NCBI RefSeq assembly: GCF_038025025.1
Contig: NW_027117344.1
Span: 868,001 to 932,000, forward strand
Source: Phyllosticta citribraziliensis
Taxonomy: Eukaryota
Direction: 5' to 3'
Length of the DNA: 64,000 nt
Part shown: piece after piece, positions 1 to 64,000 of the stretch
How the letters are laid out: the number at the start of each line of letters is the position of its first letter
Position numbering within the stretch: the stretch's first letter is position 1
Made by a program: the position numbers and the translations under genes
Notes under the pieces: generated by a model
Told to the model about the DNA's origin: nothing
Databases searched by the model: none
Seen by the model: only the letters and a program-made list of their open reading frames with translations

Positions 1-301
1 GCCCTCTTCCATTCTCCTCCCTCTCCCTCCTCTCCCGAGCAATCATGGCCCTCGCCCTGCGCCTGTCTCCGCACTCGCTGCACGCGCACGGCTCTTGCCA
101 CGCCTCCTGACGCTCGCCCTTCTTATGCACGGCAGTTGGCGCTGGCGCTGCTACGGCCACGAGCGTCAGCGATAGCGTTCTCATGCCGCTGTGAATGCTG
201 TGGAGTGCGGCGGTAGTGGTGGTAGTAGTACTGATGGGAGAGCAGCACGGGGGCCGCGGGCTCCCGCTCCCACTGATGATGCTGCTGGTTCGGCAAGACA
301 T
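1..301 (-). CDS. Possible 5' part of a hypothetical protein running off the left edge (MSCRTSSIISGSGSP...CACSECGDRRRARAM...)
   Basis: ATG at 301 opens a stop-free minus-strand frame to position 1, with pyrimidine-rich leader-like sequence upstream. No recognisable domain. Confidence 0.25.
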   Translation of the reverse strand, partial: MSCRTSSIISGSGSPRPPCCSPISTTTTTTAALHSIHSGMRTLSLTLVAVAAPAPTAVHKKGERQEAWQEPCACSECGDRRRARAMIARERREREENGRG

Positions 302-1227
302 GTTGGGAAGAATTCTGTTGGTGTGTTGATTGTGCTTTGTTGGCTGACGGGAACTGTGTGCCGGTGCCCTGTATGTCTGTACGCGTGCGTAGACCAAGAG
401 GTGAATGGAAATAATGGAAGCCGCTTCAATGGGAAATGTATGGTACAGGAGGAACAGACGTGCTCTGCACGTGTGTGTCGATACTTCCTCGTGTAGGTAC
501 GGGTAATTGAATGGAAAATATGCCGATAGTTGTGGAGAGTCAAGGCCAGGCCGTTTATTCCCTCTTCCTTCTGTCTCTGATTCTTTGTGTAGCACAGCAC
601 ACAGTCGCAGACCGGTAGGTAGGCAGGTGGGTAGATTGTACGTCAAGAGAGAGCCAAAGTTTGAACAAGAAAATGGAAGAGGAAGGCAGCAGCAGTGAAT
701 GAATGAAATGAATGGTTTGATCAACGAACCAGTTGCTCGAACACTCGGGGACTTGCGCATCTATTTGAATTCTTCGACTAATCAAGGCAGTACAAAGGAA
801 ATGGCGCCACGCCCACACTGCCCCTTTGTGTGGGCGCGTGGTTGAGCTGAGGATAAAGGTGGCCGTGTCAGAGGCACTTTCTCTTTCCCTGTGCTCGTTG
901 TTTGTCCAAGTGGTCTGGTGGCGGACTTCAAAGAGGATGTGAGATATAATAGGCCCTAGAGAAGAAAGAGCAGAAGAAAGAACGGTTGTGGTTCAAAATC
1001 TGGCTCATTGTTAGGTCACCTTGTATAAAACTGTCACATTCGCCACAGACGCGCTCATGAGTGCTTGCTGGCTTGCTGACTTGCCAGCAGCTCAGTGGTC
1101 ATTGCCTAGATGTACACCATTCGTCAGCCATGAAGCCCAAGTGACTCCGTGTCTAAAATCCGAGCCTGCTGCAATGATATCATGTGAATGCACCCGACGC
1201 CCCCAAAATGAAAGCCCCTTGGTTGCT

Positions 1228-3211
1228 TCAATCAAGCACAAGCGGCACGTCCTCATGAGTCTCGACATGCCGCCGCTGCTGCTCGAGCTCCTGCGCCTGC
1301 TTTTCGCGGCCCTTGCAAACCTGAATTGGATAGTCATCCCACGTATCTCGCACCTTGGTCGGAATGTCCATGCGCCTGTACCTGACGTTCCACTTGAGGC
1401 TCTCCCACTCTGCCGCGTTGGGTCCCGCATTGATGCGGACCCCGAATGTTGGCAACGCAATGACGTAGTCACCCGCAGCCTCGTCTTCAGGGTCTCTCGG
1501 CGCGGCGATGACGGGCAACGTGAAGCGCGACTTTGCCTTGGCCGCATCTTGTAGCAGCGCTTCGAAGCGCTCGCGCATCATGCCCTGTAAAGATGCGCGG
1601 AATGCCTTGAGGTCGTCTGGACGTAGTGGCCGGATGACAAGGTCGAGCTCGGAGGGGTTGTAGACGCGCAGCCACCAACGGCCGTCGTACAGCTCAAACT
1701 GCGGGTGCTCTGGCGACGTTTCTGGCGGAATCATGAATATCTCGCTGTCGTCTGATAGGTCTGATCGAGGCAGAGGGGGCACCAGGATGGTAGGGCTCTC
1801 GTTTCGGAGGTATGGTTGTCGCGAAAGCATCCACGTGTAGTACGGAAAACTTCGTCTGGGAATATTGGTTCGCTCAAAGTGTACGCCGCCAACAGTGAAT
1901 GGGGCGACGTCAATGGGCTCCGAGGTTATCTCGTCCGGGCGGAACAAGCCAGGAAACATGTTGTGGACGGCGACTTCAAGAGACAAAAGCTCAATCGATT
2001 CTCGCGGTGACACCAGGGTTGCCAGGTGGCGGACCAACATCGCGGCTATCGTCTTGCCCTCTTCAAAGTCAAATGGTGGGTCAAACCCGTTGCGAACGAC
2101 CTTTCGTGATGAGGGAGGATAAAAGTTGCGCGGGAAGAGAATGGCAAGTTGGCCTGAGCGCACGTCCAGCACAGCATCCAAATCTTCCACAAGCCGCTGG
2201 ACTTCTTCCTCACGCCTGCGAATCCTGCGATTTGCTCTCTCAGACAATTGCAATAGCGCCGGCTTCCCCAGCGGGAGCGGCATCTTGTACTTGTCATAGA
2301 CATGGCGCACGGCATTCCGTAGAGTCAGTGTTGGGTCCTTGTTGGTAGGATCTTCAACCCAATTTGTTGCTGATGCTTTGCAGGTTGCCGTAAGCCGTTC
2401 TTTGCTGAATGGCAGCAACGGGCGCAGGACCTGGATACCCCAATGCTCAATGTCGACGCCGTGCTGTTCTTGGGGTGTCGGTGCCATGTTGCTGGTGAAC
2501 CACTCGGCGTAGCTCTGGTGTACCCCATGAATTCCATAGCATTCTGGTATGTCTCCCGACGGCTTGATTCCGCGCAGGCCCTCGCCGTGGTGGCCCTTTA
2601 AAAGCCTCATCATGACCGTCTCGGCCTGGTCGTCGCTGTGATGAGCGACGAGGAGAGCCTCGATTCCGTGGTCGCGGCATGCGGCGCCCAAAAGTCGGTA
2701 TCTCAACCTCCGTGCAAGAGTCTCGACATTGGAAAGATTGCGAGTGTCCAGGTCGGCGGGCCATTGCATGCGCAAGATTTCCGAGTCGATTCCTAGGTGA
2801 TCCAGACTTCGCTGGACTAGCGAGGCTTCTTCGTCACTGCCTTGACGCAACTGGTGGTCCACGATGAATGCGGTGAAGACATCGTTGTCCTCGCTGTCAT
2901 CTATCTCGGAGGAGAGTTGGGCTGCGAGAGTCGCGAGCGCCATGGAGTCGACGCCGCCGCTGACGGCAAGTCCTTGAGAGAGGCATTAACGACTGACGCG
3001 AAGCTGTACGTGGACTACTCATGGCGAAGCAAAGCGGTTGTCGCACGGTCGTGTCTGGGCCGGGAGGGCGCGTCGTGAAGGTGAGTCAGGACTTACCGAG
3101 ACGCGGAGTCTGGACGTGGAGGCGCGGCAGCCATGTTGAAGCAAGTGAGTCGCGAAACTCTTGCAGGCTGACAGGGAGAGCCAGGAAGCGGCGAGCCGTT
3201 GGAGCGAACAT
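1228..3211 (-). CDS. tilS: tRNA(Ile)-lysidine synthase (TilS/PP-loop ATPase family), probably mitochondrial
   Basis: Exon 1 is 3211-3097 (MFAPTARRFLALP..., presequence-like), then a GT-AG intron at 3096-2973, and exon 2 is 2972-1228. Motifs: GLAVSGGVDS (PP-loop), VDHQLR, AHHSDDQAET, RPLL, EDPTN, RN. Confidence 0.9.
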
Positions 3212-3509
3212 CACATTGTGAGGATGTCGAATGGAGAAGAGGCAGGGCTGTTTGTCCGAGGCGAGGCTTGTCCCGGGCGGAGGCGGAGGCGGAGGGCACG
3301 CGGGCGCGGTGGACGGGACCGGATGAGCTTCACGCCAGCACGGGCCGCCAGTCGCGGCTCTGCCTCTCAAGATTCTAACGTCTTCGAGAATCTTTTGCTC
3401 CTCATTTGCCAGAATTTCCTCTTCGCAAACTCCCCGTCGCTGAACTTCCTCGTCGCCCGTCTCTAGCCCGCCTTTTCTCTCAATCTGCCGCTTGCATAAC
3501 TCTGTCAAA

Positions 3510-3985
3510 ATGGTACCAGTCCCCGACTCCGCCACGACTTGTTCGTCTTTTTGCTAACCAACTCCTCAGAGCGCCCTCAAGTCCATCAAGTCCCTCGTCC
3601 CTCTCCTCGACCGCGTCCTCGTCCAGCGCGTCAAGGCCGAGGCCAAGACTGCCAGTGGCATCTTCCTGCCCGAGACTGCCGTCAAGGAATTGAACGAGGC
3701 CCAGGTTCTGGCTGTTGGCCCTGGTGCCGTTGACAGGGAGGGCAAGAGGATAGTGCCTGGCGTCAAGGCTGGCGACAAGGTTCTCATTCCTCAGGTAGGC
3801 AATATGACATGCGATGCTCTGTTTGGATTAGGCTAACAGAAGGTCCAGTACGGTGGTACTCCCATCAAGGTTGCCGAGGAGGAGTTCCACCTCTTCAGGG
3901 ACTCTGAGTATGTCATTTCCCGCTCCAATACATGTGGATATCTCAGCTAATGCTTCCCAGGATTCTTGCCAAGATCAACGAGTAA
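3510..3985 (+). CDS. HSP10: Mitochondrial co-chaperonin 10 (GroES family)
   Basis: Exons 3510-3512 (ATG only), 3570-3794, 3849-3907 and 3961-3985. They translate to MSALKSIKSLVPLLDRVLVQRVKAEAKTASGIFLPE...VGPG...YGGTPIKV...FRDSEILAKINE*. Confidence 0.97.
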
Positions 3986-4285
3986 AATGGTTGAATCTCG
4001 TCTTTTGTAATCTTCATGTCTTAAATCAACACACTTCGAAACCAATACCGTTGGACGCGCGGCGTTTGGCACTAAAAAGCGCTTCAAAGTCTGGCACTCG
4101 AGCCATGTATTATTCTATGAATAACGAATCCATCTCCTCTCAAGAGCCGTCGACCAACAAGACAACCGCCTCGCATAAATGCAGCGCAATCGCTCGCTTG
4201 ACCAGGAATCCATTCTAAACGCTGTCCTAATGATGTAAAACGCCTTTCATGCGCTATCTATCCATGAAATGCAACAGCTGAAGCC

Positions 4286-5273
4286 TCACTGCGCCTCTCC
4301 TCCCATTGTGTTGATCGCCCATTGATAACTTCCCAAGAAGATGGCACCTCCTGCGCTGATCCAGAACACCCTTGGGCCGATGCCTGCAAAGAAAGCCCTC
4401 GGCCCGCTCTCCCGCAGTATCGATGTCAACAATGGTGCTAGGCTCTGTTTCTCCGTAGACAGCATCATTCTCGTCTTCAACACGTCCAGTGGTGTGGTGA
4501 TGCCCGCTGCAACAGCCCCTGCGAAACTGCCGAACACGGCGCCCTCTGTTGCGCTGACCTTGTCCTGACCAGTCTTACTCTGTCTCCACGCCTTCATTCC
4601 CTCCCACAATGGGAACTGGATCACCGTGAACGGCACTTCGCGCATAATCGTGATGCCCCATCCTCTGTACAATTCCATCCACACGCGTGCAAAGCCATTG
4701 GTCCGCCATTGCCCAATAATGTGTGTGAATGCGGCCATGCTAGACGGGTGCTGCAATGCCTGAGCTCTTTGCTTGACGACCTCAGTGGGCACCCTGACGG
4801 CGCAAGCCGCAACCTCTCCCAAGCTTGCGGCAGCCATGTGGTTCAAGGGCTCGCTCCAGCCGCCAATCTGCGCCCGTGTCGTCGAGTGTTTGCCATCGAG
4901 AGTGGTGAAGGTCTTCTGTGGTGCTTGCTGCGCGAGGAAGCGCTTGACGCTGTCATAGGTGACGAAGAAGAGGGCGGCGCCAGGTGCGGATCCAACCACG
5001 GTCGAGCCAATGCCGCGATAAATGCCCCGAAAGCCACCAGCTGCGATGAAGCCTTCGCGGGCCTGGAGGCGCGTCTTGAGCGTGTCGAGCGGGAAGAGGG
5101 ACAGGTCGACGGTGGTGCCAGCTACGCCGCCGGCCTGGGCCAATCAGTCATTTGCGCTCCCATGGCGGGCGGATGGATCATGGTTATCCTCTCCAGAAAA
5201 GTTCGAGCCGTACCAGTAGCGAGCGCACATAGGGCGATTCGACCCGCGAGGGGCTCTTTGGTGACGATTGCAT
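4286..5273 (-). CDS. SAM5: Mitochondrial S-adenosylmethionine carrier (SLC25A26/Sam5/Pet8 family)
   Basis: Exon 1 is 5273-5214 (MQSSPKSPSRVESPYVRSLL), the intron is 5213-5135, and exon 2 is 5134-4286. Three carrier signatures (PLDTLKTRLQ, PTEVVKQR, PLDVLKTRMM) plus the SAM-carrier-typical GSAPGAALFFVTY and REVPFTVIQFPLWE. Confidence 0.92.
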
Positions 5274-5329
5274 TTGGTGAGGTATCCAGATTGCACTGCG
5301 AAGCCGGAGATGGACATTTCTTAAAGCTC

Positions 5330-5341
5330 CTTATCGATAAG
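5330..5341. promoter_or_regulatory. Perfect palindrome CTTATCGATAAG in the 132-bp bidirectional promoter between SAM5 and the WD40 gene
   Basis: Read directly. A near-identical CTATCGATAAG lies at 24844-24854 in another divergent promoter. Confidence 0.5.
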
Positions 5342-5405
5342 CCTGTCGTGTGCCATGACGGTTGGTTGGGGCTCAAGGTTTCATCAACTCTTTCTCAGCG
5401 ACATC

Positions 5406-7006
5406 ATGGACACACTCTCGGAAGACCAGTCGAATCTGGAGGCAGATCCGGCGCATGAGGACTGGATTGCCGAAAAAGCTCGGGAAGAAGATCAAGAGGG
5501 TCCATCTCTCATGGACGAAGGCAACCCGGGACATGATTTCAACGCTTCTAAAACCAGCAACTGGCAACTGAACCTCAGGTCTTCCTACGACGCAGAGAAG
5601 CCCCGCTTGATTGCAGCAGCTAGACCGTATGGCTCTACCAAATTCGGCCAGCCTCATATCCAGAAATCACTCTCTTGGTCTCCAGATGGCAGCTGTCTCA
5701 TCACCCACAGCTTCGACAACGCGCTGCGGACCTTTACCGTCTTAAACAACGTAGGTCTTTGACTATGGAATGTTCAATTGCTGCTAGACGTTGAATAGCT
5801 TGCAGATGATATGATGGCAGATCCAGCAATCGAGCCATATTCGACGCTCGAGACTGCAGACAACATCACCTCGTTCGCCGTGAGCCCCTTCTTCAGCATC
5901 GCGGACCCGTCCACGACGTGCGTCTTCCACTCGACCTACGACCAACCCGTGCAATGCCGCAACGTCTTCGAGCCCGGCAAAGTGCTGGCAGCGTACCCGC
6001 TGTTCAACCCGCAGACCGAGGAGCCCATGAGGGTGTACTGCATGGCCTTTTCGCGGGACGGACAGCGCCTGCTCTGCGGCTCGCAAGCCCACATCGCCAC
6101 ATTCGACCTGACGCGTCCGGGCGCGCAGCCAGTCTCCCTCTTCAAGACGAGCCCCGGCCGCAAGGCGCAGCGCCGGCACGAATTGGCAGACCTCAGGGGC
6201 AAAGTGTCGTCGATGAGCATGAGCAACGACGGTCTTCTTGCCGCTGGCACGTTTGCCCGCAACATTGGCATCTTCGCAGACGATGGCGCCGGCGAGTGCA
6301 TCACGTCATTTTCCCTCTCTAACGGCAGAAGGTCCGACGGGACAGACGCTGGCGTCAGCATGGTGCGCTGGTGCCCGAGTGGGAGCTACCTCTACGCTGC
6401 CGAGCTCAACTCGGACCGCATCCACATGTACGACATCCGTCACACGGGCCGATCCCTCGGGGCGCTCGTTGGCCGTCGTGGCAATTCGTCGCAGCGGATC
6501 GACTTTGATATTGCTCCGCGCACTGATGGGACTGGCAATTGGGACGGCTACAACGTCGTCTCTGGCGGCACCGATGGCGTTGTTCGTGTTTGGGAGAATC
6601 CGCACGAGAAGAGAGATCAGATCGAGCATACTTATGAGTGGCAGGCGCATGAAGGTACGTCATTGATCCAGTCTTCCATCCTCTTCCCCGCTGACCTCCC
6701 GCAGAAACTGTCTGCGGCATCGCTGTGAACCCATGGTATCCGATGCTCGCAACGAGCGCTGGCCATTGGCGTTGGTCCCAGGAAGATGAGTACGAGAGTG
6801 ACGGTGACGACCACAGCGACAGTTTCGATAGCTGTTCCGACAGCGAAAGCGATGACAGCGAAAGCGATGACAGCGAAAGCGATGACAGCGAAAGTGGATC
6901 ATCCAACTCAGAGTCTGCAAGTAGCTCGCGTACGCTGTCTAATCCAAGCAAGAGCAGAAGCACTGAAGGGGCAGCAACAGGCTGGATGAAGATCTGGGAG
7001 GCATGA
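5406..7006 (+). CDS. WD40-repeat protein, WRAP53/TCAB1/Swt21-like
   Basis: Exons 5406-5750, 5799-6654 and 6705-7006. Contains WSPDGSCLIT, LLAAGTF, VRWCPSGSYLY, SSQRIDFD, VSGGTDGVVRVW and MLATSAG, with an acidic Ser/Asp tail. Confidence 0.75.
6839..6894 (+). repeat. Coding 15-bp tandem repeat (GACAGCGAAAGCGAT) x~3.7 encoding DSESD
   Basis: Read directly. Confidence 0.9.
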
Positions 7007-7317
7007 GTGGGAGCACATCCGCTGGTCACAGTCAATCAGTGATCATGGATTGTAAAACAGATCGTTGTTGACAGGATCTGATGGCTCAGAGGCGAGCACA
7101 GGGACAGAGGAACACATAATGAACACCGGCGCTGATTCCGAATGAAATTGGCTGCCTGTACCTACAGTATGGTCGCAACTGCAACCAGAGAAGAAAGGAC
7201 TATCCACCGTGGTCCAATGATGCCAGTGGACTTGTTGCAACAACAAAAGAAGAGCTCTTCACCAAAGCCGGCGTTCATCCCATCCCTCATCACTCCCTGC
7301 CAGGGTATCATCGCCAA

Positions 7318-8636
7318 TTACTTGCAGCTCAAGTCGTACTTGGCTTTTCGGTCCGCTGTCATGGCACCCCAATGCTTCTCATTAGCACTCTGGCCATTCT
7401 CTCCGACGGAATCGGGCTTCCCCGGCTCATCCATGGCCGAAAAGTAAAACAGGTTGACGCCCCATGTGAGCATGCCGCAAACGCTCTGCGAGAAGTACGT
7501 GGCAGCATTCTCGTCGCTTGCCTCGGCGGGCCCGTAGTTGGTGCCGCCTTTCGACGGCCATCCCGTCTCGCCGCCGAAGATCTCGGGCGTCTTGTCCGGA
7601 CCGCCCGCGACTGTCTGAATGTGCGCGATGGCGGAGGCCATGTCGTAGAAGTAGGTTGCGGACGCGTTGGTGATGGGTTGCGCTTGCCAGTAGGCGAAGC
7701 CGTTGACGAGGCTGGAGCAAGGGCGTTAGCTTTGTTCTCGCAAGTTTTCCACCGCTCAGGGTCCACGCAAGTGCCGACTGGAGGAATGAGCAGGGCTCGA
7801 CACCAACGCAGCGGTAGACCGGGGAAACAGTAGAGATGAACTCACAATAGATCGGCGCCGCCCCTGATTACGGCATCGGCCGTGCCGTCAGCCAACTTGT
7901 TCCAGGTGTCGGCCGGTCCGCACTTGACGCCCTTGGGCAGGATGCGCTTGATATCATTGATCTTGTCGAGCAGCTGTTCACCGGTGAAGTTGCCGCGGTA
8001 AAACACCTCGGAGCCCACAATCACGCCGTACAGCTGCTTTGCAAACTCCTCGGTGGCGTACTTTTGCAGCGCTTGCTTGTCCTTTTGAAACGACTCCTCG
8101 GTGTCGGGCCTGTCGGAGAAATGGAAATTAGCTGGTAGGTTCGATGGAGAAGCGATTCGGCGGTTGGTGATGGTGATGATGGGCTTGGACCCTGATCAAT
8201 GCGCATCCAAGCGGACCCTTTCTCCCCGCCAAAACGTCATGTCCGCCTATGTCCCCGCTCATCCGGGGAAAAAGGTGGAGAAGGCCAGCCAGTAGTCTCG
8301 CGACTCCAAACAACGCCGCTCCACTACGAGAAACAAAACAGGGCAAACGGGGCTCACTACGCACCATACGGCCAGCATAACCTGGAAATCCTTGGCCTTG
8401 GCGGCCGGCAAGATGGTCTGCGCAATGTTGCAGTCGCTCGACGAGAAGCTGCGCACCAGCGTGCTGCCGGACTGTGCCTTGATGGCGTCAAAGTCCTCTT
8501 CGAAGTCTCGCTGCTCTTTGCAGCTGCCGTCGGGCCTCTGAGGGCCCAGCGTGAATCCCAGGCGGCCGGCGGCCGAGACAGCCGTCGGCGCCATCAGGAG
8601 GGCGCTTGTGAGGGTGAGGAGAGAGGAAATACGCAT
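7318..8636 (-). CDS. BGL2: Secreted GH17 glucan 1,3-beta-glucosidase/transglucosylase (Bgl2/Bgt1-like)
   Basis: Exons 8636-8365, 8109-7846 and 7711-7318. Signal peptide MRISSLLTLTSALLMAPTAVSA; motifs VGSEVFYR, ADTWNK, NGFAYWQ, GETGWPS, EKHWG. Confidence 0.9.
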
Positions 8637-9114
8637 GATTAAATGTGTGACCGCGGAAAGGCGGAATTGAATGTTTTGTGAGAAGGTCGACTGTTTGACG
8701 CCGTCCCGAGACTGCCGCGTCGCCGTGGTTTAAAATTGGATCGTGTGGCCGGAAAGGACAGGCGCGCGCTCAGAGGGCGAGTGTATAAACTTCCGTAGCA
8801 AGCCGACTACGGATGGAGAGGCCAAATGAGAGACGCGTGAGCGAGGGAAGATGGTAGAGAGCAAAAACGCAAGAATAAAGGTGCTGGATATTCTGTGTGG
8901 TTCATGAAACGCTGAAGTAACTGCAGCCACAAGCTCGCCTGAATGGGTGGAGGAATGCTCCCCCACGGGCAGCTAAGCCGCTTTTGGCGTCTGCGTTCCA
9001 ATTTAATAACCTTACCCAAGGCCCTGTCATCAATTTCACGGCATCATTCCCTGGGAACAAAATAGGTAGCCTTCAGCAAAACATTACATTGTGCACATCT
9101 GCGAGAATCTAGCC

Positions 9115-11635
9115 CTACTCGTTCAGCATACCAGCTGCCAGTGCTTCTAAATCTTCAAAAGTCTCTGGTTCCTCCACAGCCTTGCCCTTCTTCCCACCCT
9201 TCTTCTTCTTGTGCTTTGGAGCCTCGTCGTCCTCTGAATCGTCCTCGAACCACTTCTTTGGCCTCTTCTTCTGGGGCGGCTCTTGAGCTTCTTCACTCTC
9301 GACATCGCTTGCTCTCGTTTCATCCAGAAATTTGGCAAAGTCGTCAAACGCTTGCTGTTGATCTTGCCCACTGCCGAGCTCAACGCCGCCATCTTCTTCG
9401 TCGTCTGACTCGGGATCTGCCTTAGCACGCTCCTTTCTCTTGATCTTCTTGGCCAAACGCTTCTCTTTGGCAAGAGCCTTGTCTGCCACATCGGCTTGTT
9501 CGATGCGTTCGCGTTCCTCTTCCAAGAAGCGCTGGCGTTGATCCTCTGCTGCGCCATTTTTCCTAAAGTCTTCCTCGTCCTCGAGTTCGTAGAGCTCGTG
9601 AGCGTTGCCTTCGTCGTCGAAGACCAACTTTTGCCCGTTGCCCTTGAACTTGAGCAGTTTCTTCTTGCTCTTGAGCAGCTTTTCGCGACGCTTGCTGTCA
9701 ATAAGGAGCGGGTCCTTGGCGCCTGGCAGAGAAACAATCTTCTTGCCATCTGCATCGAGAGCATCTGTGCCCACGGCTTCATCCGGTGCTCCTTCTGCAG
9801 CAGGAATCACCCTCTTGACAGTCATAAGATCATCGTCGGAATCGGAGCCCTGGTCGGCCTTGGATGCAGCGTCCTCCTTCTCGTCTTCATCGCCAGAGAA
9901 CTCGTGCTGGATGAGCTTGCTGTAGTGCCCAGAAAGGACGTCCTGGTTGGTGCGCTCGAACATGCGGTCGTACTTTGTGCGGACTTGCTCCTTGTCCTTC
10001 TTCTTGCTCTTCGACTCTTCGTCCTCTGAGCCCTCGTCTTCGGATGACGACAAATGCTGGCGTGGTGCATTTTTCAGCTCCTTGGCATTGTCGCCCTTCA
10101 TGAATTTGATGCGCGGTGCTCCAGGTAGTCCGAGACTGCCCGCATAGTCCTCAAGCGGCAGCTTGTTCAGCTGGAAGATTTCCTTGTCCTTCATGATGTG
10201 TATCGATTTGACGTATGAAACGAATGCCTTTTGACCGAGATACTTAAGTTGAGGGTCCTTGAAACACATGTTCTGCAACTGATTCTTGATGCTTTGTTGC
10301 TTCTTTTGACGAATGTTGATCCTTTCGATGGGTACCTTTTTGGCCTCGAGCCGCTTCAGCATGCCCTCCTCCTCGCTCGGATCCAGGAAGAGCACAGCGC
10401 GGCCCTTGCGCTCATATCGGGCAGTACGACCAACTCGGTGGATGTAAGTGTCGGTGTCTTCGGGGCAATCGACCTGGACAACCCAATCGACAGCAGGAAA
10501 ATCAAGTCCACGGGCGGCAACATCGGTGGCGAACAAACACGAGTTCTTGGCTGCGGAGAACTTGGATGTAATGTCGAGGCGGGCGGTTTGCTTTTGGCGA
10601 CCGTGTAAATGCAATAGCGGGATACCTGGTTGCATGTGGCGGAAACTCTCGTAAACGAATCGAACCTGCTTGCCAGACGAGAGGAAGACGATAATCTTGG
10701 ACTTCTTGCTGGACTGGATGAACGACCACAAAGTGTCGAGCTTTTCCGAGAGAGGACAGACAACGTAATTTTGTTGTAGTGACTTTGGTGTTGCCGATTC
10801 GGCAGCTTCGTGTACCGCGACGTACTCGGGATCCTGAAGGCTTAGTCTGGCAAGGTCAGAGACCTTTTTCGTCTGTGTTGCACTGAAAAGCAGCGTCTGC
10901 CTCTGAGTTGGGAGGTAGTCGATGATGGCGTCCAAATCACGCTGGAAACCCATGTCCAGGATACGGTCGGCCTCGTCGAGTACCAGCATCTGCAGGTTGT
11001 CCACATTGAATCCCACTGTCTGACTGAGATGCTGAAGAATACGACCAGGCGTACAGACGACAATGTTCATGCGTACCAAGGCATCTCTTTCTTCTGACAA
11101 GCTTTTGCCTCCTATTATCAGGCCCGCTGCGAACAAGTGCCCTTTCTTTCCAACGTTGTACAAGACCTCGAAAATCTGGATGGCGAGCTCGCGCGTCGGC
11201 GAAATGATCATGGCACCGAGCCCAGCGTCTTGGCCTACACATTGCGAGCGATACAGGTTTTCGAGAACGGGTATGACAAACGCGAGCGTCTTTCCACTTC
11301 CAGTCTTGGCCGCGCCGAGTATGTCTGCGCCTTTCAAGGCAAGAGGTATAGCTTTTGCTTGAATGTCGGTCAAGGTGGTAAAGTGACTGGCCTTGAGACC
11401 AGCTTTGGTGGGATCGGAGAGGGGAAGGTCGGTGAAAGATTTGAATTCCTGTCCTTGAAGGTCCTAGGTGGCAGTCAGCGTCAACGGATCGTCAGCCAGC
11501 TTTGGAGGGACTCACTAGTTCCTGGACTGCTTGTGCGAGCTTCTCGACGTCGACATCGCTGCGTTTGCGCTTCTGCGACTGTTGTAGCTTCTTGACCTTG
11601 GTCGGCTTGGTATGGCCCGTCAGTGTTCCAGCCAT
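9115..11635 (-). CDS. DBP4: ATP-dependent DEAD-box RNA helicase Dbp4 (18S rRNA processing)
   Basis: Exon 1 is 11635-11516, the intron is 11515-11464, and exon 2 is 11463-9115. Motifs [31 protein letters not shown], plus Dbp4-typical [15 protein letters not shown] and [17 protein letters not shown]. Confidence 0.95.
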
Positions 11636-11889
11636 GGCTTGAGTGTGGATTGGGCGCTGAGGAGTGAAGAACGACGAAGACGGTCGTCAAGAAATTTGGG
11701 AAATGCACGGGCCATGGTGACGATCGCCGGGCGGGAGCACCGACCTGAGCAGCCCACCCGACGGCCCCCTCCCAGGGCAGGAACGCGGACCAGGAAGGTC
11801 GCGCGCAGCCCTACCGCGTTAGGTCTCTACCTTAGACCTCATCACCACCCGCCACCCTCTCCCTCTCCCCCGTCTGCACCTTGCTCGCC

Positions 11890-12628
11890 ATGGCTGACGA
11901 CTTGGAAGCTCTCAGCGAACTTGAAAAAGAGGCCAAGGAATTCGACAAGGTGCGCCCTCAACCACCATCTCATTCGTCCTCTACTAACAGTTGCGACAGG
12001 ATGCCGAGATCGACCGTACGTCAACCCCTCAGACCAACCATCACGCCGCCAGACTGACAAATCTCTAGGCATTCTCAAAGCATTCAAACTCGATGCCTAC
12101 GCTGTCCTCGACCTCAAGCCCGGTGTGCCCGAATCCGACATCAAAAAATGCTACCGCATCAAGTCGCTGCTGATACATCCGGATAAAACGTCCAACCCCG
12201 CTGCCCCGGATGCATTCGACAGGCTCAAAAAGGCACAAACCGAGCTCATGGACGAGAAAGCCCGGGAGCGGCTTGACGAAGCCATAGCTGATGCGCGCAT
12301 GCTGCTGATTCGCGAGAACAAGTGGACGGTCGACAGCCCGGAGCTCAAGACACCCGAATTCGAAGTACAATGGCGAGAAAAGACCAAACACGTCTTGATA
12401 GACAATGAGATGCGTCGCCGCAAGCAAGCCCAGGCTGCTATGCGTGAGGAGGGTCGCGTACAGAAAAAGGAAGACGCCGATATTGCCGAGCGCAAGCGCA
12501 AGAGGGACCACGAAGAAGCTTGGGAAAAGACGCGCGACAAACGCATCGACAGCTGGCGGGACTTTCAGAAGAAGGGATCGTCCGGTGACAAGGAGAAGAA
12601 GAAGAAGAAGCTCAAGCCCATCGGTTGA
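11890..12628 (+). CDS. SPF31: J-domain protein, DNAJC8/Spf31 family
   Basis: Exons 11890-11949, 12000-12015 (16-nt microexon) and 12069-12628. Contains FKLDAYAVL...KSLLIHPDK (HPD motif) and C-terminal WEKTRDKRIDSWRDFQK. Confidence 0.85.
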
Positions 12629-15554
12629 GTGGCTCCAAGCGGAACTGACCTTGAAGAACTTTTGCTTCATCCTATTACGACAGAATTCATAGAACAAGTC
12701 TCGGCGTGGTTTGAAGGCCGGGTTCCATTGGTCCCGGAAGGAATTGAGAGAGTGGCTTCAGGCTGGGCCACTCGGCGTTCGAGGCAACATTGGACGAATG
12801 CGGACAGGGCATGGTCGGGTTAATCGTGAGTTACAAAGGTCTCTACTTCCAAAGTAGATATACTCATTCTCAATGAAAGTTGAAAATTCTGGCTCCGGGC
12901 CCTCGAGGTGCATGTTTGCCCTCTGAAGGAATGCCACAGATCAAGTGAGTCCTGCTTACCCGAACGACGACGGCTTCAAGCCTGTTGGTGGGTTTTTACC
13001 CGACTGTAGAACACCGTGTGAGACTTGCATCCACGAGATGCCAGAGCAGCATCCAAGACCTGGTTGCTCTCTGCAGCGCCGGGTCTTGAACACAGCACGC
13101 GGCGTCTTGCCTTTGCATGTTGACAGCATGCAGCCAATAACCACCAAAACCGGCAGAGCGGCCCCATGCAGCCTCTTTGCACCCAGCACCTGCAACTCTC
13201 CAGCTCTCAGTACCCGACAGAGCGCACCCAACCCTACCTCATCCACGCACTCCCGCTCTCCGAATGCAAATATCATGCGGGATGCACGCGTGCAGTATTA
13301 GCCTCCACATCTATGTCCTGCCAAAGAACCGCTTTAGCCCCGATGGAGACCCCCTGACGACCCAATAGGAAAAAGAACAACATTGCCATGCCTTTGACAG
13401 GCGTCTGACGGCTTCGTATATCAGCAGCTTACTGCTTGACTTCGCCCCGTCGTCGCCCTGTTGGACCCGCTCCTGTCGCCAAAGGGAGCTCCCTCAATCG
13501 TGCTCATCTTTCATCCTAGGTTGGGGCTGAGAAACGAAAAATACCCCTGGCCACTGATGGCCCCCGTCTTTGCCAACCTAAATTCCCAGTCCGTAGCGAT
13601 GACCAGCCCACGCGAGCTGCACCGGACTTGCATCGCAGACAGGTGGGTACATAGCTAGGAAGCGGTGCGCCGGGCGGATGAACCCCCGGACACTCCCGGC
13701 ACAGCAGCGGCAAAGCAGCGGCGGGCAGTATTCCCCCTGTGGCGCTAAGAAATGTCGCGCAGACGCATCGGAGCAGGCTCAATGTTGATGAAATAATCAG
13801 TCGACCGGGACGAACCAGCAAAGGCAGGAGAAGACCAGCATCGCCATGACTGCGACAGCATGAACGGCCATGTCTGCCTGGCTGGATATGATATTTCCAG
13901 CAACCCCACTCAACCATCGCCGAAGCTACTCCTCCAACGTGCAGTCTGCGCAGGGGGTCCGCACCGCGTTGAAGTGAGGCGAGATGTCTCCAGGACGCCG
14001 GTCCCGACGTCCGTCGCTCTCAGTCACTCATCGCCAACCAAGCTGCTGACAAACAGGCCTGATGGACTCGGTTCGTCCGTTGCATTTTGTCTCCGTCGTC
14101 GACTTACTGCGCGTACCCACCTCGTCTCGAGAACCGCCCGGAAGTTTCTCGTCGAACCACTTCTTCGACTCGCGTCTTTCCCCCCCCCCCGTGCCCTCTA
14201 TTCTTGCTGCGCAGGTACGCCCGCGGTCTTCGTGTTCGCCCTGTCTCCGGTGCCCTCTTGCTCCGAGAACCACGGCATGCGAGGAAGCGGCGGCGCGTAG
14301 GCAAGCAAGCAAGCAAGCAGTCAAACATGGAAGCTTCCAGTTCCTGTCTGTCGTCATGTCCGGTCCCATGCCTCCAACCCCGAAGACCACGTCCATCAAT
14401 TCGATGCAGACACCTGCGTCTGTCGGGCCCGTGGCGCCCACGTGTGCACCGCATGAGCTACCTACGTTAGCTGGCCCGCCCGCAAGCGCGCACGCACGCA
14501 TACACGCGCCTCGCTTCTTTCTTTCTCTCTCATCCTTCCTTTGTTCTGCAGGTAGCTGAGGCATAGGTCGCTTGGCAGCCTTGACGGCCAGCTGGCTTCG
14601 CTCCGGCGCTCTGCCTCGGACTTAGGAGACGGCGTCTGGTGGTGGTTCGCACGTAAGCGGAGGGAAGGGCAAGAGGGCGGTTGAGGGTCATTTTGGGCTT
14701 GACAGGTAGATAGGTAGACAGGAAGGTAGGTGGCAGGTATGAGGGTGGGTAGGCGGGTGGATGTGAACGGACACCTTTCAACCAGCTGGACCAGCCTATT
14801 GCTTCATTTTCACAAAGGAGAACTAGCGTGTTATCTCAAAGACGAGCAAAACTCGTTCAAGGAGAAGACGGCAAAAAGTGAAGAGAAAACGACAGTCAGC
14901 TACCAAAGCAGAGGCCAACGCGATGAGACGTACGTCCAATCGCTAGGTCACGAAAGAATCTCAAGTCAAACCAGTGCCAGACTGATGCACCTATATAGCG
15001 TATATGGAACGCTGCACAAACAGACAAATCGCATGATGGTGGTAGTAGTGGCCCCGAATTGAATCGAACCAGCACCTCTCTGCCTTTCAAACACGTTCGT
15101 AGACATGGTATAGTGTGTGCCCCGCCCTTAACAGTAGCAGGTAAGGCACCTTATGTAGCGAGAAAAAGAACAAAAGCCGAATGAGTATAAAGTGCGAATG
15201 AACAGAATCTTGCCTCCCTCCCTTCTTCCTTCCTTCCCTGCATTCTGCCTTTCTTTCTTCCCCCTTACTGACAAGAGAGCCACCGACCGATCGATCCAAA
15301 AACACGGATATAAAGCAAGCAGGCAAGTCGTTATTACAAACAAAGAAAGGGAAACCAAAAAGGGGGGAAATGAGAACAGAAATGTGGTAGCGAGCGAGTG
15401 GGCGGTGCGTCTTCCATCGACCGTTTCTCTCCCCTCGCAATCTGTACAACGGCTTCTGAAGAAAAGGGGAACTCCCCGTGAAAGAAAAGCGGAATCCCCC
15501 GTAAAGATGGTAGTGGTAGCGCGTGCATGAGGAGGCGGGGACGGACGACATCCA

Positions 15555-18106
15555 TCACCCGCTCAACACGTCTCTTATGTTCAACTTCCTTCTCTTGCCA
15601 CCCTCTTCTCTCTCCCGCTCTCTGTCGTGCTCTCTTTCCTTCTCCCTTTCTCTTTCTCTCTCTCTTTCCCTCTCCCTTTCTCTCTCCCACCCTTCCACAT
15701 CTCTCCCCGGCCGTCCTGCTCGCTCGCCAAAAGCCGTCGGCGTCTGGACCCCCTGATCGCGGGTACGTCCGCCTGGCGTGGCGCGTCCACTCCTACTGGG
15801 CAGCGGCTCGAGCAGCACGTCGCGGCCCGCAGCACCGGCGTCGTGGTGCGCAAAGTAGCTGCTTGCCCGGTAGAGCGACGCTGGCGGCGTGGGTGTGGGT
15901 CTGTGGCTGGATTCCGTGCCGGTGTGGACGTGGCCCTGCTGTTGATGGTGGTGGTGTTGGTGGTGATGTGATAATGATGGCCCAGCTGCGCGTTGCTGAT
16001 GTGCTGCTGTTGCAGAGCTCGAGCCGTGGCCGTAGAAAGAAGGCGATGGTAGTGCCGAGGATGGCTGCGCGTGCATCTGCATCTGCACCTGTCCGCCGCC
16101 GCCACCGCCGCCACCGCTGCCACTACTCCCGCCAAAATAGCGAGGTTCAGTATAGTGGTACGGATCGCGGTTCGAACGGGTAGGACCTTCATGTGCGCCT
16201 CGAAGAGAGGGAAGTGTGTCCCCGCCACCGCTGCTGCTGCCCGCAATGTGGTACTGTTCTGGTGCCGACCCGCTGCTGGACCAGCTAGAAGGGCGGAAGC
16301 GAGGTGCTGTGGCCGACGAGCTCGAGGGCTGCTGCTGATGTGTGTGGGAGGGGTGTGAAAGAGCCGGCGTGGGCATGGACGGCGCGGGCAGTGACGAGCT
16401 CATCGCTTGGAAGCTAAAGTATGACGAATAGGGCGAAGAGGGTTGGGAGACTGTAGTCAGGGGAGAGCCTTGCAGGTCGCGCGGTTCGTGGGAGGTCGGG
16501 AAAGGATATTCGGTCGAGGTAGGAGTGCGGACGGCTGCGCCGGAGGGAGTGTAGTGTTGGTGCGTCGAGACAAGCGAGTTGTTTGGTGTCGCAAATAGAG
16601 GAGTAGGGCGTCGTTCGGGAGTCTGAGACTGAGGGCTCTGTGGGGGATATGGGGGAAGGATGAGGGATACAAAGTAGATGGAGGTTTTTGCTAGACGTAT
16701 GTTGACCTGAATATCGCGAGGTCCAATGAAGAGAGATTTGAAGCGGCAGGTGAAGATGCGGTTACTGTAGGCCTGGCTGAGTCGATCGACGTCGTCGTCT
16801 TCCACAGACTGCAGTATTTCGCGCTCCTGTGGAGCAAATATTGGCGCAAGGTAGGCTGGTTCGACTCGGTCTCGTTCCTCCCGCAGCTCACTGCGGAGTC
16901 TTTGAAACATGTCCAAGGGGTTTGCTTCGATTAGGTCGGCCAGTTCATAGTCTTGCATATCTTTCCGACCAAAGAGATTGTTGAAGGCGGTATTCGTCTT
17001 TACAATGCGGAGATCCAGGTTCAGCAGCGCTATTGGTGTAACGAAGTACGGTCTCGGGGAAGCTGGTGGTGGGTATTGGGCCAAACGTCTCTCGGACAGG
17101 GGACTGGGTGCCAGACGCGTTCCTGAGAAGTGACTACTTGTCGGCAAGCCTGACATTCTACGATTAGCTCTGAGCGGTCGAATTGGCTCGGGCCTTGCAA
17201 GCCCTGGCACGATCCCTGAGATGGCCGAGTGCTCACTCGTTGAAGCGGATGGTTCCAGCTCATTTTGACTGGAGCTGTCGTGTGCGTCTCGAAGCCTTGG
17301 TCGTCCTCGTTTCTTGTGCTGTACGTCGAAGCAAGTGCCCTGCAATGGTTGAGAAAGTTAGCAAAGAAAGATGCAGCATCGTCGGGTTCTCGCACCTCTT
17401 TCCCAGAAGCCACGCAGCGCATGCATGGCCGTTGAACATCGCAACTCAGGTGGGCTCGTTTGCAATTGACACAGGCCGAGGCAACGTGAGCCTTGTTTCG
17501 GCGAGCAGTCTTTTGGTTTCGAAGGGGGATCTGGCCCGCGAGAGCTCCGTCCTGGGGAACAGAAGCAAGTGTTGGTCCACCGTAGCTAGAGCCGAAACCG
17601 CCAGTCCTTGCAAGAGACGGGTAGCCGAATGGACCCATTTGGGGCGCTCGTGGCTCTGCAAGCATTGAAGCGGTGGGGAGTCTTTCCTGAATTGCCAGAT
17701 TTCGCGGGTCCTGTGGCGGATCACTTGTATTGGACGCTGTAGGTTCCCGTTGAGTTTGATAAATCCTCCTTGGTTGTAGCTCCACTTGGCGAGGCTCGAG
17801 CCGTCCCGACAAACGGTTCCCAGGTTCCTCAGATGCAGGCCCCTGGGGGTGCCGGTGCTCATGCTGCTCCGGGAAGCGGTCGAATTTTTCCTTCTGCTGG
17901 TGATGCGTTCTCGCCCGTGGTGGTGGTGACGGCGGCTTGTCTGACATGGGAGGGGACGGGTAACTCTGCTGCAGTTCGGACGCGGCAGAATTGGGTCCGT
18001 ATGAGGCTTCCCCACGGCCGCTCGGGCTCAGTTTCCCGGAATGCTGAAGGTGTCCAATGGACGGCGCGACAAAGCTCGAACAAGGAGGTAGCTCCAGTAC
18101 ATGCAT
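15555..18106 (-). CDS. Zn(II)2Cys6 binuclear-cluster transcription factor with a putative PAS-like domain
   Basis: Two exons joined across an intron at about 17395-17340 give CVNCKRAHLSCDVQRPCMRCVASGKEGTC followed by the basic KKRGRPR. The downstream PIALLNLDLRIVKTNTAFNNLFG is PAS-like. The C-terminus is low complexity with an ER dipeptide run. The start codon is uncertain. Confidence 0.85.
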
Positions 18107-20408
18107 AGCGCCAGAGGGCCAGGTACACAGCGAATGACGTTTTGCGCCTTGTAGATGGGCGCGCTCTGTTTACCACGCGGCTATAGTGGAGTGGGTCAGT
18201 GGTCCTGGTCGGGGTCGTTTGATGACCATGTATGCGGTGGATTGTGAGTTATGTAGCTCGAGCACGTCTGTTACGGGGTGGTTCCTTGTCAGTCGTATGT
18301 CTTGGAGATTTGCTGGCGAGTAGCACGAGAGATATTTGGGAAAAAAAGGACCTCCCAGACATGCAGTACGCAGGAGAATAGATGGGGTCAATACCTAGGA
18401 GTGACGACAACCCTGGGCGTTTGAGGCGGGCAGGGCCCCGGCGCGCACGCACTCTCTTTTTTTCTTTATTTTTGTTTCCTCTCAGCTTGTGCAGGTAATG
18501 ACTGACGGATGATGTGCCGGGAAGGGCTCGAGCAAAAGAAAAAGCACACAGGCCCCCGAGGAACGGGCCTCAGAGTTGCATCAAAGGCAAGTTCTGCACA
18601 TGGAACGTCGTGCGGGCCCCACGAGGACCAAGGGGCAGCGAACCGGGGAATGGCTGTCAGCGACGAGGGCAGCGCAAGCCAGTGGTGGAGGCAGGAGAAG
18701 AAACAGCAAAAAAGAGAGAGCAAGCAAGAAGAGACCCTGTCCAAGCTGGTGATCACGGCAATAAGAGAAGGCGAGAGATCGGCTTGGGCGCTCTGCGGAT
18801 TAGGTGCTTAGATCTCCCCCTCTAGATCCTGGTTGACAGTTGCATAATTGGACGACGGCCGTGCCACGAGGCCCGTTGCCGGGTCGGTTCACGGCCGTGG
18901 GGACGAGCGAGTGAGGTGCATTGCGGCGCGGCGCGAGACGGGGCATGGGGCGTGGTGGAGCTGGTGGACGACAGTTTCGCTCCGGCTGATCATGGTGTCG
19001 GTCAAGCGGGCGCCCACGGGCAATGGAGGCGAGCAGGCAATCAAGCAAGCAAGCAAGCTTTGATCAGATCGAGGGCGTGCTCGAGCAAATCTGGCAGTTG
19101 TCGGATCCGCCGCAGGCGTTCAGGCAGTCCGTGTGGGCGTGGCAGTTGGGCGGGCAGGCGGGCGCTGACAGAGCCTTGCTCACGTTGAGGAAAGAGAGCA
19201 TGGCTGGCTAAGGTAATGGAGGGCCCCCGGGGGCGTGCTTGGCTCGAGGTCAGCTCCAATAGTTGGCGGTGGCATCAGAGAGGCGTTCGTTTCTTTTGAT
19301 CGGCTGGTCGACGAGTCCGATAGGAGGGCCCCCATGAGGATTGCGAGCATGGAGATTGCGAAGGTGGCTTTCTCACAGACAAGGCCCTGCAGGGGCAGGC
19401 TGGCAGTGCTATTGGAGAAGGGCCGGTCTCCTTCTGTTTGTGGTTCAGCTTTTCTCCACGCTGTCACCGGGACTGCAGATCTCGTTCGACTCACTCGCTT
19501 TGCTTCTTCCCGAGGCCCCCGCCGTCAACGATTGCAAGCTGCAGCCACAAGCAGCAGCGCGGATGAGGCTTGGGCCGATGGTGGGAATGGTCGCCTTTGG
19601 GGCAAGCGGCGGCAATTGGTCACAAGAAGCAAGCCGATGCACGCAGGGGAGCCGTGACGAATCGAGCGTCATGTCATGTGGAGTGGCGGGCGTGGGCGTC
19701 GCCTCGGTCAGCGTCCATGGCCGCGTTCCGAGTCCGTTCCAAGTAATCAAAGTCCCGGAGCAGATGCCATGGCTTGCGCATACAACGGCGTCTAGGGGCC
19801 TGGGCCATGATCGTCCTGATGTGTAGGCGGAGCGAGAGTCGACGGGCCAACTTGGCTGCGTTGACGGCGGGAGGATGCATCAGTGAGGATAGGGCTGCTT
19901 GTCATTGTCCGTCTGTGCTTGGATGATTTTTTATTCTTCATCCGTCGTGGTGTTGGTCTAGGCAACGTTGATGTGGAGGCTGAAAATCCTTCAAGGGTGG
20001 TTTTTCCTGAGACTCAGACGACACGCGACAGAGGCTCTGCTGTTCTGTCGAGGGGGGACGCCCAGATTATGCTGAGGATGAGAGGAGTGCTTTTTTTCCC
20101 TCTCGTCGTTGTTGGACAAGGGGGGTTGAGGGCATAAGCGACGGAATTGGAATTGGGCGTGGTTGTCAGGAAAGACGGAGCGGGTGCCTAGCGAGTGGTC
20201 TGGTCTGGTCTGGTCTGGTCGGTGTGGTGGCGCCGGCCGGCAGCGTGGCAATTATTCTCCCTCTGGATCCTGTTCCAAGGTACATGTACATGTTAATCTC
20301 CATTTGGATGGTGGAGTGGGCGAGGAGGAGCAGCGCAGTGGAGGTGGACATGGATTTGCATTAGCATTGCCGCCGGAGCGCGCGCACCCTGGCCCTTGTC
20401 AGGTTGCT

Positions 20409-20409
<1 letters not shown>

Positions 20410-20439
<30 letters not shown>
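20410..20439. repeat. Microsatellite (CCCTGT)5
   Basis: Read directly. Confidence 0.85.
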
Positions 20440-20441
<2 letters not shown>

Positions 20442-21566
20442 ATATCCCAAGGCCCCTGTCCCTCTCGCCGCCGCCCTGGTCCTTGTCGGCCATGCGCTGG
20501 AACTGCTGATTCAGCTCACAATGCTTTTCTGTACGTATGCACATGTAAGTTGGTTGCCTCTTCACGCCCCGTGGGTTGCCATCCATCAGCACGACCTGAC
20601 CTGACCTGACCTATCCCGACGCCCCTCTGGATGCTAAGTTAGCTATACTATCGAAAGCACAGTTCCCTACAGAGCAGCCGAGGGCAAATGCAGAGGCGAC
20701 GGATGGATCCACCCGGGCCGCGGACCAAAAATAAAGAGAGCGAGCGCGCCAACGAAAACAAACAGTCGTCATCTCCGAAGTCGTTTCTGAATCTCCAGCG
20801 GCTCGGGCGCTTGCGGCTGATCCACCATGGCGTCGCATGATGTCTGGGTCGTTGAGCACAGCACACCCCCACAGCCGAAAAGGGCCAGAAGCCGGCAGAC
20901 TGCCGATCCCAAACCAACACCACAAAAAGCACCATGATTATTCCTGTCACACGCACGCCCGACACAACCTGCTCTCTTCTCTTTCCGAAATTTGGTGGCT
21001 GCAACGCCTGTCTTGTCTCTCCTCCCGCCCGAGTGGAATGGGATGCCCTCTCTGCGCGTGCTCGCCCATGTCCATGCGCCAAGCCGTCATCCTGCAATGG
21101 ATGGATGGCTGGCTGCGGAGAATAAAATCAAATCTCACAGACAGACACCACCTCAGGGAGAATGGGTCAGGTAGCGTAGCTCCGTGCCCTAGTTCTCCTC
21201 TACGTGGCCCAAACCCCGTCCCCCATTTCCTCATGTGGCACAGCAGCATGCCGCTGCCCTCGCCGTGGAAGTATCCCCGCCCGCCCTTCATTATATCTCT
21301 TCCCTCTTGGTCCCCGTCTCCAAATAGATGTCGAATTCCTTTGAGTCTCTCCGCCCGAAATGTCCATCGCTCACCAAGTGCTGATTGCTAACCTGGCCCG
21401 TCATCCCGGCCCATGCTCATTTCTCTTCGCCTTTCTCGATTCGTCCCGCACCGCTGCCCTGCTGCCTCGTCTAAGTACCTACCTTACCCACCCAAGCTAG
21501 CCCTCGACATGTGCATTGAGAGCTTTTGCCCCCTTTCGGACCATTGACGGCAAGCTACGTATAGAT

Positions 21567-21596
<30 letters not shown>
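21567..21596. repeat. Microsatellite (GCA)10
   Basis: Read directly. Confidence 0.9.
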
Positions 21597-21599
<3 letters not shown>

Positions 21600-21822
21600 A
21601 GGGTGAAAAGGCCACTCCGACATCACAACCCATCTGCTCGGGTTACAGCCGAGGTGGACAATATTAGGGAGACGTGCGTAAGCTCTCATTCGAGCTGGCA
21701 GATCGACACTCGTCTCGCTGTCTTTGACCGTTACCATCCTAATCAAGAAGACGCTTGATTCCCTTCCCCTCATCCTTGACCTGGCTGCCATGCACCACCG
21801 CTCAACCGCCAGTACCCGCTGC

Positions 21823-21858
21823 CCACCACCACCACCACCACCACCACCACCACCACCA
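21823..21858. repeat. Microsatellite (CCA)12 just downstream of the DBP10 stop
   Basis: Read directly. Confidence 0.9.
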
Positions 21859-21900
21859 TGACGGCTACATGCTTTCCTAGTGCCCTGCTTCCCCACACGT

Positions 21901-24705
21901 TTAGAACTTCCTCTTCTTCGATGGTCTCGCGTTCTTCGCCCTCTTCCTCTCCTCCAGCGCCCGCGACTTGCGCACATCGTCCACGCCCTTGAGCTCGCTC
22001 TTGGCCCCCACGCCGTCCCTGAACCGCCCGACGCGCTTCTCCTTGGCCTCGTTGACCCTCTTCTTGCGCTCCTGGTAGTCGTCGCGGTACCTGTCCGCCT
22101 CCTTGGGCGCCTTGACCATCTTGTGCTTGAACCGCCTTCCACCAGCGCCCGCATCGCCAGCTCCTGGGAACGACGACGAAGACTCCAATTCGCCCGAGCG
22201 CTGCATGCGCCCGACCTTGTTCGTCTTCTTCCACGCCTCGAAGCGCCCCGAGCGGAAACTGGCCGGAATCTTTTGCCCGCTCTCGCCAACAATCATCTTG
22301 GCGCCCTTGCTGCCGTCCTCGTCGTTGGCCCGCGCAACGTACTTTCTGCCCTTCTTGTCCCATCGCATTCCGCGCGGCCGGCTCGCCTCGCCGAACCCGC
22401 GCGCTTCGTCGTTCCCCAGGTCCATGGCCGCGCCTCGTGCTTCTTCTACAAACCCGCCTCCTCCTCTGCCCCCTGACTTGTCGGCTCCTCCGCTGTGAAC
22501 TCCGTATCCACGCGACTCTGCCAGATTGAGCGTCTTGGGCGTGTACGACATGAAGTGCTCCGGGTCCTGCCATGCGGCCGCCGACACGGTCTTTTTCTTG
22601 TCAGACTGCGGGTTGGAAAAGGTGATTTCCAGCTCGTCTTCTGACGCCGATGCCATGTCGACATCGACGTCTGCGTTGCCAAAGACATCGTCCATGTCGT
22701 CTCCGCTGTCGTCTTCTCCGTCCTCGTCGTTGCCCTTTTTGCCCAGTGACATGCCGTGTGCTTTCGCAGCCGCCGCGTCGGCAGCCTGCTGGCGTCGTCG
22801 CGGTTCAATCTTTGCTCGCCTTTGGCGCATGACTTCGGCCGCTTCTTCGGCCTGGCCCCTTTTGCCAATTTCAAAAATTGTTTCGGTGGGCCGGAAGCCA
22901 CTGATGCGAGCAAGCATCTTTTCCCTCTCCACCTCTGCCTTGTCCATCTCGTCGTTGAACAACATGTTGAGCTCCGCGACTGCCTCGGATGATGCAAGCT
23001 CCTTGGCCCGTTTGGCGCTCTCGCTCGATGCCGAGTTGCGCGTGCGCATGTAGAGCTTCTCACCCTTTGCCGCGACGACGCGAAGGTTTGCCAGGTCAGC
23101 GTCCTCGTCGAGCAGCTTGTTCACCCATTCGCAGCCCTGCGACAGCTTGTTGCGGACGAAGCCTCCGACTACGACGTCGTTGGCAAAGCTTACGGGTTCA
23201 TCCGTCCGACCCACGACCAGCTTGCGGCTCAGGAACAGCTGCAGGTCGATGAGGTACGGCAGGTCCGAGTTGCTAACCAGGCTGTAGGACCAACCCTTGC
23301 GGCCTGCACGCGCCGTGCGGCCGACGCGATGCACGAAGATTTTAGGTTGCGCCGGAAAATCATAGTTGATGACATTGGCGAGCATGGGCATGTCGATACC
23401 ACGTGCAGCTACGTCGGTGACAACGAGAATGTTTGTCAAACCGGCACGGAACTCGTTGACTTGGATTTTTCGCGCAGTTTGGTCAAGCGAACCATAGACG
23501 TGTGAAACGGCATAGCCAGAGGCGCGCAGCAGCTGCGTGAGGTACTCAACATGGTGTTTGGTGGCGGCGAAAATGATCGTCGAGTGCTCGGTGGGCGAGT
23601 CGGTAGCGCTGGGGGCGTCGGATTCGCGCTTGCGCTTCTTGCTTTTTGAATCGCTCTTCTTTTCCCTTGACTTTTTGGTGGCTTCTGTCTCGCCCAGCGG
23701 GATCTTGATCACGTCGGACAGAATGTGAATCAGTGCTCCTTCTTTCTCCGCACTCTTGACCATGAAATAAGCGCTCTCAAGATCAGGAGAAACCTTGCTC
23801 TCTGCGTCCAGGCGGACGAGTTTAGGCTCCTGCAGACCGGCTCTCGCAAATTCAACCAGAGACTTGGGAAGTGTGGCGGAAAACAAGAGTGTCTGTCTGC
23901 TGGCTGGGAGCGCGTGCAGAATCTCAGCTAGTTGCGTTGCGAAACCCATTTCGAAGAGGCGATCTGCTTCGTCGAAAACGATGTACTGGATCGACGAAAG
24001 ATCCAAATCCATCTCCACCTTCAAGTGCAGGAAACGACCAGGAGTTGCGATGATGATGTCTGGGTTAGTTGCCATGGAAGAGAACTGGTCCTCGAGACTG
24101 TCACCGCCGACGAGGAGGATTGTTCTCAAATCTGTGCCACGTCCTAGCTCTTTCACGACCTTTAAGGTCTGGAGCGCCAATTCGCGAGACGGCGACATGA
24201 CGATTGCTCTCGCGCCAACCTTTGCGCTGTGTTTCTTCAACTTCTCGATCATTGGAACGACGAAAGCGGCCGTCTTTCCCGAACCAGTTCTGGCCATGCC
24301 CACAACGTCCTGGCCTTCCAACAGCAGGGGGATAGTCTTTCTCTGAATCGGAGTTGGGACCGAAAATCCTTTCCTTGTGATGGCCTTCAGCAAGTTGGCA
24401 TTCAGGCCCATGGCCTGGAATCCACCACCTTTCTTCACCGTTCTGCCTTTGAGATTCGAAGACTTGCGGTTCGCCGCCGCCATCTGGTCTGCGATAAACG
24501 CCTCATCGTCGCTATTATCTTCGCCAGCGCCACCGCCACCCAAGTTCAATTCTGCTTCGATGTCGGCGAGGTCGTCTTTGCTTGGCTTCTTCTTCCTCCG
24601 AGGGGCGGTGTCTTCGAATTCCCCATCGCTCACGTCGCCAACTAGGTTTTTCGAAATGTCGAACTCGTTTTCGGACAGCGCCGGAGAAGCATCGCGGTGC
24701 GGCAT
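21901..24705 (-). CDS. DBP10: ATP-dependent DEAD-box RNA helicase Dbp10 (60S biogenesis)
   Basis: Single 934-aa ORF with [27 protein letters not shown] and HRVGRTAR, plus the DBP10 C-terminal motif [11 protein letters not shown]...[21 protein letters not shown]. Confidence 0.96.
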
Positions 24706-24990
24706 CTTATGGTCGGTTTTCGAAGGGTTTGAGGGCCGGCTGTGCTGCGCGGCAGTGTGGTGTGTAAAGTCGCAGCGCCTGGCAAAATAATTCTGGACAG
24801 GGTAGGGCAGCCCGAAATCTTGGCGAGCTAGCGACTCATGGCACTATCGATAAGAGGTTGCTGCCTAAGGAACAAAGTGTAATTTGCAGGGAGTCGCGTT
24901 CACCAGCCGCGGGCGCGTTTGCGCGTCGGCGAGGTTCGTGTTGACTCCATCCCACCCACCCGCTCTACAACTTCATCGCCACCGATCGCA

Positions 24991-25999
24991 ATGGGTATGC
25001 ATATACTGCATCCTTTTTGAACTGCCATGACGACACTGCTAATGTCCTTCACTTTCAGACTACGGAAACAACTACGGCAACAACTACTCGACGACCTCGT
25101 ACGGCGCTCAAGGCGGTGCCGATGGTGGAGGCTTCTTCCCAGGTGGTGGCAGTCAAGGAAGTCCTGGAAGCGCGTCCAAGGTAGAATATCTTGCACTCCG
25201 CGTGTTGACATGACTGACAATCTGCAGGGCTATGCAAAGGACACCCTCAGACCAGTCACGATCAAGCAACTCAACGAGGCACACAACACTCACGAATCCG
25301 AGTTCACCATCGACGGCCAAGACATATCGCAGGTAGAGGCACACACGATAGAACACTCCGAGAGCCCGGACTGAGTCTGTACAGATTACCTTCGTCGGAC
25401 AGATCCGCAACATCTCGCAACAAAGCACAAACATAACATACAAGTTCGACGACGGCACCGGCACGGTTGAGGTCAAGCAGTGGATCGACTCGGAAGCCGA
25501 GAACCCACTTGAGTCGGGCGACACTAAGCTTACAGAAAACGCATACGCTCGCGTGTTTGGCAAGCTGAAAATTTACGGCACCAAGCGCCACGTCGGTGGC
25601 CACATTGTTCGCCCCCTCTCCGATTACAACGAAGTCCAGTATCACCTGCTGGAAGCGACAGCCGTCCATCTCTCTCTTACGAGAAGTCCGCCTGGAGGCG
25701 AGGCAAAGTCTGCACACAATGCCAACGGCAATGCGGGCGTTGACCACCCTATGGGCGGATACGATGCGGGCAGTCACCCTGCTAACCATTCCGGCCTCAG
25801 CAGGGACGCACAGAAGGTGTTGGAGGTTATGCGGACAGCGCCACAGGGCAACGAGGGCTTGCACATGCAGGATATTTCTTTGCAGGCCCACATGGACATG
25901 ATGGACCTTGCGAAGGCGGGTGACGAACTGCTGGGGGCTGGACTCATCTACACGACCGTCGACGACACGACCTGGGCGATGCTTGATGGTATTCATTGA
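24991..25999 (+). CDS. RFA2: Replication protein A 32-kDa subunit
   Basis: Exons 24991-24994, 25059-25180, 25228-25332 and 25385-25999. OB fold (TLRPVTIKQL, ITFVGQIRNI, YKFDDGTGTVEVKQW, NEVQYHLLEA) and winged-helix tail (GLIYTTVDD). Confidence 0.93.
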
Positions 26000-26122
26000 A
26001 GTTTGATCTATGTTTCCACGAGGATCGAGGAGGAAGTGCGTCTGTAGTTGCTCACATGGCATGGGTACGTCGAAAATGGCTTGGGGAAAATCGTTAATTC
26101 ATGGAGCTTACGAGGTCGCAGC

Positions 26123-26900
26123 TCATTTGTTCGCTTTTGCGTTGGTGGATAGAAACAATATGCAGGCTGCAACAATGGCTATTGCCACAACGGTGAAGAC
26201 CTGTTTCGATAATGAGTCACAAGGGATACATACAACTTTGAGGGAAAATCTTACGGTTTGAGTCTTCCATCCCGATTGCACCAGGGCGCGTCTCGTACTG
26301 TATCGAGTTACAGTGTGTATATAATTCGCCATTCCTGACGCAAGACACGCCAGGGACAACAGCCAAAATATGATTCCAAATGGCAGCGCCATCCGCTTCT
26401 CTGAAAGGTGTGTCAGTAAGGAACCCCAAGCTTCAGATTCGCCCTTGCAAAGGGAAGGGATATGTGAAATCCTGCTTCACTCACGTGACATACCAAAATC
26501 AGACGGCTCATTTTTAACGTGGAAACTGATGACTATGGCGACCGAAACGATTGCCATGTATATAGAGAGGCGGAGCCATGAGAGGAATGCTTGATGTGCA
26601 CGTCAGACTCGAGCCAGGAAAAGATGAGTTGCAGCCATACTCCGTTCGTTCGCACAATGGTCTCTGGCGTCCGAGGTGTTGTTTGCAAACAGAAGAGGTC
26701 CAAGTAACGGGCGCTCTGTGAAGACGAATCGATCGTAGTTGTTATCTCTTGGACATGTCCGTCAAATTAGCCAGCTTGCTCCAAACACTGCAGCGTGCCA
26801 CGCACTGGTTGATGATGACGGGCGTTGTTGGCAAAACGTGGTAAAATGGATTGTACGCCTCGTGCAACAGATCTTCATCTGTGTACTGGACGGTTGTCAT
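26123..26900 (-). CDS. DUF202-family small membrane protein
   Basis: Multi-exon gene. The spliced product contains GPLLFANNTSDARDHCANERTFLSWLRLS (DUF202 hallmark ANERTFLxW) and three hydrophobic helices, ending ...LFLSTNAKANK*. Confidence 0.8.
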
Positions 26901-27176
26901 CTCCAAGAAAGACACTGGCCTCAATGATGCGGAATCGAGGTCAGTTGGCAGAACGCAAGTGGCCTGCTTGATGATGGTGACAACAGATGGTGCAGACCGA
27001 AAATGGAACGCTGTAAAGTATATCATTTGTGATTGGCTAGAAATAGCGCGCTTGCCGGAAAATCAGGTATTGTGTTACTATACGGGCTAGCGCCTGAGGC
27101 CCAAGCGCGTACAGGTCCTCAGAGTTTACATCATTGTCCCGTGTTGCATTTCGAACAACAACTCCAACATCTCAAA

Positions 27177-28386
27177 ATGAAACTCTCCGCAGAATCACTT
27201 CCAATCTTTGGCGGCAAGCTGTAAGTAATCTGGCGAAGTGGGACGTTTTGGAACAAACTGACTGAATGCTCACAGCGCTTGGAATTCGTCGGACTGGACG
27301 TCGAGCGACGATCGCGTCCGGGGCGGACGTTCTATCGTAGGTCACACAGCGCCATCAATCCATTCTGAATTGAGAGTAATTGTGTCGCACTAGTCTCATT
27401 TGGGAACCTCTCCTCCATACGATGTTGCCCGGTTTTATGGCAATCTCGACATCAAGACCCTTGGAGGTGCCGGCTTCGCAAGTCAACGCACAGTGGGCGA
27501 GGATCAGACTTGGAACCTTGAGGGTTATGACGGAATCCAAATTGAAGTAGTCAACAACGCGGATACCGATGGTAAAGACATGTCTGACCCAGTCCAGCTG
27601 CACCTTTACTGATCTTGAGCATTAGACAAGAAATACACGTTCAACATCAAGAACCAACTCCTTCCTCGGGACCCAGATACTGGACGGGAGCAATCGACTA
27701 TCTCATACGAGTTTGACTTTGATTTCACGGACAGCAGTGTCGGACGCAACCAGACAATCGCGCTTTTCATCCCCTGGAACGAATTTCGGGCTACCTACAG
27801 GGGCCGCGAGGACCGCAACGCGCCGAAGATTGATTTGAAAAACATCAAGAGATTCGGAATAATGATTAGGAGGTAGGTGAAAAACCATTCTGATCAATTT
27901 GCGCACTACATTTCCATATTAATCTGAGGCACAGCTTCTTCGGTGGACAAGAGGGTGACTTTTCTCTCCTCTTGAAATCTATTGCGGCAGTCAAAGTGAA
28001 GCACGAAGATCGTCCGAGTACAAACTCGGGATCTGACTACGCACAGGAGAGGTCACAAGTCGTGGAAATTTCGGGTTCCGATTCCAAAGAGCAAGTGGAG
28101 ATTCTGACTGCGCAGCCTGCTGGAGATAGCAAGTGCATGAGTCCACCCGACCGTGATCTCGAGAAGCAGGAGGAAGCCCTTTACTGTGGTGACGTCTCGT
28201 CAGGAGACAAGGTGCGTGATTCCACAGCCAATTACCTAATTCCTGCTAACCGACTTTCAAAAGAAAACCCCGGGTGGGCAAACTCCGTCCGCCGCCAGAG
28301 CCACTCCGTCAACATACAAAATCTTGTACGTCGTCGGCGCCATGATGCTGGCGCTGTGGGTTCTTCACCCGGGCAACTGCAAGTAG
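27177..28386 (+). CDS. CIA30/NDUFAF1-family protein with a predicted C-terminal transmembrane tail
   Basis: Multi-exon gene with WTSSDDRVRGGRS, ARFYGNLDIKTLGGAGFASQRT, FIPWNEFRATYRGR and SFFGGQEGDFSL. The last exon (28264-28386) encodes KILYVVGAMMLALWVL. Confidence 0.8.
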
Positions 28387-30777
28387 GAAATGCTCGTGCC
28401 CGCCAACGCCTCGACTCGTGCTTGTGCTCCTTCTTGCTTACTTTCAGGCCCTCGTGGGATCGACGTTGCAGGACAGGGGAAGCTTGCACATGGCGAAGTG
28501 TTCCAATGAGAAGGGAAAAAGCAGTTTGCATGCTGCACACTGCAGTGGCGCTCGGAGCGTATCAAAAGAAAAACAGCGGTTCGCTTCGCTTGCAGAATCC
28601 TTCGGGAAGAAGCAAGTCTGGCGAATTTGTAAGTGGAAAGTAATCACTCCTTTAGCTAATCGGAATTTTCGAATGGGAAGTTGTCCTACATGTTGCGCTC
28701 TAGTCTGACGCTGCCCCAAGCCCTTCAGTTTGACGCTGCCGATGCTAACCGTCACTGATGCTCCTCAAGCCACGTCTGGTGATCCTCACGCTCGAAATCT
28801 TGGGGACAAAAGCATCCTAGGAGCTGGATGGCGCAAATCCAACGCCTTGGTGGCTGCTGGGAAATCCCATTCAACTTCCACTTGGCCGAGCCCATGCCAC
28901 CCACACCCGAGAGTCTTGGACATAGCAATTTTCAGGTCTTTGGCAGACGGAAGGCTGGAGTTTCGGCCAGGAAAGAGCCGCCGGCGATGGCTGAGACAGG
29001 GGGGTCCAGATGACTTGTACAAGGCGGTCACGAGAGGTCTCTCGTCAATCAACCTCAGTAGTCCATCCGGCAACATGCATTGCCGGGTTTTAGGGAAATT
29101 CGAGATGCTGCAATCTCGGCTTTCCCAGGCAGTGATCCCAAGGAGCGGTGACAACGAGCGACACAGGCAAGAGGGCTCGAATCGGAATGCGTAACAGCCC
29201 AAGCACCACACCCGAGAGTGTGTGTCCAGGCATAATCGCCAAGCCCATCCGGCGAGACTCTCGCAGAGGAGGTGCGCTAGCAGTGCCACGTCCCGTATCA
29301 GCGGAGTTGTTCATCGACGCCAGAGACCGGGTCACTGGAAAAGATCTGACCCAGGACTTGTTCGGAAACAATAGGTCTGTTGGTTATGGACCGGAGATGG
29401 CCGATTGCCGACGGCGCGGCGTGTCCGTCTTCGTATCTTGGGCATACTGGCAGGATACCCAACTTTGCCCCTGAACAACCAAAGGTGTACCAGATACCGG
29501 ACTCCTCCACTGACCCGCAAGCCTCCAACACAGGAGGCTGCCGTGCACACCAAATGGGGCCCACCATCACAACCAAGGCACTTCAAGGTCTAGAGGGTGG
29601 CCACTTATCCCAGCTTGTTGGAATTACTTGCCCGAACGGGTAAGGTGAAGCGTGCGAGACGCCTCAACCGCACCTGGAAAGTCAGACAGCACACCCTCAA
29701 CGTCTACCACTGACCCCAGACTGCTCCAAGCGAGCACCACCAAGATTCATCCTCTTACGAATACACCCCAGCTGTGCGCAAGTCCTTTCTTCTGCCTCTG
29801 CAGACCCCGTCCAGCTGGCGCCCAGCTCTAGGCGCCAGAGTCATCAAAACCCCTCATTTGTCCGTGTAGCCCTGAGGAAAGGGAAGCCTGATGACCAACG
29901 GAATCCCACACTTGCTTTTGAACTTTACATCTGTGATACCCACCAAAACACCCTGGAGTGTGGTTCTCATGCCCGTCGCGGGCTTTTTGGAGGATCCAGG
30001 CAGGCGCAGGCGACGTGAGGCCAACAGGACAAAAGTCCACACCATCGGTTCGCGTGCAGTCGTATATGCAGTGAGAGCCTCAAAAACCCATGCACCAGCT
30101 CACCGGTAGTCCCATACCTGTGACGCCGGAGCTGGTCTGTCCTGGTTTTACTGCAGCGTGGTGTGGTGCAGAGCGGAGGAAGGGAGCAGTAAACTTTCGC
30201 TTATTTCCGGGGAACTCGTGTCTGCCTGCTCTGAGAGATCCTTCTTTGAATTGTGTCGATGGTTTGGAGTGGTTCTTCTGTTGGAATCTGATCCAGTGCC
30301 GGTCGTTGTCGGTTTCGATCTCACCTGTACACGTTCTTTGATGCCAAACCGTCATTAGATTGCAGAGAGAGCAGAGATGTCAAGTTTCAAATGCAGGGTG
30401 TGTTAACGAGGTGAATTCTATCGGGCTTTGGAATGAGCGAAAGTCCCGATCCGAATCCGAGTAGGTTTTCGGTGCGCAAATTGCCGCAATGATGGTCGTG
30501 CGCGGCAAAAAGCCTGAGTTGAGGTTAAATGAGATCAGACGGCAACTACCCAGCGCTGCTAAATGGTGGGGTTAAGTTTAGGTTAAATGCAGGATGAGAA
30601 ATCCCCCCAAGTCAAGAAATTTGGGCCGCGCAACGAATCACAACGTCGATGCGTGAACGTTCCAAATGATGGGGACAAAGACGCGATATTGATTCCGGAT
30701 GGGGAAACGATACAATTTCGATTATACATTTGGCGTCAACTGCAGGCTGAAACTCGCAATGCTCGCCAGTCAACCTA

Positions 30778-31600
30778 TCAACCGCCGGTGTTCTGTGTCG
30801 GTGGTTTCTCTGCATCAAACATCAGTGAAAGGCTTCTCTATGCAAACCGTAGCGGTACTCACCCGACAGCCTCGTACGCAGAGAAGTTTCGAGGAGCCTT
30901 CCTTGCTCGCCCGAACACTTGACGAAGTCAGCAGATGTTTCCTTGGCATTAACAATCACTTTCAACATACCCAAACAAACCAGAGCGAATCGCCAAAAGT
31001 GTCGGTCGTGATGAAGTCTTCTTTGCCCTGTTTCGCTTGACCGATTTGGGCTTCAGAGTCCAGGCTGGGCTTGAGAACCTTCTGGTCCTTGACGTTCGGG
31101 TCGGGGGTCCAACCAATTCTGTCGAATTCGGCGGGGATCAAGCCAGGTTTATACGTCGCCTTGCCCGCAGGCTTCTGGCCCTTTGGAAACAACTCGATCT
31201 GGACTTCGGGAGGAGCATACGTCTGGCCTCTTTTGGGGGAGACAACGTAGCTGCCATCGAAGGGTGCTTTGAGAGTGTACAACACTTCGCCTGATGGCAA
31301 CTGTTGGCCCACGATGTCAGGCTGGTTCTGGTCGACAACTCCCTTGGCGTCTTTTTTCGTATTGTCTCTGAGCCTAACTTCGAGCGGATTGGCTTGGTCG
31401 CATCCTGATGGTGTATGTTCAGCAAAATTGTTCTCCATCGTCCATCAAGAGTGGGACAAGGAATACGTACGTGATGTGTCCGACCAAACATAGAAGGTCT
31501 CTTCCTCCGGACCGCCGCTCGCGATCTGGACAGGGGAAGCAGCTGCCCCTGCGAACAACGTGGCAAACGCAAGCAGCGCTGTTGTTGCTTTCAGTACCAT
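30778..31600 (-). CDS. Orphan small secreted protein (~220 aa), unknown function
   Basis: Signal peptide MVLKATTALLAFATLFAGAAA. Intron 31470-31405 (GTACGT..GCTGAAC..CAG) joins in frame to the 30962-31438 ORF. Two more canonical-looking introns near 30970 and 30858 suggest an end near 30778; the 3' end is uncertain. Confidence 0.65.
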
Positions 31601-33085
31601 TATGTCAACTGAATAGACGGTTGCTCGACAATTATCGCGCAAGATCTTTGTAGTCAGTAATGAGGGGGGAAAGTCAAGTTCTTAAGTTGAACCCATGCAG
31701 ACATTATACGGCATACAGCACGTGCCCCCATAGCCAAGATTAAGGATAATACGGCGTGTAAGGCAATGCCTCTCATTTGGCTCTTGGCAGCCGTTTAATA
31801 ACATGAGTAACTGAGCCACCACAACTCTGGATAAAAAGGTCGAGGGAGTCCCACCGCCAGTTATTTGTCCAAGAGCCGTTTCGGACGGTCAGCTCTTCGA
31901 TCTGGACAGCTCAAACTGACTGCGGCGCAGAGATCCGACGATTGAGTACAGTTGGTTGGATGTTGAAGGAGGCGCTCGTGTTCACGATTCGCGAGAGCTT
32001 TCGGCCTAGCGAATGAATACCACCAATGGGAAAGGTCGGCGACCGTGGCTGGTGGGTGCTGGGGGTAACCAGCTCTCCGGCCGTCACTGCCCAGATACCC
32101 AAGTCGGGAGCTCCGGGAGTGCTAGCAGGGTTGGATCCGCGAAGCTCCAGCGACGAACGGGTATATGTCATTCAGGCAGACGACCTCCAACTTTGTACAG
32201 TGAACTCAAGAGCATAATTGGCCAAAGGGGCAACGGCAGGCTTACCCGCGGTTGCTTAGCAGAAATTTGTCTCTTTGCTTGCAGCCTTCGACTGGCCATT
32301 GGATGCGAAGCCTGGCTCGTGAAGTTAAATGTACGATGCTTCGGCCTAACCTTGTGTTAATTTTAGCCCTGATCCACTACCAGGTGCGTATTCCTGACTC
32401 CCTGCTTTTGCTTTGCAGTATGCTGTCAGCTTGGCGCTCAGCTGGGTAGAAATTCCAAGACCCAGGGATGACGAAGCGGCCCTGTGCATGTGGATGAGGA
32501 TCGGGAGTGCGGCGGCCTTGAAAACTCGTGTTCATAGGTAGAGTACGAATCCCCGGGACTCGCGAGGAAGGGAGAGCCCAAGCGTCAACGTTGGCGAGCA
32601 AAATTGATTGGTGAAGAGGAAGTCAGTGCTGCAAAGAGTCTCAGGTCTGGTATGCATATCGACCTTTTCAAAGCTTCATAGTAGTTGGCGCAGAGTAAGC
32701 ATGAAAATCTAGCTTGATCAAAGATAACCTCTTCGGTCCCTTTAAGCTACAGGCCATTAGTTGGAAGCCAACATGGGGCGCGAACACAGTTCTCGCGTAC
32801 TGCGGACGTTCCCCGAGAGTCATGACGGCCGTGTAGGTCCAGACTGAGATTCAAGCGCGCCAGAAGTAAGTTCTTGGCCAGCACAAGGAAAAGTCAAGAT
32901 GCATGTTTGACTTGAATCCGCGCGCGCAAGTCCACTGATGCACCGCATCTGATCCATCACCTCACCTTGTTGACGTGAGCTGACCAAGGGCTTCAAAATG
33001 ATTTCTGAGAAGGTATGAACAAAGAAGGAGATAGCGTGCGACGTGCCTTGAGTACAGTGGGAGAGCAAGATCCATGGATCTACTT

Positions 33086-36000
33086 TCATTCGGAGGACCC
33101 GGCACTCATTACCCCTCTGCCAAACCACTCGCTCACTGTCCCAAATTTATCCCTACTCCTAGACAATGCGTCCAAGAAGATATCATGCCTATCTGCACTT
33201 TCCTCTTGTGCTTTCTTGATTGCTCGTATTGTCGCATTTTGCGGAGCACACTTGGGACACTCGACTTTGCTTATGGGGTCCTCAACGTCACGTTCGGAGT
33301 CCACGTTCAAGCATCTTTGGTGGAATGAATGGTTGCACATGAAATGTACCGTCGGATGATCAAGTCCGGCACCACAGCTCTGACAGCGGGCTGCGGTAAA
33401 TGCAAGAGGCTTGGTATTCAACGCGTCGAGCTCGACACGTTTTGCCGCTGTATCTGACGCAAAGGTTGCGATCATTTTCCGGTTCGTGGAGATATCTGCG
33501 CGTTCGCGCTCAATTGTTGTGGCCAGGTATCTCTTGATCATGCCCATGGTGGCAACTCCGTTGCTGCTGAGGGTTTGAATGACTTGGAGAGGCGCCATGA
33601 GACCGTCCTCATCGATCTTGCGAAGTACGATGTCCAACTCGTCACCCGCTTCCTCGAGAATGTCAGGAGAGGAAGTGAAATATGCCAGTGCAGCGGGGTA
33701 CAATGAGGGCTCCTCAGGGCCGTATTTGCGGAGCGCTTTGATGGCACCAGATGTATCCTTGGCAGCAGTATACGCGCGGAAAATGTCGGCTCGAAGCCCT
33801 TGTTGTTCTCGAACGAGGATAGTACCATCTCTGAAGTTGGTGAGCTCGGAGAGGAGAAGGACGTTTGAACTGTCAATGGAAACAATCTTGCGTTCCACCA
33901 ATTGCTTGGCCTTATTCTCCCAATCTTGCTTTTCACTGCCCTTTTTGCTGGCCGCTGTATGCAGGTACATCTCAAACAGAGTGGTGTAGAGATCACCCTT
34001 ATCTTCATCGCTCAAGCCCGGGGAGTCGATGCATGCTTCGAGGAACACGATGAACTCGTCTGGATGGTCCACGAAAGAGGAAAAGGCTGTACGCGGCTTT
34101 GGAACATCGTACTCGATGGGAGTCTCGTCATTTGTGGTTTCTATAATTTGAGCTTGACTTGCAGTGGTTTTTTGATCCCCTGCGCCGGGTGATTGAATGC
34201 TGCTGGCGTTCATGTAGGGCAGCGGAAGTAGCGCGGCGAGATTTTGGACCGCAGAAGTTGCTATACCGATTCCTCCGGATGAAGCTGGAGCATTTTGGAG
34301 AATGACGGCGTCTTTCTTAGGCCGGAAACTTCCCGTGTAGTAATCGATGAAGATCTGTGTTGTATCCCTTGGACAATGTTCGAGCAGGACCGTTGCGTAC
34401 TTAAGAAAATTCTGGAAAGCTTGCTCAGGTTCAAGCCGCCAAATGTATGCCAAAGCCTCGGCATACTTCTTTGAATCCTCAATCAAGATGTCCACGACGA
34501 GCTCGTGCTCGTTGTGTTTTCGAGCCAAGTAAGCAGCTTGGTCGTAATATCCACCTTGGCGGCACATAGAGATTGCAGTATCGAGATCGAATTTCGGGTC
34601 TCCGGGTGATTTGATGAAATTCTCGAGTTTCTCTACATCCTTGAGTTTGGCGTAGCAATTCAAGAGCAAGGTCGTATGGTCTGGAGTTGCCCTTTGATGT
34701 TCGTGGAGTTCCTCCAGATATTCAATGAGGTTGTGTATGCGTTGAGAGTCGAGAAACTACGAGTTATAAGCATTGGACCAAGAACATGAAGCTTTCGATC
34801 GAGTCCTACCTTTCGAATAACCTGAGAGGGCTCGGTATTGTCGATGGCTTTAAGGTACATCTGCATCGCAGTATCGTAGTCACCCTTCTGATAAAGGTGA
34901 TCACCGTACTTCCTCAAAATGATGTTCATCTGTGCAGGGTCTACTCCGGCTCGTTGTGCCATGTTGATGGCTAGGGGATACAGATTTCGTTGATAGGTCA
35001 ATTCGAGTCTTTGCTGCAGCGCCTTTTCATGGTACCTGTAGAGCTGAAACATGTCAGCGGTTCGTTTTTTCCCACCGAAAATGTCGGTGTCTTACCTTGC
35101 CATCCGACGTGAGGAGAAACAGATCACCCCATTCCACGAAGACGGTCTGCACTTGAGCAGAGAGGGCTTCTTGGTGCGCGATGATGTGCAACTCAGGGTT
35201 CAGCAACGTAAAGTTTGAGGTCGAAAAGAAGTCATCGACTTGGCTGCTCCCAAAGGCGCGCATAGTCGGATTTCTCGTGATAGTATTGGCTTTAGGAGGC
35301 GATACGACCGCAATGTACTCTTTGTAAGTAGCAATGTTCTTCTTGGGACCTTCGTATGCAAACTGTGGCCCCTTGCCATTCAACCGGTAGGTTGCTATGG
35401 CATCGTCACGGGCCACGATAACATCCCCAGTAGTTTTCTCAACAGTCATGCAGCCAATTCCACAACCTTGCTCGTCCAGAGACCGGGCGGGTTGTCCTTG
35501 GCCCCTTCCCGATATCACGAGCGTCGAGATTCTGCCGGTGGTGGCAATGTAGAGCGTCGTAATGTTCCCCTCGCTGAAAGCAATCCCGGTGATTGGCTCT
35601 TCGGTCTCGAAAACAGTGCGTTGCCGCGCCCCGCGGTCGTGTATCAAGTCACCTCTTACGACCGTGACAGCACCGTTCGCGAAGCCAACGGCGAGTTGAG
35701 AGAGGTCTTCCATGGCGGCGAATGCGGAAATCTGCTCCACATCAGTAAAGAGAGTTATTCGGGGTATCGAGACACTGACAGGAAAGGGTTTGCGACCATT
35801 GTGAATGGTCAGAGTTGATTGGCATCGGGGAATGCCAGTCTTCTTCTCTAATTTGTCGAGCGCCCACACTTTTAAAGTCGGCTCACTGGGCAAGTCCTCT
35901 GCTATCGTGACCAGCAATGGGGTACCCTCGACTTGCTTTATGTGCGTGATGGCGCCAGTTTCGTGGGCCTGGAACGAGCGGACAACCTTGAAGGCACTCG

Positions 36001-36266
36001 ATATGATGCGAACGACGCCATCTGCACTGCCCAGAAAAACATTCTCGGACCCAGAAGCAACAGCGGTTATATTCCCCCTCTATGATACGTCAGGTTGGCC
36101 TCTTGCGCATCGACACGGATCGGGGTACCTCGAAGAGCGACGAGCTCTCATCGTCGGGAAGCTGGACTTGAGAGACATCAAAGAACTTGAAAGATTTCCA
36201 CTGCGACAGTCAGCCCAGAGCCAATCGGAATGATGAGATGCAAAGTAATACCCCTGGAAGCGCCAT
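33086..36266 (-). CDS. VPS11: HOPS/CORVET subunit Vps11 (Pep5)
   Basis: Multi-exon gene starting MALPG-WKSFKFFDV. Contains AVGFANGAVTVVRGDLIHDRG, YGDHLYQKGDYDTAM, EPSQVIRKFLD, LLLNCYAKLKD and a C-terminal RING-H2 (CQSC...HFMCNHSFHQRC...CPKC). Confidence 0.95.
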
Positions 36267-36844
36267 TTTCACAGCACATAATCTGCTGTAGGAGCTTGTG
36301 GATGGTGGCAGCTTTGGTCGTGGGGAGCTTGGTTGCGGTGACATGCAGGCTTGGTCCGAGCTGCTTGAGATCTAATCTTATCTCGGCTGACCTACGGATG
36401 TTTTGCCAAGAGGAATGAAGTCCGTGCACGGTAGCGCGACCTGACAGTCTGCCCTGCGCTGTCGACCTGTCCAGCGCCTCGTCGCCCTCGCTCTTCCTCA
36501 CCACCACCGCTCAAACCATCTCGCCATTAACCGCCACCAACCTTTCGCGACTACAGCTTACCCCAACTCTGCCGCTGTGTTGCTCGCCACTTGTTCCTTG
36601 TTGCCGCGTCTTGCACGTCCGCCCAACGCCTGGAACCAGCCGCCGCCCGTCTTCCGGCTTGTCGCGCCTCCTGCATCCCGTTCTTGAGGACAGGTCTTTC
36701 CAAAGCCATCTCCCACTGCCAGCTGCTCCTTCTCTACTCTTGCTTGAAGCTTAGCCAGCTTCTGCAACCCTCTACTTCTGTTCAGGCTTCAGCCTTCCAT
36801 CGCCCGATCTCAAACGCCCGACACAACCACACCGTCGCTCAAAA

Positions 36845-38757
36845 ATGGCCGACAAACTCAACCAGTCTCTCGACGACATCCTCAAGGCCAACCGCCGCAA
36901 GAATGTTCGCGCCAAGGGTGTTCGCCGCTCCGTCGGCGGAAAGCCTGCTGCCAGCGCTGCTCCCGTTGGAGGAGTGAAGAAGAAGACCAAGGTTTCCAAG
37001 CCCACCACGCAGCCCATTCCCACTGGACCATCTGCGAGAGGCTCTGGCGACAGCAAGATCCTTGTCAGCAACTTGGTACGTGTATTCCGCCTCAAACAAA
37101 GTCAACACCTTCTAACTCGCTACAGCCTCATGATGTCGATGAAGCTCAGATTAAGGTATGTTGAGCGCGAAGGCCGCTTAGCCTTGGACTCCTATCGCCG
37201 TTCCTTTTGAGACGCACGATCCTCGCATCTTCTTTGAGAACCTCCGGGGGGCACGTGGAAGTTTTTCAGATACCGCTCGCACACGCTGGCCGACCTCACT
37301 CCAACAAGGCAGATCTCTTGCATTCTCTTGCTCGCATTTCAAATTGCCTGATGCAGAGAGCGAGATTGATCCCTGTTGCACCGTTCTGTGTTACATCTAC
37401 TCCAGCATGATTGACTGCCTGGCAAGCAGCCCAGCTAGAGAGATGCAGATGGTTAAGAGTGGTGGTCAAGGGACCCACCTCTACTGGTGACTCCCATTCA
37501 CGACTTGGACTTTGAAACTGTCTTTGACAGCATTGGTGTCAGCGAGCAGCAGTGAACAGCACAGCACCATCCTGGAATTCGGAAGGGTCCACTCGCGGCA
37601 AATATCGTCCTGTTCAGGAACTTGCACGACTCTTTCGACTGGAACAAACCGGTGCGCGACTCGACCGGCTGCGACGGGCTGATACTAGCTGGCGACTGGT
37701 CTATTCCGTCCGACGCCGTCCGACGGACTGTCTTTATACCGAGACCACCAAGGCGTTTATGGATGCCCTATCGGGTCGCAACCGAGGAATCCGGCACTGA
37801 TTCAAGGGTCTACAAACCTTGTCGAAGAGATCTGAGTGAGCAACCGATGGCTGGGTGGCCATGCATGGCGTGGACCACTTTCCCGGGATTTAGACAGCTT
37901 GCCGAAGGCTTGGCTTACGACTTTGGCTCTCCCGCTTACTAACTTTCACTGCTGGCTCGCTGAACTGATGTTGTTATTGATATTCCTCTTGGGACCGCCG
38001 TCTGGTCGCGACGGTGTCGAGAAGCCGTGCACCTTCTTTGCGCTCAAAGATCTTCTGGGACTCGAAACTTTTGTGGTGATTCCCGACTAATCACATCGTT
38101 CTTCATAGGAGTACTTCAGCAAATCCGTTGGACCCGTCAAGAAGGTTCTCTTGACCTACGGCCCCAATGGCCAGAGCCGCGGAGTTGCCACAGTCATCTT
38201 CTCCCAAGCTGGCGCGGCGGCACAGGCTGCTGCCAAGTACAACGGAATCAAAGTCGACAACAGGCCGATGAAGGTTAGTTCTGCGAAGGATATGGAGACA
38301 GCGGACTCACTGACCATTCTCAGGTTGAAGTCATTCTTGGAGCTTCAGAGGTCCCCGCTCCGGCTCCGGCCAAGTCGCTTTCTGAGCGCGTTCAGTAAGT
38401 GCAACCTTGAAGATTTGTTGATCTTAACTAACAACGCTACAGGCAACCAAAGGCGGCCGCGAAGGCTCAGCCAAAGCCAGCGACTGCCAAGCCGGCTGCT
38501 GCGAAAGCAGGCAAGAAGCGTCGCGGTAGGAACGCCAACCGCGCGAAGCCCAAGACGGCAGAGGAGCTTGATGCGGAAATGCAAGACTACTTTGATGGCT
38601 CCAACCCTGCCGCTGCGGACGGCGACACTGCCATGGCGACCAACGGAGGCGCTGTTCAGGCCATTGCCAATGGAGGCGATACCGGCATGGAGGATGAGGT
38701 TATGGTGAGTTGTACGCCAAAGGGTTCAATATGCCAAACTGACAACAAGGACAGTGA
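36845..38757 (+). CDS. YRA1: mRNA export adaptor / RNA annealing protein Yra1 (ALY/REF)
   Basis: Exons 36845-37075, 37126-37155, 38109-38273, 38324-38394, 38443-38704 and 38755-38757 (stop only). N-box MADKLNQSLDDIL, RRM (SKILVSNLP...EYF...SRGVATVIF...VDNRPMKVE) and C-box KTAEELDAEMQDYF. Confidence 0.93.
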
Positions 38758-39228
38758 ATGGACACAGCTTGAAGACCGGGCGAGGAAATGACAAATTGAG
38801 ATCACTCAACGCAGGTCTAGCCCGAGGCCTGACGTTTACCTTATTCATTGCTACCGGTGCACACCGGTGCTTCCCTTTTCTCCTTGTAAAATGACTTGGG
38901 CGCTCGACGATCAGAATGCTTTCTTCGCCCGGCTGGGAACTGCCTTTCCTTTTCCTGTTTCTCCAACAAACCCCTTTATTCTCGGCGACGGATTGGTCTT
39001 CCACACGGACGAAATCGAAGTTTGCGCATACATAGAGACGAGCAGAAAATTCCAAAAGGAAATTGGCAACCCACACCGAGAAAGGCACGCGCCAGGCACG
39101 CGCCTTGTGACGATGCTTGGCAGCAGAGGTGATGGACACGATGGCATGAGTGGGTGCGTCATGTGTGACGTTGAAAGGAGAACACAGCCCACACCGCACA
39201 ACAAAGGCGGCGGCGTAAAGGCCGTGGT

Positions 39229-39821
39229 GTGGGGCGAGCTCGAGCTTGGACTCCCCAGCCCCAGACGCGGCTGTGGGGACGCGGAGTTGAGGATCAAGAG
39301 AGCACCACACGGCGACAGGCCAAGGCGGGCACGACAAAACCGAAAGGTGCTGAGTAATTTAATTGCCTGATCCAGCTCGTCTACCTCGGTGACCGGGTGA
39401 AGGACCTTGGAACCCCCTGCTCGGGCGCTCGCTCGAAGGGAAGATGGCTGGCGAGGCGGCGGTGGGGCTCCTGGGGTGCTCTCATGGGGCCTGGGGCAGG
39501 GCCTCGCTGTTGAGGCGTGCACAACGGGGCGGTTGAGCTGCGCATAATGAACAAAGAGGTGGACCTGGATCGCCCAAGGCGTCTAGGATGAACGACCATG
39601 GAGGTTTGCGCGATAAGTAACGGCGCGTCGAGGCCAGAAGCTGATTCGCAGCAGTTACCCCGCCCTCAGCCCGAGGGCCCCTCTCGCCATCCATCCATCC
39701 CTCAACCCGAGTCCAACCAACCTAGCCCGGTACCGTCAAGCGCCACCGACAAGATGGCCGCCCGGCCCTTGTGGGGTGCTTCCTTTGCCAGTCCATTACT
39801 TAAAGATCTCATCTACCCCGC
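39229..39821. promoter_or_regulatory. Cluster of CreA/Mig1-type SYGGRG sites upstream of the ALDH gene
   Basis: Eleven matches on both strands, starting at 39229, 39253, 39259, 39273, 39281, 39462, 39471, 39491, 39658, 39771 and 39816. Confidence 0.5.
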
Positions 39822-39896
39822 GTGCATTCCCTCAGCCACTCCTCACTCCTCTCTTCTCTTTGTTTCCAAGATACCCCGTTTCTCCCACGTTTCACA

Positions 39897-41806
39897 ATGA
39901 CTTCTACCACTCTCTCGACGCCGTCCACCGGCAAGTACGAGCAGCCAACAGGCCTGTAAGTGTGCCCGCGCTGCCTGATGCGCCCCTCCGGAGCTGACGT
40001 TGCCTCTGCTACAGCTTCATCAACAACGAGTTTGTCAAGGGCGTCGACGGCAAGACCATCGAGGTCATCAACCCCTCCACGGAAGAACTCATCTGCTCCG
40101 TACACGAGGCCACTGAGAAGGATGTCGACATTGCCGTTTCCGCTGCCCGCAAGGCCTTTGAGGGCGAGTGGAGACACGTCACCCCCGAGAACCGTGGAAG
40201 GCTTCTCGTGAAGCTCGGCGAGCTCTTCGAGAAGAATGCCGACAAGCTTGCTGCGGTGGAATCGTTGGACAACGGCAAGGCCTTGTCCATGGCCAAGGTC
40301 GACGTCAACATGGCAGCTTCCACCCTGAGATACTACGGAGGTTGGGCAGACAAGGTCGAGGGCAAGGTTGTCCACACCAACAATGACGTCTTCGCCTACG
40401 TTAAGAAGGAGCCGGTAAGTTGTACACTCAATCGACCGTGTAGCCCTGCCTAATTGGCATGCTAGATTGGCGTTTGCGGTCAAATTATCCCGTGGAACTT
40501 TCCTCTGCTCATGTGGGCATGGAAGATTGGCCCTGCCGTTGCCACCGGCAACACCATTGTTATGAAGACGGCTGAACAGACTCCACTTTCCGCGCTTGTC
40601 GCTTCGACTCTGATCAAGGAGGCGGGCTTTCCCCCTGGTGTTATTAACAACATCACTGGCCTCGGCAGGATTGCTGGTGCGGCCATTGCTTCGCACATGG
40701 ACATTGACAAGGTCGCCTTCACTGGCTCAACGCTTATTGGCCGTCAAATCCTGAAGGCTGCCGCGGGCTCCAACCTGAAGAAAGTGACACTTGAGCTTGG
40801 TGGCAAGAGCCCGAACATCATCTTCGCGGATGCCGACATTGACGATGCCATTTCGTGGGCCAACTTTGGCATTTTCTTCAACCACGGCCAGTGCTGCTGT
40901 GCTGGTTCTCGCATCTACGTCCAGGAGAGCATTTACGACAAGTTCTTGGCTCGCTTCAAGGAGCGCGCTACCCAGAACGTCGTTGGCAACCCCTTCGATG
41001 CTAACACTTTCCAAGGACCTCAGGTCTCTCAGTTGCAGTTTGACCGTATCATGGAGTACGCCGTCCGCTCTTGCAGTAGCTGTACTCTGCTAACTTTGAG
41101 ATAGGTACATTGAGCACGGCAAGCAATCGGGAGCAACTCTTGAGACTGGTGGAAAGCGCAAGGGCGACAAGGGATACTTCATCGAGCCGACCATCTTCTC
41201 CAACGTACCAGACGACGCGAGGATAGGCAACGAGGAGATTTTTGGCCCCGTGGTGGTGCGTTTTCCCCAGCCCCATCAGCGGAACTGAACCTCCACTCTT
41301 GATGACTTAACTAACTCAAACGTAACAGACGATTTCAAAGTTCAAGGACGCAGACGAGGCTGTCCGGATCGGCAACGACTCGAACTACGGATTGGCTGCA
41401 GCTGTAAGTTCCCCAGCTTCAACCAATAATACCTTTTTTTGGTTCCCCACCCGCCACCTCCGCAAACGTGCGCAGCTCCGGACCATCTGTGCTCCGCTAG
41501 CGGTTCGGGTTGCATTACCCCGAGGCTCTGTCCCATCACCCCTCTCCCCTGCTCTCCATTGTCCCTGTACCATTACTGACGCATCCTTTGCAGGTCCACA
41601 CCAAGGACCTCAACACTGCCATTCGCGTGTCAAACGACCTTCGCGCCGGCACTGTTTGGGTGAACAACTACAACCAACTGCACCACGCCCTGCCCTTCGG
41701 TGGCTACAAGGAGAGCGGTATTGGCCGTGAGCTCGGCGAGGAGGCTCTTGCAAACTACACGCAAACCAAGACCGTCAACATCAGACTGGCCGGTTCGATA
41801 TTCTAG
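39897..41806 (+). CDS. aldA: NAD-dependent aldehyde dehydrogenase (AldA/ALDH2-like)
   Basis: Multi-exon gene from [27 protein letters not shown]. Motifs [30 protein letters not shown] (catalytic Cys), [16 protein letters not shown]. Confidence 0.93.
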
Positions 41807-43561
41807 ATTGCCCAAGTGTGTGGGGCTTTGAGTTTGTTCGTGGTGGGGAAGAGCAGTTAAGAGAGCAAGTTGACAAGGGAAAAGTTGAACATCGGACCAA
41901 CGAGAAGATCTCTCATGATGGCTTGCATATGAAATGTTCAGATCACGAATGGAAGTGAGCAATAGGCCAATGAGCCAGCTATGTCTTGCGGGAGACGAGA
42001 CTGTGGGGATTCCCGGCAGCTGAAGCCAAGTTAACCTAGTATCTGTAAATATTCACAAGCTTTCTGCTTTCATTGGGCCTTGCATAAAGCAGACACGCGT
42101 GAAGTGCTTTTGGTTTCTGTCCCTCGGAAGACGGCTCTTCCTTCTGCCGCATCCGAACCCGAGCCCTCTACCCGCTTCGGAAGCTAGCCTGTAACGAGCC
42201 AAGCGCCAAATCCAAACGTCAACCAAAAGCTTGACCGAAAAGCCTACAGTTTCCAGCCTTCTCTTTCTTGTCACCACTGCCCACAATAGCCCGCCCTAAT
42301 ATTTCCTTTCCTCTTTGAGACTCCGCGCTCTCCATTCCTTTATCGCGAGTCTTGTTTCTTCTTCGACTCGGCTCCGGTCGGAAGGACGGCACCGTGATGT
42401 CTTGGTCCCTTGCTTCGTGACGATTTCGATCTGCAACCCACGCACGACGTCGTCAAGGAACGGCATCATTATTCCACCATCTACGGGACGAATGTGCCGC
42501 GAGCCAGTCCAATTCAAGCTCTTTTGACGAGACACGGCCTCGCTGTAGATGGCAGCGAAGACTTGCTTCGGGTCATCTTGGACCGGGCTATCACGACACC
42601 GCCAACGCCACCCCCGAGAGAGCGTGGCGTGCTTGTTCGGCCTCGCTGTCTGCGCGGAGCGCGATCGGAGACTGAGCCTTCTTGAGCGTGGTGGCGAGGA
42701 TGCAGCCGGGGGATTTTGGACGGTAGTTGCGCTGGCGCGGCTTGCTCTGCTCGCCAGCCTTTGGTTGGCGGTGATGAAGGTCAAGAAAGCCTGCTGATGT
42801 TGTGTCAGCTTGTCGTTCAACGGTAATTCGTATTTTTGGGGCAAAGTCTTCGATTGGTGGCATCAAGAAGTGCTCATCAAGCCTCCCAATGATCTTTTCG
42901 CAGCTCCGCGACCATGGTGGTCTGACCATAGACCTCGAAGGTTGGACTTCGAATGCGATGCTCTATCGGAGAGATGGACATGCCGGCTCTTTTGACCTTA
43001 GAGCCAAATGGCCTCAACTCGTAGGCTTCAAGTAGGTATCGTACTTTCCTTTGGCAATTGAAAAGAGCAAGGAAAGAAGAAAAGAAAGAAAAGAAAAAAA
43101 GCCATGGCCTCTCTGGAGGATGGTAGTTGTGCGATCAACTAGCAGTCATCCCTTTCAAGTCTCCGTACTGCTCTTGGACGCCCAAGAAGATGGCGATATT
43201 GTTTTTCTCGGGATGCCGTGCGTGTAGTGTACATGTAAGCTGTGGCCAGCAAAGCAGGAAGGCGCGTCCCTTCCACGTCGTCGCGCGCCGAGTCGCCCAT
43301 CTGCTCCTTCCAACGGACAGTCGAGCGCCGCCCGCCCGCCGCCGTCGTGGTGGTAAACAGACGCGTCTGCAACCTCGCACCTCGCTCCCTCTTCTTTTCT
43401 CTCCACCTTCTCCCTTACGACTGCCGCTTTCAACGGCAAACGTTTCGTATTCGCCTTCGGGTTCGTCTTCTCCTTGCACCCGCGCTTGCCAGCTTCAGCT
43501 CAAAGAAGTGGAATCAGCAGGCACACACGACAACATCGAAACAGCGAGAAGGTCCACGAAC

Positions 43562-46500
43562 ATGACACCCAGGAAACCACCTACAGAGCCCCGTGCCGAG
43601 AGATGGAAGCTGCAAGCTACTGCTCAAGACCCGGGAGGAGGGTCGAAAGCGAGTGCTTACAGTCCTGCTAAGCTTGCTCACGGCAAACAGGCCACGCAGC
43701 CTTCCGGTTTGCCTGAAGCTTCAGCTAGACCTACCTTCCCCAAGCCCGCTCAATCGGCGCCTGGGCCACCTGACATAGGCTCGTTTCGCCCGACTCGGGC
43801 TGCGCCCAGCTTGACATCCTCGGCACAGGACAGGTCTACTGATATTCAACGCACTATAGCCCAAACCGCTCTGGCTCGCATTGCGGGTCCATCTCAAGAG
43901 GCTGCCAGTCAGGGAGAAGACGCAGAGATCCCTAAGCATTGTGCAGGTACACCAACTTCTGAACCAAAGTGTGCTGGTTCTCCCACGGAGACCGCCGCTC
44001 ACGGAGAAGCAAGGCCCAGTCACCCAAATGTTTCGAAAATCTCTGCTCCTCTTGAAGATGAGACCCGGCGCGTGGGCCATGCCGCAGCACCTTCAGCTCA
44101 CAAAGATGATTTTGCTCGCCCAAGATTTTCCACCGCAAACTTTCACAGCCTGCCCATGAAACCTCCACCCATGGATCCGCCTGTCTTTGGCCATCCATAT
44201 GTTCACCCCTCGAGAGCTTCGCGCACTGCTCGTCCTGGCGAAATGCGCGAACACAGGGAAAGCCAGCACGATCACGCGGCACGTCGCGGAGAGGATCGTC
44301 ATCGCGGCCGAGATCCATATCCGGATCATTGCGTCTATTCAACCGATCCAAACTTGCCCAAAATCAAGGTTGAGGATGATGACCAACTTACATATGAACT
44401 GGAACTGGCTCCCGTCCGTCAAGAAGCCCCGCCAGCTCCAAGTCCCCGAACACAGCGTGCAATCGCTCGAGAAGAGTCGAAGGTCAGTCAATTGTTTCCG
44501 CAACAAGTTGAGCAGTCTCCTGGTGTAGTATGATACAGTCAAAGTGGACATGTGCTGACGTTTGAATGAAGACTACCGGCCACAGCGCCGAGCAAAGCAA
44601 GTTGCAGTATTGTGGCCGATGCGCCAATGACCACAAGACCGAAGATTGCCAAGCCGAAGAATGCCGACGATGTCGTCTCTACCATCTCGCTAATGTGAAT
44701 TGTTTCGAAGCTGGATCGGTGCGAGCTAAAAGAGAACACGCTGCGGCGTCAACGGATGCTCCCCAACAGCAAGCAGCTCAGCTCTTCCCGCATCAGATCA
44801 GGGCTGCACGTCGACAGCAGACTCAGAATCAAGTAAGTGAGCCACCACTGGCCTTCAACGTTAGCAAGTTTCAAACCGTACGCAGAGACTAACAATACCT
44901 GGAACGAGCAGGCTGGAAAACATAAGACCAAAAATGTCTGCGATCGCTGTGGAGGAGGCCACAAGAAAATGCCATGCAATGTCAAACAGTGTCACAAGTG
45001 CGGTTCCATCCACGGCAAGAAAACATCCTGCGCCAAAGCTGCCAACCAAAGGGCCGAAAGAGAAGCCGCTCGACAAACTAGCATCCAGCAATTTCCACAG
45101 CAAGATGAAGGCAGCGCCAATGCGACAGACAAGACGGAGGGAAATGACGTTGCAATGGCCGCCAATACGACAAGCAAGACTGAGGGAAACGACATTGGAA
45201 TGGCCGCCAATGCGACAAGGAAGATTGAAGGAAACAACATTGGAAAAAGCACGGCAGACGATCAAAGCTCTGAGAAGCAATGCAGTCAATGCGGATACGT
45301 CCACAAAGGGGCATGCAAAACCCCATTCTGCCATCATTGCTGCTCTTTTCACACCATCAGGATCAATTGCTTCGAGGCTCGCACCATCAGGGCGCAAAGA
45401 GACGCCTTCTATGCGGCGAAAGAAGGCAATCCTGAGGCTCGAGCGGAGCCTCACACAGAGCCACGTGCCCAGATCCAGTCGCCGCAACCACAGACTCTTC
45501 CAGGCCTCCAGGGACCACAGGGCCAGACTCAACATGACAACAGTCTGTACGCGGAAACCTTGAAGTTCTTCTATGAAAGAGATGGACCTGAGGGTGCTCT
45601 CAATTTCTACGCTAGATTCGGGGCTGGCCGACAATTCCAGCTTCCCGTGCGCCCATCGCCACAGACTTCTGTCACTCGTTCGATCGAAGAGTCGATGGTG
45701 CAGCCAACGCCCACGGACCACAATATTGCCAAGCAACGACAGTCCCCAGGAAATGATTCTACAGATTGGGGCACCGATTACACGTCGGAAAGCGAAGATG
45801 AGGAGGAAAGGGACTCTCCGAAAGCCGTCCCAAAGGCCAAGCGCAGGCGCCTGGACAAGGAGGATGACGATGGCCTGTCCACGTTGCGGCGTGAACGCAA
45901 GAGGAAGACAACAAAGCCAAGTCCTAAGGCCAAGCGGTCCGAAGCGAAGATGGTCCAGCGTACCAACAAGCGCAAGCATGAAAGCGAGGACGAGCTGGAG
46001 GACCAAGAGCCTAAGAGACGTAAATCCGGAAAAGAGAGTCAGCCTGTCAAGCGGAAGTCGCAGGCCATGACCAAGACCAAGCAGCCCATCAAGAGAAAGC
46101 CCGAGTCGGACAGCAGTCACAGCAGCGATTCATACAGCAGCGACGACGAACTCCCGCCACCAAAGCCGACCAAAGCCAAGCAACCCATCAAGAGAGCACC
46201 CAAGTCGGATAGTAGTAATAGCAGCGATTCAGAAAGCAGTGACGACAAACCCATGCCACCAAAGCCGACCAAGGCCAAGCAACCCATCAAGAGAGCTCCC
46301 GAGTCGGACAGCAGTGACAGTAGCGAATCGGAAAGCAGTGATGATGAACCCACGCCACCAAAGCTGACCAAGGCCAAGCAACCCATCAAGAGAGTTCCCG
46401 AGTCGAACAGCAGTGACAGCAGCGATTCAGAAAGCAGTGACGACGAATCCAACCCACCAAAGCCGAAGAAGCTCAAGGTTCAAGATTCGAGACCTAAAGT

Positions 46501-46651
46501 CGCAGCGAAAAAGTCCAAAAGAGAGGCGGAGCAAAAGGCGGAGAAGAAGCCAAAGAAAGTTGCCGTCGTCACAATCAAGACTCCCGCAAAAGAAGGAAAT
46601 AAGAAGACTGAGAAGACCCACGGAAAAAAGAAGAGCAAGAAGCACAAGTAG
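43562..46651 (+). CDS. Orphan ~990-aa disordered protein with three paired CCHC zinc-knuckle modules and a basic/acidic repeat tail
   Basis: Exons 43562-44527, 44572-44832 and 44912-46651, joined in frame by canonical introns (GTATGA..GCTGAC..AAG; GTAAGT..ACTAAC..CAG). The start could lie further upstream in the same ORF. Confidence 0.7.
45116..45250 (+). repeat. Coding 45-bp tandem repeat x3 (ANATDKTEGNDVAMA-like)
   Basis: Seen in both the translation and the DNA. Confidence 0.8.
46073..46468 (+). repeat. Coding 99-bp tandem repeat x4 (KAKQPIKRAPESDSSDSSDSESSDDEPxPPKPT)
   Basis: Four imperfect 33-aa units are visible in both protein and DNA. Confidence 0.9.
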
Positions 46652-48269
46652 CCGCCCACCACGCGTCTCCGCTACGGGCAGCCGTCATGCCTGATTGACC
46701 GCGCACGTCTCTGGCGATTGTACCCCTAAACCCTTTGTACCTTTCACCAGTCACAGTCATTGGACGCATTCCAATCGTGGAGTAAACCACGTGAAAAAAT
46801 CAGCTCGGCGAATGATGCTCACACGTCCACGATCGTGCCAGGTGGAACCTTCTCCCTTCTCTTCCTCTGTGGATTTGGAGGGAAATGCCAAGATGAGCTC
46901 AACCTGTCTTTACTTGATGTGGTGTCATCAGAGGTTTCCCTCTCTCGGGTGGTTGGAGAGGGGGGTGGGCGGAAAGAAGACTTGGGGTTGTGGGGGCGTG
47001 GATGGAGGGCTTTGGACGGCGGTGTAGCTGGATGCTGGGTTCAAGTACAGAAAGGTCTAGAGCCATCAATCTCTGTTCAGACGTAAGAAAGTTCCAATGA
47101 CACCTCCTTCCCACTCTCCACATTGGCGGTCTGAGTCGGTGATGAGTAGCAGCCGCAGCAGCTCCAGTAGAACTCTAATCCTCTCTTTGCTCTATTTCCC
47201 GTCTATCTATACGTTGCGGTCGCCGCCTTGATATTCGATGAGCTAGCACAGCAATGGGGAGACAAACAATGCACTGGAAGAACAGGAAAACGCGAAGGAA
47301 GGGGGAGGGGGTAAAAGCACGCGGCTTTTGTATAGCGGGGAAAGAGAAGAATGGAATAATGCCTGGAGACTGGGTACAAAGAAACGTGAGCAGTTCAGCA
47401 GTAGTCGCAGCATCAGCAGCGGAGTGGCACAACGGAGAAGACATTGGCAAAACACAATTTGATGCCTGAGTATGGTACAATACAGAGAAAGCAAAAAGAA
47501 AAGTTGGGACACAGCACAGCAGCAGAACAAAACAAGACCAAGCGACAGACACATCAGAAAAGCACACACACGCAATCTGAAGTCAACCGGATTCGCCTAT
47601 CCGCCTGCTAGTCCGCCAAACGCCGTCGCAGTAAAGATCAATCGAGGATGGTTTTGATTTGAAGGGGGAGGGGGACAGGTGGGGACAGGTAAGGGGGAAG
47701 TGGGAGTACCGGTACGTAGGCAAGAGGAGTATCGGAGGCGAGTAACGTAGAGAGAAGAAAGGAAGGGGAAGTGCTTGGTATTTCGAATCAACCAGAGAGC
47801 GCACGGCGCTCGGACGCAGCGCGGTGGGTGGGGATCCAGGAACACGGGGGAGGAGATAAAAAACTGGGGGGAAGATGCGGACACGGACGGTCCACCGCCG
47901 GCTGCTTGTTGACGTGTGGGGTGCCGCGCCGCGGACCGGAGAAAGGTTGGTTGGTGCCTCGTGCGTGCGTTGCGCACGGGGAATGGTGTCATCATGGTTT
48001 ACAGATGTCGTAGAGTACTGTAGTTGCGGAGGTTCCTTGTGTGTGAGAGATGCCTGAGCTAAAGGTGTCAAGCTTAGCGCGGAGCGTGCACCTGCACGCC
48101 TGAAGGGACAAGACGAGCGAGACATCGAGGTACCTAGCAGCCAAGCAGTTCCGCTCGCCCGCGTGGTCCCGTTCCGCCGAAGCCGCGCGACGGCAAGCGG
48201 TGCGGTAGTTTTTTCTTGATTTAGTTGCGTGGTTGGATGGGTCGAGGTGGTTGGATGGTGGGTTGGCGC

Positions 48270-49256
48270 TCACATGCGTGCCGAATCCACGCTCCTGTCA
48301 CGCTGCATGTCGTCTGGCATGGACCGGCGTATCGCCTCGCGGACGGGGAGGAAGCCTGCCACGCGCCATTTGCTTCCCTCTCCATCCCAACGCACACCAT
48401 TCTCATCTGCATCCACGTCGACCAGCACCGCATCCACCTCCTCTTTGCGCGCGAACTCGCAGTCGCTCTCCTCGCCGCAGTACAGCACCGCCTCTTCGCG
48501 CCCGACGCCCAACCGCGCCAGCGTGTCTGCAAACGGCGTCTGCCCTGTCTCGGCGTCTCGCTCGCTGCTTCCCACCACCGTCATCGCGTCGACAAAGTTG
48601 GACAGATACAGGTGCTCGATGGCCCACGCCGCCTGGTCGCGACTCATTTCGGGCTCAACGGCAACGATGACCTTGGCTCCCGTGCGCATCAGTGTGCGGA
48701 ACAGGGCCAACAGTCCCCTCGGCGGCAACAGATGCGTGTAGTACGTCTTCTTGTAGAGGCGGAACCACGAGTCGAGCTGGTCTTCGGCGGGTTCTGGGCC
48801 GAACTTGCGCAAGGTCGCGCCGAAGAGGTGCTTTTGATACGCAGGCCAGGGCTGGCCGTTGGCGGAGGCTGCCGAGGCGCAAGAGCTGTAGGTTTCTTCG
48901 AGGGCGGAGAGTGAGGGAGATGTCGGGGATGCCAGCATAGACTGCATGGCGCTGAGGACGGCGGAGACGGCGGCTTTGGTCGCTTGTCCGCCCGGGTGCA
49001 GCGTGCTGTTGAGCATGAAGACATGACAGCTTTTGGAGATGAGGAAGGGGGTGAATTGGTCCATGATGTCGGTTCCGGAGATGCTCGAGGCCTGTTTCTC
49101 GGGCACTTGGAGAAGCTGATCCGGGCGAGCTGCAGCTGGAGTGGGCGAGGGCTTCGAGTGGGCGCGTTTGAAGCTAGGTCTGCTGTCGAACATGCCAGGA
49201 TGGTCCTTTTCAGGGTTTGCGGCGGCCGTGGTAGAGAGAGAGAGCGTGTCGGCCAT
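48270..49256 (-). CDS. HAD-superfamily protein, apparently catalytically degenerate
   Basis: Single-exon ORF, most likely starting MADTLS. It follows the HAD layout (FMLNSTLH ~ FDLDDTLH; PPRGLLALFRTL..GAKVIVAVE; F..TLARLGV..EEAVLYCGE). Confidence 0.7.
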   Translation of the reverse strand: MADTLSLSTTAAANPEKDHPGMFDSRPSFKRAHSKPSPTPAAARPDQLLQVPEKQASSISGTDIMDQFTPFLISKSCHVFMLNSTLHPGGQATKAAVSAVLSAMQSMLASPTSPSLSALEETYSSCASAASANGQPWPAYQKHLFGATLRKFGPEPAEDQLDSWFRLYKKTYYTHLLPPRGLLALFRTLMRTGAKVIVAVEPEMSRDQAAWAIEHLYLSNFVDAMTVVGSSERDAETGQTPFADTLARLGVGREEAVLYCGEESDCEFARKEEVDAVLVDVDADENGVRWDGEGSKWRVAGFLPVREAIRRSMPDDMQRDRSVDSARM

Positions 49257-50027
49257 GGCAGCACGTGGGGTGCGTGGTTGGTCGGTTGATTTGCGAATGT
49301 TTAGGTTTCGATCTTGGCTTTGTGCTCCGACGGGGTCAGAAATTGGAAAAGGGTCGCAGTGAGGGAGGTCGACGGCAGGCCGGCGCAGATTGAGGGAGCG
49401 CAGAGCTTTAATCAGTGGGAATGGGAGTGAGGGCGACATTGGATTGTCGGCCAGGGGGCTGACCTGAGAAGCTGATGCAGGGGTGCGTCGACTGTCTTGG
49501 TGTCTGTCTGGGCAGCAACGATGAAGACGGCACAGGCACTGAAAAGGAAACAAACCTTTGAACTACCCACCGTCAACTAGGCCCACGCGAAGGACTGGTC
49601 ATGTCCAACTGCTCCAGTCACACAGCCTAGCCTGTCAGTCGAAGCCGTCATCTGCGTTTTTGCGTTTTGCAAACGTCAGGTGCAACGGTCGACGCTTTGA
49701 AACGGGGGTTGTTGCATCCGCACCCATGATGGTGTCGCGCGTGCGACTTGCAACGGCCAGAGCGACTCGGCGACTGCACAGGATAGGACAGCGGAGAGGG
49801 GGCAGTGAATAATCAACAACCGGAGTCGGTCGTCGAGAGAGTGTAAGAGGCCATGATGCATGATGGTGCCAGCCAGGTAAGCGAACAGATCCTCGCCTCA
49901 GAGGCCTGTGCCGAGGTCGACTTCCCCGCAACATCATCTTGACCATCCGGTCCCCATTGACAACACACGCCTCCATTGCCTTGACAACAGATAGAATTTC
50001 TTTTCCAATTGTCCAAGGGTTGCCACC

Positions 50028-51294
50028 ATGAGTGCAAAGCGCAAAGACATGCCGACCCTTCCCAAGAGCAAGGAACTCTCGTTAGCGCCACCAGACCCAG
50101 GCACCTTCGAAGGTATCCCCAAGATTCAACGTATCGCCGATGACTCGGTAGGACCGTGAGTTGTCCTCGAGAACTTCCTGTCTCGTACAAGCCTGCTAAT
50201 TCATTTTCAAAACCAAGACGGCTCAAGGGCAAAGTAGCCATCATTACCGGTGCGTGCTACCAGGACGGCAAGGGGGCCAAGCCTTCTTCCAACCAACAAA
50301 ACGACACACGTGCGCGCAAAACCAAGACAACGGCTTGCTAATCCAAATTGCTTCTGCGCAGGTGCAAACAGCGCCCTGGGCATCGGACGGGCCACGGCGC
50401 ACCAGTTTGCCCAGAACGGCGCAAAAGCAGTGTTCCTGTGCGACTTTAGCGGCGACCACCTCGACACGCATAAGCGAGAGCTGAAGGCACTGTATCCAGA
50501 CGTCGAGGTGCACGCCCGCCGGTTCGACGCCGCCGACGAGGCGTCGGTCAAGAGCGTCGTCGAAGAGGCGCTGAAAAAGTATGGAAGGCTGGACGTCATG
50601 TTTGCCAACGCCGGCATCGCCCACGGGGAGCACCTGTTTGAGACAGAGGGCGAGAGCTTCATGAACTCGATGCGCGTCAATGCTCTCAGGTACGGCTACA
50701 TACCTATCCCTCATCTCCTCCCGGCCGATCATTGCAGTTCTAATACGCAGCGTCCAGCGTCTTCCTGGCAGCCAAGTACGCGGCCAAAGCCATGACGGTC
50801 ACGTCGACCAGCAAGCCGTACCCGTTGGGGTCGATTGTGTCGACGGCGTCGGTGGCCGGGCTGCGCTCCAACGCGGGGGCCACCGACTACTCGGCCTCCA
50901 AGGCGGCCGTCATGTCCATCATGCAGACGGCCGCCTTCCAGCTGACGGGCTCGGGCGTGCGCTGCAACGCCATCTGCCCCGGCGTCATCGAAACCGGCAT
51001 GACCAAGCCCATGTACGACATGGCCCGCGCCCGCGGCACCCAGCGCCGCATCGGCCAGCTGAACCCGCTGCAGCGCGGCGCCGTCGCCGACGAGGTCGCC
51101 CGCGTCGTCTTGTTTTTGGCCAGTGATGAGGCTAGCTACGGTGAGTTTTGGTTCCCGGTTGGACAGGGGTGAAACCGTCTTGGCTGTCGTATGTATGCAC
51201 GTTTGCTGACTCCAAAACAGTCAACGGGCAGGCTTGGGCGGTGGACGGGGGCCTGAGTGCTGGGCATCCCTTTGTGCCAGGCAAGCTAGCATAG
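50028..51294 (+). CDS. Short-chain dehydrogenase/reductase (3-oxoacyl-ACP-reductase-like)
   Basis: Multi-exon gene with RLKGKVAIITGANSALGIG, DVMFANAG, catalytic YSASK, RCNAICPG and ASYVNGQAWAVDGG. Confidence 0.9.
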
Positions 51295-52142
51295 GGGTTG
51301 TGGAGAGGGAAAAGAGGTGAGTGTGGGAAACGGCGAAAAGAAGAAGAAGTTGACCAAGAGAATCACATTTTGTACAGTGCAAGCCACGCGACATGAGAAT
51401 GATGATGATGAAAGCCTGCAACGTCTTTCCGTATCCAAACCTACCTCTCCAACCACCCCTAACTGCGGTTGTCGACCTAGCCGGGAGCATTATCTCAAAT
51501 TCTGCCCATTCCACCGGTCAGAGCTGCTACGTTTACTCGCGATGCAGGGCAACAGTCCGGCGAACGGGCAGGCAAACCAGTCCGTCAACCAGTCCGTCCA
51601 TTTCTGAATGCCTTGGCGCAGCAAGTACCTGGACCCCCAACCTCGCATAATGGAAGAGGGGCAACCGGAAAGGCGGGGGACGGAAAGACAAGTCAGTGAA
51701 ATAGAAATCAAACACCGTGATGGATACCCAGATAAAAGCTCTTCGAACTTGTCCATACATGGACCGTGTATGTAGATGAGCAGGCCAGTAAGCAGCATAA
51801 CTACTTCATTTGTTGCACAAGGAAAGAAAATGCTACCAAACTAGAACGCTACCCCGCGGTTTCGTCATGCCGCGTAAGTAAGTAGAGGTGGTGGTGTATA
51901 GGTATGCCCGGCGAGGCGAGTCACTTAGCGGGCGAGGAAAAAGAGGGAGGTTGGTTACTTGGGTTCGCGCATCGTGAGTGCCTAGTTGCGTGCCTACCTT
52001 ATGTACTACTTGGGTACCTACTACCTATCCACATATCTGCCTACCCTCAGCACGACGCTACGCCGCCGTGCGAGCAGGCGACAGACAGGTTGACAAGTTG
52101 ACCCTCAGCTGCCAACCTGGTATATCGACCCACCCACCTCCC

Positions 52143-52166
52143 TACATACATACATACATACATACA
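52143..52166. repeat. Microsatellite (TACA)6
   Basis: Read directly. Confidence 0.85.
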
Positions 52167-52493
52167 TACCTGCTCTGGCCCCCTTGCCTAGGTAGAAGGA
52201 GGAAGTGCAGTCCATCCACGAAGCAAGCCATCAAGCACCTACATCCAACAGCGACGTTCTCGCCACATCGCGGCATACCACGTATATGTCCATACAGCTG
52301 GCCATCGCCGAAGTAGCCGGTTAGTTCCAAAACCAACCCAACCTCGTCACCTCCCTAGCCATGAAGCGACCCAGCTACCTTACCTAGCAGCTAGCCACCA
52401 AGCTAGGCCGTTCGTCCGCAAAGTAAACATGCAGCTAACAGACGAACAAACGTGTTTCGTTTCCCCCGCCGCCGCCGCCGCTGCCCCCGCACG

Positions 52494-52533
52494 CTTGCCT
52501 TGCCTTGCCTTGCCTTGCCTTGCCTTGCCTTGC
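52494..52533. repeat. Microsatellite (CTTGC)8
   Basis: Read directly. Confidence 0.9.
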
Positions 52534-54196
52534 CTCGCATCGCATCCGCATGACATGACACATGACATGCCCGGCGTTGGTTGGCATATGTACCTAGCCA
52601 GCACTCGTCGTTGCCCAACTGTCTGCCCACCTCTCTCTCGCACTGCGAACCTGCCCTACCTTGGCGCGAACAGGTCGCCGCCCCACCGTTCGAGCCCGAG
52701 GCCTTGTTGCAGCTAGCTACTGCTTGATGCAGCTGCTGCCTACGCGTCCTACCGGCCGATGTAGCTGCATGGCGATGACGTGACGACACACAGGAAAACG
52801 GTTTATCTCAGGAAATTTGCTGGACCGGCCTTTTGTACTTGTTGGTAGTAGGTAGGTAGGTAGTACTCTCAAGGTAATCTAGGTAGCAAATGGCGATAAT
52901 GATACCATACATACCGGCCAGTAGTGCAAGTGGCCTACCCGGTTACCGTACAGTGAAACGGAGGAGGATGATGGCACTTGTTTTTTGTCCCCTTTTCTTT
53001 CTCTCCAATAGTCCTCCTCGTCACATCTCGTCTCTTTCTCTCAAACATACAGATGTTTGTATGAAATGTAGCAGCAACTGCGAGACTTTCAAGGAAAAAA
53101 ATGAAAAATAAAAGACCAATGAAGACTCCAAAGGCTCTCGCAAACCGAGAGGGGGAGAGCCCTGTCCTGTCCTGTCCGAGTTCAATCCATCCCATCCCAT
53201 GTCGGAAATTGTCTTCGGTCCAGCCAATACTGACGACCCATTTTTTGTAATGACTCTTTCTCCAAATCAGACCAATCCAAAACCGTATGAAAGAAAATGT
53301 GAACAACAATAATAAAACCAGTGCTGGTGTTCGGCGCACGTTGCCAAATCATGCCGCCAGAGAGAACAAAGGACCAAATCGAGAGAAATGTGTGGAAGAC
53401 ATTAAACCAATGTACTGGACGATGGCCGGTGGAGCGGCACAGCAGATAATCAAATCCCGCCTGTCTTTCTCGTCTGTTTGATTTGCAAAAGACTGGCAAG
53501 AAAGAAAAAGAAAAGAAAGGAAAAAGGGGGTGATTCGTCGTATTAATATTAAAGTCGAGTACCGTAATGACTGTTCAGGGCGTGAGGAAAGCAGACACCG
53601 TCTCCAGACGCCGAGATAACGAACGATAAGCCGAACCTTGAGAGGGCTGGACCTGAAGAGCGAAGCGGGAAAATAAATCGCTCCCTTGTACATCTTGCTG
53701 GATCTCGGAGCAGTCCGCGCCGGATGAAAAAAGGCCCCGGATTGGCGTATTAAGTAGTAATGAACGAATTAAAGCATTAAGCTCATCGAAACGCATCGAG
53801 TCGAGTCTGATGGCAGACAAAGGCCGTTGTCGCTCGCTCCGGCTTGAAAAGTACAGACAGACGGATCGTCGATCCAAACAAGCTCCAACGCCGACGCTGC
53901 TACCGTCCCAGAGAACACCATGGAGACAAGGCCGCGAAAAGATTTTGGCAGAAAGATCAATCAAGTAATGCGACAAACAGCAGCTTCGGAGCTGCAAAAG
54001 TATTCGCAGATCGGCTCGCCTCCAGAGCCGGGGTATATCCAGGAGGCCAATTCCGTGAGAGAAACAAATGTGCAGAGACATCGACAACCAAGATGCTCGT
54101 GCCGTAGTCGAAATGGTCCGATTTCGTGTCCGTAAGAAATGTCTCTTTGACGTGCAAAAAATGCCCAACGTCGCTATCGAACCAATGAGAGCGCGC

Positions 54197-56546
54197 TCAT
54201 GCCTTGAAGTCGCCAGGAGTTTGATTCGCAAAAATGTAGCTCTTTGGCTGAGACTCGCGCCGCCGCGGCGCATTTCCCCCGAACCCAGACGGATCTGGCG
54301 GCGAGTACTGATGCACAAACAAGTCCTGCTGCATTCCAGGCATGTAGTGCATGTCAGGACCCAGGTGCATCTGCTTGTCCATTGCAGACGGGTCCTGCGC
54401 AAACTGCATGGATTGGGCTAGGTCCATCTCGCTGGTGTTGATGATTGGCACGCCGGGATGCATGGGGAAGTCAAAACCAGGTTGCATCATGCCGGCCTCG
54501 GGCATCGACGGCCTGCGGAAAGATTGGTGGTGATCCAGCTGAGGCTCCCCCATGGCGGGATGAGGGACAAACAGGTTCCGAGGAAAACTCTGCTGCGTTG
54601 CAGGAGCAGACTGTGGAGGCGTGTCCTTGAAAGTCGGTCTGGCGGCCATTAACGAAATCAAGGAATGTGGGGTCTCGGGCGGCGATGCGCTGGAAAAGAC
54701 GGAAGTTGAAGGAGCCATGCTAAAAGCTGAACTTGGCGCATCGACTTGGCTGAGGTCTTCGTGGCTATGCATGCCGGCGCTCCCTGGTGCGCAGCTCCAG
54801 GTCGGAACACCCGGCGTGAGAGGCGTAGGTGGAGCCAGCGACGCACTTCTTGCCATGGGAGGGCCGTTGATGTTGGCGTGGCCGTATCCGGAGAGGACGT
54901 CTTCGTTGAAAGCAAACTGGAGAGGCGAGCGTTGAGGAGGTCCTGGCATCGGTTTCTGAATACGCCCGCCGCCGCTGAACAAACCGGTGGAGCGAGTTTT
55001 GCGCACGCGCATGTTGGCCTTGAGGTGTTGATTGGAAGCGCCGGGAGACGAGGGCATTCCGCCGCTGTATGAAGCACTGCGCAAGGATGCTTGACCCAGC
55101 GCCGCAGGGCGTGGTCGTTGCCTTCGCGCCGCGATGCTCGAAGATTGATCATGTTTGAAACCCATGTCGGAACCCGGCCCTTGAATGTCAACATTGCTCA
55201 TTGACTGGCTGAGAAGCCCCGCGGGAGAGTCGTGATTGGCAGAATCGTCGGCAAAACCCAACTGCTGGTTGAAGTCAGGTGCACTCGACATGAGCGTCTG
55301 GTTCGACGTGTTGTTGTGATGGTACACATCCTGGCCAAAGTTTTGCATCCATTGGGTATCTGTCGGATCAATGCTTCCTGACCGTTCGTGAGCAGATTGA
55401 TTGGACGGAGTCGCGCCACCGTCGTCCATCCAACCGGACTGCAGAGAGGTTGCCGAAGAGTTGGCATTGTTGAGAGACTGTGGTCCGGAGCAAGGCGAAG
55501 CGGAGGCGGACAAGGATTTCCGAGCAAACGAGGCAGGCGCGGATGAGGCGAGGGCGTCAAACTCAAAATCCCCGCCAGGCATCCCCCCGAAACCCCCACC
55601 AAGAACATCGCCCGGGCCGTAAGAGTCGGAAAATTGAAGATGGTCGTCCGGCATGCTGGAAAGGCCCGGGGGATCGGACATCATGTAGGGATCGTCCATG
55701 GGAAGGCTCTGTGACATGGAGAGGCCATTGGTGGTCTGCACGTCGTAGCCAGCGCTCGCCAGAGATGCCATGATGCCGTCGTAGGAACCCGGCTGGGTCG
55801 ACTCGGATATCGATTGCAGAGCGTGGCCGTGCGGACTGCTGTAGTCTTGGGTGGATATTTGGGGCATGGCCATTTCTGGAGAGGGAGCGACGGCGAATCC
55901 ATTGCCGGGCAACGAAGACGAGGTCATGGTGGAGTTTGCGTAAAAGTCTTGAGGTTGCGACTGCGGGGGAATCTGCATCATGGGTCGCATTGGAATTTGC
56001 TGCGATTGCTGCTGGGGTTGGTGCTGCTGATGCGGTTGGGGCGGCGGGGGGTGCTGCTGCTGCTGCTGCTGGGGCTGGGGCTGGGGCTGCTGAGGCTGTT
56101 GCATCTGTTGGTGCATTTGCTGCTCAAGCTGCTCCCGCTGTGCCTGGGCCTTTTTCAATTCCTGCTTGACCTTTGCGCGACGGTTTTGGAACCAGTTCTG
56201 AGAATTGTCAGCACGGGGACTGAACTGGACCCTGACGCGACCTCGGGCGACCTACGTTGATCTTCTCCAGGGGCACGCCCAGGGCCTCGGCGAAGCCCTT
56301 TTTTGTCGAAGTGCTCGGTTTGTTTTGCTGTTGAAAGTGTGCCTCGAGAATGTCGTGCTGCTCCTTTGTGAGGCGCGGTTTGGCTTCCTGGCACACGGGA
56401 TGCGGGTGCATGGGGTGCTGCGGCAGCCTGACGTTTGGCTCGGACGAGACCTTGATCAGGTGGTGGTGAGGGTGGTTTGGATGGTGAAGCTGGTCGGGAG
56501 GATTCGGGGGGCCGTGAAAGGCCATGGTAGCGGCGTACTGGGCCAT
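54197..56546 (-). CDS. Homeodomain transcription factor, likely the Hbx1/HbxA/Htf1/Pah1 developmental-regulator group
   Basis: Exons 56546-56256 and 56197-54197. Homeodomain KPRLTKEQHDILEAHF...KINNWFQNRRAKVK, poly-Q, and C-terminal IAARRQRPRPAAL and TPPQSAP motifs that I recall from this clade. Confidence 0.9.
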
Positions 56547-57611
56547 GATGGCCTCGAGTGGTGTTGTCGCAGGAGTGGTGGGTTGACGTGACGGTGAGCA
56601 AGGCTGTGGAGTGGACTGGGAGGGAGGCGGCTTAATCGAGGGAGTGAGTGAGTGGGGAGACGGACGGTCGACGGTCGACGGAGGACGGAGATTGGGACGA
56701 AATGGGAAGGAACGAGCGACTCGGGGTTTGTAAAGAAAGGTTTGGTCGAGGGAGCCAGAGGGCGAGCAAGAAAGGAGGGAGAGGGCTGATTGGGAGCGAC
56801 TGGGAGAGGAGAGGAGAGGTGGGTGGACGGAGACGGGACTGGGACTGGGACTGGCACTGGGAGAGACGGACGAGACCTGACCTGAGCTTGGGCTGGCTGG
56901 CTGGCTGGCTGGCTTAGCGAGGCCCGCCCGTCGAAGGGAACGATGGAAACGAAGACTGGGGGAGAGGACTACCTAGGAGTAGGGAGGGGTGCCCGCAGCC
57001 GCAGCGAGCCAGCGAATTTGCCCGCCGCCGCCGCCGCCGCCGCCTCCCACGGACCCATCCCATCCACTTCCCGTCATCCACTCGACGCCGACGCTCAGGT
57101 CAACATGTGCCTCGCGACGGTGCAGCTCTCCAGCGTCATTGTTGTTATTGTTATTATTATTATCACCCTCGCCGTCCTCGTCCTTTCTTTTCTTTGCGCA
57201 ACTCCTCACGCACGGTCAAGGGGCTGGCGCACTCCCGCCCGTCTGCCCGTCCGTCCGCCTGCCCCGTACTGTACCTTGCAGCTGTGGCCCAACTCCCAAC
57301 TCCCAGCTCCCAACTCCCATCCAGCCGCCGGACCCTCAGCCTCCGCCCAAACCCAAAGGAACCCTCTCGCCAGCCCATCTCGACTGCCCAGCCTCTGACG
57401 ACCATCTCTGTCGTTCGTATCTCCAACGCAAGGGCAAACCTACTCACACGTCCAAGCAATGCGCTGTAACCCTTCTAGAAATCCTGCAGTCTACCTACAT
57501 GAATGCACCTGATGCAATGCAACCCACGCCGAATCGAATCGCCTCAGTCGCGCCCGGACAAAAGCAAATTTGCAAACCCCGACCCACGCGTCATGTCCAT
57601 GTTCCTGATCT

Positions 57612-58520
57612 CTAGCCCTGCCAGGCATTGCCAATCTCGATGCTGATTCGCCCGCTCTCCTTGTCGTACCCCCTCAGCGTCATGCTCTGCCCGTCGGCTA
57701 CGATCCAGTCCGCTCCGGCCTCCTTCAGCTGATCAACACCGTGTGTCGTCGCCAGTGCAACCACCTTGAATCCCGCTGCTTTGCCAGCCCTCACTCCGGC
57801 CGGAGCGTCCTCCAACACCAGCACCGCCGACCCCTTGGCCAGCTGGAGCTTCTCCGCTCCGAGCAAGTAGCATGCCGGGTCGGGCTTGCCGTGGACCACG
57901 TCTTCGGCCGTGACGACGTGCTTTGGACGCGCCAGCTGGAGTCTGTCGAGCCAGCCCGTGAGCAGAGGCCGCGTGCCCGAAGTCACAATGGCCCATGGTG
58001 CTCCCGCCGCTTCGAGCCCGTCCAACAGCGCTCGGCTGCCGGGAATCTCGACGGCGTCGTGGCCAAATTCCTTGGGGACGCTGCCTTCCATTGACGACAC
58101 GTCTGCCGGCTTGGTGTCAATAACAGTGCAATTGTCAGATGGGGGCAGCAAGAGGCCTCGACTGACAGTCCCACGTGGCGAGGCTCGGGTTGTAAATCCT
58201 TATCACGTCGATTGACCGCCTCCCATGCGAAGTCTCCAGGATGGTATTGGGATCTACTCCCAGCAGCTTGCCCATCCTACATGCGGCAAATCAGCACTGG
58301 GCCCACCGACGCTCGAACTGCAGGCATTGAAACCTACTTGTGCCAGTACTTGACAATGGCGGCCGTCGAATCTATAATGGTGCCATCGCAGTCCCACAGC
58401 TATAGGAGCCCGTCAGGTCAGCTTAGCTCCGGGCAAGACATGGACGACTCTGGCTGGGCTCACCAAGCCAACAAAGTCGTGGACCTCGGGAGGTGCCGAG
58501 AATCGGGATTCGCTTAGCAT
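57612..58520 (-). CDS. HAD phosphatase, glycerol-3-phosphatase/2-deoxyglucose-6-phosphatase (Gpp/Dog) family
   Basis: Multi-exon gene starting MLSESRFSAPPEVHDFVGL-LWDCDGTIIDST (motif I). Also SHGRR, WAIVTSG, GKPDP and EDAPAGVRAG. Confidence 0.9.
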
Positions 58521-59500
58521 GGCAGGAACCGAGGGGGTGGGAATGGCTGTGGAGATGAGCAAAAAAAAAAGCCGGAGGATTGCAGAGGACCCGGGGGGCG
58601 TGAGCGAGGCGTTGGGTTAGGTTGTGCGGGTCTGGGGTGATTGATGTGAGATGTCTGTCATTTTATATTGTCGAGACATGTCCGAAATGGGGGCCTCGCG
58701 GGTGCGCTGCTGTTGCTGGAAAGCCTTCCTCAGACCATGTCCCACGCAGTCGGTCCTTCAACAGTCGTTGGCTGCCGTTGCGCGCGGTCGGTCGAGGTCA
58801 GCAGTCAGGTCAGGTCGTCTTTGCGCCCACCAGCCCTACGCATCGCACCTTCTCATCAGTAGACTCTGCTATCACTGTCGAACCGAACCAAGCCAACCTA
58901 AGCCACTCAGCTTCTGGCCTACCTTGGCCCAAGGTCACGTTGACTGGCAGAAGACTACCTTGGCCGTACTTGACCGCGTCCAACTTGGCTCTCCATCAAT
59001 TGACATGCAGCATGTCGATGAGGGTGCAGCCAAGGTAAGCTCACGGGCGGCGCGGGCCGAGCGCGCTCTCCGCCACGACGTCGTTCGTCTCAGGTTGTCT
59101 CTGGACGCGTCGACAGTCGACTGTACACTACCTACTGTACTGTACCTGCATGAGGCTTGCCGTTCTCGACGAGGCCTGCTCTTCCTCGCAACCGTCTCTT
59201 ACCGGTCAATCTGCCGTGATTCCAACCCAGCCCGCGTGGGCTGTAAGCTAGCTCAAGCGCAACCCCAAAATGACAAGGTCGTCTGTGGTCGAACTACCGA
59301 GAGCGAAAATGGTGGCTTGACCCGCTCTCCTCCGCGAATCCGACGGATCGGCCTGAGTTGAGGCCCATGTCGCGACGTTGCATGTGATTGGGCCGTGGCC
59401 AGACCGGCGTTTATCCGCCAAATCTTGGCCCAAGTCCGGCCAAAAATTCGAGCACCAAGTAACTTTTGCGACCTCAACCCGCAATCTGCCACAACACGCC

Positions 59501-61249
59501 ATGAAAGTCGGAAGTACGTACAGACAAGATCTGGCCATGTCGTCACCCCGCTGATGACATTTTTCTTAGAGCCCAAGTCGAAGCGCGTCCCCGTGCGCCT
59601 GCGCCACAAGATCGAAAAGGCCTCTGCCAACAAGCAGCGCAAAGAGCGCAAGCAGGCCAAGAAGGTACGAGAGACCCTTTGCTTGGGTCGCTGCGACTCG
59701 TACAAAAAGCTCACAACCTTTGTAGAACCCCGAATGGAGGTCCAAGGTCAAAAAGGACCCCGGCATTCCCAACCTGTTTCCCTTCAAGGACAAGATTCTG
59801 GCCGAGATTGAGGAGAAGAAGCGAATGAAGCAGGAGGAACAGGCCAAGCTCCGCGAAGAGGCTAGGGAGCGCAAGGCTGAAAAGAAAAAGGCCGGCGCTG
59901 CGGATGGCGCCGACGAAATGGAAGACGACGATGAGGATGAAATGTTTGATTTGGAGGAAGATGACGATGACGCCATGGATGAGGTATGTCGAGTCGGCTC
60001 CAAGCTACAAAGTGACCTGGCTAACGATCACCAGGACGACGCGAATCCCATGGCCGCCCTGATCGCATCTGCTAGGGCCCGGGCAGCAGAGTATGAGGCA
60101 CAACATGATGACGACGACGAGATGGACGAGGAGGACAATGGATGGAACGCCATGGACGACGACGAGAACTCTCTACGAAAAGACTCTTCGAGAAAGGCCT
60201 ACGACAAGATTTTCAAACAAGTGGTGGAAGCGGCAGATGTTATTCTTTACGTCTTGGACGCCAGGGACCCCGAAGGCACCAGGTCGAAAGAGGTTGAGCG
60301 CCAGGTCATGGCAGCAGAGGCGGGCAACAAGCGTCTCATTCTCATCTTGAACAAGATTGACCTGATCCCTCCCCCGACCCTCAAGGCCTGGCTCACGCAC
60401 CTCCGTCGCTACTTTCCCACCCTTCCAGTTCGCGCCTCGAATGCCGCACCGAATGCTCGAACTTTTGACCACAAACAGCTCACTGTCAAGGGCACGTCTG
60501 AGGCACTTTTCAAGGCGCTCAAATCATACGCCCAGTCCAAGCAGCTGAAGAGGGCAATCTCTGTCGGCATCATTGGGTACCCGAACGTCGGCAAGTCTTC
60601 CGTCATCAACGCCTTGACTTCTCGCATTGGCAACCGCCAAGCAGCCTGCCCCACAGGTGCTGAAGCCGGCGTGACGACGAGCCTCCGCGAGGTGAAGCTA
60701 GACAGCAAACTCAAGCTCATCGACTCTCCTGGTATCGTCTTCCCATCATCGCACAACAACACCCAAAAGGCTGAAGAGCAGGCGCGCCTGGTCCTGCTCA
60801 ATGCCATTCCTCCCAAGGAAATCAACGACCCGGTACCCGCCGTCAACCTCCTTCTCCAGCGCCTCTCCAAGTCGGAAGACATGTTCAACAAACTTCTGGC
60901 AGTTTACCAGCTCCCGGCACTCATGGCTCCCGACGGCGATGTCACGACCGACTTCCTCGTTCAAGTGGCACGGAAGCGCGGTCGTCTCGGCAAGGGAGGC
61001 GTGCCGAACTTGCACGCTGCTGCCCTGACGGTCATTACAGACTGGCGGGACGGCAGAATTCAGGGGTGGATGGATGCGCCGACTTTGCAGTTGGCACCTG
61101 ACGCGACGCTGACGGTGAAAACGCCTGAAGGCGTGTCAGAGCCGGCCGGTGACCACAAGCAGATTGTCACGGAGTGGGCAGCAGAGTTCAAGCTTGATGG
61201 GCTGTGGGGAGAGGATGCGGATACCCAGGGCGAGGCCATGGAGACTTGA
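59501..61249 (+). CDS. NUG1: Nucleolar circularly permuted GTPase Nug1/GNL3
   Basis: Multi-exon gene starting MKVGKPKSKRVPVRLRHKIEK. Contains KKDPGIPNLFPFK, VLDARDP, NKID, GYPNVGKSS, DSPG and RGRLGKGG. Confidence 0.93.
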
Positions 61250-61760
61250 TGGAAATGACAAGGGCATAAAGCACAAAAGGTGTTTGGCGTTGGATCAGAA
61301 TTGTGGCTCTAGGGCGGTACTTTCTCAAAAAGAATCGGTTCAAAAGTAAATTTGTAGCTCAATCAGACTGGGCGTTTTCACCATGATGGCGGTTTAACTA
61401 GTTGTTGATATCGAAATGTTGCAAGTTATCTACTCGGCCGAGTCCCACGAGCAACGGCTCTTCTCCACAGGGTTTGCTCGATGCTCGCCTGGCCGGCCGG
61501 ATGATTTACATGATCTCCACGAGGCCGTCAACTCAGACGTAACTCGGCGGGGGTTGGCCAATCAGACCATTTGTGGATGACGGACCCTATGCCGGTGTCG
61601 GCGGACTGGGCGCAGCTGGGAGCTATGGCCAAATCCGACACTAACCGACGAATCCATACTTCTGGAGCTACTACAAAACCATCTCCGTTCGCCGTGCAGA
61701 GAGGGACTTTTGCGTCTTGAGGTGTCTTAGTTCCGTCTGACCTGTCTCTTCACCTTCATC

Positions 61761-63674
<1,914 letters not shown>

Positions 63675-64000
63675 GCGGAGTGGTTCTTTTGAGGAATAGG
63701 TTTCAAACGTTGGGGGGTTTTGTGTTTTTACGGCATCATGGCATCTCTCTGCAGCATCGAACTGCATATATGAATAAAAGCGATTTTACTGTATCAAACT
63801 GTTGTCATGCCACCACTCTGGAGCTCCGTATCGAGTAACGCATAGCCTGGGTGAAATATTAGATATTTGCCCACTTTCTTTGAATCCTAACTTGAAATTA
63901 AACCTGTAGAGAAATCAATTCGAACTTCAAAAGCACTATTGCAAACAGATGTGATATTGGTTCTCTGCATTTGTCGTCGTTGGAGAGAGCAGACCGTGCG

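What the first reader, a model, noticed from the sequence alone, without database searches (positions are those of the whole stretch)
44611..45403. Unrecognised paired zinc-knuckle module repeated three times in an orphan protein
Seen in sequence: three ~42-aa copies of C-x2-C-x3-H-x3/4-C-x4-C-x2-C-x3-H-x5-C, each followed by a shared helix-like tail (FEAGSVRAKRE / AKAANQRAERE / FEARTIRAQRD). They start at about 44611, 44939 and 45281, giving six putative Zn sites. The ligands and tail are conserved while the spacers diverge, which points to a selected folded module. Established: the canonical retroviral knuckle is C-x2-C-x4-H-x4-C, and x3 variants occur in some LTR-retrotransposon Gag proteins. 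Inference: this is a novel nucleic-acid-binding repeat domain or a domesticated Gag-derived gene that has gained introns. No pol sequence or LTRs are visible.
Basis: partly seen in the sequence, partly recalled or inferred. Interest (0 to 1): 0.72.

Follow-up and report, generated by a model that had tools for sequence, protein, structure and literature searches.

The report
Unannotated double zinc-knuckle repeat, fungal gene
A spliced gene of a Phyllosticta fungus encodes a mostly disordered protein carrying three copies of a small, previously unannotated zinc-binding module that also occurs in a few related fungi and probably binds nucleic acid.

Summary
Three copies of C-x2-C-x3-H-x3/4-C-x4-C-x2-C-x3-H-x5-C start at 44611, 44939 and 45281, each followed by a helix. 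They are the only copies in six frames of the window, and 0 of 20,000 shuffles gave one.

They lie in a three-exon gene on the + strand (CDS 43562-46651, 973 aa). Spliced contigs support both introns. The deposited Phyllosticta citribraziliensis model (P0001) is mis-framed and misses module 1 and half of module 2.

The protein is not an orphan. Orthologues exist in three other Phyllosticta species. The same module occurs, usually three times, in about 600-aa Aureobasidium proteins, once in Diplodia corticola, and in several unnamed records. None carries a Pfam domain.

AlphaFold2 gives each module two short hairpins capped by an 18-19-residue helix (pLDDT 82-93). No fold or sequence match to a known family is significant. 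Nothing supports a Gag origin: no Gag or pol domains, no LTRs, ordinary neighbouring genes.

Best reading: a Dothideomycetes-restricted, probably nuclear protein whose modules each bind two Zn and contact nucleic acid. Zn binding and nucleic-acid binding are inferred, not shown. It is a new variant of the CCHC knuckle theme, of moderate interest.

The parts
43562..46651 (+). Whole coding region of the gene (973 aa, three exons; stop codon 46649-46651)
   Evidence: The ATG at 43562 (MTPRKPPTEP...) matches the start of orthologue models P0002 and P0003. The spliced CDS translates to 973 aa without a stop.
43562..44482 (+). Exon 1: 307-aa Pro-rich (14%) N-terminal region, no recognised domain
   Evidence: No Pfam hit at E<=1. 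Composition. It is 87%, 51% and 31% identical to the P. citrichinensis, P. citricarpa and P. capitalensis orthologues.
44483..44571 (+). Intron 1 (89 nt, GT..AG)
   Evidence: A contig of run X3 (a relative, 90-95% alike) joins 44478|44568, given as 'cut +4', which is 44482|44572.
44572..44832 (+). Exon 2 (87 aa), carries module 1
   Evidence: Reading frame. It is collinear with P0002.
44611..44754 (+). Module 1: CGRCANDHKTEDC-QAEE-CRRCRLYHLANVNC plus helix (FEAGSVRAKRE...)
   Evidence: Regex hit at 44611. The AlphaFold2 model of 44584-44772 has mean pLDDT 82, with strands at residues 8-10 and 15-17 and a helix at residues 40-57.
44833..44911 (+). Intron 2 (79 nt, GT..AG)
   Evidence: A 2784-nt contig of run X1 (0 differing letters, same organism code as the window) joins 44832|44912.
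44912..46651 (+). Exon 3 (579 aa plus stop), carries modules 2 and 3, the FFYE block and the charged tail
   Evidence: Open frame 44837-46651. The X1 contig covers 44912-46800 without a difference.
44939..45085 (+). Module 2: CDRCGGGHKKMPC-NVKQ-CHKCGSIHGKKTSC plus helix (AKAANQRAERE...). It is the evolutionarily labile copy.
   Evidence: Regex hit. In the AlphaFold2 model of 44912-45700, blocks covering residues 11-50 have pLDDT 77-87 and the helix spans residues 40-58. The module is absent from P. capitalensis, lacks its second knuckle in the P. citrichinensis model, and has its last Cys replaced by Phe in P. citricarpa.
45115..45245 (+). 45-bp tandem repeat (2.9 copies) inside the acidic, disordered linker between modules 2 and 3
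   Evidence: Tandem Repeats Finder, 86% matches. Linker pLDDT is below 50. Copy number differs between species.
45281..45424 (+). Module 3: CSQCGYVHKGAC-KTPF-CHHCCSFHTIRINC plus helix (FEARTIRAQRD...). It has the x3 spacing that is the family norm.
   Evidence: Regex hit. pLDDT is 84-93 and the helix spans residues 153-171 of the model. 78 of 84 family modules have x3.
45560..45640 (+). Conserved 'LKFFYERDGPEGALNFYARFG' block, predicted beta-hairpin; Phyllosticta only
   Evidence: Strands at residues 217-224, 229-236 and 241-243, pLDDT 64-80. It is 48% identical to P. capitalensis, while flanking regions are 20-26%. It is not aligned to Aureobasidium proteins by hhalign.
45860..46648 (+). 263-aa charged tail: 27% Lys+Arg, 16% Ser, with alternating basic runs (RKRK, KRRK) and acidic-Ser runs (ESDSSDSSESESSDDE). 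It includes a 99-bp repeat in 4 copies at 46069-46466.
   Evidence: Composition and runs. Tandem repeat. No Pfam hit.

Best explanation
This is a single-locus, spliced, transcribed cellular gene of Phyllosticta citribraziliensis. It encodes a 973-aa, largely disordered protein that is probably nuclear. The protein carries three copies of a roughly 48-aa zinc module that no curated family describes. Each module has two consecutive CCHC knuckles (C-x2-C-x3-H-x3/4-C, a 4-residue bridge, then C-x2-C-x3-H-x5-C). The last Cys starts an 18-19-residue basic amphipathic helix that packs back on the knuckles. Each module most likely holds two Zn ions in sequential sites (ligands 1-4 and 5-8). I propose the modules work like the tandem knuckles of retroviral nucleocapsid or Lin28: small basic Zn-stabilised surfaces that grip single-stranded nucleic acid. 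Three of them strung on flexible linkers would give multivalent binding. The Lys-rich and acidic-Ser tail would supply nuclear or nucleolar targeting. Shown here: the repeat, the gene structure, splicing, conservation and taxonomic range, the absence of any curated family, and a confident predicted fold. Inferred: Zn binding, the sequential ligand topology, nuclear location, and nucleic-acid binding.
For: Repeat and its significance. Gene model and splicing. Selection on the module: 8 ligand columns plus an Ala three residues after the last Cys are invariant across 8 modules from 6 proteins. In 84 modules from 33 sequences, ligand 7 is His in 84 of 84 and ligand 8 is Cys in 83 of 84. Modules 1 and 3 are the conserved islands between Phyllosticta species. 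Range: a profile of the 3 modules run against 1.84 billion representatives gave 9 proteins at E<=0.001. Eight of these are Phyllosticta, Aureobasidium, Diplodia or unnamed fungal-like proteins with the same pattern. A word-indexed profile search listed 32 proteins at E<=1 (weakest 4.3e-14); the named ones are all Aureobasidium, Phyllosticta or Diplodia, and none has a Pfam domain. Fold: mean pLDDT 82 and pTM 0.58 for module 1; the same hairpin-hairpin-helix layout for modules 2 and 3 with pLDDT 77-93; linkers below 50. For sequential knuckles: a lone first knuckle survives in the P. citrichinensis model (CDRCGGGHTDIPC), a lone C-x2-C-x3-H-x3-H unit exists in the Diplodia protein P0008, and the eIF3g knuckle in solved structures has the same C-x2-C-x3-H-x4-C spacing (CRLCGNDHMTMNC). 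For nucleic-acid binding and a nuclear site: the modules are basic (net +2, +10 and +4). The tail has 71 Lys+Arg in 263 aa with KRRR-, RKRK- and KRRK-type runs. Aureobasidium relatives carry an RKRGAD...KKLRRAK stretch just before module 1. The language-model look-up points weakly (0.85-0.87, below the 0.9 line) at zf-CCHC clusters.
Against: No experiment or computation here shows Zn or nucleic-acid binding. No zf-CCHC or other nucleic-acid-binding family matches even at E<=10. Matches to Lin28 (E 0.8-5.8) and eIF3g (E 0.37-1.4) are not significant. The best PDB sequence match pairs ligands 1, 2, 5 and 6 with the two CxxC of the RPA12 zinc ribbon (E 1.4e-4 for the whole chain, best stretch 0.038). 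The weak Pfam strays are cross-braced fingers (ZZ, B-box), so an interleaved topology is not excluded. I could not inspect model coordinates. Ligand 3 (His) is Leu or Ile in 24 of 84 modules, namely every Aureobasidium-type third module, so that site cannot be a standard CCHC there. Module 2 is lost or damaged in 3 of 4 Phyllosticta species, so three intact modules are not required. In the window's own organism, run X1 has no contig bridging 44171-44776. Transcription of module 1 is therefore shown only in a relative.
Confidence: 0.5

Rival explanations
1. The module is a protein-binding (or histone- or peptide-binding) cross-braced two-zinc finger in the manner of PHD, ZZ, B-box or MYND domains. 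Ligands 1, 2, 5 and 6 would hold one Zn and ligands 3, 4, 7 and 8 the other. The protein would be a nuclear scaffold or chaperone rather than a nucleic-acid binder.
For: The highest (all non-significant) Foldseek rows are PHD, C1, AN1 and SMYD-MYND fingers. The stray Pfam hits are ZZ (E 0.065) and B-box (E 0.13-0.55). The RPA12 zinc-ribbon alignment pairs the two CxxC motifs. The alternating acidic-Ser and basic tail is a composition common in nuclear chaperones (the comparison is recalled).
Against: All those matches are far from significant: Foldseek E>1 and TM 0.2-0.3, and VIA Z<2 on all 141 re-aligned chains. Lone first knuckles exist in P0002 and P0008, which is hard to square with an obligate cross-brace. 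The x3 and x4 gaps inside each half are knuckle-like.
Confidence: 0.28
2. The gene is a domesticated retroelement Gag or nucleocapsid that has gained introns.
For: C-x2-C-x3-H-x4-C knuckles are reported in some retroelement Gag proteins and in a Cryptococcus protein with a DDI1-type aspartic peptidase domain (search listing; passages of PMC13732481). The language-model look-up lists a zf-CCHC_5/Gag cluster at rank 12, score 0.85.
Against: No Gag, capsid, protease, RT or integrase family matches in the protein or in 12 neighbouring ORFs, whose only hits are Aldedh and RRM_1. The only direct repeat of at least 60 nt in 36000-54000 is the gene's own 99-bp tandem array. There is one copy in the window. 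No retroelement protein is among the 9 hits in 1.84 billion representatives. There is no Gag or NC row in the top 50 viral fold matches, all with E>0.5. The gene has conserved orthologues in four Phyllosticta species.
Confidence: 0.05
3. The modules are decaying relics in a fast-evolving disordered protein and no longer have a specific ligand. The conservation seen is only what is needed to avoid misfolding.
For: Module 2 is lost, truncated or mutated in 3 of 4 Phyllosticta species. One P. capitalensis strain variant (P0011) has the last Cys of module 1 replaced by Phe. Aureobasidium third modules lack ligand 3. The linkers and tail carry young tandem repeats.
Against: Modules 1 and 3 keep all 8 ligands in all four Phyllosticta species' representatives. 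The pattern persists across Botryosphaeriales and Dothideales. Non-ligand positions are also conserved: Gly after ligand 2, Pro before ligand 4, Ala three residues after ligand 8, and Arg in the helix.
Confidence: 0.12

Closest known systems
Retroviral-type CCHC zinc knuckle (Pfam zf-CCHC, PF00098), in tandem as in nucleocapsid or Lin28
   Same: Both are short C-x2-C...H...C units, often with Gly after the second Cys (3 of 6 half-sites in the window, most Aureobasidium ones). Two units sit side by side in a basic context. Lin28 chains appear in the PDB profile search.
   Different: The spacing is x3, not x4, before His in 6 of 6 half-sites. The second unit ends x5-C on a helix. The bridge between units is 4 residues. 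No HMM match was found (0 of 8 modules at E<=10). Lin28 E-values are 0.8-5.8, which is not significant.
eIF3g (Tif35) zinc knuckle
   Same: It has identical C-x2-C-x3-H-x4-C spacing and a similar C-x-x-C-G-N-D-H core (CRLCGNDHMTMNC against CGRCANDHKTEDC), seen in chains 6zu9_r and 4u1e_G.
   Different: eIF3g has a single knuckle next to an RRM, with no second knuckle and no capping helix. The match is not significant (E 0.37 to 1.4).
Single C-x2-C-x3-H-x4-C knuckles reported in print
   Same: The same variant spacing is described in a Cryptococcus neoformans protein (CNAG_05305, CFTCGAYHWSDQC) and in dinoflagellate RRM-DEAD helicases. I read passages of PMC13732481 and PMC12787238.
   Different: Those are single knuckles in proteins with other domains. 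The paired form with helix is not mentioned. 'CX2CX3HX3C' occurs in 0 papers of the library.
Zinc ribbon (N-terminal ribbon of RNA polymerase I subunit RPA12)
   Same: Two CxxC knuckles on two hairpins. The profile aligns ligands 1, 2 and 5, 6 to the ribbon's two CxxC (E 1.4e-4 for the chain).
   Different: The match rests on the Cys pattern alone (best stretch E 0.038). The ribbon has no His ligands and no second metal site. No fold match was found.
Nopp140/SRP40-type nucleolar tails (recalled comparison)
   Same: Both have alternating acidic-Ser clusters and Lys-rich stretches in tandem repeats.
   Different: No Pfam family matches the tail. The likeness is compositional only, and it is absent from the Aureobasidium relatives.

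Membership tests
zf-CCHC (PF00098) retroviral-type zinc knuckle | C-x2-C-x4-H-x4-C spacing | tested here: not met
   All 6 half-sites have x3 between the second Cys and His. The last gap is x4, x3 or x5.
zf-CCHC (PF00098) retroviral-type zinc knuckle | Match to the family HMM | tested here: not met
   No hit at E<=1 for the three exon translations or for 10 relatives. No zf-CCHC-type family appears at E<=10 for 8 of 8 single modules.
Retroelement Gag / nucleocapsid | Capsid-like Gag domain in the same protein | tested here: not met
   No Pfam family matches exon 1, 2 or 3 at E<=1.
Retroelement Gag / nucleocapsid | Adjacent pol (protease, RT, integrase) and flanking LTRs | tested here: not met
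   Of 12 ORFs in 38-54 kb, only Aldedh and RRM_1 match. The only direct repeat of at least 60 nt in 36000-54000 is the internal 99-bp array.
Retroelement Gag / nucleocapsid | Multiple dispersed copies in the genome | not testable with these tools
   No whole genome is held for this window. Within the window there is one locus.
Tandem-knuckle RNA binders (Lin28 ZKD type) | Two CCHC knuckles separated by a short linker | tested here: met
   Two CCHC units are separated by 4 residues in all three modules.
Tandem-knuckle RNA binders (Lin28 ZKD type) | Significant sequence or fold similarity | tested here: inconclusive
   Lin28 chains score E 0.8-5.8. No fold match reaches E<=0.001 or Z>=5. Small domains give little power.
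Tandem-knuckle RNA binders (Lin28 ZKD type) | Binds single-stranded RNA | not testable with these tools
   This needs a binding assay.
Zinc ribbon | Two CxxC knuckles sharing one Zn on a three-stranded sheet | tested here: inconclusive
   The RPA12 alignment has E 1.4e-4 for the chain and 0.038 for the best stretch. Model coordinates could not be inspected. No ribbon appears among the significant fold matches, because there are none.
Nopp140/SRP40-like nucleolar proteins | Family-specific conserved C-terminal domain | tested here: not met
   No Pfam hit on exon 3. Only the alternating acidic-Ser and basic composition is shared.

The most novel reading that the evidence does not exclude
The double knuckle plus capping helix is a self-contained two-zinc domain family that has not been described. 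It would have arisen within Dothideomycetes (Botryosphaeriales and Dothideales so far) and would be used in threes. It would have its own way of recognising nucleic acid, distinct from retroviral or Lin28 knuckles. It tolerates loss of one His in the third copy, which hints at a three-ligand or alternative metal site.
Probability: 0.4. Interest if true: 0.5.

Novelty: new variant of a known kind. Interest (0 to 1): 0.4.

Why it matters
This result would add a small, easily expressed zinc domain to the catalogue and give a name to a set of 'hypothetical proteins' in Phyllosticta and Aureobasidium. It would also correct a mis-framed public gene model that hides two of the six zinc sites. Lineage-restricted nuclear nucleic-acid binders are candidate regulators of traits specific to these fungi. 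Nothing here ties the gene to a phenotype, and the module is a variation on a well-known theme. The value is therefore in annotation and structure, not in concept.

Tried and rejected
- **Whole-genome copy count:** no genome is held for the window.
- **ESM Atlas, whole P0003:** no usable hit. On module 1 it gave only sub-threshold leads of 0.85-0.87.
- **Fold searches of the module 1 model:** Foldseek against PDB gave 0 matches at E<=0.001. VIA-align against 48,161 chains gave a best Z of 2.6. VIA re-alignment of Foldseek's 141 chains gave none at Z>=2. Foldseek against viral models gave 0 at E<=0.001. For a 63-residue model this shows neither novelty of fold nor kinship.
- **RNA evidence:** no listed run is on record as RNA, so kind is a guess. 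I treat X1 and X3 as transcript-derived only because their contigs carry GT..AG joints. X1 has no contig over 44171-44776. The depth differences (306.9 against 4.9-11.1) cannot be interpreted.
- **X4 joint 44840|45037:** it is marked 'between: not known' and I left it unexplained.
- **Position-by-position orthology of the three modules between Phyllosticta and Aureobasidium:** hhalign gives one collinear alignment over all three (probability 98%, E 2.4e-13). However, 9 of 11 Phyllosticta and Diplodia modules score best against the Aureobasidium first-module HMM whatever their position. It stays unresolved whether the triplication is ancestral.
- **dN/dS:** not done, because no orthologue DNA could be fetched (the genome collections held are prokaryotic or viral).
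- **Earlier scan notes:** none found, by sequence or by place.
- **Literature:** five locus tags of the family occur in 0 papers. 'zinc knuckle' with 'Dothideomycetes' gave 6 listings, none relevant judging by title and abstract.
- **P0009 (a moth cysteine-proteinase inhibitor, E 7.7e-4):** it has no module by regex and I dropped it as a Cys-rich false positive.
Full report
**1. Observation**

The region lies in an ordinary, gene-dense stretch with GC about 0.54. Reading 44000-46200 and listing stop-to-stop frames shows three + strand frames that join through two GT..AG introns.

A regex over all six frames of the window finds C-x2-C-x3-H-x3/4-C-x4-C-x2-C-x3-H-x5-C three times, at 44611, 44939 and 45281, and nowhere else. 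The six C-x2-C-x3-H-x3-5-C half-sites are the only ones in 64 kb.

- Eighteen of the 19 Cys in exons 2 and 3 (666 aa) are ligand positions.
- None of 20,000 shuffles of those residues gave a full pattern. Half-sites averaged 0.00115 per shuffle against 6 observed.
- The copies are 32-37% identical over 50 residues, with 13 invariant columns.
- Pairwise BLASTP gives E = 2e-9 and 3e-9.

**2. Gene model and expression**

The CDS is 43562-44482, 44572-44832 and 44912-46651, giving 973 aa with no internal stop. All junctions are phase 0.

- A 2784-nt contig of run X1, identical to the window, joins 44832|44912.
- A contig of run X3, a relative 90-95% alike, joins 44482|44572.

The runs are not on record as RNA. 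I take them as transcript-derived because of these clean GT..AG joints. In X1 nothing bridges 44171-44776, so transcription of module 1 is shown only in the relative.

The best database hit, P0001 (100% identical over its match, named Phyllosticta citribraziliensis), is a 705-aa model. It reads exon 1 and exon 2 in wrong frames and so lacks module 1 and the first knuckle of module 2.

**3. Relatives**

A word-indexed search finds orthologues in P. citrichinensis (P0002, 869 aa) and P. citricarpa (P0003, 879 aa).

A profile of the three modules was run by HMMER against 1.84 billion representatives and gave 9 proteins at E<=0.001:

- the three above;
- P. capitalensis (P0004);
- Aureobasidium namibiae (P0007);
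- Diplodia corticola (P0008);
- two unnamed records (P0005, P0006);
- a moth protease inhibitor (P0009) that has no module and is a false positive.

An 8-module profile (A2) in the word-indexed collection listed 32 proteins at E<=1, the weakest at 4.3e-14. All the named ones are Aureobasidium, Phyllosticta or Diplodia. All are 'hypothetical', and none has a precomputed Pfam domain.

I then counted modules after dropping five proteins: P0001 (the window's own mis-model), P0009, and P0010-P0012 (redundant P. capitalensis cluster members). That leaves 84 modules in 33 sequences:

| Feature | Count |
|---|---|
| x3 spacer between ligands 3 and 4 | 78 of 84 |
| x4 spacer | 6 of 84 (only Phyllosticta modules 1 and 2) |
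| Ligand 7 is His | 84 of 84 |
| Ligand 8 is Cys | 83 of 84 |
| Ligand 3 is His | 60 of 84 |
| Ligand 3 is Leu or Ile | 24 of 84 (the third module of every Aureobasidium-type protein) |

Ligands 1, 2, 4, 5 and 6 were fixed by the regex and so say nothing.

Profile-profile alignment of Phyllosticta against Aureobasidium proteins is collinear across the three modules only (probability 98%, E 2.4e-13). The C-terminal halves are unrelated. Which module corresponds to which is unresolved.

**4. Conservation within Phyllosticta**

Identity to P. capitalensis by region:

| Region | Identity |
|---|---|
| Module 1 knuckles | 58% |
| Module 3 knuckles | 47% |
| Module 3 helix | 54% |
| 'FFYE' block | 48% |
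| Linkers | 4-10% |
| Tail | 17% |

Module 2 is the weak member. It is absent in P. capitalensis. It lacks its second knuckle in the P. citrichinensis model; that gap is 18-19 residues, the size of a small intron, so it may be an annotation error. Its last Cys is replaced by Phe in P. citricarpa. Only the window's species keeps all 24 ligands among the four.

**5. Fold**

AlphaFold2 on 44584-44772 with a 30-row alignment gives mean pLDDT 82 and pTM 0.58. It shows two short hairpins, each with a CxxC in its turn, a 3-residue helical turn between His and the fourth ligand, and a helix at residues 40-57 that begins at the last Cys.

A second model of 44912-45700 gives the same layout for module 2 (pLDDT 77-87) and module 3 (84-93). 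The linkers are disordered (below 50), and the FFYE block forms a beta-hairpin (64-80).

An invariant Ala three residues after the last Cys, and a conserved Arg in the helix, fit a helix packed on the knuckles. I had no access to coordinates, so the metal-site geometry was not examined.

**6. Comparison with known families**

- Pfam: nothing at E<=1 for the exons or for 10 relatives apart from stray sub-threshold hits. For 8 single modules at E<=10 there were only strays (ZZ 0.065, B-box 0.13-0.55, a Zn ribbon 0.13), and no zf-CCHC family.
- PDB by sequence: the RPA12 zinc ribbon (E 0.013, then 1.4e-4 with the wider profile; best stretch 0.038), which aligns the two CxxC pairs. Also the eIF3g knuckle CRLCGNDHMTMNC, which has the same x2/x3/x4 spacing (E 0.37-1.4), the UHRF2 PHD (0.28) and Lin28 (0.8-5.8).
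- Fold searches gave nothing significant.
- Literature: C-x2-C-x3-H-x4-C is mentioned in 8 papers of the library, as single knuckles in retroelement Gag proteins, a Cryptococcus protein and dinoflagellate helicases (listing; passages read). 'CX2CX3HX3C' and five locus tags of this family occur in none.

**7. Mechanism**

The most economical reading is two sequential knuckles per module. Three points favour this:

- The internal gaps are knuckle-sized.
- Lone first knuckles exist: P0002 module 2, and a C-x2-C-x3-H-x3-H unit in P0008.
- eIF3g shows the same unit standing alone.

An interleaved arrangement (ligands 1, 2, 5, 6 on one Zn and 3, 4, 7, 8 on the other) remains possible, as the RPA12 alignment suggests.

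The modules are basic, with net charges of +2, +10 and +4. The tail is 27% Lys+Arg, with KRRR-, RKRK- and KRRK-type runs alternating with acidic-Ser runs. Aureobasidium relatives have a basic stretch before module 1.

I therefore propose a nuclear, perhaps nucleolar, protein that binds nucleic acid multivalently through three Zn modules on flexible linkers. Zn binding, topology, location and ligand are all inferences.

**8. Rivals**

- A protein-binding cross-braced finger is the serious alternative (0.28).
- A domesticated Gag has nothing in its favour beyond the knuckle spacing (0.05). There is no Gag or pol family, no LTR, one locus in the window, no retroelement among the profile hits, and stable orthologues.
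- Decay without function is argued against by full ligand retention in modules 1 and 3 across orders (0.12).

**9. Verdict**

This is a real, selected, unannotated zinc module, restricted on present evidence to a few Dothideomycetes genera, in an expressed gene whose public model is wrong. It is a new variant of the CCHC knuckle theme rather than a new kind of thing. Interest is moderate (0.4).

Noticed in passing
window 44160-44990 (compared with P0001): The deposited protein model for this locus (P0001, 705 aa) starts at an internal Met in another frame and threads wrong frames through exons 1 and 2. It uses a piece of intron 2 and enters the true frame only at the second knuckle of module 2. 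The X1 contig joint 44832|44912 contradicts it.
   Followed up: yes
window 45115-45245: A 45-bp tandem repeat (2.9 copies, 86% matches) encodes NATDKTEGNDVAMAA-like units in the acidic linker. P. citrichinensis has about two units and P. citricarpa about one, so the array is young and variable.
   Followed up: partly
window 46069-46466: A 99-bp tandem repeat (4 copies, 85% matches) encodes a 33-aa unit (KAKQPIKRAPESDSSDSSESESSDDEPTPPKPT-like) in the charged tail. Copy number differs between Phyllosticta species: the tail alignment has 74-102 gap positions.
   Followed up: partly
window 45560-45640: A short block (LKFFYERDGPEGALNFYARFG) is conserved in Phyllosticta only and predicted as a beta-hairpin with pLDDT 64-80. 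It has no family and no counterpart in Aureobasidium proteins.
   Followed up: partly
window 44777 (run X1): The high-depth X1 contig (depth 306.9) ends at 44777 in sequencing-adapter letters. Exon 1 is covered only by short contigs of depth 4.9-11.1, and 44171-44776 is not covered at all. This could mean a 3' bias of the library or a shorter abundant transcript that lacks module 1. Contigs cannot decide.
   Followed up: no
window 44840-45037 (run X4): One X4 contig (depth 68.2, a diverged relative) joins 44840 to 45037 with non-canonical ends (GC..AA, 'between: not known'). Another X4 contig (depth 13) runs straight through 44408-45403. Two related genomes, or a diverged stretch over intron 2 and the first knuckle of module 2, may be present.
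   Followed up: no
P0005, P0007, P0013-P0035 (third module): In every Aureobasidium-type third module the first His ligand is Leu or Ile (CRDCGRYLNxPC), while the other seven ligands stay. This is a conserved three-ligand or alternative first site.
   Followed up: partly
P0011 against P0004, residue 399: Within one 90% cluster of P. capitalensis proteins, one strain has Phe instead of the last Cys of module 1. This is the same substitution seen in module 2 of P. citricarpa.
   Followed up: no
window 38109-38708 and 40466-41104: The upstream neighbours on the + strand are ordinary cellular genes: an RRM_1-containing ORF (E 1.7e-7) and an aldehyde dehydrogenase fragment (E 1.4e-82).
   Followed up: partly
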